A stretch of DNA of 64,000 nucleotides from Chrysomallon squamiferum (taxonomy: Eukaryota > Animalia > Mollusca): positions 14,198,001 to 14,262,000 of the forward strand of contig CM022677.1 of NCBI GenBank assembly GCA_012295275.1. Reading direction: 5' to 3'. The translations under genes and the position numbers were made by a program. Each line of letters opens with the position of its first letter. Position 1 is the first letter of the stretch. Positions 1 through 64,000 of the stretch are shown piece by piece. The notes beneath the pieces were generated by a model that was not told where the DNA came from, did not search any database, and worked only from the letters and a program-made list of their open reading frames with translations.

Positions 1-426
1 AGTCTGGATAGTTAGATAAGTGGCAACCACATCTATATGGAAGAGCAGGTACATGTGTTTAATGTGCTAGAATGTGTATGAATGAGAGTGTGCTTGTGTT
101 ATAAATGGACATACAGAAAGACAGAAGTTGTAAGATAGTTATGCAAGGAGGTAGCCAGGGAGATGGACAGGTGATTCACAGATGGTTATTTTTATGGATC
201 AGAATGTGAGCAGATAGATAAAATAAAAATAGGAAAACTTATATATATGGTAACATAGAAATAGGTGATGTATATAGGTGTGTAAGTTGAGTATATGTTT
301 TGTTACAGAGATAATGGGTATGTTGTGTGTATGTGAAGGGAAATTTGTTTGTGTCTGTGTGCCTGTGTGTGAAGGAAAATGTGCTTGTGAGTTTTTTGAA
401 GAGTGGCTGTGAATTTAATGTATATA

Positions 427-1707
427 TGTTACAGTCAATCTGTCAAACTAGTGATTTGCCCTAATGGTTGAAATGTTTAGGGTTTTGTCCTAATGAGTAA
501 AACTTATAGGAATTAGTCCAAATGACTGAAATAGACCTTTAGTCATTAGGCAAAATCACTGAATGAAAAAGAATGATTTCCAATTCCATGAAAACATCTA
601 TTTTGAAACAAATCACAAGTTGTGTTCTATTTATGACAGCAGTTCAAACTTGAGTAACATCTTGAATTGTTCTTGAACCATTTTGTTTGACAGCTTTTTT
701 TCACTTCACAATTGCATTTCATAAACTCTGGTCCTCCTGCAGTGGACTCTGTTGACAGCCCTGCTCTAAGAGACATCATGAGACAATAGCAGTCTCTGGG
801 GACACACATCAAACTGGATCCTGGCACTGGGCGGCAGCTGGTCAGGTTCCGAGTTGGGTGGTAACTGGGTAGCTTGGTTTTGGGTGGTAACTGGGTAGCT
901 TGGTTTTGGGTGGTAACTGGTCAAGATTGGAGTTCAGTGGCAACTGGTCAGTCAAGGCAGCTGCTAAAGTGGATGGTTGCTTGGTGTAGCTCGAGTTCTT
1001 CCTGAATTGAAAAAACTTGATGCCTACACCCAGTTCCTTGTGGTCTTTGATGTAATAATAACAGTACCTCTAATCCCTACCATATAACTGGTCTTTGATG
1101 TAAAAATAACTCAACCACTAATCCCTACATTGAACTGATGTAAGAAAGCATTTGACTGTCGGTATTAAAATCATTGGTCTTTGATGTAAGTATAACACAA
1201 TAAAGCAACATATGCTCTGAAGAAGACTGTAAATAAGACTGGGAGATATAGGAATATTTAGAGAACAGAAAGAATATGTACAACAGTGGTGAAAATGAAG
1301 AGGTGATTGAAAATAACATAATTTGGGAAAATATTTATTTAAAGCATTTCAGTGTAGAAAAGATTTGATTTGTTAGACATAATTTATATTCTCCAAAGGT
1401 TTTGTTTTCTTTTTTTATCACTATTTGTAAATCTTTTTTTTTCTTTTTTTTTTGTTCTTCTTATTATTGACATTGTATATCAATAAGCTGTAAAGCTTAG
1501 AATAATAAAGAATTGAATTGAACCACTAATGATGTTGCAAAGCATTAAACCTGCTTGACTGATTGTCTAAATTACTATCAGGCAGAATGTCAAACAACAC
1601 CATGGAAAATCCAGTCATTTGGCCTAATTCCTGGACATTTTACTCATTAGGCCTAATTTCTGATGGTTTTGTGTGTTAGGCTAAATGACTAGTTTGATAT
1701 ATTGTAA
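427..1707 (-). mobile_element. Internally deleted Ginger/KRBA2-like DNA transposon remnant
   Basis: Degenerate inverted ends: tgtcaaactagtgatttgccctaa at 441, and the reverse complement of ttaggctaaatgactagtttgata near 1676-1699. The minus-strand peptide GGPEFMKCNCEVKKSCQTK...NSRCYSSLNCCHK* resembles the Cys-rich C-terminus of Ginger/KRBA2-type integrases. Confidence 0.55.
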
Positions 1708-2459
1708 TATCTATGCATGTGTAAGAATGTTTTATTCTATATGTTTCAGTTCTAGACATATATTTAAATGTGTTTATAGATAGAAAGACATACAGAAAAA
1801 TATATATGTAAGGTAGTTATATAACTAGTGAGATGCATTGATCGTACATGGATGGTTACTGATGGTTTTATAAGACTTATTTCAAACTGATAAAGTACAC
1901 AAATAAATTTTACATGAAAGTTGCGATATCCTTTGAACATGTTACTTTTACATTTCTTTGAGAAAGATGATCAAACCAAAATGCAACATCTTGAAATGGA
2001 TATTACTGTTTTAGTGAAAACAGTTTAAATTCTAACTTTATAATGTACCAAAATATGTTTTATATGAAAATAGCTGATACCTTAATTATTTTTTTTATTT
2101 TCAGCTTTTCTGTGCATTAAAATCTACATGATGAAATTAAAGCCTAACATCATGACAACAATATTACTGTTTTTGTAAAAAGTCTAAGATTAAGAAATAC
2201 ATCAGTAGACAAGTTATAGAGAACTTTATTTCTTTATTTATTTTTGTTGTTATTGTTGTTATTTATTGTTATTATATTATTGTTAATAATATTATAATGA
2301 TAATAAAAATAATAATAATTATTATTATTATAATTTATTTGTCATAGGTTTACTTTTGTCTTCTTATTTTCAGAAATGTGCTTGATTCTGTTTTCTTCAC
2401 ATCTGCTGTTGTTGCTGTAGTTGTTTCATCACCACTTTCTGCTGCTGTTTCTGACTGAA

Positions 2460-2968
2460 CTGTGTTTTCACTGACTGTTTTACTGGTGTTTTCACTGACT
2501 GTGTTACTGTTGTTTTCACTGACTGTGTTACTGGTGTTTTCACTGACTGTGTTACAGGTGTTTTCACTGACTGTGTTACTGGTGTTTTCACTGACTGTGT
2601 TACTGGTGTTTTCACTGACTGTGTTACTGGTGTTTTCACTGACTGTGTTACAGGTGTTTTCACTGACTGTGTTACTGGTGTTTTCACTGACTGTGTTACT
2701 GGTGTTTTCACTGACTGTGTTACTGGTGTTTTCACTGACTGTTACAGGCGTTTTCACTGACTGTGTTACTGGTGTTTTCACTGACTGTGTTACTGGTGTT
2801 TTCACTGACTGTGTTACAGGTGTTTTCACTGACTGTGTTACTGGTGTTTTCACTGACTGTGTTACTGGTGTTTTCACTGACTGTTACAGGCGTTTTCACT
2901 GACTGTGTTACTGGTGTTTTCACTGACTGTGTTACTGGTGTTTTCACTGACTGTGTTACTGGTGTTTT
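2460..2968. repeat. 24-bp tandem minisatellite (ctgtgttactggtgttttcactga)n, about 21 units
   Basis: Directly visible. Two shortened 22-bp units lie near 2740 and 2881. The minus strand reads as TVSENTSN or VKTPVTQS repeats. Confidence 0.95.
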
Positions 2969-5900
2969 CTACTTCCATCACCGGAACATGCTTTGCCTCA
3001 TCATCTTTTTACCTACAAACAAGTGATATTTTTATATACCTCTTGTCTCTTTATAGCACTGTGTGTCATTTTGTTTCTACATAATTATCTTTGTATGATG
3101 TGTAAGAGTGAGTTTTTATGGTGCATGTTATATGCATGTATGTAATTGTATGTATGGTTCTGTGTATGTTTGTATTTATATGTGTGTGAGTTGTATGTGT
3201 CTTGTATTAAGTTTGTATGTTTGTGTGTGTGAATGTGGCTGTATTTGTATGGTGAGTGTGTGTCTATATATGTGCAAGTCTGAGTTTCTGTGTGTATGTG
3301 TTTCTGCGTGTATGTGTTTCTGCATGACTGTGTTTATATGGATTTTTTTATATGTATGCATATGTGTTCATGTGTATGTACATATGTGTATATATTAGTT
3401 TATGATGAATTGTGAGTTTTTTTAATTATGTATGTTTATGGAATATGTTTATTTTTCTATTTTAATGTGAGTGTTTGATTTTAAATTAGTAACTAATTAT
3501 ATAAAAAAAAAAAAAAAAAATTAAATAATTAAATATAAACATGTATTTTATTCAATTTCTATTGCTATTTAATTTCAGCAGGTTAAAAAACCTAGATAAA
3601 GCACACATAGTAGATACTGTGTTTATTTTCAGATTTGTTTTTGTTTTTAGTGTTTAGATAATGTTTTCTGAACCAACAATTTATTTGGCATTGATTACAT
3701 CCAAACTTACACACACACACACACACCGTAATACAAACAAAAGTATTCATACACACATACTTGGATATAAGTACAAATAATCCATACTTATTCATACATA
3801 CATTAATACAGACACATATATCTACACATACAGACATACAAACATACATACATACTTAAACATACAATACAAACACACACAGACACATATACATGCAAAT
3901 ATGCAGAAATACATACCTAGTCATGCACACATAATAAGCACACAGATACATGCATACAGACTTACACAAATATATGCACACTCATGCACACATTGAAACA
4001 TAGATAGACACTTATCATTGGCCCACAATGAAGACATTTTTATTTATTTATTTAATTACATTATTTCTTAATTATTTTTATATTTTTCTAAAAAAAATGT
4101 TTTAAAGTATATAATCTGCAAAATACCAGATTTTTACAAACCTGAATGTGGAAACCAGTTATTTATCAAGTGTGTGTGAACAGATAATTATAATAAAAAT
4201 GAGAGTTAGTAGATGATAATTACAATAATAGTAAATAGCCTGTAGATGATAATTACAATAATAGTAAGTAGCCTGCAGATAATAATTATGATAATAGTGA
4301 GCACAGCTCTATCAATCCTTTTCATTTTTCTCTCACATAATTTCCTGTTCTAACCACACCTAAACTGTGATATGTTAAACACAAAAGATAGGAAAAACAA
4401 CAAATTTTTTATTTTATTTACAAGAGATTAGAAATGTGTGGTTTTGGGGTGGATTTTTAAAGCCATACTATGAACATTATTTTTTCAAAATATTTACAAA
4501 TAAAAAATATTTTTGTTAAACACTCTATGTGTATTGTAAATGAGAAGAAAAAAAAAAGAAAAAAGAAAAAGAAAACAGAAAAAACAACTATAAATAAATA
4601 CATTTTTAAAAATATAAAAATAAATGAATAATCTTTTTCTGTAACATATGGATCACAAATATACCATGAGCCAATGTATGTTTGTATGAGTGTTTGTTTG
4701 TGTGTTTGTGTGTATTTGTTTGATGCATGTGTGTATGTATGTATATCCACACACACATACAAATAATGAAAAAATATGTTTAGTAATGGCTTTTTATTCA
4801 GTTTAAACTAAAAAGTGGTTCAGAATGTATGTGACGTTAAGAAAAAAAAAAAATAAAAAAAATGTTAATTAACTAAAGAAATAAAGCAAGAAATAAAATA
4901 ATAAATAAATAAATAAACAATATTGCATTTATAAATAGATAATGTTTTCATGTTAAGGTACAATGAAATTAATGTACCTGAGAAGAGTGAGTTTAGAAAT
5001 AAAACCGTAGCCAACAGAAAAAAAGTAAAAAGAAATATAACACAATTAGTAATTTTACAGAGAGTAAATTCAGTAGTCTATTGTAGAAGAACCTAAGGAA
5101 AGGAGACTGACAGACAGATCAAAGTTTTGTTCTAATACAATAAATCTGTGAGAATATTGCACAACTCTTTGTTCTTTCTGAGAAGCTTGTAGTAGCGTTT
5201 TGGCGGCTTTCGAAGTGCGTATAGCTCAGCTCGCAAATCTTCGTTGCTTCGCCAGAACAAATCAAATTCTTTAAACGGATTAAACTTTGGATGTTCCATG
5301 CATTCGGCAATATTCAGATGGTATTCTCCTACACAGCATTCCCAGAGTATTAGAAGTTTCTCCACCTCGCTAGTGAATGCGTCCGATACCAGAATAATTA
5401 ATTATTAAACATAGTTTCTCTTGCTTTATTTATTTATTTATTTATTTATATACTTACGTATTTACTTTCTTACTTATTTAAAAAATACACTAAATTCGTC
5501 TCGAATTAAAGCAATAACCAAATTTATTTACGTCAGTTTATACGATTCCTCTCAGTGTAAACGAATAATATATTATTAGAATCATAAAAAAGTAAAAATT
5601 AATTAAAAAATTAAAAAATTGAAGAAAAATTAAAACAAAATAATAATAAATAAATAAAATTTAAAAAAATTAACTCGTCAAAAATAATTATCAGTTTTTA
5701 ATGTGATGAGTATTTTAGGTTTTCACATGAAATTCAGAGAGGAATTTACTTTGTTTCTTTTCTGTCAGTAGAAACTGTTTGTAGAATAAACTGGACTCAG
5801 TGAGAAAAACACGTGTCACGGGTTACGCATATAGAGTTGTAGAACTTTAATATCGTCAAAACAGTTTATAGTGAAAACAATTTACAATTTTGTTATCATT

Positions 5901-7097
5901 GATATTGCTTTCTAATACTGCACCGCTGAATATAATAGTAGCAACTGTAAGCTTATCCTTTAATTTCATAGGAGAATCACAAAAGACATTTCATTACATT
6001 AAAGACTAACATGATCATTAAAATAATCACTTTAGATTAAAATAATATTTACTCATGGACAATACATGAATTTGGAGAAATATACAGCATACTGTTACTC
6101 AATACATTTTTGAATTATTAAACATAAACAAAATGTGTAATGTGATATTCAGTTATATCCATGTCATATTAATTACACGAGAATCTCGTTTATGGAACCG
6201 CAATGTATATTCACAAATACAAAATCGACTTCGATATTAATATTAATGAATAAATAATGTTAAGAGTTATTAGTGAAAACTGAAGTATGCACTGCGCTCA
6301 TGTTAATAGGGACTAACAGACTCAACTATAAACTATTCTGATAACGAGAATAAATGATAAAAACGTTTTCTTCTTTTTTACTTTAACACTGATGATCGTA
6401 CTTTCAACTCGAGATATTCCGTTTCTTTTATAACACAAACACTTTTTATACGAATAACTTAGAATACTGCTACTTACACTATAATCTTTTAGAAGACGCA
6501 ATTTAATTCTGACTGCACTATTTATGTTGTTTACGTAGAAAATAATATTATATTTTATTATCTACATCACAGAATATATTTATAATTAGTGATACTAAAT
6601 TTTTATATTTCAGGAGAAGCCCAGTATCTTAATTAAATTATGGAATGTCCTTCCTGATTAACGTAATAAAATAAAGGTTATCGGCATAAACTCTAATCAT
6701 CAATATAATTTTTATTTATATCAACCTAATCCAGCATCTTTTCACTTTTATTCTCGTCTGTAATCTGGTTATTTTAATAAGACAAAGGACGTTAGTCTGG
6801 AAACAGCTGAATTTTTTTAAAAAATATTACTGCTTCACCTTTTATTGTAATTTACAGCATAGTATTAGATCTGCGTAACTGTATTATCGAAGAAATCCTA
6901 AATATCTAAATATCTAAAATATCATGTAAACTACAAAACTCTTTTTTCATTACGCCGTGTAAAAATTATCACTGTAATAGTATTCTTAACAAAATATTTG
7001 TTATTATTTATAAATCTCACTGTATTCATAAAAACAGCTAGTAACAGTAAATGTAACGTAATTTGTAGAGAACTCAATAAAATACCACATTAATAAA

Positions 7098-7668
7098 AAG
7101 GGTGTCCCAAAACTAACCGAACGGCAAACTTAAATAAAATTAGATATTAAAAATAACAAATTTATTTCCGTCTTTTATGTCATTTTATGTTATCTTTGGT
7201 ACTATTCATTTATTTCTGTCAGAAGCAGTCTTTGGAATGATTTTTGTTACCTGACTGTAGTGCTCTTCGTGATCAAGACTTCTGTTTTAGCGCAGGCTAC
7301 TGGACTCACCATGGTTTCACTTGAAATGGTACCCTCACTCTTACAAATGCAGCGAAGAACTTTAGATTTAAATGAACGTATCTTCATTATTAAGAATTAC
7401 TATGCAATGACTAGCTACAAGCATGTTGATGAAAGATGGGAAGTAAACTTTAGAACACCTGTACCGAGTAAATCGACAATGTTCAATCTTGTATATCCAG
7501 ATTTGAAGTAACTGGAAGTGTGTCAAATGCTCCTAAAAAAGGTCGTACAAAAACTGATTGTATTGAAGTTCAAGGTAGACATTTTGAACATTTGTAAATA
7601 CTAAATATACAGATTAAATTTGTTGTTTTTATTTAAGTTTGCGGTTCGGTTACTTTTGGAACATCCTG
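7098..7668 (+). mobile_element. Internally deleted Tc1/mariner element (DUF4817-type HTH N-terminus)
   Basis: ~41-bp TIRs (aagggtgtcccaaaactaaccgaacggcaaacttaaataaa / tttatttaagtttgcggttcggttacttttggaacatcctg) followed by TA. Contains the N-terminal peptide ERIFIIKNYY...PSKSTMFNLV and C-terminal GRHFEHL*. The site is empty in the right arm (~63520). Confidence 0.8.
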
Positions 7669-8039
7669 TATTTGTCATTGTATATTTGCCATTTGGCGTA
7701 GAAAAACTTGTATAAATGGTGCTAAAATGAGTTGTAAGTCGTGGGATTTCTTCTTGATATATCTGTCAGTAATACATTAATTATTTCCATAATTCAGTTG
7801 CACGATTCAGTGTGAACGCAAAACGTACAATAATGACAATAACGGAGACTACAACTGTTACAAAATGTACAAGAAATTAAATATTCAAAGAGAAGTATTA
7901 CATGAGAGAACAACAAAACACAGAATAAATAAACAAATAAAGAAACAAAATAGTAAATAAATAAATAAAGAAAGAAATGATGAAAAAATGAAGAAGGAAA
8001 CAAACAAAGGTGATTTATTTTTTAAAATATTTCCGTTGA

Positions 8040-8800
8040 TTCTCGCAGTTGAAATACAAAAGTTCTCCGATGTGGTCGGATGACTCGTCTGGGCGATTTG
8101 ATTGATTTCATGGTGCCATCCTTCCAAGTGGTTATTTGTTCGGTGACCGTCATTGCCAAAGTGTTTCTACATTTCTGGAGTCCACGTCCCTTTCATCCAG
8201 GTGTTAGTGACGTAGTCTATCAGCAATGTTACCTTTTCATTCTGGGGACTGTCGGCAACTGTGTCAAAACATCCTCAGCTTTGTTCAGCGGGACCATCGG
8301 AAGGACTGAAGCACGACTTGCACGACTTTTGTACATCACTGTTCTCAATATATTCTGAAGCCAATCCTAGTTTTGCCAACGACGCCAAATACTCTGAGTT
8401 TACTGGGAACTAAAAACGACTGCGTCGTTTGGTGAGGAATACAGCGCGTGCAGCGTTGTGAGCAGATCTCTCAGTGTCATCTGACGTCCTAGGAGCGGAA
8501 TGAAATCCTACTCATGGCAGTTTTCTTGGATGTACTGGAATGGCACGGCCTCATGGTTGTTGCTGCATCTGTTCTGCCGTCTGCAAAATGTTGTCCACAG
8601 ACACGACGTAGGTTCTGAGAGTTAACAACACATTTCCAGTCTGTTCTCTACCCATTATTTTTATTTACGCGAAATGTATGCTCGTTAAAATACAGATCCC
8701 TGCTGCCTCGTATTGTGTCAATATAAATCAGTCGAACCTGTTCAGCTGCCAAGAGTTTCCCAATTCGATGCAAACCTTTATACAGGAAAAACTACAGTCT
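8040..8800 (-). pseudogene. Mutator-like (MULE) transposase remnant
   Basis: The minus strand encodes RTNNHLEGWHHEINQIAQTSHP, typical of the C-terminal region of animal MULE transposases. Interrupted by stops and frameshifts. Confidence 0.65.
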
Positions 8801-9014
8801 GCTCAGTGAAACACATATAAAAATACAAACCAGGACAATTATCTTTTAAAATAGTAGAGACCAATAAAAGCAAAATTAAAAAAAAAATAAAACAAAAAGA
8901 TGAAAAGGAAGAAATAACAATAAAAAAAGCGTATTTTCAACTGCTATCCCGAACAGTAATTTCGTTGGTAAAGAAAACACAACTCGCTCTGCCTGAACAA
9001 ATGGAAATGGACAA

Positions 9015-9102
9015 ATTTAACTTGCTAATCAGAGCGAGCTGTTGTGAGGCACGTCTACGACAGACACACTTTCTGACAGGTCAGCGGGCGTGTCTGTCGT
9101 AT
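9015..9102 (-). repeat. Short interspersed repeat, likely a LINE/SINE 3' end (copies at 35190-35295 and 62092-62180)
   Basis: Core gctgacctgtcagaaagtgtg...cacaacagct.gc.ctgattagcaagttaa occurs three times in the window. The 35 kb copy ends in a (catt)n tail. Confidence 0.7.
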
Positions 9103-9376
9103 CCTTAACAAAAAAATATTCGGGCTTTTATAAGAAAGAGAAGGAACTCGCGTTATTTGACAACGTGTCGCCAAGTCATTCTGCAAAGTACAACTCTTTA
9201 ATTATATTTATTTAAAAAATATAAACATTTGTAATTATAACATCTGAATAACAAGTGTATGTTCAAAGTCTGGTAGTAAAACTCAGTTGCCTGAAATAAA
9301 TAAAATCTTTCAATTAACAAGAAAAATTACTAAAACAGATAGTCATAGAATTTTATGGTATTTTTTTTTGAAAGGA

Positions 9377-9458
<82 letters not shown>
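9377..9458. repeat. (GT)n(GA)n compound microsatellite, mirrored at ~61729-61813
   Basis: Directly visible. Confidence 0.95.
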
Positions 9459-9464
<6 letters not shown>

Positions 9465-10682
9465 AAAGAGAAAATATATGAACAAGTGAAAGAAATACGA
9501 GTGATACGCTGAATATATAAAATGTATTGTTAGCAAAGATAATAAGACAAAAAAAAAAAAAAAAAAAAAAAAAATTACAATATCTCTTTAGAAAATAATA
9601 TTTAAGTTATTCTGTTTTTAAATTAATAATTCAATAAATCTACATTGTTTAACCAGTCAGATGGTTAAACTAATGATTCGGGGCACCTGACATCGTGTTC
9701 AAAATATTAAAATTTGAATCTTTGTTTGAATTAGGTCAATAAAATTGATTATTTGCAATAAAAAGAAAAGAAGAGAAAAGAAATCGCTCGTAACTGATCC
9801 TGCTGAGGCAAAACGTTTTGTGGAACAACATTTGAATCGTGTCCGACGTTTCAGTTTTTTTGTCTTTTTTTTTTGTTGTGGTTGTCAGTTTTGTGACGTC
9901 AATTATGCGCTGTGAAGACAGTGTTTCTGGCGTTCCTATACAAAGCATACACAGTAGCTGGAAGTTTCGTAAACAAACTGATGGAAACTCGCGATCTTAA
10001 AATCTTTTAAAATCATTTCACCTGCTGAAACTGATAATTTAATAAGGTAAGAGTTTCTTCACCATGTATGTGATACTGGATCCTTGTCTCCCTCTTCCTG
10101 GTGTATCTGCTATTTTCATAAAGGTTTTGAGAATCTATTGCAAAAAGAACGTCCGAATATTTTGAGCTACAGTATATATCAGTAGATTGTCTAATGAGAT
10201 CTATCTGCTACAATAGATGTTGATCATATAATTTGTTTATAATGATGTGTGTATTAAACACTAAATTCTTGGTTTTGTTAATAAACTATATTTATATATA
10301 AATATTTTAAATTATACTGAAAATAATATATAAAAGTGTCTGATTTTGTGCCCATACTAGGTTTTTTTTTTACTAATCTTTGTTTTCCTTATATCAAAAT
10401 ATTACTCTCTCTCTCTTTCATATACATTTACCTAATAATATAAATACAGCAGAATCATTGATTATTCAAGTTCAACAGTATACAAACCTCTGAATTACTA
10501 ATTATTCTGTTTGATGCTGATCATTCTGTTTAGTTCCTTAAATCAAACATTATTTCATTTACCTAGTATTTCCTACAGGACTTTATTTAATTTAATTCAT
10601 AACCGTGGAGTCACTATTTCCATGACAGACATTTTTTTATTTTTTTTATCTATTAATCCTGGACGCTTTAAGAGTATATTTT

Positions 10683-10727
<45 letters not shown>

Positions 10728-12082
10728 AACAACATTCCATTATTCTGATAGTCTGATTATAATAATACATCAGTTTAATCTATGATATAAACTGCAGGAC
10801 TATCTGCAAGAAACAATAAAAAAAAATCTTGCTCTGTTTTATTTCTCTTGTTTTTTTTTTTTGTTGTTTTTTATAATTGCCTTTATTTATTTATTTATTT
10901 ATTTTTTAATTATTATTATTATTTTTTGTTTTTGCGCCAATATTTGTAACCAGAGTATTTAAAAAAAATTTTTTTAAAGATATTATCTTGTTTTTTATGT
11001 TCACTAGCTTTGTCTATATATTTTGCTTGAGAAATATTTATTAGTTTAGCAGGGTATAGTAATTGTATACTTTTTACTATTGATCACATGAAACTGGGTA
11101 CAGAGGACACTTGTCTAAACCAGACGTATGTATATGTAAAAACAAAACAAATATATAATATAATATATCGAGTTACCGAAAATAGCACAATGTACCAAAA
11201 CCAAGTTTTATTTAGTACTGGAAAAAGTTTTTTTTTTTTTTTTTTTATTTTTTTTTACTTAATAAATATTTTGCATAAATTCTCTATCAAGATTATATAT
11301 ATTTATATATGTAACAATGATTTAGAAAAATCATTATAATCCTCCATAATGTATAAGAATTGTTGTATAATTGTTTAATAATAAAAAATTATAATTATTT
11401 GAAAGAGATTATAATTTTAGTTTAGATTATAGTTAATTGTTCTGTATGTTTAATATGCTTTTTCTTTCAGTTTACTATTGTTCTTTTTAAAATTTTATTT
11501 ATATACATAATGTAGCATGTATATAAAATATAAATTTATATTTATAGACAGAAAATATGCCAGAGGTTTATAAACTTTTATTTTATTTTGTTTAGTTATA
11601 TGATAATGTGTGACACATATATATTTTTTTTCTTAAAATAAGCCTTATTTTTGATATTTTTATGTTATAAAGAAATAAAATTAACTTCTTCATAGATTAT
11701 TTTTTACTCAGAAAATAATAAAAAGAGAAAAATAATTAAACTTCCACTTACAGAAAAGAGATCCTGTTTATAATTTGAATTGCAAACCATCCAGAAATAA
11801 TTTTTTATTTCCTTTCTTACGATTAGTTTATAATTTATATTTTTATTCTTTCAGGTACATTTTGATTCACTTTGTAATTAACAGTGAATTCAGACATGTA
11901 AAATTTTAAATTGTTATAAAGAAAAAGCAAAATCAGTAGTAGATATTGGCAAATTGTGGAATTAAGGAGAAGAAAAAAAATGTACTTTTGATAGCTTGTT
12001 TACCTTCTTAAGTAAATATTGTTAAAATTGATACAAATTAAGCATTTGGTACAAATGGGGCATGATTTGAGAGAAAATGAAG

Positions 12083-12129
<47 letters not shown>

Positions 12130-12554
12130 TGAATGTACACGTATGAGTTAGTCTGTGTTTGCATATTGTGTATATGTATCATGTGTGAAGATAAGTTATT
12201 GCTGGTGTGTCTGTCTGTGAATGAGTATACGTGCATGACTGTGTATATGTGACATGTTTTAAAACATGGGATTGTGTATTTTATATGTCTGTCTATGTGA
12301 ATGAGCCCGTGTATACGTGACAAGTTTAAAACATGACGTGTGTGTGTGTATATGTGTTTATGTTTGCATATTACACATGCATGTGGGATTGTGTATTTTA
12401 TGACTAATATGTATGTATATGTCTGTCTATGGGGGAGTATGTGTTTAAAACATGATGTGTATTTTTGTTCATGCGCCCGTGTTTGTATATTTATGTATAT
12501 AATCTGTCGGTGAGACTGTTTATGTTTGTAGCCTATCCAGTATATATGTGTGTG

Positions 12555-12604
<50 letters not shown>

Positions 12605-12778
12605 TGTCTGTAATATTATGTATGTATGTATATATTATTATGCTAAAGAATTTAATTATAAAATTTAGTTTATAAAACAAAATATAACCAAGGTTAACAG
12701 CTGACATTAAATTACGATCTTTCAGACAAGTTCTTTGAACGACTGAGTCATAACGCTGACTGGAGACCGATTAGTACA

Positions 12779-12799
12779 GTGACGTCACACGTGTATAAA
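12779..12799 (+). promoter_or_regulatory. Putative promoter: CRE palindrome TGACGTCA, E-box CACGTG, TATAAA
   Basis: gtgacgtcacacgtgtataaa lies ~80 nt upstream of the ATG at 12880. The CRE and TATA are retained in the second copy (58366-58386). Confidence 0.5.
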
Positions 12800-12879
12800 C
12801 CAGCTGAGCTGCAGCAGCCGGGCCCTGTTGTGTCTTCTTATCTAGAATCATACGTAACTATTTTTCAAACTTTGGAAAA

Positions 12880-14745
12880 ATGTATGTTGTGAAGACCGTT
12901 CTACTTTTAGCGTTCTGCAGATTATGTCTGGGCAACATTCACCCATTACCAGCCTCCGAGGTTCGAGATAAACACCGAATACATTTTCGATCAAACGCTT
13001 TGTCAAAGAAGGTAGTGTTTTTAACAGGCTACGAAATCATTAATTTTTACTTCTGTCTGAAGAAAACAAGCTCGGTAAAAATCTCCAGTTTACGATACTC
13101 CAATGGCAACGATGCTGAAGTCATCACAGCAGTTTTAAACCAGAAGAAAATGGCATCCATTGTCACCATATCACCAGAAACAGCTGGAGATAACTGGAAT
13201 GTTTTTCATTCCAGTACCGAGATGAAAGGATCAGTAATACTGGAAAGAGGTTGGTATATTTTAAAGCTTCAGGTTCACGGATCTGATGGAGTGGAACTGA
13301 ACACAGTCAGTCTAGATATTGATGACAGCAGTCTCGCGCAGGACATGCTGCAGTGTAAACTTCACTGTACGAGTGATCTGCCCCGTCTGAACTCTTCGCC
13401 TCAAATTAATGTTGACAAAAAAGCTGAACTTAGACAGAAAAGTTACCCATCTAAATGTGCGGAAGAGGACAACGTGAAAATACCAGTATACCTCGACAGC
13501 GTGAAAGAATACAAACTAATAGCTACTCTACCAGTGTATAAAGCTTTTGTAAACAGAAGAGAACCAAATAATACTGATTGTGTTGCTTTGTCTCCTCTCT
13601 ACTGGAGTTTTACCCACCTCTGTTTGAATAAAACAAATAATCATTTATTTTCCAATTCGGCCACTTTGAAAGTGTATCCAGGACCTCATACATCGAAAAT
13701 AGCCGTAATTGAAATTTCATTCGTATTAAAAGGAAGATCAGAAGGTTACATAGATGCTGATATTGGGTCAGTCTTCAGTCTAAAAATCAAATCAGTGACC
13801 TCATTTGTAAAATTACAGGTTTCATACAGAGACAGAAACAAAAATTTAATTGCGCTCAAAGAAACTGGTTTACAACCCGGGAAAACTGACGTCGATTGGC
13901 AAATCCCAAACCTTTCTTGGATCGAACACAACGTAAATCTGATCAAAATTTCATTATCCGCACAGGATGTATTTTCCATTTGTATCGAAGAAATAAAATT
14001 GGAAAGAAAACCTATGAAACCTGAAAAATATTTTCCTATATACACCAGTAACGAGTTCACTGTTATAGGTGTTGATATAGACTTTTGGTGGAGAAATCCG
14101 GAAACCATGAAAGTATATGTAAAAAATACTGACAAGCTTTATAGAAAAGTAGACTATTTTAAAATAATTCTTCCAGTTCCTTGGTCAGAGGGTTACAGTG
14201 AGACACTTGTTATCTATCAAGATGGAAACGTACGCCTGCTGCCCCTCCCTCCTGCAGGATTAGACTGGATTCCGTTTGGAACATCAGTTGTGGTTGGAAC
14301 ATGTGATGTTGACCTGATCAGACCTGCTGCTCCCATTGATCAAGTGGATATCGACGTCGATAAACGAGAGCTGAAGATTCTTTACAGAAATGGAGAAAAA
14401 GCAAAGCTGACGTTGATTTCGAAAGTGGACAGAACGGAACTCGTTGTTTCTGATCTCATATTTAAACAGTCCAGTAAGGGATTTCCATTTGCCACATTCC
14501 GATCAATGTACGTCGACGAGGGCAACACAGACAGCGACAGCATCATGGTGGACAGCTCCAGCGTGTTCGGCGTCATGGAGAACCTGAATGGTGTACATGG
14601 AAAAACGTTTACACTTTTCAGAAGATGCGAATCCAAACATCTGACTCTCAGTCCGGATATCCATCTGGAGTTATTGCGCACGCGCTACTCAGTATTGTTG
14701 TCAGGTAATCAGTCAGTTTTAAATAACATGACAGTTCACATGTAA
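12880..14745 (+). CDS. Uncharacterised secreted protein, 621 aa, uninterrupted ORF; N-terminal region resembles a CBM6/CBM35-like beta-sandwich
   Basis: Long uninterrupted ORF in very AT-rich DNA, with signal peptide MYVVKTVLLLAFCRLCLG and AATAAA at 14831. The pattern LRYSNG...GDNWNVF...LERGWYILKLQV...DGVELNTV recalls carbohydrate-binding modules (by eye only). Confidence 0.88.
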   Translation: MYVVKTVLLLAFCRLCLGNIHPLPASEVRDKHRIHFRSNALSKKVVFLTGYEIINFYFCLKKTSSVKISSLRYSNGNDAEVITAVLNQKKMASIVTISPETAGDNWNVFHSSTEMKGSVILERGWYILKLQVHGSDGVELNTVSLDIDDSSLAQDMLQCKLHCTSDLPRLNSSPQINVDKKAELRQKSYPSKCAEEDNVKIPVYLDSVKEYKLIATLPVYKAFVNRREPNNTDCVALSPLYWSFTHLCLNKTNNHLFSNSATLKVYPGPHTSKIAVIEISFVLKGRSEGYIDADIGSVFSLKIKSVTSFVKLQVSYRDRNKNLIALKETGLQPGKTDVDWQIPNLSWIEHNVNLIKISLSAQDVFSICIEEIKLERKPMKPEKYFPIYTSNEFTVIGVDIDFWWRNPETMKVYVKNTDKLYRKVDYFKIILPVPWSEGYSETLVIYQDGNVRLLPLPPAGLDWIPFGTSVVVGTCDVDLIRPAAPIDQVDIDVDKRELKILYRNGEKAKLTLISKVDRTELVVSDLIFKQSSKGFPFATFRSMYVDEGNTDSDSIMVDSSSVFGVMENLNGVHGKTFTLFRRCESKHLTLSPDIHLELLRTRYSVLLSGNQSVLNNMTVHM

Positions 14746-15266
14746 AACCTGTTAGCGCTTATGTTTATAATTATATTAAGTTTCAGATTTCCAGTTCACA
14801 GTCTTATGTGTGAAACAGTTTCTTTGCTGAAATAAAACAAGTTTATTTTTGCATTCAGCTGTCTTAGATTAAGCTTACATTTGGCATTAATTTGTACTAG
14901 ATATAAGATTTTAGAAAAAGAGATTGCGTTGGGCATCAGCTAAAGTGAACATAACAAAAAATAGAAATGATAATAATAATGTTTCCTTACTGAGTAATGA
15001 TTTACTTTCACAGTGGTAACAAGTCTCCTAGCACATTCATGATTTGTTCACCGTTGGCAACAAGCTTCAAACATGGATGTTTTGGGATATTTATTCAGAA
15101 TATCTAAACAAATGAAAACAATTATTAAAATTTGAAAGTTTCCCCAAAATAAAGATTCTTGTGTTTATAACACTGTTTAATAACACTAATTACCATAGTC
15201 AAGTCATTGATCATTATCAGAATTGCTAAAGCAAGTTCATTTACACTCATAAACAGCTTTTTTATG

Positions 15267-15945
15267 GTATCAGGTCAATTGCCCCCTGGACACTGCCCCT
15301 AAGGACAACTGCCCCCATTTTTCTTCAAATATACCATTCAAAGTTATTTTTAAGCAACATTCCAATAAATTCGTCAAAGCTACCTAGAGTCAGCTAATTA
15401 CTAATTGAACTTGATCAGAGGCATTTGGATTACTTTGATCTGTTAAAACGTCTGCTGAAACATATTATCAAAAATCATCTAACACCAAAGCTAACGAAAG
15501 TCAGTTAATTACTAATTCAGGTTAATTAAATGCTAAAGATTCCTTTGATTTGGCAACTGATCAATAATTAAGACGAATGAGACAGTACATAAGGTCATAG
15601 CGTCAGAGAATGGTCATCCAAAACTTGCGTTCGAAAACTATGTGTATGTCCGACAGAAGGAACTCAGTGGTGCAGTGACTTCTTATGAGTGTGAAGGAAG
15701 AAGACAACACGCTTGTAAAGCTAAACTGAACTGTGATTGGATGCTTCTTTCATCTGGCGCCAAGTTCAACTCATTAGTCTAGCAGTTCGTTACAATACTG
15801 ATGAAGATTTTGCTTTACTGATCCGTCAGCTGGAATTGCATTCGTTCCAGTGCATGAAGTGACGGCAGCTTTTGAAGCGCTATCAGAAGCTGATGACCAT
15901 AACTCTGTATTACAAATACTTGAGGACAACTTCATCGGTTTAAAG
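15267..15945 (+). mobile_element. Deleted FLYWCH/MULE transposon remnant (mirror at ~55370-56092)
   Basis: Terminus gtatcaggtcaattgccccctggacactgcccc...ggacaactgcccc. FLYWCH-like peptide GHPKLAFENYVYVRQK...YECEGRRQHACKAKL, and MULE-like GCFFHL and AFVPVHEVTAAFEAL. Confidence 0.65.
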
Positions 15946-17253
15946 TAAGTGCTACCAAGATAGATTAAGATGACTGCCTCCTATTGGGAGCTTTCGTTAG
16001 CAGTGGCAACTGTATGGTCGGTCATGTGACATTACCACATATGGCAATTGCAGCCTGGAATTTAAAGGGGGGACATAGCAAAGATTGCACTTAGGTCTTG
16101 GACACTGCAGGACCTTAAACACTTCTAGAGAAGGTGGCGACACTGGTGTTGTTTGTTTTCTGTTCTTTTTGTTTTTTTCGTACTGGCTTCATGTTTTTTT
16201 GTTCTCCAACTCTAGAATTTTTATTATGATTTGTTTTATGACTCTGTTTCTCCTCCTTGGAGATGCCACAGTTACCATATTGTAAATGTTAACATTGCTG
16301 TAGCAGAAATTACCTAATATTAAAGCCCTTTGTTTAGACAGTCATATATATTACGAATATATATTATACGTACAGCTAGCTAAGAGATCCGCTTGCTTCC
16401 CCTCACCGCCCAGTTACATTCTCGCGTCAGAAGTGGGATTTTAAGTCAATTAGGACTGAACCCGGACATTTAGAAATTAAGTGAAAGACGGCCAATGGGC
16501 TCACGTGACCAGGCATAGACAAGATTTGATGTTGACGATTATGCGAGACTACATGGTTGACGTCACGAGATTCCCAACTGAAGGGGGTTACCAAATTGAT
16601 CCAAATTGATCCAAGAACATTTACATTTTTTTCACATGAATATTGGATAATAATAATAATAATAAAAATAATAATATGTTTATGTAACTAAGATATACAG
16701 TATACAGTATATTAAGTTCAGTGTATGTTATAACCATTGGTAAACATTTCTTCAGGTCTACCTGTAGTTGGGATTGTGTAAAATATTATTTTATATTCCA
16801 GTGAATAATAGTTTATAAGTTAATATGGAGCTTTTGGAGAAATAAATAACTAAAAACATGTTCATTTCAGACAATTGCAGTACTTTCCGATTCCAGATGC
16901 ATCTATGAATGATTTTGGAAAAATCACGTTCTTTATAAATAATATGTCATGTGGCATAAGCCGTGAATTGTAACCGGAAGTGGGAGGAGTTTTCTCCGAG
17001 AAGTAAAAATTATATCGATTAGCGTTATCTCCCTTTCGTGATATGTGTTCACAAACATAGAGTTATCTCCCTTTAGTGATATGTGTTCACAAACATAAAT
17101 TAGAGTTATGTCCCTTACGTGAGATGTACTCACTAAGCTTACATAAGCTAATTATCCCTACGGGATAAATGGAACCTCCAAAACGCCGTACCGCCGAGAT
17201 TCGATCCACGATACTGGAAAAATCACGTTCTTTATATATAATATGACATAACC

Positions 17254-19878
17254 CAGTGTTTCTCAACCTTTTTTTACTCTCAACATACCTACGAGCGCAT
17301 GAAACTGTCGCGACACAGTAATAATCTTAAATATTTATGATGAAATCGTAAAATAAATTAAAAAATACATATATGGACTTGTCTGATACAGTTTATTATG
17401 TTAGTATCCCAGAATTGCCACTTACCTAGTGTGAAACTTGTGCCTGGTGTTGTCTTATGACTTCTTGAATATTTGGTCGTATGTGCGATAAGCAAACTCT
17501 CATTTCTTCTTCAGTGGAACGTAGTCTTTCTTTCTTCTTATTTTTTATATTATTTAAGGTTGAAAAGCCCAATTCACACAAATAAGGAGTAGAGAACTGT
17601 AAAAGAACTAACAGGGCTTTTTCAGCTAATGCGGGAAATTCCTTTTGTATTGAAATCCAAAATGTGTCGATATCTACCTCAGAATGCTTTATTTTAAGAC
17701 TGCGGTCACTTGAAATGGTAGCCAATTCTTCTTCTTCGCATAATTTAAACCCAATATTAGAAGGAACATCTACAAAAGGATTACAAACCCAGTTGTACTT
17801 TTCAGTGTTCAGCGACGGAAAGTAGTGGTCGATGTTTTCTTCGAGCGCTGTCAGATGCTCAACCACGATAGGGATCATTTCTTTAGTGCAGTTAGTACGC
17901 ATTGTAGGAAACATATCAAACCCACCCAACTTTGCTGTGTTTTTCCAAATAACAATTTTCTTTTTAAGGGCAACCAACTTATCTGTCGAAGTTAGAATAT
18001 TTTCGTTTCGACCTTGCATACTACTGTTCACAATATTACGTTGACCAAATATTTCCGTTAAATATTCCATTTTGGCTATCCAAAATTCACATCGAAGATA
18101 TTTACAAAATCTTTCGTGCTTTTCTTTATCAAAAAATATTATTAATTCCTTCTGTAATTCATGAACGCGAGTTAACACTTTACCCTTTGACAGCCATCGA
18201 ACGTCGGTATGCATGAGTAAGCGAACATGTTGAGAATTGACAATTTCAACTACTTGATGTAACACTTGCTTCAAATCTTCTTGTGATACTTTTGAAACCA
18301 AAACTTCTCTATGTAAAAAGCAATGAGTACGAACAAGATTTGGATTTTCTTTCTGTGCTAGTGATGCAAAACCTTTAATGCAGCCTACCATACATGGTGC
18401 ACCATCAGTACAAATACCAACACAAAACTTCCACGTCAAATTCATTTTTTTATGATAGCCAGTTATCATATCAAACATATCTTGACCTCTAGTAGTTGTT
18501 GGCATTTCTTTACAACACAAAAACTGATTATTTCATCATCATTAATGAAACGAACAAATACAAGCAATTGTGCACTGTTACTGATATCGGTCGATTCATC
18601 AACTATTAAAGCAAATTTAGATCCTTCAAGTTTTTTCTGAACATTAGTTTCAATGTTTTCAGATAAATCTACAATTCTCCTGTGTATTGTATCATTTGAA
18701 AGCGGAATTTTACTAATTTCTTTTTCAACTGTTTCGCCTAACATGGATTTCACCATCTTTTTACAAGCGGGAAGGATAACTGACTCAGCAAGAGTGTGGG
18801 ATTTGGATTTCATTGCTATTATTTCAGCTATCTCAATTGAAGCGAGTTGAGCCCGTTCAGACACGGTCATTGTTTTCTGAAAAACATTGCGTTGCTTTGA
18901 TTGCTGTTGTAACAGTCTTTGAAAATAATTAGATCTTTATCTTGTAGGCAGGAATGTTTAGTACCATGATTCATTGGCCATTTTTTCACCACAAACTATA
19001 CATAATGGACATGGTTGAGCAACATCTCCTGACCAAGAAAATCCAAACTTCAAATAATCAACACAATACCGTCTATTATGGTGAACTTTTGCCGTTTTTG
19101 TGCTGGATTGTGTGGGCTTCATTGTATGTTCTGTTTCAACCTCACACCCCATCACTAACATCCTTCCTTTTAACAAATGTATCCATTGTGAAGGGGTATT
19201 CATAAGCAATTAACACGCGCGTACTCTAAACAACAACAGTAAACAACAGGCAGTGTTAAACTGATCCGTGTGTCAACGGTCAACCTCCTGTGTCAAACTG
19301 GAACATTAAGTAGTGTTCAAACATTTTTTCACTCAATCACCTTCTGAAATATATGGTAAAAACTAACCTTTATTCTACCAATGCAATAACAAAAACTGAA
19401 TATCCTTATTTAATTAATTCAAGTATTGCGAGCTAAAAACAATAGTTTGAAAGTACGTGAATAACACTGATTCTGAGCTAAACAAATTGAAAAATATGCA
19501 AGCACAGAAAGCAGCGTTCAGTTCTAGTTATGATTAGTCACAAGCTAATTTAGTTTAAATTCATCTGTAATTTAGAGGTCAAAATTGAGTGTGCAGTACG
19601 ATTGAGTTCGATGTAAGTAAATAGTAAACACTGTTAACTGAACAGATTTGCCGTGACGACAGATTTGCATAATTTCTTAACTAGGTTGGTGGCCGCCACT
19701 GATTGGTGGACTTTGAATGTGTGCATATTCTTTGGAGAAAGGAAGTTGCTTCCTCCAAGGCATATTAGTAGAACATGAAACCGAGGTGTATGCACATTGT
19801 CCGTGTTTTCAGGTGTTCGTCACAAAGTTTCGCGACACACCTGAGGGAGCCTCGCGACAGAGCGGTTGAGAATCACTG
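17254..19878 (-). mobile_element. hAT transposon, Buster/Charlie (ZBED8/SCAND3-like) type, full length, frameshifted transposase
   Basis: 15-bp TIRs cagtgtttctcaacc / ggttgagaatcactg (14 of 15 match). BED finger CIVCGEKMANES and motifs ALIVDESTD, CTDGAPCM, HCFLHRE, RWLSKG, LCELGFS are spread over three frames (17426-19209). Confidence 0.92.
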
Positions 19879-21719
19879 CTCTAAGTAAATGAATTCATCT
19901 ACATTACAATCCATCAATAACTATCCATGCATCACCTATTCATCTTTACATAACTACTTTACATATCTAGCTTTCTCTGTTACTGTCCATTTATAACTCT
20001 CATTCACAATTCCCATATTTAGCCATCCTTATCACTAGTACATGCATTTTCTTATCACCTATCTACATCTCTATATGTATGTCTATCTATACAATTTGTC
20101 AGTCCATCAACCTACCTAGCAGTTTATATCTGCCTGTTTTTCTTTTATCGTGTAAATCCATTGACATCAGTTACCATCAATACACCAATCAGTCATTTAA
20201 ACATCTCCTTGCCTACATACTTACATATCCACCTTCAAATATCCCTATATTTCTGTATGTGTGCACACATATATACTCAATGTATTCACACACTTCAAAA
20301 AACACAAGTAAATTTACCTTTCAATACACATCTGTATACTAGTCCCTTGTCCAACTTATGCATACCTACACCTGTATGTGTGTGTGTATAGGTGTGTTAA
20401 CTATCTACATATATCTCCATATCAAACTACTGATCTACTGACCTACCTACCTATCTGTCTCTCTGTGTGTCTGCTGTGTGACTGATATATAGAGATAAAT
20501 AGAGATAGATTACATATAAACTTACTATCTATATATATCTATTGATCTACTGACCTACCTACCTATCTGTCTCTCTGTGTGTCTGCTATCTGTTAGATTA
20601 CATATAAACCTACTGAACTACCTACTATCTATATATATATCTATTGAACTACTGACCTACCTTCCTGTCTGTTTATCTATCCACATTACAGATTGATAAC
20701 TATCCATCAATCATCTATCCAACTCCCTATCACACTGCCTAGCTACATATCTAACTAAGCCTACATAGCTACATTACAACCTGTGTATTTTACTGTGTGT
20801 CTACACTCTCAGCCTGGCACACAAACACACGACAGAAAGAAGAAAACACAGAATAGATAGATAGACATGTTTGTCTATCTGCCTAAATTCATCTGTATCT
20901 ATCAATTTACTTGTTAACTTCTACTGATCTAACTGTCTATCAGTCTATCAATATCTCTCTTTCTTTCTGTATATCTTCCTGTGTATCTCTTTACCTGTTA
21001 ACCTCTCATCAGACAGTCAGTCTCATATCTGTCAATCATCTTTTCATTTCTTCAAATGGTTGCTCTGAAGTTATCTTCTAATATTCTTTATGAAAATAAC
21101 ATTGTCTAGCTGTAAATATCATTACTCCACATCTTTTAACTTCTTCTGCACTAATTTCTAATTAGTAACGTAGAAACACACAGATCTTTTGCAGTGTCAT
21201 TAGTCATTACAGTGGAAGTTTTTTGTTCCCTTCCATAATAAATAAGAATCATCCACTTTTAACTATTAGAGAATAATCAATCAACACTGATGTGTATTGT
21301 CAACAACTTTTCTGTCTGGAAACTGCTGTGGAATGAAAAATCCATAATGTAACCTGTATAGTCTTCTCCATATTCTTGTAACTGAAGCCGATTCCAGAAT
21401 CATGTCTTTCCTGTAGATACAATAATAAAATTTAATAGAATAATTATTTAGAAGTATTTTTTCATTGTCTGTAATGTTAGAAAGACATTATTATAAATAA
21501 ATATCATCCATCTTATTATAATAGGTTTAATAATAAATAACAGATAATTTAAATAAAAATTTAGATCTCTAAAAAAACGATCAATACAACTAAAAAAAGT
21601 GTGTTTTATAAAGATAAGTGAAAATATTTCTTTATGAATGATTTTCTAATACTAAACAAGAAGACTGCATTGATTAGATCAAAATGTGTTAAAGGTAAGC
21701 AATACAAACATAACATGAA

Positions 21720-21765
<46 letters not shown>

Positions 21766-23082
21766 TTTCTCAAGGCTGAAATCCATAACATTGTGAATAA
21801 TCCTCTGAATCTTCAGCACTGACCTGCCTTGTACTGTAAGGGAGAGCGTGAGATCTGAAAACCTCTATTTTTGACCAAGTCTTTAAAAGAAATACAAAAT
21901 CTGACTTGACAGTTTCCACCTGTAAATTGAAAAGTATTCGTTATCATCAGCCTCTGAAAAAATGTGACGCATTTTAGTTAAATAACTAATTTTTGTACTA
22001 CCTCTAATGCATTGAATATGGAAATAAATATTAAAATAAAAAAGTATAAATGGTTTCAAGTACTGTTTTACAACAACGTACTCAGAGCTGTCCGCTATGG
22101 ATTTTTAGAAGAGTAACGTGTCCAGATTATGGTAATATTCATTGGCCAATGTGAATGAAAATTATTTATTTTAATTTAATTTATTTTATTTCATTATTAT
22201 TATTATTATGTTGTTTATTTTTTTGGTGGGCTGGTGACGTCTTAATAATAAATGGAAAAAAATATATCTAAGTAAATAAAGAAATGAAAAAATAAAATAG
22301 TACGAAATGGATACAAGATGGTATGACGTCAAAATCACACACACACACACACAATTAATAATAATTAAAAAAATGTTTCGACCTTTGCAGCAATTACTAC
22401 TCAATAACAGACATCTGTGTATAAGCGGCTATATGATATATTTCTACAAGTTACTTGTAATAATCCATGTAGAATTGATTGCATTATGAAGAAATGCCTA
22501 TTTAAAAGTTTGTGAACACTGATCGGCGTTCGACGCTGCCATCTTGGATTTCCATCGGAACTTTCCGTGTACGCTCGTCATAATTTGTGCCGTTACGAGT
22601 AATCGTTCCTGATGGTCCATGTTACCATAAGTATTCTACTCGAAATTGTAGTCGAATTTACAATATTTTGACGGTCTGACTTTGCTTTTATTATTTTTTA
22701 AAGTTTTATTATTAAATAGGATTCAAATAATATCCTAAATTTATTGTATTGGATATGTGCAAATATACCCAATAATTTCAAATAAAAACAAAATAAATGA
22801 AAAAATGAATCAAATAGGCATTTTAGAATAACACATTAAATAAATCAAAAATAAAGGAACTGGTTATTTAAAAGACAAATAAAACGCATGGAATGTTAAT
22901 AAGCCGGTTCTATTTGCTACAAAATAGTATGCAAAATCAGTTATTTTCATCTAAAAGCAGCAAATCTGAATTATCGTTACCTCGCATTTGCGAGGTGTAA
23001 TCTATTTCAGAAGTTCGTGCTCTACGGGAAATAACGCTATTTAACACATTGGTTATTATACAAAAAAGACTGAGTGTTGAGT

Positions 23083-23127
<45 letters not shown>

Positions 23128-23336
23128 AAAAAGAAGAAATCACCGGGAATAATCATTTCTTACTCTTTTCTTTTCTCCTTGTTTCAGTATTCTTTATTAA
23201 TTATTATTTTATTTATCATTTTAATTAGTATTATTGTAGTTATTGTTGTCGTTTTTATCGTTAATGTCGTTATGTAAGATATTATTATTGTCGTCATTAT
23301 AAACAAAGTAACAGTTATAATAGATAAATAGATTAG

Positions 23337-23369
<33 letters not shown>

Positions 23370-23872
23370 AACATATTATTATTATTGCTTTTTTTTATTT
23401 GTTCAGTTAATTAATTTGCGTTTTATCTCATAGAAAACTTAGCTTGTCGATGTGAAAAATGTTCTTGTTCAAGTAAATGTAACTCAGTTTTCACCATCCT
23501 TCTCACGTTTTCAATTTTAACGCTACGTCTTATTTCTCTCCAGATTATTCCTAGTTGAACATTAATTGTCTAATTATGAATTTAATTTTAACAGTGGATA
23601 ATAGAATATTACTTCCTTGTATAGTCTCCCAATAGTTAATTAAGAATTAATCTGTCACAGCGCAGTTACAGAACTTGTATTATAATATACATGGTTCATC
23701 TCCCTTTTCTCGCCTTTTTACTTTATTTTTAATAATGCCTGTTTAACGTTTCTCAATATTCTAGACTATTCAAGTATTTATATCAAGTATTTATGCAAGA
23801 TAAATATCAACAATATGGAGAAGCTAATTTATCTTAAAGTCGCCTGACACCTCTCGAATGCAATCTACTATC

Positions 23873-23932
<60 letters not shown>

Positions 23933-24108
23933 TAGAAGACATTCAATATTTTCCTTACATATCCTTAATGTTGATTCCTTATTCAACTCGTTAGGTACGT
24001 TATACCAGTTAAGGAAAAACTAAGCTTATTATTTATTTATTTATTTATTTATTTATTATGCGAAACAAAATTGTCTAATATTGTTAATTAAAAAAGAATG
24101 CCTGTATT

Positions 24109-25332
24109 TTTCAATACATAATATTACCGCTACGCCTCTGTTAACAACATAAAACATGTAACATAACTAGTGATGGGGGTCTGTATTTTGAGTATTTACT
24201 GAAACACGAAGCTTTGACGTGCAGTTTTCATAACGCCGTGTAAAATTACTCTTACTTAGCTTTTCAGTGAAACGTGTTGTGATGTTGGTAAAATGAAACA
24301 TGTTCTGATGTTAATCGAATGTCACTGAAGAGTTCTCGATATTTTTGGATTTTACATATAATTCTACTGTTATTTATAAAAACACGCTAATATCACAGTA
24401 ATATCACGTAAAACCTGTAGTGCTACAGTATAAACATAAAAAAAAAAAAAACGTACAACATCAACAACAACAACAGCAAAAGAAAAGAACATATTAATCT
24501 TTATGTGCTTTCTTTACTTTTCAGCATCCATAACTCTTGAAACGTTAACATCATCGCTCCAGTCTGGATGTCAATATATTTTATGACGTAGCTATAGCTT
24601 CACACAGACAAGTAACCTGGAGATATCCACTTTTCAATCCTCTTTATTGACAAACAGAACGTGATGTTGTATTTTTGTATTTATTTTTATTTTTGTTTAC
24701 ATAAAAATAAAAACGTGAAAATGAGCGACACATTTATTTGAGAAGCTCTATGAATAATAATAATAAATAATAAAAATAAGGATGATGATAATAATGATGA
24801 TGATGATGATAATGACGATGATAATAATAAATAAATAAACATTACATAATAAAAAATGTATGGCGTACATTTATTGCAATTTATTATATAGGTCAGAGGT
24901 GTATATTGAAAATATATAATGTCACATTATTATACAATTAAAACTAAATCTCTAAAATTGAATTAATAAAAACAAAACATAATATACTGCAGGGAAATAG
25001 AGTTATGTACCCTTTTTTCAACATTAGCTGAAGTGTTGATACTTGGCTTATATTCCACTGGAGTAATTTAGAAACTGAGAAATAGAGCGAGTTAGATTTC
25101 CAGATCAATGTTTTCAATACATACTATTACCACTATGCCTCTGTTAACAAACATAAAACATGTAACATAAATAGTGATGGCGGTTCTTATTTTCATAACA
25201 ACGTGTAAAATTACTCGTACTTAGCTTTTCAATGAAACATGTTGTGTTAATAAAATTTCACATTAATATGGAAGCGTTCTCGACATTCTGGATTTCACAT
25301 ATAATTCTACTGTTGTTTATAAAAACACGCTA
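24109..25332 (+). repeat. Diverged direct repeat pair (24109-24390 and 25110-25332)
   Basis: Both copies run from tttcaatacata..attacc.cta.gcctctgttaacaa to attctactgtt.tttataaaaacacgctaa. Confidence 0.75.
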
Positions 25333-26255
25333 ACCCGAAACCCCAATCTTCATTTCTGAATGTACACAGTTTTCACAGTAAAATCCTACAGTTATAAAAA
25401 AGATCGAATATTGTTTTTTCTTGTTTTATTGTGTGTTTTTTTCTCTCTTCCGGACAGTAGTAGTAATAGAATAAATTACCATTTTTATAATTCCACACAA
25501 AGTGTTGGATGTATTTTAGAAATATACTTTTTCTAAGCAGGAGAAAGATGAAGGTGATTTTCATTAATTACACCACAGACTGTGTTTTTTATTAGTACCT
25601 GGTAATTCAGTTTTAATAAGTATATTTTAATAAATGTGGTACTTTATACAACTGCTATTGTTTTGTGAAGAAATGTTTGGGTGAAACTTGTGAAGACAAG
25701 TCGGGTTATGCAGACGTGTAGCTGACTGTCTGAATAACACGTGATTCAGTAAAAATACCGCTGGCCAGTTTTGTTCTTCTAAAAATCAGTGTCGAGACAT
25801 AATAAAACTTGTATCTGAGTATTTACTAAAACACGAAACTTTGATGTACTACGAAATTTTTTAGACATAATTTGTGACGCTGGACAAAGTTTATGTTCTA
25901 TAAACAAATAAAATTTCAGTTTTATATGAATAAACTGAGGTTCAACCAAAAATAGAATGATGTAGAACAAAAAATACAACTATTTATTACTGATTATTTT
26001 TCTTAAATAAATAAATAAATTAATTTAATTTTAAAACCGACTGCACAATTTAAATCATGGATGTTGGATATTAATGTTATATGCATTACATATGTATCTT
26101 TCCACTGAAAATTAATAACAAGATTCAAAAATTAAGAGAAAACGATTTTTAAAAAACCATTGATAATATTTTACATTATTCAAACAGTGGTAAATTCTGT
26201 AAACGAAATAGTGAAATAAATTCAAAATATCTGTTTATTGATATGAATATTATTA

Positions 26256-26825
26256 CCGTATATACTTGTGTATAAGTCGAATTTTTGGGAGACTATATTA
26301 AGGTAATATCTTGGGGGTCCACTTATACATAGGTAATGCTTTTGTAGCTGAAGAGTCGCCATTTTGACTATTTTTTGCATCTAAAATAATCGCGGTCTTT
26401 CAGCTTTTTAAAAATATAATTTTATCGTATAATTTTTTTTTAAAAATTAAATAACAAAACCAAATATGAATGTAAAACATGATATTCTTCCGTTTAATGA
26501 CATAAAAATACATCTTAAAGCGAGAAAACCGTCAGTACGGCGTTATGCCTTACGGCGTCTTGCAATGATTTAGGCTATAGCTCGTGTAATACATGCATTT
26601 ACGTTATTATGGTATGTTCGTGCAAGTTACAGCTCGTGCACGTTATGTTACAGTAGGCGTACAATGTAGGCCTTCATGGCACTGTCACACTGGTCTAAAA
26701 ATAGTGACGGTGCCTGGAATCTACAGTCGACTTATACACAAGTAATACCTAAAATGACACAATTTTTGGTCTTAAAATACACATCGACTTATACATAAGA
26801 TCGCCTTGTACACAAGTATATATGG
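26256..26825. mobile_element. Tc2/pogo-like MITE
   Basis: TA-flanked TIRs ccgtatatacttgtgtataagtcga / tcgccttgtacacaagtatatatgg, with internal repeats of tcgacttataca. No coding capacity. Confidence 0.75.
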
Positions 26826-29473
26826 TACGTTTTTGTAATATTTTCTAATTTCTTTCTAGATTTGCTTTAAGTTCTAAAAGTGAATAATGTGTTACAGAAA
26901 TGTGTAATAAACTTTAGTTCAATTAAGATATTCTATATTTAGGTAATGTTCTATGAATTTGTGAAGGAAAAATAGTACATAATACAAATGTTGATGAACT
27001 TCTCACAAACACAGATTACTAATATATAACTGTTAAAACAAATATAAACAGAGTATAAGCAACATTAAAATGTGTAAATATGTGTGCATAATAATTTAGT
27101 TAGGAAAGAAGTACGTATTTGTAAAACATTTATCTATTTTATTTCTGAAATAACTAAACATAAACACTGGGTAATGTAAAATAGATGAGTTATAACTGGA
27201 GTGAAATGATGGTTAAACATGCTCTAGTCTAGCTGATTGTATTGTACGTTTGTTATAGGACTGTAGCATGTACATTTTCCTTCTATCTATTTTGCTATAG
27301 CAGAAATGTGATCTGTGATGTCCACATCTTCTCAAATAGATGTTACATATATCCCTCATAACAAGCCAGCTTAATTATTATCATATACAACTTGAAGTTA
27401 GTAATGTTAACGAATATTGTAAATTACAATTTTAATATTTAATCTAATCACAAAAATCTATAATTATTATTATTATTATTATTTTAATTTTCTTTTATTA
27501 ACAGGAATAAAGCATGGAGTAAAATGCATAATATACTAGACAAACAGTCGATGCTGACTCAGTTATTACATCTACCTATTTCACTATGTTTTAGTATCAT
27601 TATCAAACTGAACTGAAGATTATGTATAATTATATTCACCATTATCATTCTATTTAATGTGATCCTTCTAATTAGATGATTTCAGTTTTGCCTCTGTATT
27701 GTGTGAAACAAAAGATGGAATAAAACATTGACACAGAAAAAATTATAAATACAATCTATTACTTAAATAATTACAAGCTTGTTAAAGGAAGGAGTACTAA
27801 CACACGTAATATGTATACAAACACTTACTGACTGACTGTTGTTTTTGCTGTTGTAAATTCTATTACAATACATTAAAACATTTAAAAAAGGTATATAAAA
27901 TTAGCAGTAAACAGAAAAATAAATGAAAAAGTAAGCTAACTTAAAAAATAAAGACATAAATCTAAAAATGACATATCAAAATAATTTTGAGTAAATTTCC
28001 TAAAAGTAGAAAAAAATTAAATAAAACATAAAAAGTCTGGGCTTCATGTTTTGCTAAAATTGGAGTTAGTAACTTTAACAAATGTATTAAAGTATAAGAT
28101 TAATGTAATAACAAACATTTTTTTTTTTTTTTTTTTTTTTAGGAGTAAAGTAAAGGATGAGGCATAACAGTTGGTAAAACTCCAACGAAGAGACAATTAT
28201 TTAACTAACCTAAAATACACATTATATATTTATATACAATTACCTATTAATATAATAATATTAACGCAGTTTTATACCTAAATAGTAAAGTAATATTAAA
28301 AATTATGTAAATTTTCAAACTGGACTTGATCTGAAAAATTATACATTTGTCAGCAACACCAGTATTATAATAATTATCATTATTAAATTTACATTAATGA
28401 TTTTGTGTTATAAGATTTTAGAGTCTTTATATTAAGACCAGTGGAAGGTGAATTTGAATGATTAGCACAGGGTCAGGGGGAGAAATGGGATGTATGCAAC
28501 TTACTGCTTGATGGTGTTGTTCTTGTTGTTGATTCAAATATAAACACATTAAAATAAATAAAATAAGAAATGCAAATCAATTAAGCTTTTGTACAGTTGA
28601 AAAAGTCAATAAATGGAGTAAATGCATTTTAAAAATGAAAAACAAAAATCTCCAACAAATAATAATATTATTATTACTATTATTATCATTATGTAATATC
28701 AAAGGACAAGCTAATGTGAGAAGTGAATCTGGTTACTAAAACTAGACAAGTAACAGTAATATCTAATTTACAAACTATAATTTCAGATAATAAATCAGGA
28801 TTATAATCATATCAAATGTAAATATTCTGCTTAGACTCATTAAAACATTCATACAGAACATTCCACAACAAAATACACTGAGATCACATGACAACAATTC
28901 CATGTTGGTAAATTCTGAGTTCAGGCCAAAAATACTCAAAAGGGTTTATTTGGAAAAAGAAAAAAAAAAGAAAAGGAATCTCTACATTATATAAAAAACA
29001 AAGTATGTTATAATAACAATGATGTTCTATCATCTATGGGGGGAAATACAAGAAAAAGAAAATAAACTGGGGTTTGAAGTTACTCACAATTTTAGTTAAT
29101 ATATTGTTAATCTGTTATAGAAGTTCTTAATGCAAACATAATCAAGACCGCACCGCTAAAAAGGTCTTACAGTGTATAACAAACCTAGCAGATTTTGCAG
29201 TGTGTGTGTGTGTTTGTGAAGCATTAAGCTATACATTTATCTATGCTAATAACCCTAATAGTTTGGAATACTCAGTTTGTAAGAAAAAAAGTATCAATAT
29301 AATACAGACATTTTTTAAAAACTACTGTTTTGTTATATCAGAGATAAAAGACAGAAATAAAGTGTTCCTTGCTTAGTTAATTAAAATAACCTTTCATGTT
29401 GTGTAGTAGCTAAGTGTGTTGATCTGAATCATACAAAAAGTTTGGAATTAAAATCAATTAAATTTGAAATTCC

Positions 29474-30045
29474 TTAATTTTCTTTAATCTGATGATCAAC
29501 ATCTTTGTGATTCTGTCTGGCAGGATGTTGGTTCACTGTTGTACTGTCACTCATATCATCAATTTCATTCAGTGAATCACTGACTGACTGTTGACAATCT
29601 TCAGATCTTGTGTGTTCTTTACAGACATCTTTACTGACTGGTTGATTTGCAGGTTGTATAGTGATTTCATTACGTGAGTAATCTTCAGACCTTTTAACTT
29701 CTTCATCATTCCCTTTGTAAGTGGGTGAAGATTCATTAGCAGTCCTAACTTTGACATCTTCATTGTGACGGTTTTTGAAAACGTTCTCTTGGATGTTAGA
29801 ATTTTCTTCTCCTTTGCTAACAGTAAAAGCTGTTGTCTCAGTTTGACTCTTTTCAATGTTCTTTTCACTGCCCAGTTCAACATTTTCAGTTATATTTGTT
29901 TTCTTTGTGTTTTGGTTTCTCAGTGATATCAAACAATATGTTATGATTATACAAAGACCTGTGATAACTGTAATGAGGATAATACAACCTAAAATACTTG
30001 AAGAACCTGATCCCAGGTTTGGAGTTGTTGAACTTCTTTCTTCTG
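29474..30045 (-). CDS. Probable terminal exon of a single-pass membrane protein (TM helix plus acidic/polar cytoplasmic tail)
   Basis: The frame stays open upstream of the listed ORF as SSTTPNLGSGSSSILGCIILITVITGLCIIITYCLISLRNQNTKK. A plausible acceptor (tttccttttgag/cag) precedes it. Upstream exons were not identified, and an assembly gap lies next to it. Confidence 0.55.
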
Positions 30046-30557
30046 CTCAAAAGGAAATATGCAATTCACTGATTCATCCATAACTTATAGTAGCTCACAG
30101 TTTTAATTTGTTTATTTGTGTTTTTCAGGATCATACATGTTCTAAAGTTTTAACAGAAAGTTTTAAAATAGGAACATCTGATAACATTAAAAATAATTAA
30201 TATTGTAGGAATTTGGATTATTGTCATATTAAACAATTTGATATAACACTAAAAAAATCACTCATATGAATTATTAAAAACATTCATGTTAATGAATAAT
30301 ATGAGCAGAATGTTCATCATAGTAATAATGAATTTTTTGTTTTAAAAGTTCAATATACAGCTTTAAAAATTACATAATTTTATAATAATAATTTAATTTA
30401 CAGACACACACACACAGACACACACAACCCCACACACGCACATCAAAATAATTCTACATTAAATGACTCTTGTAAATAGCAAATGTCTTTTGTTTCAGTT
30501 TCAAAATAATTCTCCACTAACTGCCACTTTTAGTGATACCAACCTGTCTTAGAAGCA

Positions 30558-30757
30558 NNNNNNNNNNNNNNNNNNNNNNNNNNNNNNNNNNNNNNNNNNN
30601 NNNNNNNNNNNNNNNNNNNNNNNNNNNNNNNNNNNNNNNNNNNNNNNNNNNNNNNNNNNNNNNNNNNNNNNNNNNNNNNNNNNNNNNNNNNNNNNNNNNN
30701 NNNNNNNNNNNNNNNNNNNNNNNNNNNNNNNNNNNNNNNNNNNNNNNNNNNNNNNNN
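30558..30757. other. Scaffold gap (200 N)
   Basis: Run of N. Confidence 1.
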
Positions 30758-31050
30758 ACAAACACTCATTACTCAACAACAGCAGCCAAAACAAACACTC
30801 ATTACACAACAACAACCCAAACAAATACTCATTACACAACAACAGCAGCCAAAACAAACACTCATTACTCAACAACAGCAGCCAAAACAAACACTCATTA
30901 CACAACAACAGTAGCCAAAACAAACACTCATTACACAACAACAACAACCCAAACAAATACTCATTACACAACAACAACAACCCAAACAAATACTCATTAC
31001 ACAACAACAACAACCCAAACAAATACTCATTACACAACAACAGTAACCCA
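30758..31050. repeat. ~33-bp minisatellite (acaaacactcattacacaacaacagcagccaaa-like)
   Basis: Directly visible, about 9 units, abutting the gap. Confidence 0.9.
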
Positions 31051-31249
31051 GTCAACAAAAACAAAGAAACAACATTTCACAAATACGTCTCCAAAGATTT
31101 GGGTTTTATTACCTGTATGTATACAAGCATGATTTCTTTGAGATGTTCAACAAAGAAGTAATACAACAAACAAAAGCTAAATTATTCGGTGTGGAAATAT
31201 GGAAAAATCCAAGCTACTGGACCAAGCTGACATTTAGAAGGTAATTAAC

Positions 31250-34200
31250 AAACACAACCATCACCATTGATGGGTACAGAGACGCTCACAGAAATGAGGC
31301 CGCAGTTGCCCAAGTGCAGACACTGTCTGCAGTGGAAATCACCACAGAAACTCAGGCCAATGCTGTTCTCTGGCAAAGTGCGCGAATTGCCAGGGTCCAC
31401 ACACACCACATTACAAAATGTGTCCATCAAATATTACAACAGATGAGAAAACAAAATTCTACGAAACGTTAACAAAAAATGCCCCAAAATCGAACAAAGG
31501 AGGTCAGAATTGCAGAAATACACAAAATTATTGTCTTCCTCCTCATCGAACTGCACAACATCAGAAACAACCAAGAAAACATCACAGACGACTTCAATAA
31601 TCGAAGACAGCTTGGGCTTCAAGATCTCCACAGTCAACAACGACTTAAATTACACACAGACAAGAGAAATCCCACAAACACAAAACAGCAATGAACAAAA
31701 GAAACACCAAACAGTAACAACAACTCAGCAGTCCACAGAGACAAACTCGTACACTTCCTGGCCTCCACTCAAAACACACCAGACGTAATATACATATACA
31801 AGAAACATGGCTAGGACACAATAAAAACAACAAAACAACAAAAGCTTTTAAGGTCCCCGGGTATCAAAGTCTCAGCACCCGGGGAGACATCATGACACTC
31901 GTCAAACAAGACATTCCACACACCAAGCTGAACCAAGCCAAAGTTCACACCAACATAGAAATACTAAGCATCACAGTACACAATAACACTCAAAACATCA
32001 ACACAATTAAAATGTACAGCCCATCCATTCCCGCACTACACACCATTCAAACCCACGACTTAAACAAAATGATCACAACAAACAACAAGCTCTTTATAGT
32101 GGGTGATTTCAACTGTCACAACACCTTATAGGGTGGCTCGACAGACGACAGTCTTGGAATTGTCCTTGAAAATTTCATAGAGCAAAACCAGTGGTGGTCA
32201 ATCCGCCATTGATCCAACATTCACAAAGTAAGGACATCACAGTGCTCTGCGAATGGCAAGTGCTCAATGAATTAAACAGCGACCATCACCAAATACTACA
32301 ACAGCAAGAACACTTTCTTGGACAGATCCATTTTCACATCCAAATGGAACTTCAACAAAGCGAACTGGGAAGGCTTCTACAAAGCATGCAGAAACATCAC
32401 CACATAAACCCCAACCACATCAACACCTACTGCACATCACTCACCAGCACAATATACTCCACTGCAAACAAATTCATACCCAAAACCAGACAATGCACCG
32501 ACAAAATATCCACTCCCTGGTGGATGGAACACATAGAAAAGAAATGCAAAGAAAGAAACAAATTCAGAAGACAATACAAAAAAGACAGAAATCATTCCAC
32601 AGACAAAAATACAAAATAGCAAAAAAACAAGTTTCCAATCTAATTCTCAGTGCAAAACAAGAACACTGGGAACTCTTTTGCAACAACATCGACCACAAAA
32701 CATCAGTCAAAGACATGTGGGCCAAAGTGAAAGACATCCAAGGCAAATAAAACCACAGAATCAACACTCTCGACAAAAACAACATCGCATTCACTGACAA
32801 ACAAAAAGCAGATCTACTCAGTAAAACTTTCACCAAGTCCAGCAGCAACTCAACCTTCCTACTGAAATTCACAAAGAAACCACTGGACAACCTAACAATC
32901 AACAAACATTTCTCAGACACAGAACACTTGAAATACAATCAACTCTTCAACATCAGCGAATTAAATCATGCCCTCAAAAACAAGAAAAGTACAGCCACAG
33001 GGCCAGATAAAATAAGCTACACAATACTACAACACCTACCAGATGAAACACTACTAATCTTACTCGATCTCTACAACACAATATGGACAACAGGTAAGAT
33101 TACAACAAACTGGAAATATGCCGAATGTTTCAGCTTGGCCCAAACCACACAAAGATCACTTACTACCCAACAGCTACAGGCCGATCACACTGACGTCACA
33201 CATGTGCAAAACACTGGAAATGATGTCAACACACACCTGAGCCAGCATCTAAACAACAACAATTTAATCAGCAAGTATCAAAGCAGCTTCAAGAAGAAAC
33301 ACAGTACAAACAACCAGATCACCTGTCTGCAAACAATAATCAACCTATCTTTTAGGAAATCAAAAAAAGTCATCACAGTATTCCTAGACATTGAAAAAGC
33401 CTTTGACATGGTATGGAGGGAAGGACTGCTCATCAAATTAACCAACAACAACATCAAAGGCAACATGTTCAAGTTTATCAAAGACTTTATTAACAACAGA
33501 TCCATAGCAGTCAAAGTAAATGGTCACACCTCAGAGAAAATGACAATCGAAAATGGCATCCCACAAGGATCCGTTATCTCGCCCACACTCTGCAACATCT
33601 ACATCAACGACATCATCACAGCACTTGACAAACAAGACAACACCAACAATCCACCAACCGAACGAAAAAACACAGCACTCTTTGCAGACGACTGCACTTT
33701 TTGGTGTGCAGGCAGAAACAAATACAAAAAGACTTAAACAACATAAACAACTGGGCGTTAAAATGGGGCACAAAGATTTCTCTTTCCAAAACGACATGCC
33801 TCCTTTTCAACAAAAAAACAGATAACAACAAAATCACACTAAACATTAACAACAACGTCATAACACAAACCCAAACATTCAACTTTGGATAAAATATACA
33901 CAATATAATAGAATCCTGCCAAAACATTCTCAATCTTCTAAACCTAATTTCCAGAACCATTTGGGGAGCAAACATGTTGGCATCATCAGCAACGAACTTG
34001 CTGACCATTATGCCAAAGAGTCACTCAGCATTAAAGACGAAGACATCTGAACAGACATACACTACAGGAATAAATGAAATTCTCTCCATCGAAGCCAAAT
34101 ATTAAGACAAACAGTGGCAAAATGAATGGAACAACACCAAAAACAAATGGCACTTGAACATCAAACCACTCACCAAAACCCCCAGAATCACAGTCGCCAA

Positions 34201-34480
34201 CAAACTACACAACAACAATCTCACCATAGGCAGAATTGGTTACTCGACCAACTTAAATACAATCTGATACAAATATCACAACACCACATCACCCAACTGC
34301 AGCTGTGGACTCTCCGAAACCATGAAACACTACTTGTCAAAATTTCGCCAAGGAAAGACAAGCACTACGCAACACATTGGAGGAACTAAGAATCGAGTTC
34401 ACACTCCAAAACATCTTGACACCAAACACGAAAGACAGAGAGTTAGTCCTCGCTGCAGTAACAACATACATTCTGAACAC
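31250..34480 (+). mobile_element. Degenerate non-LTR retrotransposon (I/Jockey group; APE, RT, RNase H remnant)
   Basis: APE motifs IQETWL, VGDFNCHN and SDHH. RT motifs ATGPDKI, FLDIEKAFDMVWREGLL, GIPQGSVISPTL and ALFADD. RNase H-like VGIISNELADHYAK. Many stops and frameshifts. Confidence 0.9.
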
Positions 34481-34681
34481 AAAACACAAACTTTTTTCTT
34501 CTTTTTTGACACAAAAACAAACAACAATTTATTGACTTACAGATTGATCGGTTCAACAGCTGATTGATCCATGGATGGATCAGCTGACTGATGGATCAAT
34601 TTGAATAGCCAATTAAATTAATAATTAAAACAAAAACTAATCGTACTATACCTACTTACATTCAGACCATACTAACCCTGT

Positions 34682-34722
<41 letters not shown>

Positions 34723-35462
34723 ATTATGCACATAATCTTATTACACATTCATGTTCTTATTCTTAGGTGCAGGTATTTATAACATCTTTTAAATTACAAT
34801 AAAAATAAAGAAATAAAGAAATAAAATAAAATGTAAATAAGTTAACTACATTCATGTTCTTATTATTTTTAGTTACAGGTGTTTACAGCATCTTTTAAAT
34901 CAATAAAAATATCAATGGCAAAACAAAAAATAATAAGTTTGGAATTGTTGGACCAGAGGGACGCAGTCAAAAAGAACAAAGGAAACATCAACAGCAGCCG
35001 AGAAGAGAACAAACAAACAGGACGCAACCAACACGGACCCTATGGTGACAAATACGAGACAACAAGGAGCAGATAACGTCTACAAAACACTGGAACCGAC
35101 TCGTTACGATCTGATATGCCAGACACTCCCTTGTGTCCTGCAATCACAACGAGAACCCACTCTCTATCCTTACCCAAAACTCTTTTCTGTGATGGACACT
35201 CCTGCTGACCTGTCAGAAAGTGTGCCTGTCATAGACGTGCTTCACAACAGCTTGCTCTGATTAGCAAGTTAATTTTTTTCATTCATTCATTCATTAAATA
35301 TATTTTATTTTAATCTGCTTATACCATGTCCAAGCGAGGTGTTTTTCCCCACTATGATAGTAGGTTACCGATAGCTGGACGAAACTTTGAAATGGTGCAG
35401 GTTATTCAGAAATCTGTATTAGTCGAAGTCTGGTTTTCTCAGAGTTGACTGTATACAGTTAA

Positions 35463-35495
<33 letters not shown>

Positions 35496-35629
35496 AGCAA
35501 TAACAATAATAATAATAATGACAACAACAATAAGAAGAAGAAGAAGAAGAAGAAGAAGATGAAGAAGAGAAAATAAGAATTTGTTTTTCACAGGTATACA
35601 TATATAAATATAAAAATAATTTCTTGTTA

Positions 35630-35633
35630 TTGG

Positions 35634-35681
<48 letters not shown>

Positions 35682-35793
35682 CTATTATTATTATTATTGC
35701 TATTATTATTATTGTTTATTACTATTATTATTATACTATTATTATTATTATTATTATTGCTATTATTATTATTGTTATTATTATTGTTATTAC

Positions 35794-35827
<34 letters not shown>

Positions 35828-35830
35828 TTT
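35630..35830. repeat. (TAT)n microsatellite tract
   Basis: Directly visible. Similar tracts lie at 21720-21764, 23874-23931, 48687-48738 and 50885-51035. Confidence 0.95.
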
Positions 35831-37654
35831 ATTATAAAACATTTTATAACAGTTATAATTAAGGTTACTCACAGCACTCTCAGTGTCTGTTTGGTTGGTG
35901 GTGAGGCTAAGGAAGATCACTGTTGTGTTAGAACACATTGCCAAACACACAGCTCGTAAAGTCTCAGGTCCAGAACTGTTTCCTGATAAATTAAAAAAAA
36001 TAATGAAAATACAGAACACTAAATTATTTAGTATGTTTATATTTTAAATAAATTAAAAACAATAATAAAATAAATAAATAAATGATAGATACATACATGC
36101 ATACATTAGATAGACAGAAGTTAGAATAAATAAAATAAAAATAATCACCTGTCTACTAAAACTTGTTTTAAGAGCATTTTTATAAAAAGAAACAAACAAA
36201 AAAATTCTTCTCACAACTGAATAAGAAATGTAATATTAAAATTAATTGTAACAAGCTGGTAAAAAAAAAAAATAATAATAATAATAAATAAAGAATAACA
36301 TAAAATAATTTGAATTATTAGTATGTAGAAAAATAACTAGAAAGTTGGCAGATGAAGTTAAGAGATTGAAAATATTAAAAATAAATAAATAAATAAACAT
36401 TATATTAAAATTATAATAATAATATAAATACATATACATACATATATATAATAATAATAAAAATAATTCTAATTCTTTAAATAAAATGAGCAGAAGAACA
36501 AAATTCAAAAAGACAAAAGAAATTAAAATGATAAAAGAAAGAGACTGAAGAACTAAAAGAAATAATATAGTGTATTTCAAGTGACATCACAGGAAAAAAA
36601 TAAGTAAATAAATAAAAGAAAACACAGAAACTAGGAAATGAAGAATAAGAAACAAAAAGAATGAAGAAGAAAAATAACAAGAATTCAAATGGTCAGTAGC
36701 TTCCAAAAAAAAATACAAAATACAAAATACAAAATATAATAAAAATCATTAAAATAAAAATTAAGAATTTAAAATATGAAAAAAGAAAAAGAAAGAAGAA
36801 TAAGAACTATGTATAGAAATTGGGAGACTAAAAAATAATAAATAAATGGTATATTACAAAAATCTTGCTTATCAATAAAATAACTGAAATTAAATACAGA
36901 CAAGAGGAACAGACAAGAAGAAAAAGAAGATTTTGAGGAAACTGTAATGAAGAAAAATAACAAGAAACAATAATAATGGTAAATAATAAATAGGTTAAAA
37001 TAATAAACAATAAAAATAGCTTTAAAGATAACACAAAAATGAAAACAAATAATATGAAGAAACAAGAAGACAGAAGAATTAAGATACACACACATACTCA
37101 GGTATATATATATTTAAAAAACATAATGCAAATAAATTAAATGAATAAGTTATAGAAAAAAGAAAAATAATAAAATGTCATAAAATAAAATATTACTGAA
37201 ATAGCAACAAAATGAAGAAATAATACAAATTACAGAAACCAAATGAAAATAAACTTATTAAAATAAAAAATTAAATGATGATGATGATGATGATTATTAT
37301 TATTATCAATATACCAAATTTAAATAATAATAATAATAATAATAATAATGCTGACAATGAATGAATGATAATAATAATAATAATTAAAAATAATTTTAAA
37401 AACTGTTACTGAAATATAGATAAGGTAATCTGCATTCTTCTTTATTTTCTATATCCATATATGATAATATTGTAAATAATCTAAGTTTTTACTGAGTTTT
37501 AAACTATTATTAAAATTATTCTAGACATAATAACAAATTGTTTCGATATCGGTAATGTCCAATATCTCTGCTAAGAATTCAGTTAACGTGGATAAAATAT
37601 ATAAACTTAGATACTACACCATGCACAAGTTGGCTCCTACATTTCACTTTCCAT

Positions 37655-38095
37655 CCAAAGACAATTATTTTTTGTTTCCCTTATTATTTTTCAAGTTACA
37701 AACTTATTCAGACATCTTCCTATCTTGTTATTAGTCAGAGTTACTTCCCTGGACCGACAAATCAGATAATTTTAATATTTCGACGTGTTTATTTTGCACA
37801 ATATCTGAAAACCCAAACGATTGAAAGTGTGCTTCCGGTCTTTTATTTGTTTCATTTTAGTTTGTTGAAGTTAATGTTCAGTAAAGGCGTATATAAAAAA
37901 AAAAAAAAATAATAATAAAAATTACGTGAATTTGTTCTTACATTATTATTTCAACAGGGCAGCATCATTCGTTGTTTTCACGAACTAATTCTATTTCAGG
38001 ACTGGCGTGTAATTATGTATCTTAGAAATACTGTAATCAGTATGAGTCTTAGTAAAACGTATGTACGGGGTTTCAAGTTATGAACATGTAGACTA
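37655..38095 (+). repeat. Diverged ~0.43 kb repeat with an inverted copy at 51052-51468
   Basis: For example, atactgtaatcagtatgagtcttagtaaaacgtat (38028) vs atacgttttactaagactcatactgattacagtat (51084), and tccaaagacaattattttt vs aaaaataattgtctttgga. Confidence 0.8.
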
Positions 38096-38738
38096 TACAA
38101 TTAAGTCTATTTCATATCCTCAGCACCCATCAGAGGCGTAGCCAGATTTGAAAGTTAAGGGGAGCGAAAACACGTACAGAATATTTTTTAAAACCTGTTA
38201 TACGTTATTATTTTGTACTTAAAATCCTACTAAAAAAGATAAGAAAAAAAAAAGAGAAAAAAAGAGTTAAATAAAAACAAAATATCCGTGTTAAATTATT
38301 TTAATTTTAAACGTAAAATGAAAACTAAACGAAGCAATATGCAAATACATGGGCGCGCTCACACACACACACAAATAAGTAAATAAATAAAAATAGAACA
38401 CACATAACTGAATACTCGGTACAATCAAACACAGCGAATCATTAACATCCAATATGACGTCTGATTTGTTTCTATTACAAGATCTTGAACTTCTTTCAAT
38501 TAACAAGCATACACATACACACATACACACATATGCATCTATACATACATACATACATAATACATACATACGTACATACATACATACATACAAACATACA
38601 CAATACACATATTTTTATACATATATATATATAGTTTCAAATTAAACATCTTTTTAAAGTTTTACCAATAAAATAAAATAATAATAACAACAACAACAAC
38701 AACAACAACTGCAACAACAATTAATCATAAATTAATAA

Positions 38739-38781
<43 letters not shown>

Positions 38782-39519
38782 ATATTTATTTCACTGAAGG
38801 CAAAACTGAGAGAGCCGCCGCATTTTAAACTGTAGAAAGAAAAAAGAGTCATATGGGACTGTTGTAATACATATATATATATATATATAGATCAGATTAT
38901 TTTGAGAAAATAAATCAACCGATTTCGTGTATAATGGAACACATTAATCTTTCTGAAAAGTAAATTTCATGAAAAATATTTAAAAAAATATATAAAAGTG
39001 CGCATGTCCTCCATGCCATGTGATGATGTGTTCAGGTTACGTGACGACAGCCACCTCGAGGACTGTTAATAGGAACCTGAATGTTCGGGAAACACAGCGG
39101 CGAAACGTGGATGTTACGTTTTCATGTTCGTAAATATCTTCATCAACTTTATACCAAAAATTATTAAAATGTCATACTGTATCGGGATACATCCTTCCCG
39201 AATCGATGTATCGTATCGGGGCCTTTGTATCACAATACGATTCTGTATCGTAGTAATCGTTACAGCTCTGGTGCATACATATTTCTGTGTGTGTGCGTGT
39301 GTGCGTGTCTGTGTGTCTGTGAGAGCGCGTGTTTTTGTGCGTGCGTGCTTTGAAGTAGATGGTCAAACAGGCACTGAAGTATCTAAAAAATATTAATTAA
39401 TATTTATATGCCTTTGTTTCTTCGTTTGTCCTCCGTTTTAAATATTTTATTTGTGAAATCAGATCTAGCGATTTATCCAGGACTAGTTTATGTTATAGTT
39501 GTTGTTAGTATCGTTGCTG

Positions 39520-39747
39520 TTTTAACTCGAAGGTGACTAGCTCCTTCGGGCGTAGCCCGAGCCCTACGGTCATAAGTTAAAAGTACATATTGGCTTTCAA
39601 GGCCAAAAACCAAAAACCATTCGTGTTATACATTGTTTTTTCAATAATAAACAAGAGTTGGGTTGGGATCTATCATGTCCCTAATTCACACCCACGTGGT
39701 CTATTGCGTTATAGTCACGTGATCTCTCGCGCTATAGTACGACTGTT
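39520..39747. repeat. Viral ITR with hairpin core, at the 3' end of molecule B copy 1
   Basis: 39576-39747 is the reverse complement of 42467-42638 (172 nt). The hairpin core cgaagg...ccttcg / cgtag...ctacg is at 39528-39574. Confidence 0.92.
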
Positions 39748-39877
39748 TTACTAAGTTAATAGGATCTATACGTTATAACACGTTTATATATTTAATACAG
39801 ATAACAACGATATATTAAATTTTAAAATTTTATTTAACTTATGATAACATATTTACATAATATTAATGTTTAACAAA

Positions 39878-41997
39878 TTAAATTGGATAAGACCAATCAA
39901 AAGCATTTCCCATGGTTTCGACTGTTCTATCTCCATAGGCACCGTGTAACGGCCATAACTGTCTACGTCTATTTCTACGTTTGTTCCAATTGTCCCATAC
40001 GGGAGCAAAGCATCTCATTTTCCATGTTTTCTGAATTCTTTCTTTGTATTTAGCTTCTTCTTCACCTAGAAACTGATCTTGCTCAGTATGCTTAATGTTA
40101 TCTTTGTTACCCATAGGCGTTGTTTCATTTTTCTTATATATCAGTCCTTGCATGTTACCTGGACAACCTCCTAAACCTATTGGAATGTACTTAGGACACA
40201 TTCCAGTTCTAACGACAAATTCGATCTCACTGTAATAAGTGATCTGAATGTTTGCATGATAATTAAAATACAATGTACTTCCACCTTGTTTTCTCGACAT
40301 CTGGATATAATCCAATTAGAAATATAGGTGGTCTGTTACATTGATACGTACGCCTATGAGAACCATCTTTACATACGTCTACGTTAGGATTATTAGCATT
40401 ATTATGCATAACACCTTGGCTACTTAATTTAGTACCACCATCATCAACCATAGATGGTGCACCAAGTACATTTGATGCTTTATTCTGAAAACACGCTGTA
40501 TAATGTATACGTCTATATTGATGATTGAAATAACAACATATCGCTGTACCCATTGGATGCTGTGTAGTATTAGTAACTATAATATCATGTGTTGGCCAGA
40601 CTTCTAGATTACCTTTGTTTTCATTAGCACATTGATACTTAGATTTCTGACATAAACCAGAAATGTCTGTGAAATTGAGAGTATGAGATATTTCTGATGG
40701 AAATAAGATTAACGGTGAATCCTTGCACGTATAATCTAATGCAAAACCGCCAGCACTAATAACAGTTTCACGATAACCATCGTGTTTTTTTCATATCGTA
40801 TATGTAATTTGGAGAAAGAGCTGTATATTCTACTCCGTCACCTGTCCAAGCATGATTTAACATTTGCATTGCCATATCACTTGGTAAATACAATTTTCTA
40901 TCAGGTTGAACAGGGATACTTCTATTGCTTACATCGTCCATACAGTCTTCGTCTTTAAAATAATAATTATGAGACAACATTAAATTTTTTTTCTGGTAAC
41001 CCATAATCGTTATTTATATCGGTAAACGTCCAAACACGAGCGTTTGGTGGTGCCATAACAGGTACTTCGTTAGGATCTGCTTTGTTATTATTTAAAACGT
41101 GAATAAGCATATTATTTATATTGAAACCTATTCTTTTGATTCTGTATCCCATGAAATCATCAGGTAAATTCCAATCTTCTGGTTTAGTACTGGCGGCTTT
41201 GTACCAATATGGTATAATATGTCCTCCGTGATTAAACGTAAATTCGCATACATTAGGATCACCTATAGCTTTTTCCAATTAACATTATCTGAATTATTGT
41301 CTAATACCTTCATTTCAGCTTTTCTATTTTTGGTAAAATTAATAGTACTTGTAAATGTTCGTTTAAATGTCTTTTTAATCGTAATGTATCTAGGATCCGT
41401 TCCTTTGGTAGTTCCACCAAAACCTTGATATAGAACATTATTACCAGTAGCCGATGCCATTGGAGCACCTTCGACAGCTTCGCTCCCTCCGGTGTCTGTG
41501 ACTTCTTCATTTGCAATGGAATCAGGTTCCATAACAGATTCTTCTGGTTGTAAATATGTACCTCTGGAATTCGATTGTTCCAATACATCTTGCGAAACTA
41601 CGTTGGATAACTGTCTGTTATTAGATCTTTTAGCAGAGCTACCACCGTACGGTTCATCAGATGGTCTCTTCATAGCTTGTTTATCACTATATCCGGACGA
41701 GAACTGCTGATCTCTTTGTCGTTGTACATCATTTGCGAGTATAGCGGGGTCTTTAACGTCGTCTTCGTCCGAATCTTCAATAGCGTTATAGTTTTGCCAA
41801 AGATTTTGAATTGCCTGATAGAAATTTCTATTCGGAACTTGTATATTTGGATACTGACGTCTGACCTGTAACCATTGTTGCTGTCTTTCTCTATAGGGGA
41901 CATTTTGATTAGCTAGCTTGTCGAACAACGTAGCTTTAGCAGCAGCCCAAAGTCTATTTATAGCCTTTCTGCTTAATAATTGTTTTCCTTTAATCAT
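39878..41997 (-). pseudogene. Capsid protein VP-B, copy 1 (full length, four frameshifts)
   Basis: The ORF pieces are collinear with the intact 706-aa VP-A. Frameshifts lie at ~41270, ~40990, ~40790 (T-runs) and ~40287. Minus-strand AATAAA at 39829-39834. Confidence 0.88.
41670..41903 (-). CDS. Overprinted 77-aa ORF in the VP-B N-terminal region (copy 1)
   Basis: ATG start; same length and register as the homologous ORFs at 45316-45549 and 46998-47231. Confidence 0.55.
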   Translation of the reverse strand: MSPIEKDSNNGYRSDVSIQIYKFRIEISIRQFKIFGKTITLLKIRTKTTLKTPLYSQMMYNDKEISSSRPDIVINKL

Positions 41998-42364
41998 GAA
42001 CTCTGATTATGTCTGTTTAAATATGTAACGTTTTCTCCTTCCTCTTCTTCTAACAAATGACGTTCGGCTGGTGTAACGTTTTCGTCAATGTCTTTACCAG
42101 TATCGGTTGATACGAATTCATCAAATTGATTCAAAGCTTTTTCTATTTGATTCTTTGTATAAGTAGAAATTCCTTCCACTGAAGCTTCTACAATAGATTG
42201 ACCAATAGCTGTAGCTGGTTCTAATATGGCACTTTCTGCACCAATCAATTCAGATATATGGCAGGAGCTGTAGATTCTAATATAGCGTTTGTAGCTAAAC
42301 CAACTGATGCATCAAATGCGTACTCTATTATCTCTGTAGCTATAATGCCTAACGCAGTGAACAT
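41994..42364 (-). pseudogene. Small upstream ORF (ORF-X of B), copy 1, with a +2 (AT) frameshift near 42257
   Basis: Nearly identical to the intact 46539-46907 apart from atatat vs atat. Confidence 0.8.
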
Positions 42365-42466
42365 GCTATCTCATCGAACGTTTATGATGGAATGATGTTA
42401 ATATTTGAAAACATAACGATATCTGCATTTATACCGGATATGACATCATATACTATATTTAAATAT

Positions 42467-42663
42467 AACAGTCGTACTATAGCGCGAGAGATCACGTGAC
42501 TATAACGCAATAGACCACGTGGGTGTGAATTAGGGACATGATAGATCCCAACCCAACTCTTGTTTATTATTGAAAAAACAATGTATAACACGAATGGTTT
42601 TTGGTTTTTGGCCTTGAAAGCCAATATGTACTTTTAACCCGAAGGTGACTAGCTCCTTCGGGC
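42467..42663. repeat. Viral ITR with partial hairpin, at the 5' end of molecule B copy 1
   Basis: Inverted copy of 39576-39747, followed by the first hairpin ear and then a junction into the Rep fragment. Confidence 0.92.
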
Positions 42664-43319
42664 ACCGGATGTATCGAAAAAGTCATTAAGTATGTTTAAA
42701 ATATCGGCATCATTATCGTGAATCTCTTTTTCCATCTCATTCCAGATATTAAGCATGGCTTGATCTGTTGTTCCTAAAATTGTTTTTCTGAATCATTCAT
42801 CAAATATTTCATATAGTCTTGAAGTGATGTTCTTTGTGGGTCTTTAAGTTTCATGATTTTCAAATAGCCATTTTCATTTAATGTAGCACGATGTAAACGG
42901 CGATACTGCCTGTCTTGTGACGGTGTTTTCAATGTAGTTTTCCAGATTATATGACAGTGTGTTCCATATGTCGGATGGTTGCTTATAGCTTCACACTCTT
43001 TTTGATGGTAAACCATTAACGTTTTCCATGACTTATTTCTAAGAAATGCTTTTAGTTCATTAATAACACGATCCTGTCCCTTAGATAAGTATTCATAATT
43101 GGGCGTGGCCCAATGATCCACTGTTTTGTCCAATATTTCCTGATTGTCCATCTGATACGATTTAATGAAATTTTTCCCCATTGCATAAATGAATTTTCCT
43201 TCTTTGTCTTTTGCAAGACAACGGGGAACTAAATATTTTGGGTGGACCATGTCATAGTTAACATGGCCAACCAAAACGCTGTAGTATGTTTCTTCAGGTA
43301 AGTCAACGAATCTGTCCAT
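42664..43319 (-). pseudogene. Parvovirus-like Rep/NS1, N-terminal HUH endonuclease domain only (3' truncated)
   Basis: HUH motif II GTHCHIIW and motif III-like DYMKYLMND. One extra T at ~42778 would continue the frame as KQFLGTTDQAMLNIW...FFDTSGA up to the hairpin junction. No SF3 helicase motifs are present. Confidence 0.78.
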
Positions 43320-43403
43320 ATTTATTGTCGTTAAAGTCTATGTTGTTTTGTATATCTATATCGGAAGAGATAAAAGTAACAACTGAACGTTTTTGAACGT
43401 CTC

Positions 43404-43450
43404 TTTATTTATAACGTTAAAAATATGACGTAATACATATGACGTAATAC
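43404..43450 (-). promoter_or_regulatory. VP-A/Rep intergenic signals: overlapping TATAAA and AATAAA, plus a tandem 14-mer with CRE-like TGACGTAA
   Basis: The minus strand reads GTTATAAATAAAG at 43403-43415. atatgacgtaatac occurs twice at 43423-43450. Confidence 0.55.
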
Positions 43451-43522
43451 GGTGTACGTGACAAATTAAACGTAATATTTTGAACAGACTATTTACTGTA
43501 TTCATACGCGTACAAATATTAT

Positions 43523-45643
43523 TTACAATGGATATGACCAATCAAAAGCATTACCCATAACTTCCAAGGTTCTATCTCCATATGCACCATGTACTGGCCA
43601 TAATTGTCTACGTCTATTTCGTCTTTTATTCCAATTATCCCATACTGGTGCAAAACATCGCATTTGCCATGTTTTCTGAATTCTATCTTTATATTTAGCT
43701 TCATCTTCATCTAAAAATTGATCTTGATCTGTATGTTTTATGTTATCTTTATTTCCCATTGGTCTTGTTTCATCTGGTTTATATATTAAACCTTGCATAT
43801 TACCTGGACAGCCCCCTAACCCTATTGGAATGTATTTAGGACACATTCCCGTTCTAACTATAAATTCGATCTCACTATAATATGTAATTTGAATATTTGC
43901 ATGATAATTAAAAAATAATGTATTACCACCACTTGTTTTCTCAATATCAGGATATAAACCTATCAGAAATATAGGCGGTCTATTACATTGATATGTACGT
44001 CTATGTGAACCGTCTTTACAAGCGTCTACGTTAGGATTGTTAGCATTATTATGCATAACACCTTGGCTACTTAATTTAGTACCACCATCATCAACCATAG
44101 ATGGTGCACCAAGTACATTTGATGCCTTATTTTGAAAACATGCTGTATAATGTATACGTCTGTATTGATGATTAAAATAACAACAGATCGCTGTGCCCAT
44201 AGGATGTTCTGTAGAATTAGTTAATATTATATCCTGTGTTGGCCATACTTCTAAATTACCTTTATTTTCATTAGCACATTGATATTTCGTTTTTTGACAT
44301 AATCCAGATACATCCGTAAAATTAACTCTGTGTGATGTTTCAGATGGAAATAATACAGTAGGTGAATCTTTACATGTATAATCTAATGCGAAACCACCAG
44401 CACTAATAACCGTCTCACGATACCCATCATGTTTTTTCATATCATAAATATAATTAGGAGACTCAGCAGTGTATTTTAATCCGTCTTTCTTCCATGCATG
44501 ATTTAATATTTGCATGGCCATATCACTAGGTAAATATAATTTGCGATCAGGCTGAATAGGTATACTTCTATTGCTTACACTGTCCATGCATTCTTCATCT
44601 CTAAAATAATGATTATGAGATAAATTTAAATTTTTTTCTGGAAGACCATAATCATTATTTATATCTGTAAATGTCCAGACTCTAGAATTAGGAGGTGCCA
44701 TTACAGGGACCTCATTAGGATCAGCTTTATTATTATTCAACACATGAATAATCATATTATTAATGTTAAAACCTATTTTTTTCACTCTATAGCCCATAAA
44801 ATCATCAGGTAAATTCCAATCATCCGGTTTAGTACTGGCAGCTTTATACCAATATGGTATAATATGTCCTCCGTGATTGAATGTAAATTCACAAACATTT
44901 GGGTCACCAATAGCTTTTTTCCAATTTACATTATCTGAATTATTATCTAATACTTGCATTTCAGCCTTTCTGGTTTTAGTAAAATTAATAGTACTAGTAA
45001 ACGTTCGTTTAAATGTTTTTTTGATCGTTATGTAACGTGGATCAGCAGCTTTAGTTGTTCCACCAAAACCTTGATATAAAACATTATTACCAGTTGCAGA
45101 TGCCATAGGTGCACCTTCTACGGCTTCGCTCCCTCCAGTATCAGTAACTTCTTCATTCATTATGGAATCCGGTTCCATAACAGATTCTTGAGGTTGTAAA
45201 TATGTACCTTTAGCATTTGATCTGTCCAGGACATCTTGTGATACCGTAGTAGATAACTGATTATTATTTGGAACCTTCGCATCAGATCGACCTGACGGTT
45301 CATCTGAATGTCTTTTCATAGTTGATTTATTTTGATCTCCGGATGTGTCGTATATATCTCCTGGTTGTTCCGAGTTGTCGTAGAATAAAGGGGTCCCGAA
45401 AGGGTCGTCTTCGTCCGAATCTTCAATAGAGTTATAGTTTTGCCCAATATTTTGAATTGCCTGATAGAAATCGTTATTCGGAATTTGTATATTTGGATAC
45501 TGACGTCTGATCTGAAGCCACTTTTCTTGTCGTTTTGAATAGGGGACATTTAGATCTCCTAATATATTAAACGCTTTTGACTTTGCAATAGCCCAAAGTC
45601 GAGTGACTTCTTTCTTCGTCAAAAGTCTTTTTCCTTTTGTCAT
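43523..45643 (-). CDS. Parvovirus-like capsid protein VP-A, 706 aa, intact, no PLA2 motif
   Basis: Gly-containing N-terminal segment followed by jelly-roll-like blocks HIIPYWY, GYRVKKIGFNINNM and RVWTFTDINNDYGLP in parvoviral VP order. Basic KRRNRRR near the C-terminus. Adjacent to HUH Rep and hairpin. Confidence 0.85.
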   Translation of the reverse strand: MTKGKRLLTKKEVTRLWAIAKSKAFNILGDLNVPYSKRQEKWLQIRRQYPNIQIPNNDFYQAIQNIGQNYNSIEDSDEDDPFGTPLFYDNSEQPGDIYDTSGDQNKSTMKRHSDEPSGRSDAKVPNNNQLSTTVSQDVLDRSNAKGTYLQPQESVMEPDSIMNEEVTDTGGSEAVEGAPMASATGNNVLYQGFGGTTKAADPRYITIKKTFKRTFTSTINFTKTRKAEMQVLDNNSDNVNWKKAIGDPNVCEFTFNHGGHIIPYWYKAASTKPDDWNLPDDFMGYRVKKIGFNINNMIIHVLNNNKADPNEVPVMAPPNSRVWTFTDINNDYGLPEKNLNLSHNHYFRDEECMDSVSNRSIPIQPDRKLYLPSDMAMQILNHAWKKDGLKYTAESPNYIYDMKKHDGYRETVISAGGFALDYTCKDSPTVLFPSETSHRVNFTDVSGLCQKTKYQCANENKGNLEVWPTQDIILTNSTEHPMGTAICCYFNHQYRRIHYTACFQNKASNVLGAPSMVDDGGTKLSSQGVMHNNANNPNVDACKDGSHRRTYQCNRPPIFLIGLYPDIEKTSGGNTLFFNYHANIQITYYSEIEFIVRTGMCPKYIPIGLGGCPGNMQGLIYKPDETRPMGNKDNIKHTDQDQFLDEDEAKYKDRIQKTWQMRCFAPVWDNWNKRRNRRRQLWPVHGAYGDRTLEVMGNAFDWSYPL
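45316..45549 (-). CDS. Overprinted 77-aa ORF in the VP-A N-terminal region
   Basis: ATG start. The core RSDVSIQIYKFRI.ISIRQFKI.GKTITLLKIRTKTTL is conserved with the B version, and the stop overlaps the internal MKR start. Confidence 0.55.
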   Translation of the reverse strand: MSPIQNDKKSGFRSDVSIQIYKFRITISIRQFKILGKTITLLKIRTKTTLSGPLYSTTTRNNQEIYTTHPEIKINQL

Positions 45644-46005
45644 GAAATCGGTATACGATTATATATATATGATACGTTTTCGTCTTCCTCAGCCTCTAAT
45701 TGGCTACGTTCAATTGATGTGACGTTATTATCTATATCTTTTCCTTCAGGTTTAATATAATTCCCTAATTCTCGTACTGCCTCTTGAATCTGATTTTTTG
45801 TATAATCAGAAATTCCTTCAACAGCAGATTCAACAATAGATGTTCCTATATTTATAGCAGGATCTAATAAAACACTATCAGCTCCTATTACTTCTGTAAT
45901 GGCTGGTGCTGTAGATTCTAATATTGCTGATGTAGCAATTTCTACAGAGGCATCGAATGCGTATTCGATTATTTCAGTTGCAATTAAACCTAATGCAGTG
46001 AACAT
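45640..46005 (-). CDS. Small acidic ORF-X of molecule A, 121 aa
   Basis: First ATG ORF after the terminus and TATA-rich region. Homologous to the 122-aa ORF of B, with an ATGA overlap with the VP start. Confidence 0.8.
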   Translation of the reverse strand: MFTALGLIATEIIEYAFDASVEIATSAILESTAPAITEVIGADSVLLDPAINIGTSIVESAVEGISDYTKNQIQEAVRELGNYIKPEGKDIDNNVTSIERSQLEAEEDENVSYIYNRIPIS

Positions 46006-46110
46006 GCTATCATAACAAATAAATAAGTATAAATGATATAAATGTATATGTGTTATATTATATATAATAAATACAGGAAGTGACGTAGAATGTCACGTAA
46101 CATGATAATT

Positions 46111-46370
46111 GGGACCTGATAGATCCCAACCCAACTCTTGTTTATTATTGAAAAAACAATGTATAACACGAATGGTTTTTGGTTTTTGTACTGAAAGCCA
46201 ATATGTACTTTTAACTCGAAGGTGACTAGCTCCTTCGGGCGTAGCCCGAGCCCTACGGTCATAAGTTAAAAGTACATATTGGCTTTCAAGGCCAAAAACC
46301 AAAAACCATTCGTGTTATACATTGTTTTTTCAATAATAAACAAGAGTTGGGTTGGGATCTATCATGTCCC
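46111..46370. repeat. Palindromic head-to-head junction: ~106-nt stem arms around a 47-nt two-eared (T/Y-shaped) hairpin core
   Basis: 46111-46216 pairs with 46264-46370. Ears are CGAAGG/CCTTCG (46217-46237) and CGTAG/CTACG (46240-46257). Confidence 0.93.
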
Positions 46371-46538
46371 TAATTCACACCCACGTGGTCTATTGCGTTA
46401 TAGTCACGTGATCTCTCGCGCTATAGTACGACTGTTATATTTAAATATAGTATATGATGTCATATCCGGTATAAATGCAGATATCGTTATGTTTTCAAAT
46501 ATTAACATCATTCCATCATAAACGTTCGATGAGATAGC

Positions 46539-46907
46539 ATGTTCACTGCGTTAGGCATTATAGCTACAGAGATAATAGAGTACGCATTTGATGCATCAGT
46601 TGGTTTAGCTACAAACGCTATATTAGAATCTACAGCTCCTGCCATATCTGAATTGATTGGTGCAGAAAGTGCCATATTAGAACCAGCTACAGCTATTGGT
46701 CAATCTATTGTAGAAGCTTCAGTGGAAGGAATTTCTACTTATACAAAGAATCAAATAGAAGAAGCTTTGAATCAATTTGATGAATTCGTATCAACCGATA
46801 CTGGTAAAGACATTGACGAAAACGTTACACCAGCCGAACGTCATTTGTTAGAAGAAGAGGAAGGAGAAAACGTTACATATTTAAACAGACATAATCAGAG
46901 TTCATGA
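46539..46907 (+). CDS. Small acidic ORF-X of molecule B, 122 aa, intact
   Basis: TATAAA at 46470, homology to 45640-46005, and an ATGA overlap with VP-B at 46904-46907. Confidence 0.8.
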   Translation: MFTALGIIATEIIEYAFDASVGLATNAILESTAPAISELIGAESAILEPATAIGQSIVEASVEGISTYTKNQIEEALNQFDEFVSTDTGKDIDENVTPAERHLLEEEEGENVTYLNRHNQSS

Positions 46908-48190
46908 TTAAAGGAAAACAATTATTAAGCAGAAAGGCTATAAATAGACTTTGGGCTGCTGCTAAAGCTACGTTGTTCGACAAGCTAGCTGATCAAAATG
47001 TCCCCTATAGAGAAAGACAGCAACAATGGTTACAGGTCAGACGTCAGTATCCAAATATACAAGTTCCGAATAGAAATTTCTATCAGGCAATTCAAAATCT
47101 TTGGCAAAACTATAACGCTATTGAAGATTCGGACGAAGACGACGTTAAAGACCCCGCTATACTCGCAAATGATGTACAACGACAAAGAGATCAGCAATTC
47201 TCGTCCGGATATAGTGATAAACAAGCTATGAAGAGACCATCTGATGAACCGTACGGTGGTAGCTCTGCTAAAAGATCTAATAACAGACAGTTATCCAACG
47301 TAGTTTCGCAAGATGTATTGGAACAATCGAATTCCAGAGGTACATATTTACAACCAGAAGAATCTGTTATGGAACCTGATTCCATTGCAAATGAAGAAGT
47401 CACAGACACCGGAGGGAGCGAAGCTGTCGAAGGTGCTCCAATGGCATCGGCTACTGGTAATAATGTTCTATATCAAGGTTTTGGTGGAACTACCAAAGGA
47501 ACGGATCCTAGATACATTACGATTAAAAAGACATTTAAACGAACATTTACAAGTACTATTAATTTTACCAAAAATAGAAAAGCTGAAATGAAGGTATTAG
47601 ACAATAATTCAGATAATGTTAATTGGAAAAAAGCTATAGGTGATCCTAATGTATGCGAATTTACGTTTAATCACGGAGGACATATTATACCATATTGGTA
47701 CAAAGCCGCCGTTACTAAACCAGAAGATTGGAATTTACCTGATAATTTCATGGGATACAGAATCAAAAGAATAGGTTTCAATATAAATAATATGCTTATT
47801 CACGTTTTAAATAATAACAAAGCAGATCCTAACGAAGTACCTGTTATGGCACCACCAAACGCTCGTGTTTGGACGTTTACCGATATAAATAACGATTATG
47901 GGTTACCAGAAAAAAATTTAATGTTGTCTCATAATTATTATTTTAAAGACGAAGACTGTATGGACGATGTAAGCAATAGAAGTATCCCTGTTCAACCTGA
48001 TAGAAAATTGTATTTACCAAGTGATATGGCAATGCAAATGTTAAATCATGCTTGGACAGGTGACGGAGTAGAATATACAGCTCTTTCTCCAAATTACATA
48101 TACGATATGAAAAAACACGATGGTTATCGTGAAACTGTTATTAGCTGTATCTTGACGCATTTTGGATGCAGGGAAAGGAATCAGAGATGA
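46904..48190 (+). CDS. Capsid VP-B copy 2, open frame but truncated at 48144 and running 14 codons into host DNA
   Basis: Matches copy 1 up to gaaactgttattag (48144), then continues into unrelated sequence. Confidence 0.85.
   Translation: MIKGKQLLSRKAINRLWAAAKATLFDKLADQNVPYRERQQQWLQVRRQYPNIQVPNRNFYQAIQNLWQNYNAIEDSDEDDVKDPAILANDVQRQRDQQFSSGYSDKQAMKRPSDEPYGGSSAKRSNNRQLSNVVSQDVLEQSNSRGTYLQPEESVMEPDSIANEEVTDTGGSEAVEGAPMASATGNNVLYQGFGGTTKGTDPRYITIKKTFKRTFTSTINFTKNRKAEMKVLDNNSDNVNWKKAIGDPNVCEFTFNHGGHIIPYWYKAAVTKPEDWNLPDNFMGYRIKRIGFNINNMLIHVLNNNKADPNEVPVMAPPNARVWTFTDINNDYGLPEKNLMLSHNYYFKDEDCMDDVSNRSIPVQPDRKLYLPSDMAMQMLNHAWTGDGVEYTALSPNYIYDMKKHDGYRETVISCILTHFGCRERNQR
46998..47231 (+). CDS. Overprinted 77-aa ORF in VP-B copy 2
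   Basis: As for the other two copies; its TGA overlaps the ATG at 47228. Confidence 0.55.
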   Translation: MSPIEKDSNNGYRSDVSIQIYKFRIEISIRQFKIFGKTITLLKIRTKTTLKTPLYSQMMYNDKEISNSRPDIVINKL

Positions 48191-48317
48191 TTTGGTGCAT
48201 TTTTGTTCAACGGATAGATAGACCAAACAAGAGACCTTCATATAGATTAAAAGACGATATATAGATATATATGGAAACAGAGATAGATTGATAGATAGAT
48301 GGAAATAGAGATAGATT

Positions 48318-48394
<77 letters not shown>
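48318..48394. repeat. (GATA)n microsatellite
   Basis: Directly visible. Confidence 0.95.
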
Positions 48395-48395
<1 letters not shown>

Positions 48396-48684
48396 AAATG
48401 AAAAAGGTTGATATGACCCTGTCATAGTTTGTATTAAAAAAAGATCAGCCTGACCTCGCGTCCACTCATCTTTTCCTTTGTAATATATCTTACATCTCAT
48501 ACAGTTTTAGAAAAGATTATTAATCTGTACGTTTCTCTACATTCTTAGCTTCTGCTAAAACGCGAGAAGTCGCAATATTAACGTCATAAATTATATTACA
48601 CTATAGATTAAAATCATAATTTCAAGAACATAGATTATAGAGGATACCTGTATTTTGGGAAATATAGAGCGTACTTTCAGTTTT

Positions 48685-48737
<53 letters not shown>

Positions 48738-50885
48738 TATAAATAATAGAAGAAAACTGAAATGATATTCCGTTATGTAAAGAAAGCTATCGCGTTTATT
48801 TTGTAAAACGAGCGGAGTTTACACTATAAATCCAATAATTATAAACAAGTAAAAATAAAGTGTTATTATTAATTAAGGATACCGCTGTTTACAGGAATAA
48901 ATCATATAACATCACATCATTATAAGCAAGTAAAAATAAGGTTTTACTTAAGGATACCGCTACTTACACTGATAATTTTATAGACTAAGAACGATATTTC
49001 ATCCCCAACTTTCGAGGTTATAGTGAAAATGTGATAACGTATGATATTAATGTGATATTTCCCCATCAGAATTTACTACATTAATCTGGTCAGAATAATT
49101 TCATGTAGGGAGATATGTAAATTGTGTCGTGGAATGTCATGTTACTGCTGTCATAAAACATTCTGACACTGAAATATGCACAGTTAATTTTCAGTAATAT
49201 CAACAGTAATAAATACAGTATTCATCTAACACTTCACGCGTTTCTGTATAGTCTTATTATTGATAATAAAATAACTTAATATAATAAACTATAATTCTTC
49301 AGTATACGATAAGAAGGATATTAATTTGGAAAAAATTAAAGATGTGTTTTTCAGTGTACTGGGTTAATATTACAGCTTCACTTTTACTATCAGTATATTG
49401 AGTTATATACCTAATAGAATTATAGAAGATTCTTTTTTTATTCTTTTAATAACTGTACACTAATTGTACAAGAATAAAAAATAAAATTTTGACAAACTCA
49501 GCGTAATATTAATATTAATGTCTAAAGAAGATATTCATGTTTATATGTGAAGCGGATATTCAACTTTTATGCTACGTTAACTTTACAAAATTATTCAAAT
49601 TATCCAAATATAACGTTAATGTTATAATTTTATAATAAAATATTTCCATTTTCTGAGGCCTAGAATTGTTTTTCATCACAACAAACATTAATGTTTTTTC
49701 TCTCAAACTCAGTTTTGTCGTATAAACGGTCGTGGTGTTAGCTGCTACTTTCTTTTTGTTTCAGGTTTCTGAATAAAGACCAAACATTAAATCTAAGCAA
49801 GGGTTCTTTTTAATATTATCACCGAAAAATATAGGAGGAAAATGTGTTTCAACATTTGTGTGTGTGTGTGTGTGTGTGTGTTTGTGTGTGTGGGTATGTG
49901 TGCGAATGTGAAAAAGGACTCAGTATTTTTATTGAAATGTACGCAAACTAATAAAAACATGTTCCTTATATCAAGTCAGGTATTTTGTTTTATGATTTAC
50001 AGTCAGCGATCACGTGGGTTAAGAGAATTTACATTATCCTCACTTGGAGAAATCACAGTTGTTTTCACTCGAGTGTTTAAAATAATCATGTCTGTGAAAA
50101 AGGATACATTTTCAGTGATAGGTTTGATGCTGAAGTGTGCACTTGTTTAACCAACACAGGATGTTTTTCTACCGAGTTCAAGATTAATAAAGTGTAATGA
50201 AAATTATAAACAACATTCATAAATTTCTTCACTGGAATATTTAGATTACTGTTACAGAAATGTGTTCAAAGTTTTCGGTAGAGATGTGTATTGCATTGGT
50301 AACAGTTCATTCAGATTTATCTTCATTATTTTAATTTCTATTAATGTAAATCAAAACCGGCGTTATCTATGTTAATGTCACCGTCATTAGCGTCGTAACG
50401 GCGTTGTTCTCAACGTTCTGGTGTACTTCTCGCTATCCTTTTACTTTTTATTATTCATATTATAATTTTCTTGCGTTCAAATGCTATACTTAAAATGTAT
50501 TATTACTATTTCTATTTACATCACCGTAATTGCTGTCGTTGATCCTAGCTTTGTTGCTGTACTTCTAATTATTGTTTTGCGATTTTTATTAGTCATTACT
50601 CGTATTTTCTGAGCTATTAAAATATATTACTGAACTTTGTATTAATGTCGCCGTCGTTGCCTTCGTACCGGATTATTCCTAACGTAGTTATTAGAGTGCT
50701 TCTCATTGTTCTTCCTTGCTTTTTATCACCTAGTATTATTATTTCTGAGCGTGCGCATCCTGTATTAAAATATATTATTAATATATCTTTATTATTACTG
50801 TGAACGTTGGCGACGCTGCTGTTGAAACTGGCGCTGTCCTTCACGGCTTGGTGTACTTCTCATTATTCTTTTTAGCGGGCCACTC

Positions 50886-50938
<53 letters not shown>

Positions 50939-51003
50939 GATTATTGCTATTGTTATTATGATTATTATTATGATTATTATTATTATTATTGTTGTTGTTG
51001 TTG

Positions 51004-51035
<32 letters not shown>

Positions 51036-51899
51036 TAGCTTCTTAATTTTACAGTCTACATGTTCGTAACTTGAAATCCTGTATATACGTTTTACTAAGA
51101 CTCATACTGATTACAGTATTTGTATACGCTAGTATATACAATTAGTTCGTGAAAATAGAGAATGATGAAATAAAAATGTAAGAACAAATTCACGTATTTT
51201 TTTATTTTTTATACATTATACGCCTTTATTGCACAAAAATTTCAACAAATAAAATGAAACAAATAAAAGACCGGAACAAACGTTTAATCATTTGGTTTGT
51301 CAGATAGTGTGCAAAATAAGCTGACGTCGAAATATTGAAATTCTTTGACTAACGGTCCAGGGCAAGTAACTCTAAATAATAAAAATGACAATCCAACTAA
51401 GATAATTCTCCTAAACAAATTTGTAACTTGAAAAATAATAAGAAAAACCAAAAATAATTGTCTTTGGACACCCTCATTCTACTTAACACTCTCTCTTCAA
51501 TCTGTATTTTCTTTGTCAATCTGTGTTGTTTTTTTTGTGTGAGTATGTTTGTGCTAATCTGTGTCTAAAGGCAGAACATGTACATAAAAGATATATATAT
51601 ATTTTTTTTTCATTTTTGTTTTTAATCAAGATAAATCAAATCAAAGTTCTGTTGAAAGGTTGATGCAAGCTGATTGACTACCAAAGAAACTGGCCACAGA
51701 GAAATTTACAAACCTGAAATATGTCAGTTTAAGAAAAGCAGAACTAAACTCTAGTACTCTTGGACGATTACCTTTGTTGATTACCTTTGTTTTATTTGTT
51801 TTGATTTTTTACCTTTTGTTGCTAGCTGAGATCGTCTTAATGTTCTCCCTGGTAGGTTTTATGCACGGGAAGGTTTTGCTACATCATTAACAAAACTTG

Positions 51900-54250
51900 A
51901 TTTGGATCATCATCGTCGCTAGATGATGATGTTATATCTAGATTTGTCTAGATTTGTCATTTCTTGCATTGTCTGACTGTTGTTCAAATACTTTTTCTGG
52001 TTGTGTGTAACATGGCTCTGTTTCATCTCCAACTTGTTCACCACCCTGATGTCTTTGTCATCTTCCAGAGGACAAAGTTTGTGTAACCTTCCATCTTGAT
52101 CCAGCATTTCAGTGACTCAGTACAGTTGACTTCTCCAGTGATCTTGAATGCTTTTTCCTGCCCTGGATGTTTACAAACATCGGATGAAATGGTGAAAATC
52201 CAGTTGTAGAATGAGTTGCAGCATTGTAGTAATAAACAAGCTGAGGTATGTACTCAGGCCATTTCTTCTTACATTCATTGGAAATTGTGCGGAGCAGATC
52301 ATGCAGTGTCCTGTTGAATCTCTCACACTGACCATTTCCTTCAGGGTGATATGGAGTGGTTCTGCTCTTTTTCACTCCATAAAGAGTACATAAACTACTT
52401 GTTACCTCCAATTCTAAGTTTCTACTTGGTCAGAGTGTAATCGTTCTGGAGCTCCATGTCACTGAATCCACCTGAGTATCTTTGCTGTGGTTTCAGCCGT
52501 CTGGTCTTTCCCAGTGAACTTGGTAAAATCATCAGTCATGACTAAGACATTTTCTTTGCCACGTGAAGATGGCGCCAACACTGTCAAATCCATGGCTACA
52601 ATCTCAACAGGTCTCGTAGCAATACGATGTCCCAAAGGTAGTTTCAGTTTGAATTGTGGCAGTTTAGTCATTTCACACCTTTCACACTCTTTACACCATT
52701 GTCCCACATCTTTGTGCATTGCAGGCCAGTTACATCTTCTAATAGGACTCATCCTTCTTTCAAAATCTTGGTGTCCTTCCTGATTATGTAAACTATGCAG
52801 AACTTTCTCCTTCATTATTCCTGGCAATTTGCTTCATTCTTCCAAAGTTGGGGTCCTTTACGTTTCTGTAAAGTTCACAGTTTTCAAGAAATAATCTGTC
52901 TCATCGTCAGATTAGTGTTAACAACCCAGATTCTTTTTAAATTCCTCTCAGCTCTGAACTGTTTCCTACCTCTAGCCATGTCTCAGCAGTCTCTTTATTA
53001 ACTTCACCAAGAGATCAAGTTTGAGCTTCGACTGGCAGAAGAAATAACCACTACTCGACCATCTTGCTCTTGAGATAGAACAGCTCCCAAACCCTGAAAA
53101 CCTGCATCAATCTCATCAATGAAAATCAGAGTAGCCTAAACTTGGAATTGTAGTCAGCTAAACTGTTGATGCATTGAAAGCATCGTCACAAGACTGATCC
53201 CTGCATTCCTGAAAAGCTTTCCGAGTTTCAGGAACCTTTCTGACAAGTTTTCCTTTCTTTTTCTTGCCACCACCTATCAGTGAATGCAGGGATGTGGCTA
53301 TGTTGGTAAAACTCATTGGACCTTCGATAGTAGCTGGTAAATCCAAGAAATGACCTCAGTTCTCTTGTTGGTATTTTCCAGTCTTTGACAGCTGAAACCT
53401 GATCAGAAATACCCGTCTCTGAAACAACATGGCCAAGATACTTAACCTCCTTTTTAAGCAAATGACACGTGTAGCCTACCAAATACCATTTCTAGCCTTT
53501 GGTCCATTTCGTCGAAGGTGCGTCCAAACACAAGAATGACTTCTAGATATACTATCAGAGACTGAAGGCTGTCTTCTCCCAGGCAAACCTGCATTAGCCA
53601 TTAGGCTACTCTGATTAAACAAACCCATGGAAATCCTGGTATATTAAAAAAAAAGAAAAACAAAAAAGGACGAACCAGCGCGAAATGCAGTCTTGGGAAT
53701 GTCTTCCTCTTTCTCTTCACTGAAGAAATCCATGTGCTAGATCGATGGAAGAGAAATACTTGGCGCCTTTCAATGTCTCAAGTGTTTCATCTACACGGGG
53801 AAGTGGATGCGCATCTTTGACAGGTTTTGCATTTAAGAGGCTGAAGTCTCAACGTTATGTTTCAAATGATTTTTGTAACATGTTTCCCTAATGGTAAAAA
53901 AATCAGCCCCGGTATCTCCGAAGGCAAAAGAGGATTATCAGCAGCCTCTTTAACCAGGATACCAAGAACAACGTTTATGCCAATCAACGGCCCAATTAAA
54001 AAAGGATTCCGCTGTATTACCCAGCATCTGTCGGTTGAGTTCCCGACTCAAATAGGGATTTCTCAGATGCAGATCTCGCTGACCATGTTAACATTCATCA
54101 TGTTCCAGCTGCTGACACAGTCTTAGCAATTCATGGCTGTACATCAGCAGAGATTCATCTGACCCATATTGTCGACTTCTTCTAAATATGAGCAGAGGAT
54201 TAAAGTTAGAATCTTTTAGAGTCGTTGTCTCTCGTACTTTCTAATCGAAT
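51900..54250 (-). mobile_element. Degenerate Gypsy/Ty3 LTR retrotransposon pol remnant
   Basis: RT region DAHPLPRVDETLETLKGAKYFSSIDL, VKYLGHVVSETGI and LRSFLGFTSYYRR. Integrase zinc finger LH...GH...WCKECERC and core SRTTPYHPEGNGQCERFNRTL. LTRs were not identified. Confidence 0.9.
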
Positions 54251-56417
54251 CTGAACGAATCTGATTCTCTTTGGCCTGCTCCCTAAACTGGGAATCGAGG
54301 TTTTGAAAATCTCGTCTAAGCTGTTCATAGCTACTCAAAACTACAGCATCACTTTACTTAAAAAATCAATTTAAAGATTTATGAAAACCGCTAAATTCTA
54401 TCTTACTAGACTTCAATGACCACAAAAGAGAAGATAATTTGACATATCGTTTAATTGTCTGAAATTAACATGTTTTTAGTTATTTATTTCTCCAAAAGCT
54501 CCATATTAACTTATAAACTATTATTCACTGGAATATAAAATAATATTTTACACAATCCCAAAGTACAGGTAGTCCTGAAGAAATTTTACCAATGGTTATA
54601 ACATACATGAACTTAACTTAATATTACTGAATTTTTAATTACATAAACATGTTATTATTTTTTTTTTTTTGTTATTCGTTTGAAAAAAAATGTAAATGTT
54701 CTTGGATCAATTTGGATCAATTTAGTAACCCTCTTCAGTTGGGAATCTCGTGACGTCAATCATGTAGTCTCAAATAATCGTCAACATCAAATTCTTTCTC
54801 TATGCCTGGTCACGTGAGTCCATTGGCCGTCTTTCACTTAATTTCTAAATGTCCGGGTTCAGTCCTAATTGACTTAAAATCCCACTTCTGACGCGAGAAT
54901 GTAACTGGGCGGTGAGGGGAAGCAAGCGGATCTCTTAGCTAGCTGTTCGTATAATATATATTCGTAATATATATGACTGTCTAAACAAAGGGCTTTATTA
55001 TTAGGTAATTTCTGCTATAACAATGTTAACATTTACAATATGGTAACTGTGGCATTTCAAGGAGGAGAAAACAGATTCATAAAACAAATCATAATAAAAA
55101 TTCTAGAGTTGGAGAACAAAAAAAAAAAAACATGAAGCCAGTACGAAAAAACCCAAAAGAACACAAAACAAACAACACCAGTGTCGCCACCTTCTAGTAG
55201 AAGTTTAAGGTCCTGCAGTGTCCAAGACCTAAGTGCAATCTTTGCTGTCCAGGCAGGCTGCAATTGCCCATATGACCGACCACGACCATACAGATGCCAC
55301 TTCTACTGGTAACGAAAGCTCCCAATAGGAGGCAGTCATCTTAATCTATCTTGGTAGCACTTACTTTTAAACCGATGAAGTTGTCCTCAAAGTACTCAAG
55401 TATTTGTAATACAGAGTTATGGTCATCAGCTTCTGATAGCGCTTCAAAAGCTGCAGTCACTTCATGCACTGGAACGAATGCAAAATCTTCATCAATTTCT
55501 TCATAACAACGAACTAGACTAATGAGTTAAACTTGGCGCCAGATGAAAGAAGCATCCAGACACAGTTCAGTTTAGCTTTACAAGCGTGTTGTCTTCTTCC
55601 TTCACACTCGTAAGAAGTCACTGCACCACTGAGTTCCTTCTGTCGGACATACACATAGTTTTCGAACGCAAGTTTTGGATGACCATACTCTGACGCTATG
55701 ACCTTATGTACTGTCTCATTCGTCTTAATTATTGATCAGTTGCCAAATCAAAGGAATCTTTAGCATTTAATTAACCTGAATTAGTAATTAGCTGACTTTC
55801 ATTAGCTTTGGTGTTAGATGATTTTTAATAATGTTTGCAGATTTTAACAGATCAAAGTAATCCAAATGCCCTGATCAATGTTTCAGCAGACGAATTTTGC
55901 TTTTTAGCAGCAGATTTCAAAGTAATCCAAATGCCTCTGATCAAGTTCAATTAGTAATTAGCTGACTCTAGGTAGTTTTGACGAATTTATTGGAATGTTG
56001 CTTTTAAAAATAACTTTGAAATGGTATATTTGAAGAAAAATGAGGGCAGTTGTCCTTAGGGGCAGTGTCCAGGGGCAATTGACCTGATACCATAAAAAAA
56101 GCTGTTCATGAATGTAAATGAACTTGCTTTAGAAATTCTGATAATGATGATTTCAGAGTTGACTTTGGTAATTAGTGTTATTAAACAGTGTTTTAAAGAC
56201 AAGAATCATTTTGAAAGGGGAAACTTTTCAAATTTTGATAATTGTTTTTCATTTGTTTAGATATTCTTAATAAATATCCCAAAACATCCATGTTTGAAGC
56301 TTGTTGCCAACGGTGAACAAATCATGAATGTGCTAGGAGACTTATTACCACTGTGAAAGTAAATCATTACTCAGTAAGGAAACATTATATAATTATAAAC
56401 ATAAGCGCTAACAGGTT

Positions 56418-58284
56418 TTACATGTGAACTGTCATGTTATTTAAAACTGACTGATTACCTGACAACAATACTGAGTAGCGCGTGCGCAATACTTCCAGAT
56501 GGATATCCGGACTGAGAGTCAGATGTTTGGATTCGCATCTTCTGAAAAGTGTAAACGTTTTTCCATGTACACCATTCAGGTTCTCCATGACGCCGAACAC
56601 GCTGGAGCTGTCCACCATGATGCTGTCGCTGTCTGTGTTTGCCCTCGTCGACGTACATTGATCGGAATGTGGCAAATGGAAATCCCTTACTGGACTGTTT
56701 AAATATGAGATCAGAAACAACGAGTTCCGTTCTGTCCACTTTCGAAATCAACGTCAGCTTTGCTTTTTCTCCATTTCTGTAAAGAATCTTCAGCTCTCGT
56801 TTATCGACGTCGATATCCACTTGATCAATGGGAGCAGCAGGTCTGATCAGGTCAACATCACATGTTCCAACCACAACTGATGTTCCAAACGGAATCCAGT
56901 CTAATCCTGCAGGAGGGAGGGGCAGCAGGCGTACGTTTCCATCTTGATAGATAACAAGTGTCTCACTGTAACCCTCTGACCAAGGAACTGGAAGAATTAT
57001 TTTAAAATAGTCTACTTTTCTATAAAGCTTGTCAGTATTTTTTACATATACTTTCATGGTTTCCGGATTTCTCCACCAAAAGTCTATATCAACACCTGTA
57101 ACAGTGAACTCGTTACTGGTGTATATAGGAAAATATTTTTCAGGTTTCATAGGTTTTCTTTCCAATTTTATTTCTTCCATACAAATGGAAAATACATCCT
57201 GTGCGGATAATGAAATTTTGATCAGATTTACGTTGTGTTCGATCCAAGAAAGGTTTGGGATTTTCCAATCGACGTTAGTTTTCCCGGGTTGTAAACCAGT
57301 TTCTTTGAGCGCAATTAAATTTTTGTTTCTGTCTCTGTATGAAACCTGTAATTTTACAAATGATGTCACTGGTTTGATTTTTAGACTGAAGACTGACCCA
57401 ATATCAGCATCTATGTAACCTTCTGATCTTCCTTTTAACCGGAATGAAATTTCAATTACGGCTATTTTCGATGTGTTAGGTAATGGATATACTTTCAAAG
57501 TTGCAGAATTGGAAAATAAATGATTATTTGTTTTATTCAAACAGAGGTGGGTAAAACTCCAGTAGACAGGAGACAAAGCAACACAGTCAGTATTATTTGG
57601 TTCTCTTCTGTTTACAAAAGCTTTATACACTGGTAGAGTAGCTATTAGTTTGTACTGTTTCACGCTGTCGAGGTATACTGGTATTTTGACGTTGTCCTCT
57701 TCCGCACATTTAGATGGGTAACTTTTCTGTCTAAGTTCAGCATTTTTGTCAACATTAATTTGAGGAGAAGAGTTCAGATGGGGCAGATCACTCGTACAGT
57801 GAAGTTTACACTGCAGCATGTCCTGCGCGAGACTGCTGTCATCAATATCTAGACTGACTGTGTTCAGTTCCACTCCATCAGATCCGTGAACCTGGAGCTT
57901 TAAAATATACCAACCTCTTTCCAGAATTACTGATCCTTTCATCTCGGTACTGGAATGAAAAACATTCCAGTTATCTCCAGCTGTTTCTGGTGATATGGTG
58001 ACAATGGATCCCATTTTCTTCTGGTTTAAAACTGCTGTGATGACTTCAGCATCGTTGCCATTGGAGTATCGTAAACTGGAGATTTTTACCGAGCTTGTTT
58101 TCTTCAGACAGAAGTAAAAATTAATGATTTCGTAGCCTGTTAAAAACACTACCTTCTTTGACAAAGCGTTTGATCGAAAATGTATTCGGTGTTTATCTCG
58201 AACCTCGGAGGCTGGTAATGGGTGAATGTTGCCCAGACATAATCTGCAGAACGCTAAAAGTAGAACGGTCTTCACAACATACAT
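56418..58284 (-). CDS. Second copy of the 621-aa secreted protein, with a +1 frameshift near 56639 (real or sequencing error)
   Basis: The true ATG is at 58284. About 14 aa differ from copy 1. gagggcaaacac replaces gagggcaacac, and the downstream frame stays intact to the same stop. Confidence 0.82.
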
Positions 58285-60456
58285 TTTTCCAAAGTTTGAA
58301 AAATAGTTACGTATGATTCTTAGATAAGAAGACACAACAGGGCCCGGCTGCTGCAGCTGAGCTGGTTTATACACGTTTGACGTCACTGTACTAATCGGTC
58401 TCCAGTCAGCGTTATGACTCCGTCGTTAAAAGAACTTGTCTGAAAGATCGTAATTTAATGTCAGCTGTTAACCTTGGTTATATTTAGTTTTATAAACTAA
58501 ATTTTATAATTAAATTCTTTAGCATAATAATATATACATACATACATAATATTACAGACACCAAACACACACACACATACACACACACACTCACATATAT
58601 ACTGGATAGACTACAAACATAAACAGATTATATACATAAATATACATACACGGGCACATGAACAAAAACATACACATCCCCCACTTTCATACATACAGTC
58701 ATAAAATACACAATCCCACATGCATGTGCTAATATGCAAACATAAAGACATATACACAGTCATGTTTTAAACTTGTCACGTACTCATTCACATAGACAGA
58801 CATATACACACCAGCAATAACTTATCTTCACGCATGATACATACACACAATATGCAAACACAGACTAACTCATACGTGTACATTGAGACACACACACACA
58901 CACACACACGCACATCTTCATTTTCTCTCAAATCATGCCCGATTTGTACCAAATGCTTAATTTTTATCAATTTTAACAATATTTACTTAAGAAGGTAAAC
59001 AAGCTATCAAAAGTACATTTTTTTTTCTTCTCCTTAATTCCACAATTTACTGACTTTGTTTTTTCTTTATAACAATTTAACATTTTACAAGTCTGAATTC
59101 ACTATTAATTACAAAGTGAATCAAAATGTAACTGAAAGAATAAAAATATAAATTATAGTATAAACTAATCGTAAGAAAGGAAATAAAAAAACTATTTCTG
59201 GATGGTTTGCAGATGAAATTATAAACAGGATCTCTTTTCTGTAAGTGAAAGTTTAATTATTTTTCTCTTTGTATTATTTTCTGAGTAAAACATAATCTAT
59301 GAAGAAGTTAATTTTATTTCTTTATAAAATAAAAGTATCAAAAATGAGGCTTATTTTAAGAAAAAATATATATATGTGTCACACATTATAATATAACTAA
59401 ACAAAATAAAATAAAAGTTTATAAACCTCTGGCATATTTTCTGTCTATATGTATAAATTTATATTTTATATACATGCTACATTATATATATAATATATTT
59501 TAAAAAAGAACAATAGTAAACTGTACACATCATGGACTAGCAAAAAAACTGTATAAAAAATATATATATACTATAAGAAAAAACTATTTTGTGTACAAAC
59601 GTTTCATTTCTTTTTTTAGTTTTTAATATCCAAAATTGTATCACCTCACATAAACTCCTGCAAACAAACACAAACACACACATACACATGAACTCACACA
59701 CCAACAACTGAAAGAAAAAGCATATTAAAAATAATTCTTTTTCTTGTACAAACATACATACAGAAAAATTAACTATAATCTAAACTAAAATTATAATCTC
59801 TTTCAAATAATTTATTATTTTTTATTATTAAACAATTATACATTATGGAGGATTTTAATGATTTTTCTAAATCACTGTTACATATATAAATATATATAAT
59901 CTTGATAGAGAATTAAGCAAAATATTTATTAATAAAAAAAAAAAAAACAAAAAAAAAAACTTTTTCCAGCACTAAATAAAACTTGGTTTTGGTACATTGT
60001 GCTATTTTCGGTAACTCGATATATTATATATTTGTTTTGTTTTTACATATACATACGTCTGGTTTAGACAAGTGTCCTGTGTACCCAGTTTCATGTGATA
60101 AATAGTAAAAAGTATACAATTACTATACCCTGCTAAACTAATAAATATTTCTCAAGCAAAATATGTAGACAAAGCTAGTGAACATAAAGAAACAAGATAA
60201 TATCTTTAAAAAAAATGTTTGTTAAATAATCTGTTTACAAATATTGGCGCAAAAACAAAAAATAATAATAATAATTAAAAAATAAATAAATAAATAAATA
60301 AATAGAGGCAATTATAAAAAAAAAAAAAAAAAAACCAAGAGTAATAAAACAGAGCAAGATTCTTTTTTATTTTTTCTTGGAGATAGTCCTGCAGTTTATA
60401 TCATAGATTAAACTGATGTATTATTCTAATCAGATTATCAGAATAATGGAATGTTG

Positions 60457-60517
<61 letters not shown>

Positions 60518-61724
60518 AAACTATACTCTTAAAGCGTCCAGGATTAATAGATAAAAAAAATAAAACAAATGTCTGTCATGGAAATAGTGACTCCAGGTTA
60601 TGAATTAAATTAAATAAAGTCCTGTAGGAAATACTAGGTAAATGAAATAATGTTTGATTTAAGGAACTAAACAGAATGATCAGCATCAAACAGAATAATT
60701 AGTAATTCAGAGGTTTGTATACTGTTGAACTTGAATAATCAATGATTCTGCTGTATTTATATTATTAGGTAAATGTATATGAAAGAGAGAGAGAGTAATA
60801 TTTTGATATAAGGAAAACAAAGATTAGTAAAAAAAAAACCTAGTATGGGCACAAAATCAGACACTTTTATATATTATTTTCAGTATAATTTAAAATATTT
60901 ATATATAAATATAGTTTATTAACAAAACCAAGAATTTAGTGTTTAATATACACATCATTATAAACAAATTATATGATGAACATCTATTGTACAGATAGAT
61001 CACATTAGACAATCTACTGATATATACTGTAGCTCAAAATATTCGGACGCTCTTTTTGCGATGGATTCTCAAAACCTTTAAGAAAATAGAAGATACTCCA
61101 GGAAGAGGAAGACAAGGATCCTGTATCACATACATGGTGAAGAAACTCTTACCTTATTAAATTATCAGTTTCAGCAGGTGAAGTGATTTTAAAAGATTTT
61201 AAGATCGCGAGTTTCCATCAGTTTGTTTACGAAACTTCCAGCTACTTTGTATGCTTTGTATAGGAACGCCAGTAACACTGTCTTCACAGCGCATAACTGA
61301 CGTCACAAAACTGACAAACACAACAACACCAAAAAACAAAAAAATGAAAAGTCGGACTCGATTGAAATGTTGTTCCACAAAACGTTTTGCCTCAGCAGGA
61401 TCAGTTACGAGCGATTTCTTTTCTCTTCTTTTCTTTTTATTGCAAATAATCAATTTTATTGACCTAATTCAAACAACATTCAAATTTTAATATTTTAAAC
61501 ACGATGTCAGGTGCCCCGAATCATTAGTTTAACCATCTGACTGGTTAAACAATGTAGATTTATTGAATTATTTATTGAATTATTAATTTAAAAACAGAAT
61601 AACTTAAATATTATTTTCTAAAGAGATATTGTAATTTTTTTTTTTTTTTTTTTGTCTTTTTATCTTTGCTAACAATACATTTTATATATTCAGCGTATCA
61701 CTCGTATTTCTTTCACTTGTTCAT

Positions 61725-61812
<88 letters not shown>

Positions 61813-62419
61813 ACATCCTTTCAAAAAAATACCATACAAATTCTATGACTATCTGTTTTAGTAATTTTTCTTGTTAATTGAAAGATTTTATTTATTTCAG
61901 GCAACTGAGTTTTACTACCAGACTTTGAACATACACTTGTTATTCAGATGTTATAATTACAAATGTTTATATTTTTTAAATAAATATAATTAAAGAGTTG
62001 TACTTTGCAGAATGACTTGGCGACACGTTGTCAAATAACGCGAGTTCCTTCTCTTCCTTATAAAAGCCCGAATATTTGTTTGTTAAGGATACGACAGACA
62101 CGCCCGCTGACCTGTCAGAAAGTGTGTCTGTCGTATACGTGCCTCACAACAGCTCGCCCTGATTAGCAAGTTAAATTTTTCCATTTCCATTTGTTCAGGC
62201 ACAGCGAGTTGTGTTTTCTTTACCAACGAAATTACTGTTCGGGATAGCAGTTGAAAATACGCTTCTCTCTGTGTGTGTGTGTGTGTGTATGTGTGTTTTG
62301 TTACCTTTTATTGTTATTTCTTCCTTTTCATCTTTTTTTTAATTTTTTTTTAATTTTGCTTTTATTGGTCTCTACTATTTTAAAAGATAATTGTCCTGGG
62401 TTGTATTTTTATATGTGTT

Positions 62420-63180
62420 TCACTGAGCAGACTGTAGTTTTTTCCTGTATAAAGGTTTGCATCGAAATGGGAAACTCTTGGCAGCTGAACAGGTTCGAGT
62501 GATTTATATTGACACAATACGAGGCAGCAGGGATCTGTATTTTAACGAGCATACATTTCGCGTAAATAAAAATAATGGGTAGAGAACAGACTGGAAATGT
62601 GTTGTTAACTCGCAGTGCAGAACCTACGTCGTGTCTGTGGACAACATGTTGCAGACGGCAGAACAGATGCAGCAACAACCACGCGGCCGTGCCATTCCAA
62701 TACATCCAAGAAAACTGCCATGAATAGGATTTCATTCCGCTCCTAGGACGTCAGATGACACTGAGAGATCTGCTCACAACGCTGCACGCGCTGTATTCCT
62801 CACCACACGACTCAGTCGTTTTTAGTTCCCAGTACACTCAAAGTATTTGGCGTCGTTCGCAAAACTAGGATTGGCTTCAGAATATATTGAAAACAGCGAT
62901 GTACAAAAGTCGTGCTTCAGCCCTTCCGATGATCCCGCTGAACAAAGTTGAGGATGTTTTGACACAGTTGCCGACAGTCACCAGCATGAAAAGGTAACAG
63001 TGCTGATAGACTACGTCACTAACACCTGGATGAAAGGGACGTGGACTCCAGAAATGTAGAAAAACTTTGGCAATGACGGTCTCCGAACAAATAACCACTT
63101 GGAAGGATGGCGCCATGAACTCAATCAAATCGCCCAGAAGAGTCATCCGACCACATCGAGAACTTTTGTATTTCAACTGC
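62420..63180 (+). pseudogene. MULE transposase remnant (mirror of 8040-8800)
   Basis: RTNNHLEGWRHELNQIAQKSHP on the plus strand. Confidence 0.65.
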
Positions 63181-63318
63181 GAACTGTTACTGCTTACAAA
63201 TGCATTGTGGTACAGAAGTAGTTCGTTGGAACCTTTTGACTGCACACAATGACAACCAGGTAAAAGGGAATTTAATGAGTACCGAGACGTAGGTAGATCC
63301 TAATTAGTACACAATTTG

Positions 63319-63497
63319 TTCTACGTCCCAAAGATACAGTGTCAGATATATTAACATGAAATCCCGCGAAGTAGAATTCATTTTAGCACCATTTATACCA
63401 GTTTTTCTACGTGTCAAAGATACAGTGACAGATATATTAACAACAAATCCCGCGACGTACAATTCATTTTAGCACCATTTATACCAGTTTTTCTACG
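63319..63497. repeat. ~86-bp tandem duplication, single-copy in the left arm
   Basis: caaagatacagtg.cagatatattaaca..aaatcccgcga.gta.aattcattttagcaccatttataccagtttttctacgt occurs twice. Confidence 0.85.
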
Positions 63498-64000
63498 TCC
63501 AGGGCCATACGATGACAAATATATTAACGTGGTATTTTAATGAGTTCTCTACAAATTATGTTTTTATGAATACAGTGTGATTGATATGTAATAAACGAAC
63601 ATTTTGTTAAGAATACTATTATAGTGATGATTTTTACACGGCATAATGGAAAAAGAGTTTTGTAGTTTACCTGATATTATAGATATTCAGATATTTAGGA
63701 TTTCTTCGATAATACAGTTACGCAGATCTAATAGTACGCTGTAAATTACAATAAAAGGTGAAGCAGTAATATTAACCGAATATTTTTAAAAATTCAGCTG
63801 TTTCCAGACTAACGTCCATTGTCTTATTAAAATAACAAGAATAAAAGTGAAAAGATGCTGGATTAGGTTGATATAAATAAGAAATTATATTGATAATTAG
63901 AGTTTATGCTGATAACTTTTATTTTATTAGTAACAGTATAGAAAAAGAAATGAAATCAGGAAGGACATTCCATAATATAACGAAGATTCTGGGCTTTTCC

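Follow-up and report, generated by a model that had tools for sequence, protein, structure and literature searches.

At positions 39520-48144 of the window, by which we mean the whole analysed stretch of 64,000 nucleotides, lies an endogenous viral concatemer in the order B1 - A - B2. Self-BLAST and the lists of open reading frames bear out an earlier note on this DNA, which had proposed two distinct molecules, A and B. Its account of their content stands only in part: X and VP occur on both, but the Rep gene ascribed to A is reduced to the N-terminus of NS1, since A ends at 3.55 kb within the locus and its far end is missing. Molecule B is real, but it is present in two copies, B1 being whole and B2 cut at 48144, which gives a B:A ratio of 2:1. 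Out of 1884 columns, the two copies have mismatches in 6 and gaps in 5. By eye, no target-site duplication was seen at either host flank. The features are as follows (strand in brackets where one applies):

39520-39575: left host junction and hairpin core at the 3' end of B1, with a predicted two-armed, Y/T-like fold
39576-39750: 3' ITR of B1, 175 nt, made up of a stem of about 110 nt common with A and a B-specific part
39751-39877 (-): 3' untranslated stretch of B with AATAAA
39878-41997 (-): VP-B copy 1, full span, in ORF pieces with about four frame breaks in the assembly
41994-42364 (-): X' copy 1, with one frame break
42464-42638: 5' ITR of B1, from self-BLAST
42632-42663: partial hairpin core joined to mid-NS1, an illegitimate junction
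42664-43319 (-): NS1 N-terminal nuclease region of A, with one frame break and then truncation
43320-43522 (-): VP-NS1 spacer of A, with CRE-like motifs, TATA box and AATAAA
43523-45643 (-): VP-A, an intact ORF of 706 aa, predicted capsid protein
45316-45549 (-): ORF Y, 77 aa, overprinted +1 within the N-terminus of VP-A
45640-46005 (-): ORF X of A, 121 aa, its stop overlapping the VP start
46107-46216: 5' terminal stem of A, with two AAAAACCA repeats
46216-46264: complete hairpin core, where A and B2 stand head to head
46265-46439: 5' ITR of B2, from self-BLAST
46539-46907 (+): X' copy 2, intact, 122 aa
46904-48144 (+): VP-B copy 2, 413 open codons, cut at the right host junction
46998-47231 (+): ORF Y', 77 aa, overprinted, with start and stop as in Y of A

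On one strand, molecule A reads telomere, X, VP, promoter-like spacer and NS1 N-terminus. VP thus lies upstream of NS1, whereas the described parvoviruses covered by PMC11357303 have the NS cassette on the left and VP on the right, or an ambisense layout. The spacer between the two genes is compact, its TATA box overlapping AATAAA, and holds no telomere remnant; it is predicted from its motifs to serve as NS1 promoter and VP poly(A) signal. The NS1 piece contains an open frame of 181 aa (42774-43319) with HxH and YLxxDxEK motifs, in the forms HCH and YLMNDSEK, which are the HUH nuclease motifs of Parvoviridae NS1. No NS1 helicase is left in the window, the SF3 part having been lost by truncation. 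Among 35 matches to NS1, 29 relatives were scanned, and 27 of these carry Parvo_NS1 and 27 an SF3 helicase. The profile of the relatives matches AAV Rep at E 2e-12, and residues H125, H127 and Y172 are invariant across 26 rows. Together with hairpin telomeres of Parvoviridae type (a core with two arms, and ITRs of 175 nt on B1), this supports the parvovirus-like origin that had been suggested. The NS1 of most listed relatives measures 930-1120 aa, and many relatives lie on contigs of 6-7.5 kb, the longest having 7,535 nt, as against about 4-6 kb for the monopartite genomes of Parvoviridae, although a contig is not a genome. Locus searches of IMG/VR and of the JGI metagenomes returned no relative.

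VP is predicted to be a parvoviral capsid protein on a language-model lead: its ESM features reach 0.92-0.90 to parvoviral capsid clusters, with recognition below threshold. A single jelly-roll capsid protein with T=1 symmetry is typical of Parvoviridae, and this fold is putative for VP. For VP, X, Y and the NS1 piece, no Pfam family reached significance; an ESM search with ORF X gave nothing at 0.9, and nothing relevant was found among PDB sequences with VP-A, the VP-A profile or the NS1 piece as query. AlphaFold2 models of VP, built on shallow alignments of 8 and 13 rows, had a mean pLDDT of 30 and 27; with these low-confidence models, Foldseek against pdb and BFVD found 0 matches at E<=0.001, and VIA-align no Z>=5. 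Parvoviral capsids stood at BFVD ranks 2 and 4 with E 0.3-0.4, which we note as a lead only. A PLA2 domain in VP or X was ruled out, as there is one YxGxG-like word and no HDxxY; PDB matches to PLA2 at E 0.27 were treated as chance.

A further gene, overlooked in the earlier note, is overprinted on VP in both molecules. Over the Y overlap, substitutions at VP codon positions 1/2/3 number 33/13/14, compared with 19/10/82 in the core (p=1.4e-9), and Y and Y' are identical at 54 of 77 positions. The placement resembles that of MAAP of AAV, a small alternative-frame gene over the N-terminal region of the capsid gene (PMC8568889); homology to MAAP is not shown, Pfam giving nothing for Y below E 0.049.

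Molecule B is 3,063 nt long and bounded by inverted terminal repeats of 175 nt; it carries X' and VP-B but no trace of NS1. The ITRs of B1 (39576-39750 and 42464-42638) form an inverted match of 99.4% and are 69 nt longer than the stem common to A. With seven NS1 relatives, tblastn found no match on B1 or B2. The 3' stretch of B shows no homology to the VP-NS1 spacer of A (score reached by 97 of 200 shuffles), a comparison of weak power over 127 AT-rich nt. In sum, the map of B equals that of A minus spacer and NS1. The terminal stem of B agrees with the one surviving end of A in 107 of 112 columns, a score reached by 0 of 200 shuffles, and identity falls from 0.96 in the stem to about 0.56 in the next block of 100 columns, just as the earlier note had described. 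It had also assigned a common hairpin core to both molecules. Such a core exists and is visible at 39520-39575, next to B only, and at 46216-46264, flanked by A and B, the core region at the B1 end differing from 46209-46439 by 1 mismatch in 231 nt; that A shares it can only be deduced, because its own core is never seen separately. Folded with a short flanking stem, the core at 46216-46264 has a z of -4.9, the inner core alone -1.8.

The coding regions of A and B have diverged by 20%. Between VP-A and VP-B2, amino acid identity is 56% over codons 1-130 and 90% over 181-413, with dS 0.87, so the reported pattern of an unlike N-terminus, a kept core and many synonymous changes is confirmed. The overall dN/dS of 0.16 indicates purifying selection and supports the view that both molecules diverged under selection before integration. 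Throughout VP, dS between A and B is 0.7-0.9, and dN/dS in the core is 0.06-0.11 (0.059 and 0.113 for two open stretches of VP-B copy 1); X and X' have dN/dS 0.14 and dS 1.5. At such distances (0.7-0.9 in VP, 1.5 in X) B is not near-identical to A, and a defective genome derived from A is ruled out; duplication of a single VP on the host side is excluded too, as dS is too high. An 86-nt identical run within VP may record recombination between A and B.

Both A and B were found in all four sequencing runs examined, which supports their proposed co-occurrence in the host, at a contig depth of roughly 1:2, depth being no copy number. Single contigs span the VP-NS1 spacer in each of these runs, and contigs in runs X1 and X3 span the junction 42663/42664, on whose left side only the shared telomere stands. 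None of the short-read contigs listed crosses the junction from A through the core to B2. One contig of run X3 has a loose end at 42531, where a third sequence adjoins the stem. Each run also holds further related sequence (94-103 contigs at 90-95% likeness), with variants of about 92% of A-like and B-like stretches alike. Three of the four runs include a contig that only partly matches the NS1 stretch and then continues for 255 letters without likeness to it; this may represent either a second NS1 or a further junction. In run X2, the single-copy part of B1 has a depth of 78 as against 32-37 for A, which the assembled locus does not explain. Among the matches listed, no RNA dataset carries the element.

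It could be asked whether the VP-NS1 order or the link of A and B is a by-product of integration or assembly, for example if palindromes had been mis-joined, if duplication had occurred on the host side or if an ambisense parent had been re-joined just behind the VP stop. The locus does contain at least one illegitimate junction (42663/42664), its repeated stems cannot be crossed by short-read contigs, and the 86-nt run could be a polishing artefact. However, host-side duplication cannot produce a dS near 0.9 together with strong purifying selection in an insert this young (between B1 and B2, 6 sites in 1884 differ), A, B and the spacer recur in four of four runs, and the spacer is compact and free of telomere remnants. 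We regard this explanation as very improbable.

Parvoviruses with two molecules are known from AdSDV, the segmented densovirus of Acheta domesticus, one of whose molecules has about 3.3 kb and no NS1, as seen here for B; the corresponding termini of its molecules are identical (PMC10267136), for which the 107 matching stem columns of 112 are the counterpart. According to the same source, AdSDV lacks ITRs, carries NS and VP on separate segments and has a PLA2 ORF and a single capsid gene; here, the two cassettes stand together on A, B possesses ITRs and a VP paralogue, and a search for a PLA2 motif was negative. Since A carries VP and NS1, and since the contigs of NS1 relatives are long enough to hold a whole monopartite genome, segmentation of the AdSDV type, one half of the earlier proposal of a segmented virus or a helper/satellite pair, is ruled out. 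The other half provides the best explanation: A as helper and B as capsid-encoding satellite, a reading which we judge about evenly balanced between right and wrong. A would be a self-sufficient genome with a predicted capsid cassette (X, VP and overprinted Y) before NS1, and B would carry a diverged form of this cassette without NS1. In parvoviruses, it is established that NS1 recognises the termini and that replication proceeds by a rolling hairpin. By analogy, NS1 of A would recognise the common stem and replicate B in trans; one germ-line cell was probably co-infected by both, which may have been joined via their common termini before or during integration. B would then be a long-lived lineage and not a one-off deletion. 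Vector genomes of AAV with common ITRs concatemerise in any orientation (PMC5733846), although these are engineered, in contrast to the natural pair A/B.

Several observations favour helper and satellite. A stem identical in 107 of 112 columns, beside dS values of 0.7-0.9 in VP and 1.5 in X, is expected if one NS1 serves both molecules. B1 has ITRs on both sides, and its short 3' end, which includes AATAAA, retains no detectable remnant of spacer or NS1; X', VP and Y' of B are under selection; a single complete core joins A to B2; and the ratio of B to A is 2:1 in the locus and roughly the same in contig depth. Four related ENA contigs give a weak parallel, with at least 9 VP copies as against 4 NS1 N-termini found. 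This excess is fragile, because equal length was the sole criterion for matching contigs and, as P0039 shows, broken NS1 pieces fall into other clusters. Arguing against this reading are the extra diverged sequence and the partly fitting NS1 contig, the lack of a listed contig bridging A, core and B2, the depths in run X2, and a capsid identity that depends on a language-model score (0.92, recognition low). Moreover, B would have the same map if one deletion had removed everything between the VP stop and a point beyond the NS1 stop. At this single locus, a recent loss of NS1 would leave the same picture, as all of the selection signal may have accumulated in a monopartite parent.

Such a parent is central to the main rival, which we consider possible though rather doubtful: shortly before integration, B would have arisen through loss of NS1 by one deletion from a second, related monopartite virus, B*, with about 80% identity to A. 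B* and A would have co-infected the cell, related viruses having similar origins. It would account for a map of B that lacks just spacer and NS1. The host runs hold several diverged lineages and the contig partly fitting NS1. VP copies in the ENA contigs comprise several variants (91-99% identity), so mixed infections seem common in the group, and integrated densovirus concatemers are reported in PMC6880638. On the other hand, besides a co-infection it needs a deletion whose two ends fall within short windows and which left no trace of the spacer (97/200 shuffles), and B* itself does not occur in the locus although two copies of its derivative do.

In a true multipartite virus, B would be an obligate or reassorting segment with a second capsid paralogue, for mosaic capsids or a second tropism, and further segments could exist. 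Common stems with abrupt divergence inside are found in segmented viruses, and the third sequence at 42531 could be a further segment, but may be the missing far end of A. The Drosophila Vesanto virus is a multi-component ssDNA virus with similar ITRs, whose segments with homologous genes are perhaps optional, satellite or reassorting (PMC8363768; 10.1101/2023.07.29.551099); NS1 is mentioned for it (10.1101/2023.07.29.551099). However, it is bidna-like, with up to twelve segments and PolB homologues (PMC8363768; 10.1101/2023.07.29.551099), whereas the ORF lists show no ORF in our element of the size of PolB, the protein-primed polymerase of such viruses, though further molecules could lie elsewhere, and no sequence link was found. 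As A already has X, VP, Y and NS1, B brings no new gene type, and many NS1 relatives lie on 6-7.5 kb contigs; a multipartite virus is hence improbable.

Capsid-encoding satellite viruses such as satellite tobacco necrosis virus have their own capsid gene, lack a replicase and are replicated by a helper, to whose capsid theirs is unrelated. B likewise shows a predicted capsid gene of its own, no replication gene and the cis origin of its putative helper, but differs in that its capsid is closely paralogous to that of this helper and that the cassette is retained in full. Phrase searches of open-licence literature, main texts only and thus a weak test, found neither a capsid-only parvovirus satellite nor a VP-before-NS1 order. 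Similar in several respects are the Swazi bat-associated megaparvoviruses, likewise large, likely homotelomeric, atypically organised and known from metagenomes and endogenous copies (PMC13426907). As described there, they are set apart by the order PLA2 ORF, unknown ORF, NS1 and VP, in contrast to VP before NS1 here, by an NS1 of 561-611 aa and by a genome of about 6.4 kb, called the largest known, compared with up to 7,535 nt in contigs of our relatives.

If true, the pairing of A and B would be unusual for parvoviruses. On the way to multipartite ssDNA genomes, gene-deleted molecules persisting alongside a complete helper are the expected intermediate; the sole segmented parvovirus found in the literature searched shows the end state only. 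That intermediate would be represented by a capsid-only partner whose origin is conserved and whose coding regions have diverged by 20%. Going further, one might suspect, although we hold this to be rather unlikely, an unnamed lineage of large (6-7.5 kb) capsid-before-NS1 parvoviruses routinely accompanied by NS1-less, ITR-flanked satellites or segments with a paralogous capsid cassette, repeatedly spun off the helper, as a natural intermediate toward segmentation that left a germ-line fossil here. Whether or not B was a satellite, this locus is a record of an unnamed parvovirus-like lineage in which the gene order is reversed and a gene is overprinted, and contigs of its relatives exceed the largest genome described in PMC13426907.

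The element at 39520-48144 is a real concatemer of two differing molecules. Self-BLAST and ORF lists gave the order host, hairpin core, B1, partial core, A, complete core, B2 and host:

39576-42638, minus strand: B1, first copy of molecule B; 3,063 nt, 175-nt inverted terminal repeat (ITR) on each end
42664-46216, minus strand: molecule A, NS1 end cut at 42664
46265-48144, plus strand: B2, second copy of B, cut at the host junction

Read from its telomere, A carries ORF X (121 aa), an intact VP-A (706 aa), a 203-nt spacer and the NS1 N-terminus, which is open for 181 aa, then has one break and is cut at 42664. The reading order in B is X' (122 aa), then VP-B, next a tail of 127 nt that contains AATAAA, and finally the ITR; its two copies differ at 6 sites plus 5 gap columns in 1884. 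Folded together with its short flanking stem, the core forms a hairpin with two arms, at z -4.9 relative to 200 shuffles; for the inner 49 nt by themselves z is -1.8. Flanks included, the core next to B alone and the core between A and B show 1 mismatch in 231 nt; neither A's own core nor its far end was seen in the element. The terminal stem holds two repeats of AAAAACCA (e.g. 39604-39621), which we take to be reminiscent of the ACCA repeats to which NS1 of protoparvoviruses binds.

The window is AT-rich and microsatellite-rich, as is typical for an animal genome. The element is intronless and of high gene density; its GC content is 0.35, while the 5 kb on either side have 0.26 and 0.32. A large inverted host duplication (90-99%; about 6800-16500 and 54800-63800) flanks it and contains an intronless 621-aa ORF (12880-14745), for which no Pfam family was found; the second copy has 609 aa and a different C-terminus. 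Fragments at 17426-18870 and 32344-34567 resemble a transposase of the hAT type and the reverse transcriptase of a LINE.

Eleven sequencing runs sharing words with the window were listed, 6 of them with at least half of the words, and contigs of four (X1-X4) were aligned to 39400-46400, a range that leaves out most of B2. All 30 bins of this range were covered in each of the four. In long near-identical contigs, depth over A was 47-55, 32-37, 6-13 and 7-10 in the four runs (86 over X in X1); the duplicated B sequence had 100-129, 79-94, 20-21 and 14. These values, which are not copy numbers, are consistent with one A and two B; a depth of 78 over single-copy B1 in X2 does not fit. The junction between partial core and NS1 was bridged (short side 55 letters) in X1, which may be the sample of the window itself, and in X3; X4 fell one letter below the tool's bridging rule, and X2 showed no bridge among the matches listed. 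No bridge over the A-core-B2 junction occurred among the contigs listed. That we are dealing with an artefact or a by-product of integration is judged highly improbable. At 39400-39520, contig depth is high with a loose end at 39521 in all four runs, which reflects either a host repeat present in several copies or a site without the insert. Contigs from short reads disagree with the window in length at or near several frame-break sites, so that part of the breaks may stem from misassembly, and the true insert may be less damaged and of more recent date than the assembly suggests.

The earlier note had proposed two unlike molecules with a shared terminal stem that diverged under selection, and both points were borne out. 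Stem identity is 107/112 and drops abruptly immediately inside. Over 413 codons of VP-A and VP-B2, dS is 0.87 and dN/dS 0.16 (95% 0.12-0.23), falling to 0.068 at codons 181-413; two open stretches of B1 VP, each taken unaltered, yield 0.059 and 0.113, and X versus X' gives 0.14 at a dS of 1.5. Judged from these values, A and B diverged as viral genes. In the VP tree they form their own clade (100/100) separate from the ENA relatives, which dates the VP duplication after the split from these. A third VP lineage (clusters P0059 and P0060) lies on a 559,615-nt ENA contig. VP-A and VP-B share an identical run of 86 nt (about 44040-44125 and its counterpart in B1; next longest 32 nt), which may go back to recombination between viruses, to gene conversion or to an artefact of polishing.

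Third-position identity of VP is maximal at codons 30-79 (8/2000 permutations), because a +1 ORF, missed in the earlier note, overlaps there:

45316-45549, minus strand: ORF Y, 77 aa, in A, +1 frame within VP-A
46998-47231, plus strand: ORF Y', 77 aa, in B2, start and stop as in A

Substitutions at VP codon positions 1/2/3 are 33/13/14 over ORF Y versus 19/10/82 in the core (chi-square p 1.4e-9), and between A and B the Y frame has pS 0.49 and pN 0.19, the VP frame pS 0.22 and pN 0.27. The case for this candidate gene rests on the substitution pattern and not on the open frame, since a stop-free stretch by itself is not rare (609 and 247 per 3000 codon-randomised trials). Its location is that of AAV MAAP in the available text of PMC8568889, with no homology shown.

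For the NS1 piece, a search of 1.84 billion representatives gave 35 relatives. Parvo_NS1 was above cut-off in 27 of the 29 scanned, a 26-row profile matches AAV Rep (E 2e-12), and the HxH and tyrosine motifs are invariant in the alignment. Among relatives P0015-P0066 none of the cluster members inspected has a name (0/18 and 0/16). Most full-length relatives listed have 930-1120 aa, and many are found on 6.0-7.5 kb Logan contigs; the closest, P0014 (60%) and P0015 (43%), are of lesser length or truncated. Relatives of VP-A occur in ENA only (49-62%). VP-A is a predicted capsid protein, based on its position, the strand pattern in two low-confidence models and language-model features, which score 0.92 against VP1_2 clusters of parvoviruses (191/256 in common; recognition 1560, under the tool's 2300 mark). 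Fold searches with these low-confidence VP models gave no informative match. The sole confidently modelled part is a small helical N-terminal domain (residues 7-69, pLDDT about 80), overlapped by ORF Y. No PLA2 motif was found within the element. ORF X (45640-46005) has a hydrophobic and acidic N-terminus, which we assume to be reminiscent of a minor-capsid membrane-penetration peptide, compare polyomavirus VP2.

In A, VP is located upstream of NS1 on one strand, whereas according to the available text of PMC11357303 all parvoviruses have NS left and VP right or are ambisense. The spacer holds CRE-like words and a TATA box overlapping AATAAA, no telomere remnant was found in it, and single contigs span it in all four runs; since these may all carry the same insert, the order possibly results from a junction that integration created directly after the VP stop. 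Following the accessible parts of the sources, megaparvoviruses are large and atypical and keep NS1 before VP, in contrast to A (PMC13426907), the segments of Vesanto virus are homologous and bear ITRs, but this virus is bidna-like (PMC8363768; 10.1101/2023.07.29.551099), and densovirus concatemers within animal genomes are already known (PMC6880638). In Acheta domesticus segmented densovirus, NS and VP lie on two different 3.3-kb segments whose corresponding termini are identical (PMC10267136, available text). Segmentation of this type, suggested earlier, does not hold, as A carries both genes; that B is one among several segments we regard as unlikely. Phrase searches of the literature outside subscription papers and supplements found no description of a capsid-only partner or of VP before NS1. 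The element works like a parvovirus; given its differing gene order and the unproven fold of the predicted capsid, we do not formally assign it to Parvoviridae.

The B tail aligns to the A spacer no better than chance (97/200 shuffles reach the score), and searches with 7 NS1 relatives gave no match in B. That B just lost NS1 from an unseen monopartite parent is a less probable but serious alternative, its main support being a contig in three of the four runs that partly matches the NS1 stretch, then is unlike it for 255 letters, and is possibly a second NS1. In a second system, 13 members of the cluster P0001 were grouped by equal length alone on four ENA contigs, with, by overlap, at least 3, 3, 1 and 2 VP copies and 1, 2, 1 and 0 NS1 N-termini found. 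This VP excess parallels the present locus weakly, since broken NS1 pieces may sit in other clusters, as P0039 did.

An A-arm/B-arm junction around one core is impossible by self-dimerisation, which makes recombination between co-resident molecules likely; AAV vector genomes, in the available text of PMC5733846, are similarly joined through ITRs, in any orientation. Once formed, the concatemer would have integrated with broken ends. Each of the four runs also has 94-103 contigs at 90-95% likeness (about a third or more of those aligned), including ~92% variants of both A-like and B-like stretches and variant termini, and summed depth over the VP N-terminus is high; the host thus carries a family of related inserts elsewhere. 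In parvoviruses, NS1 nicks the terminal origin, leading to rolling-hairpin replication. A would be the source of NS1, which would copy B through the stem that B kept, while B would retain its own X', VP and Y'. We give an even chance to B being a satellite that has long been without NS1.
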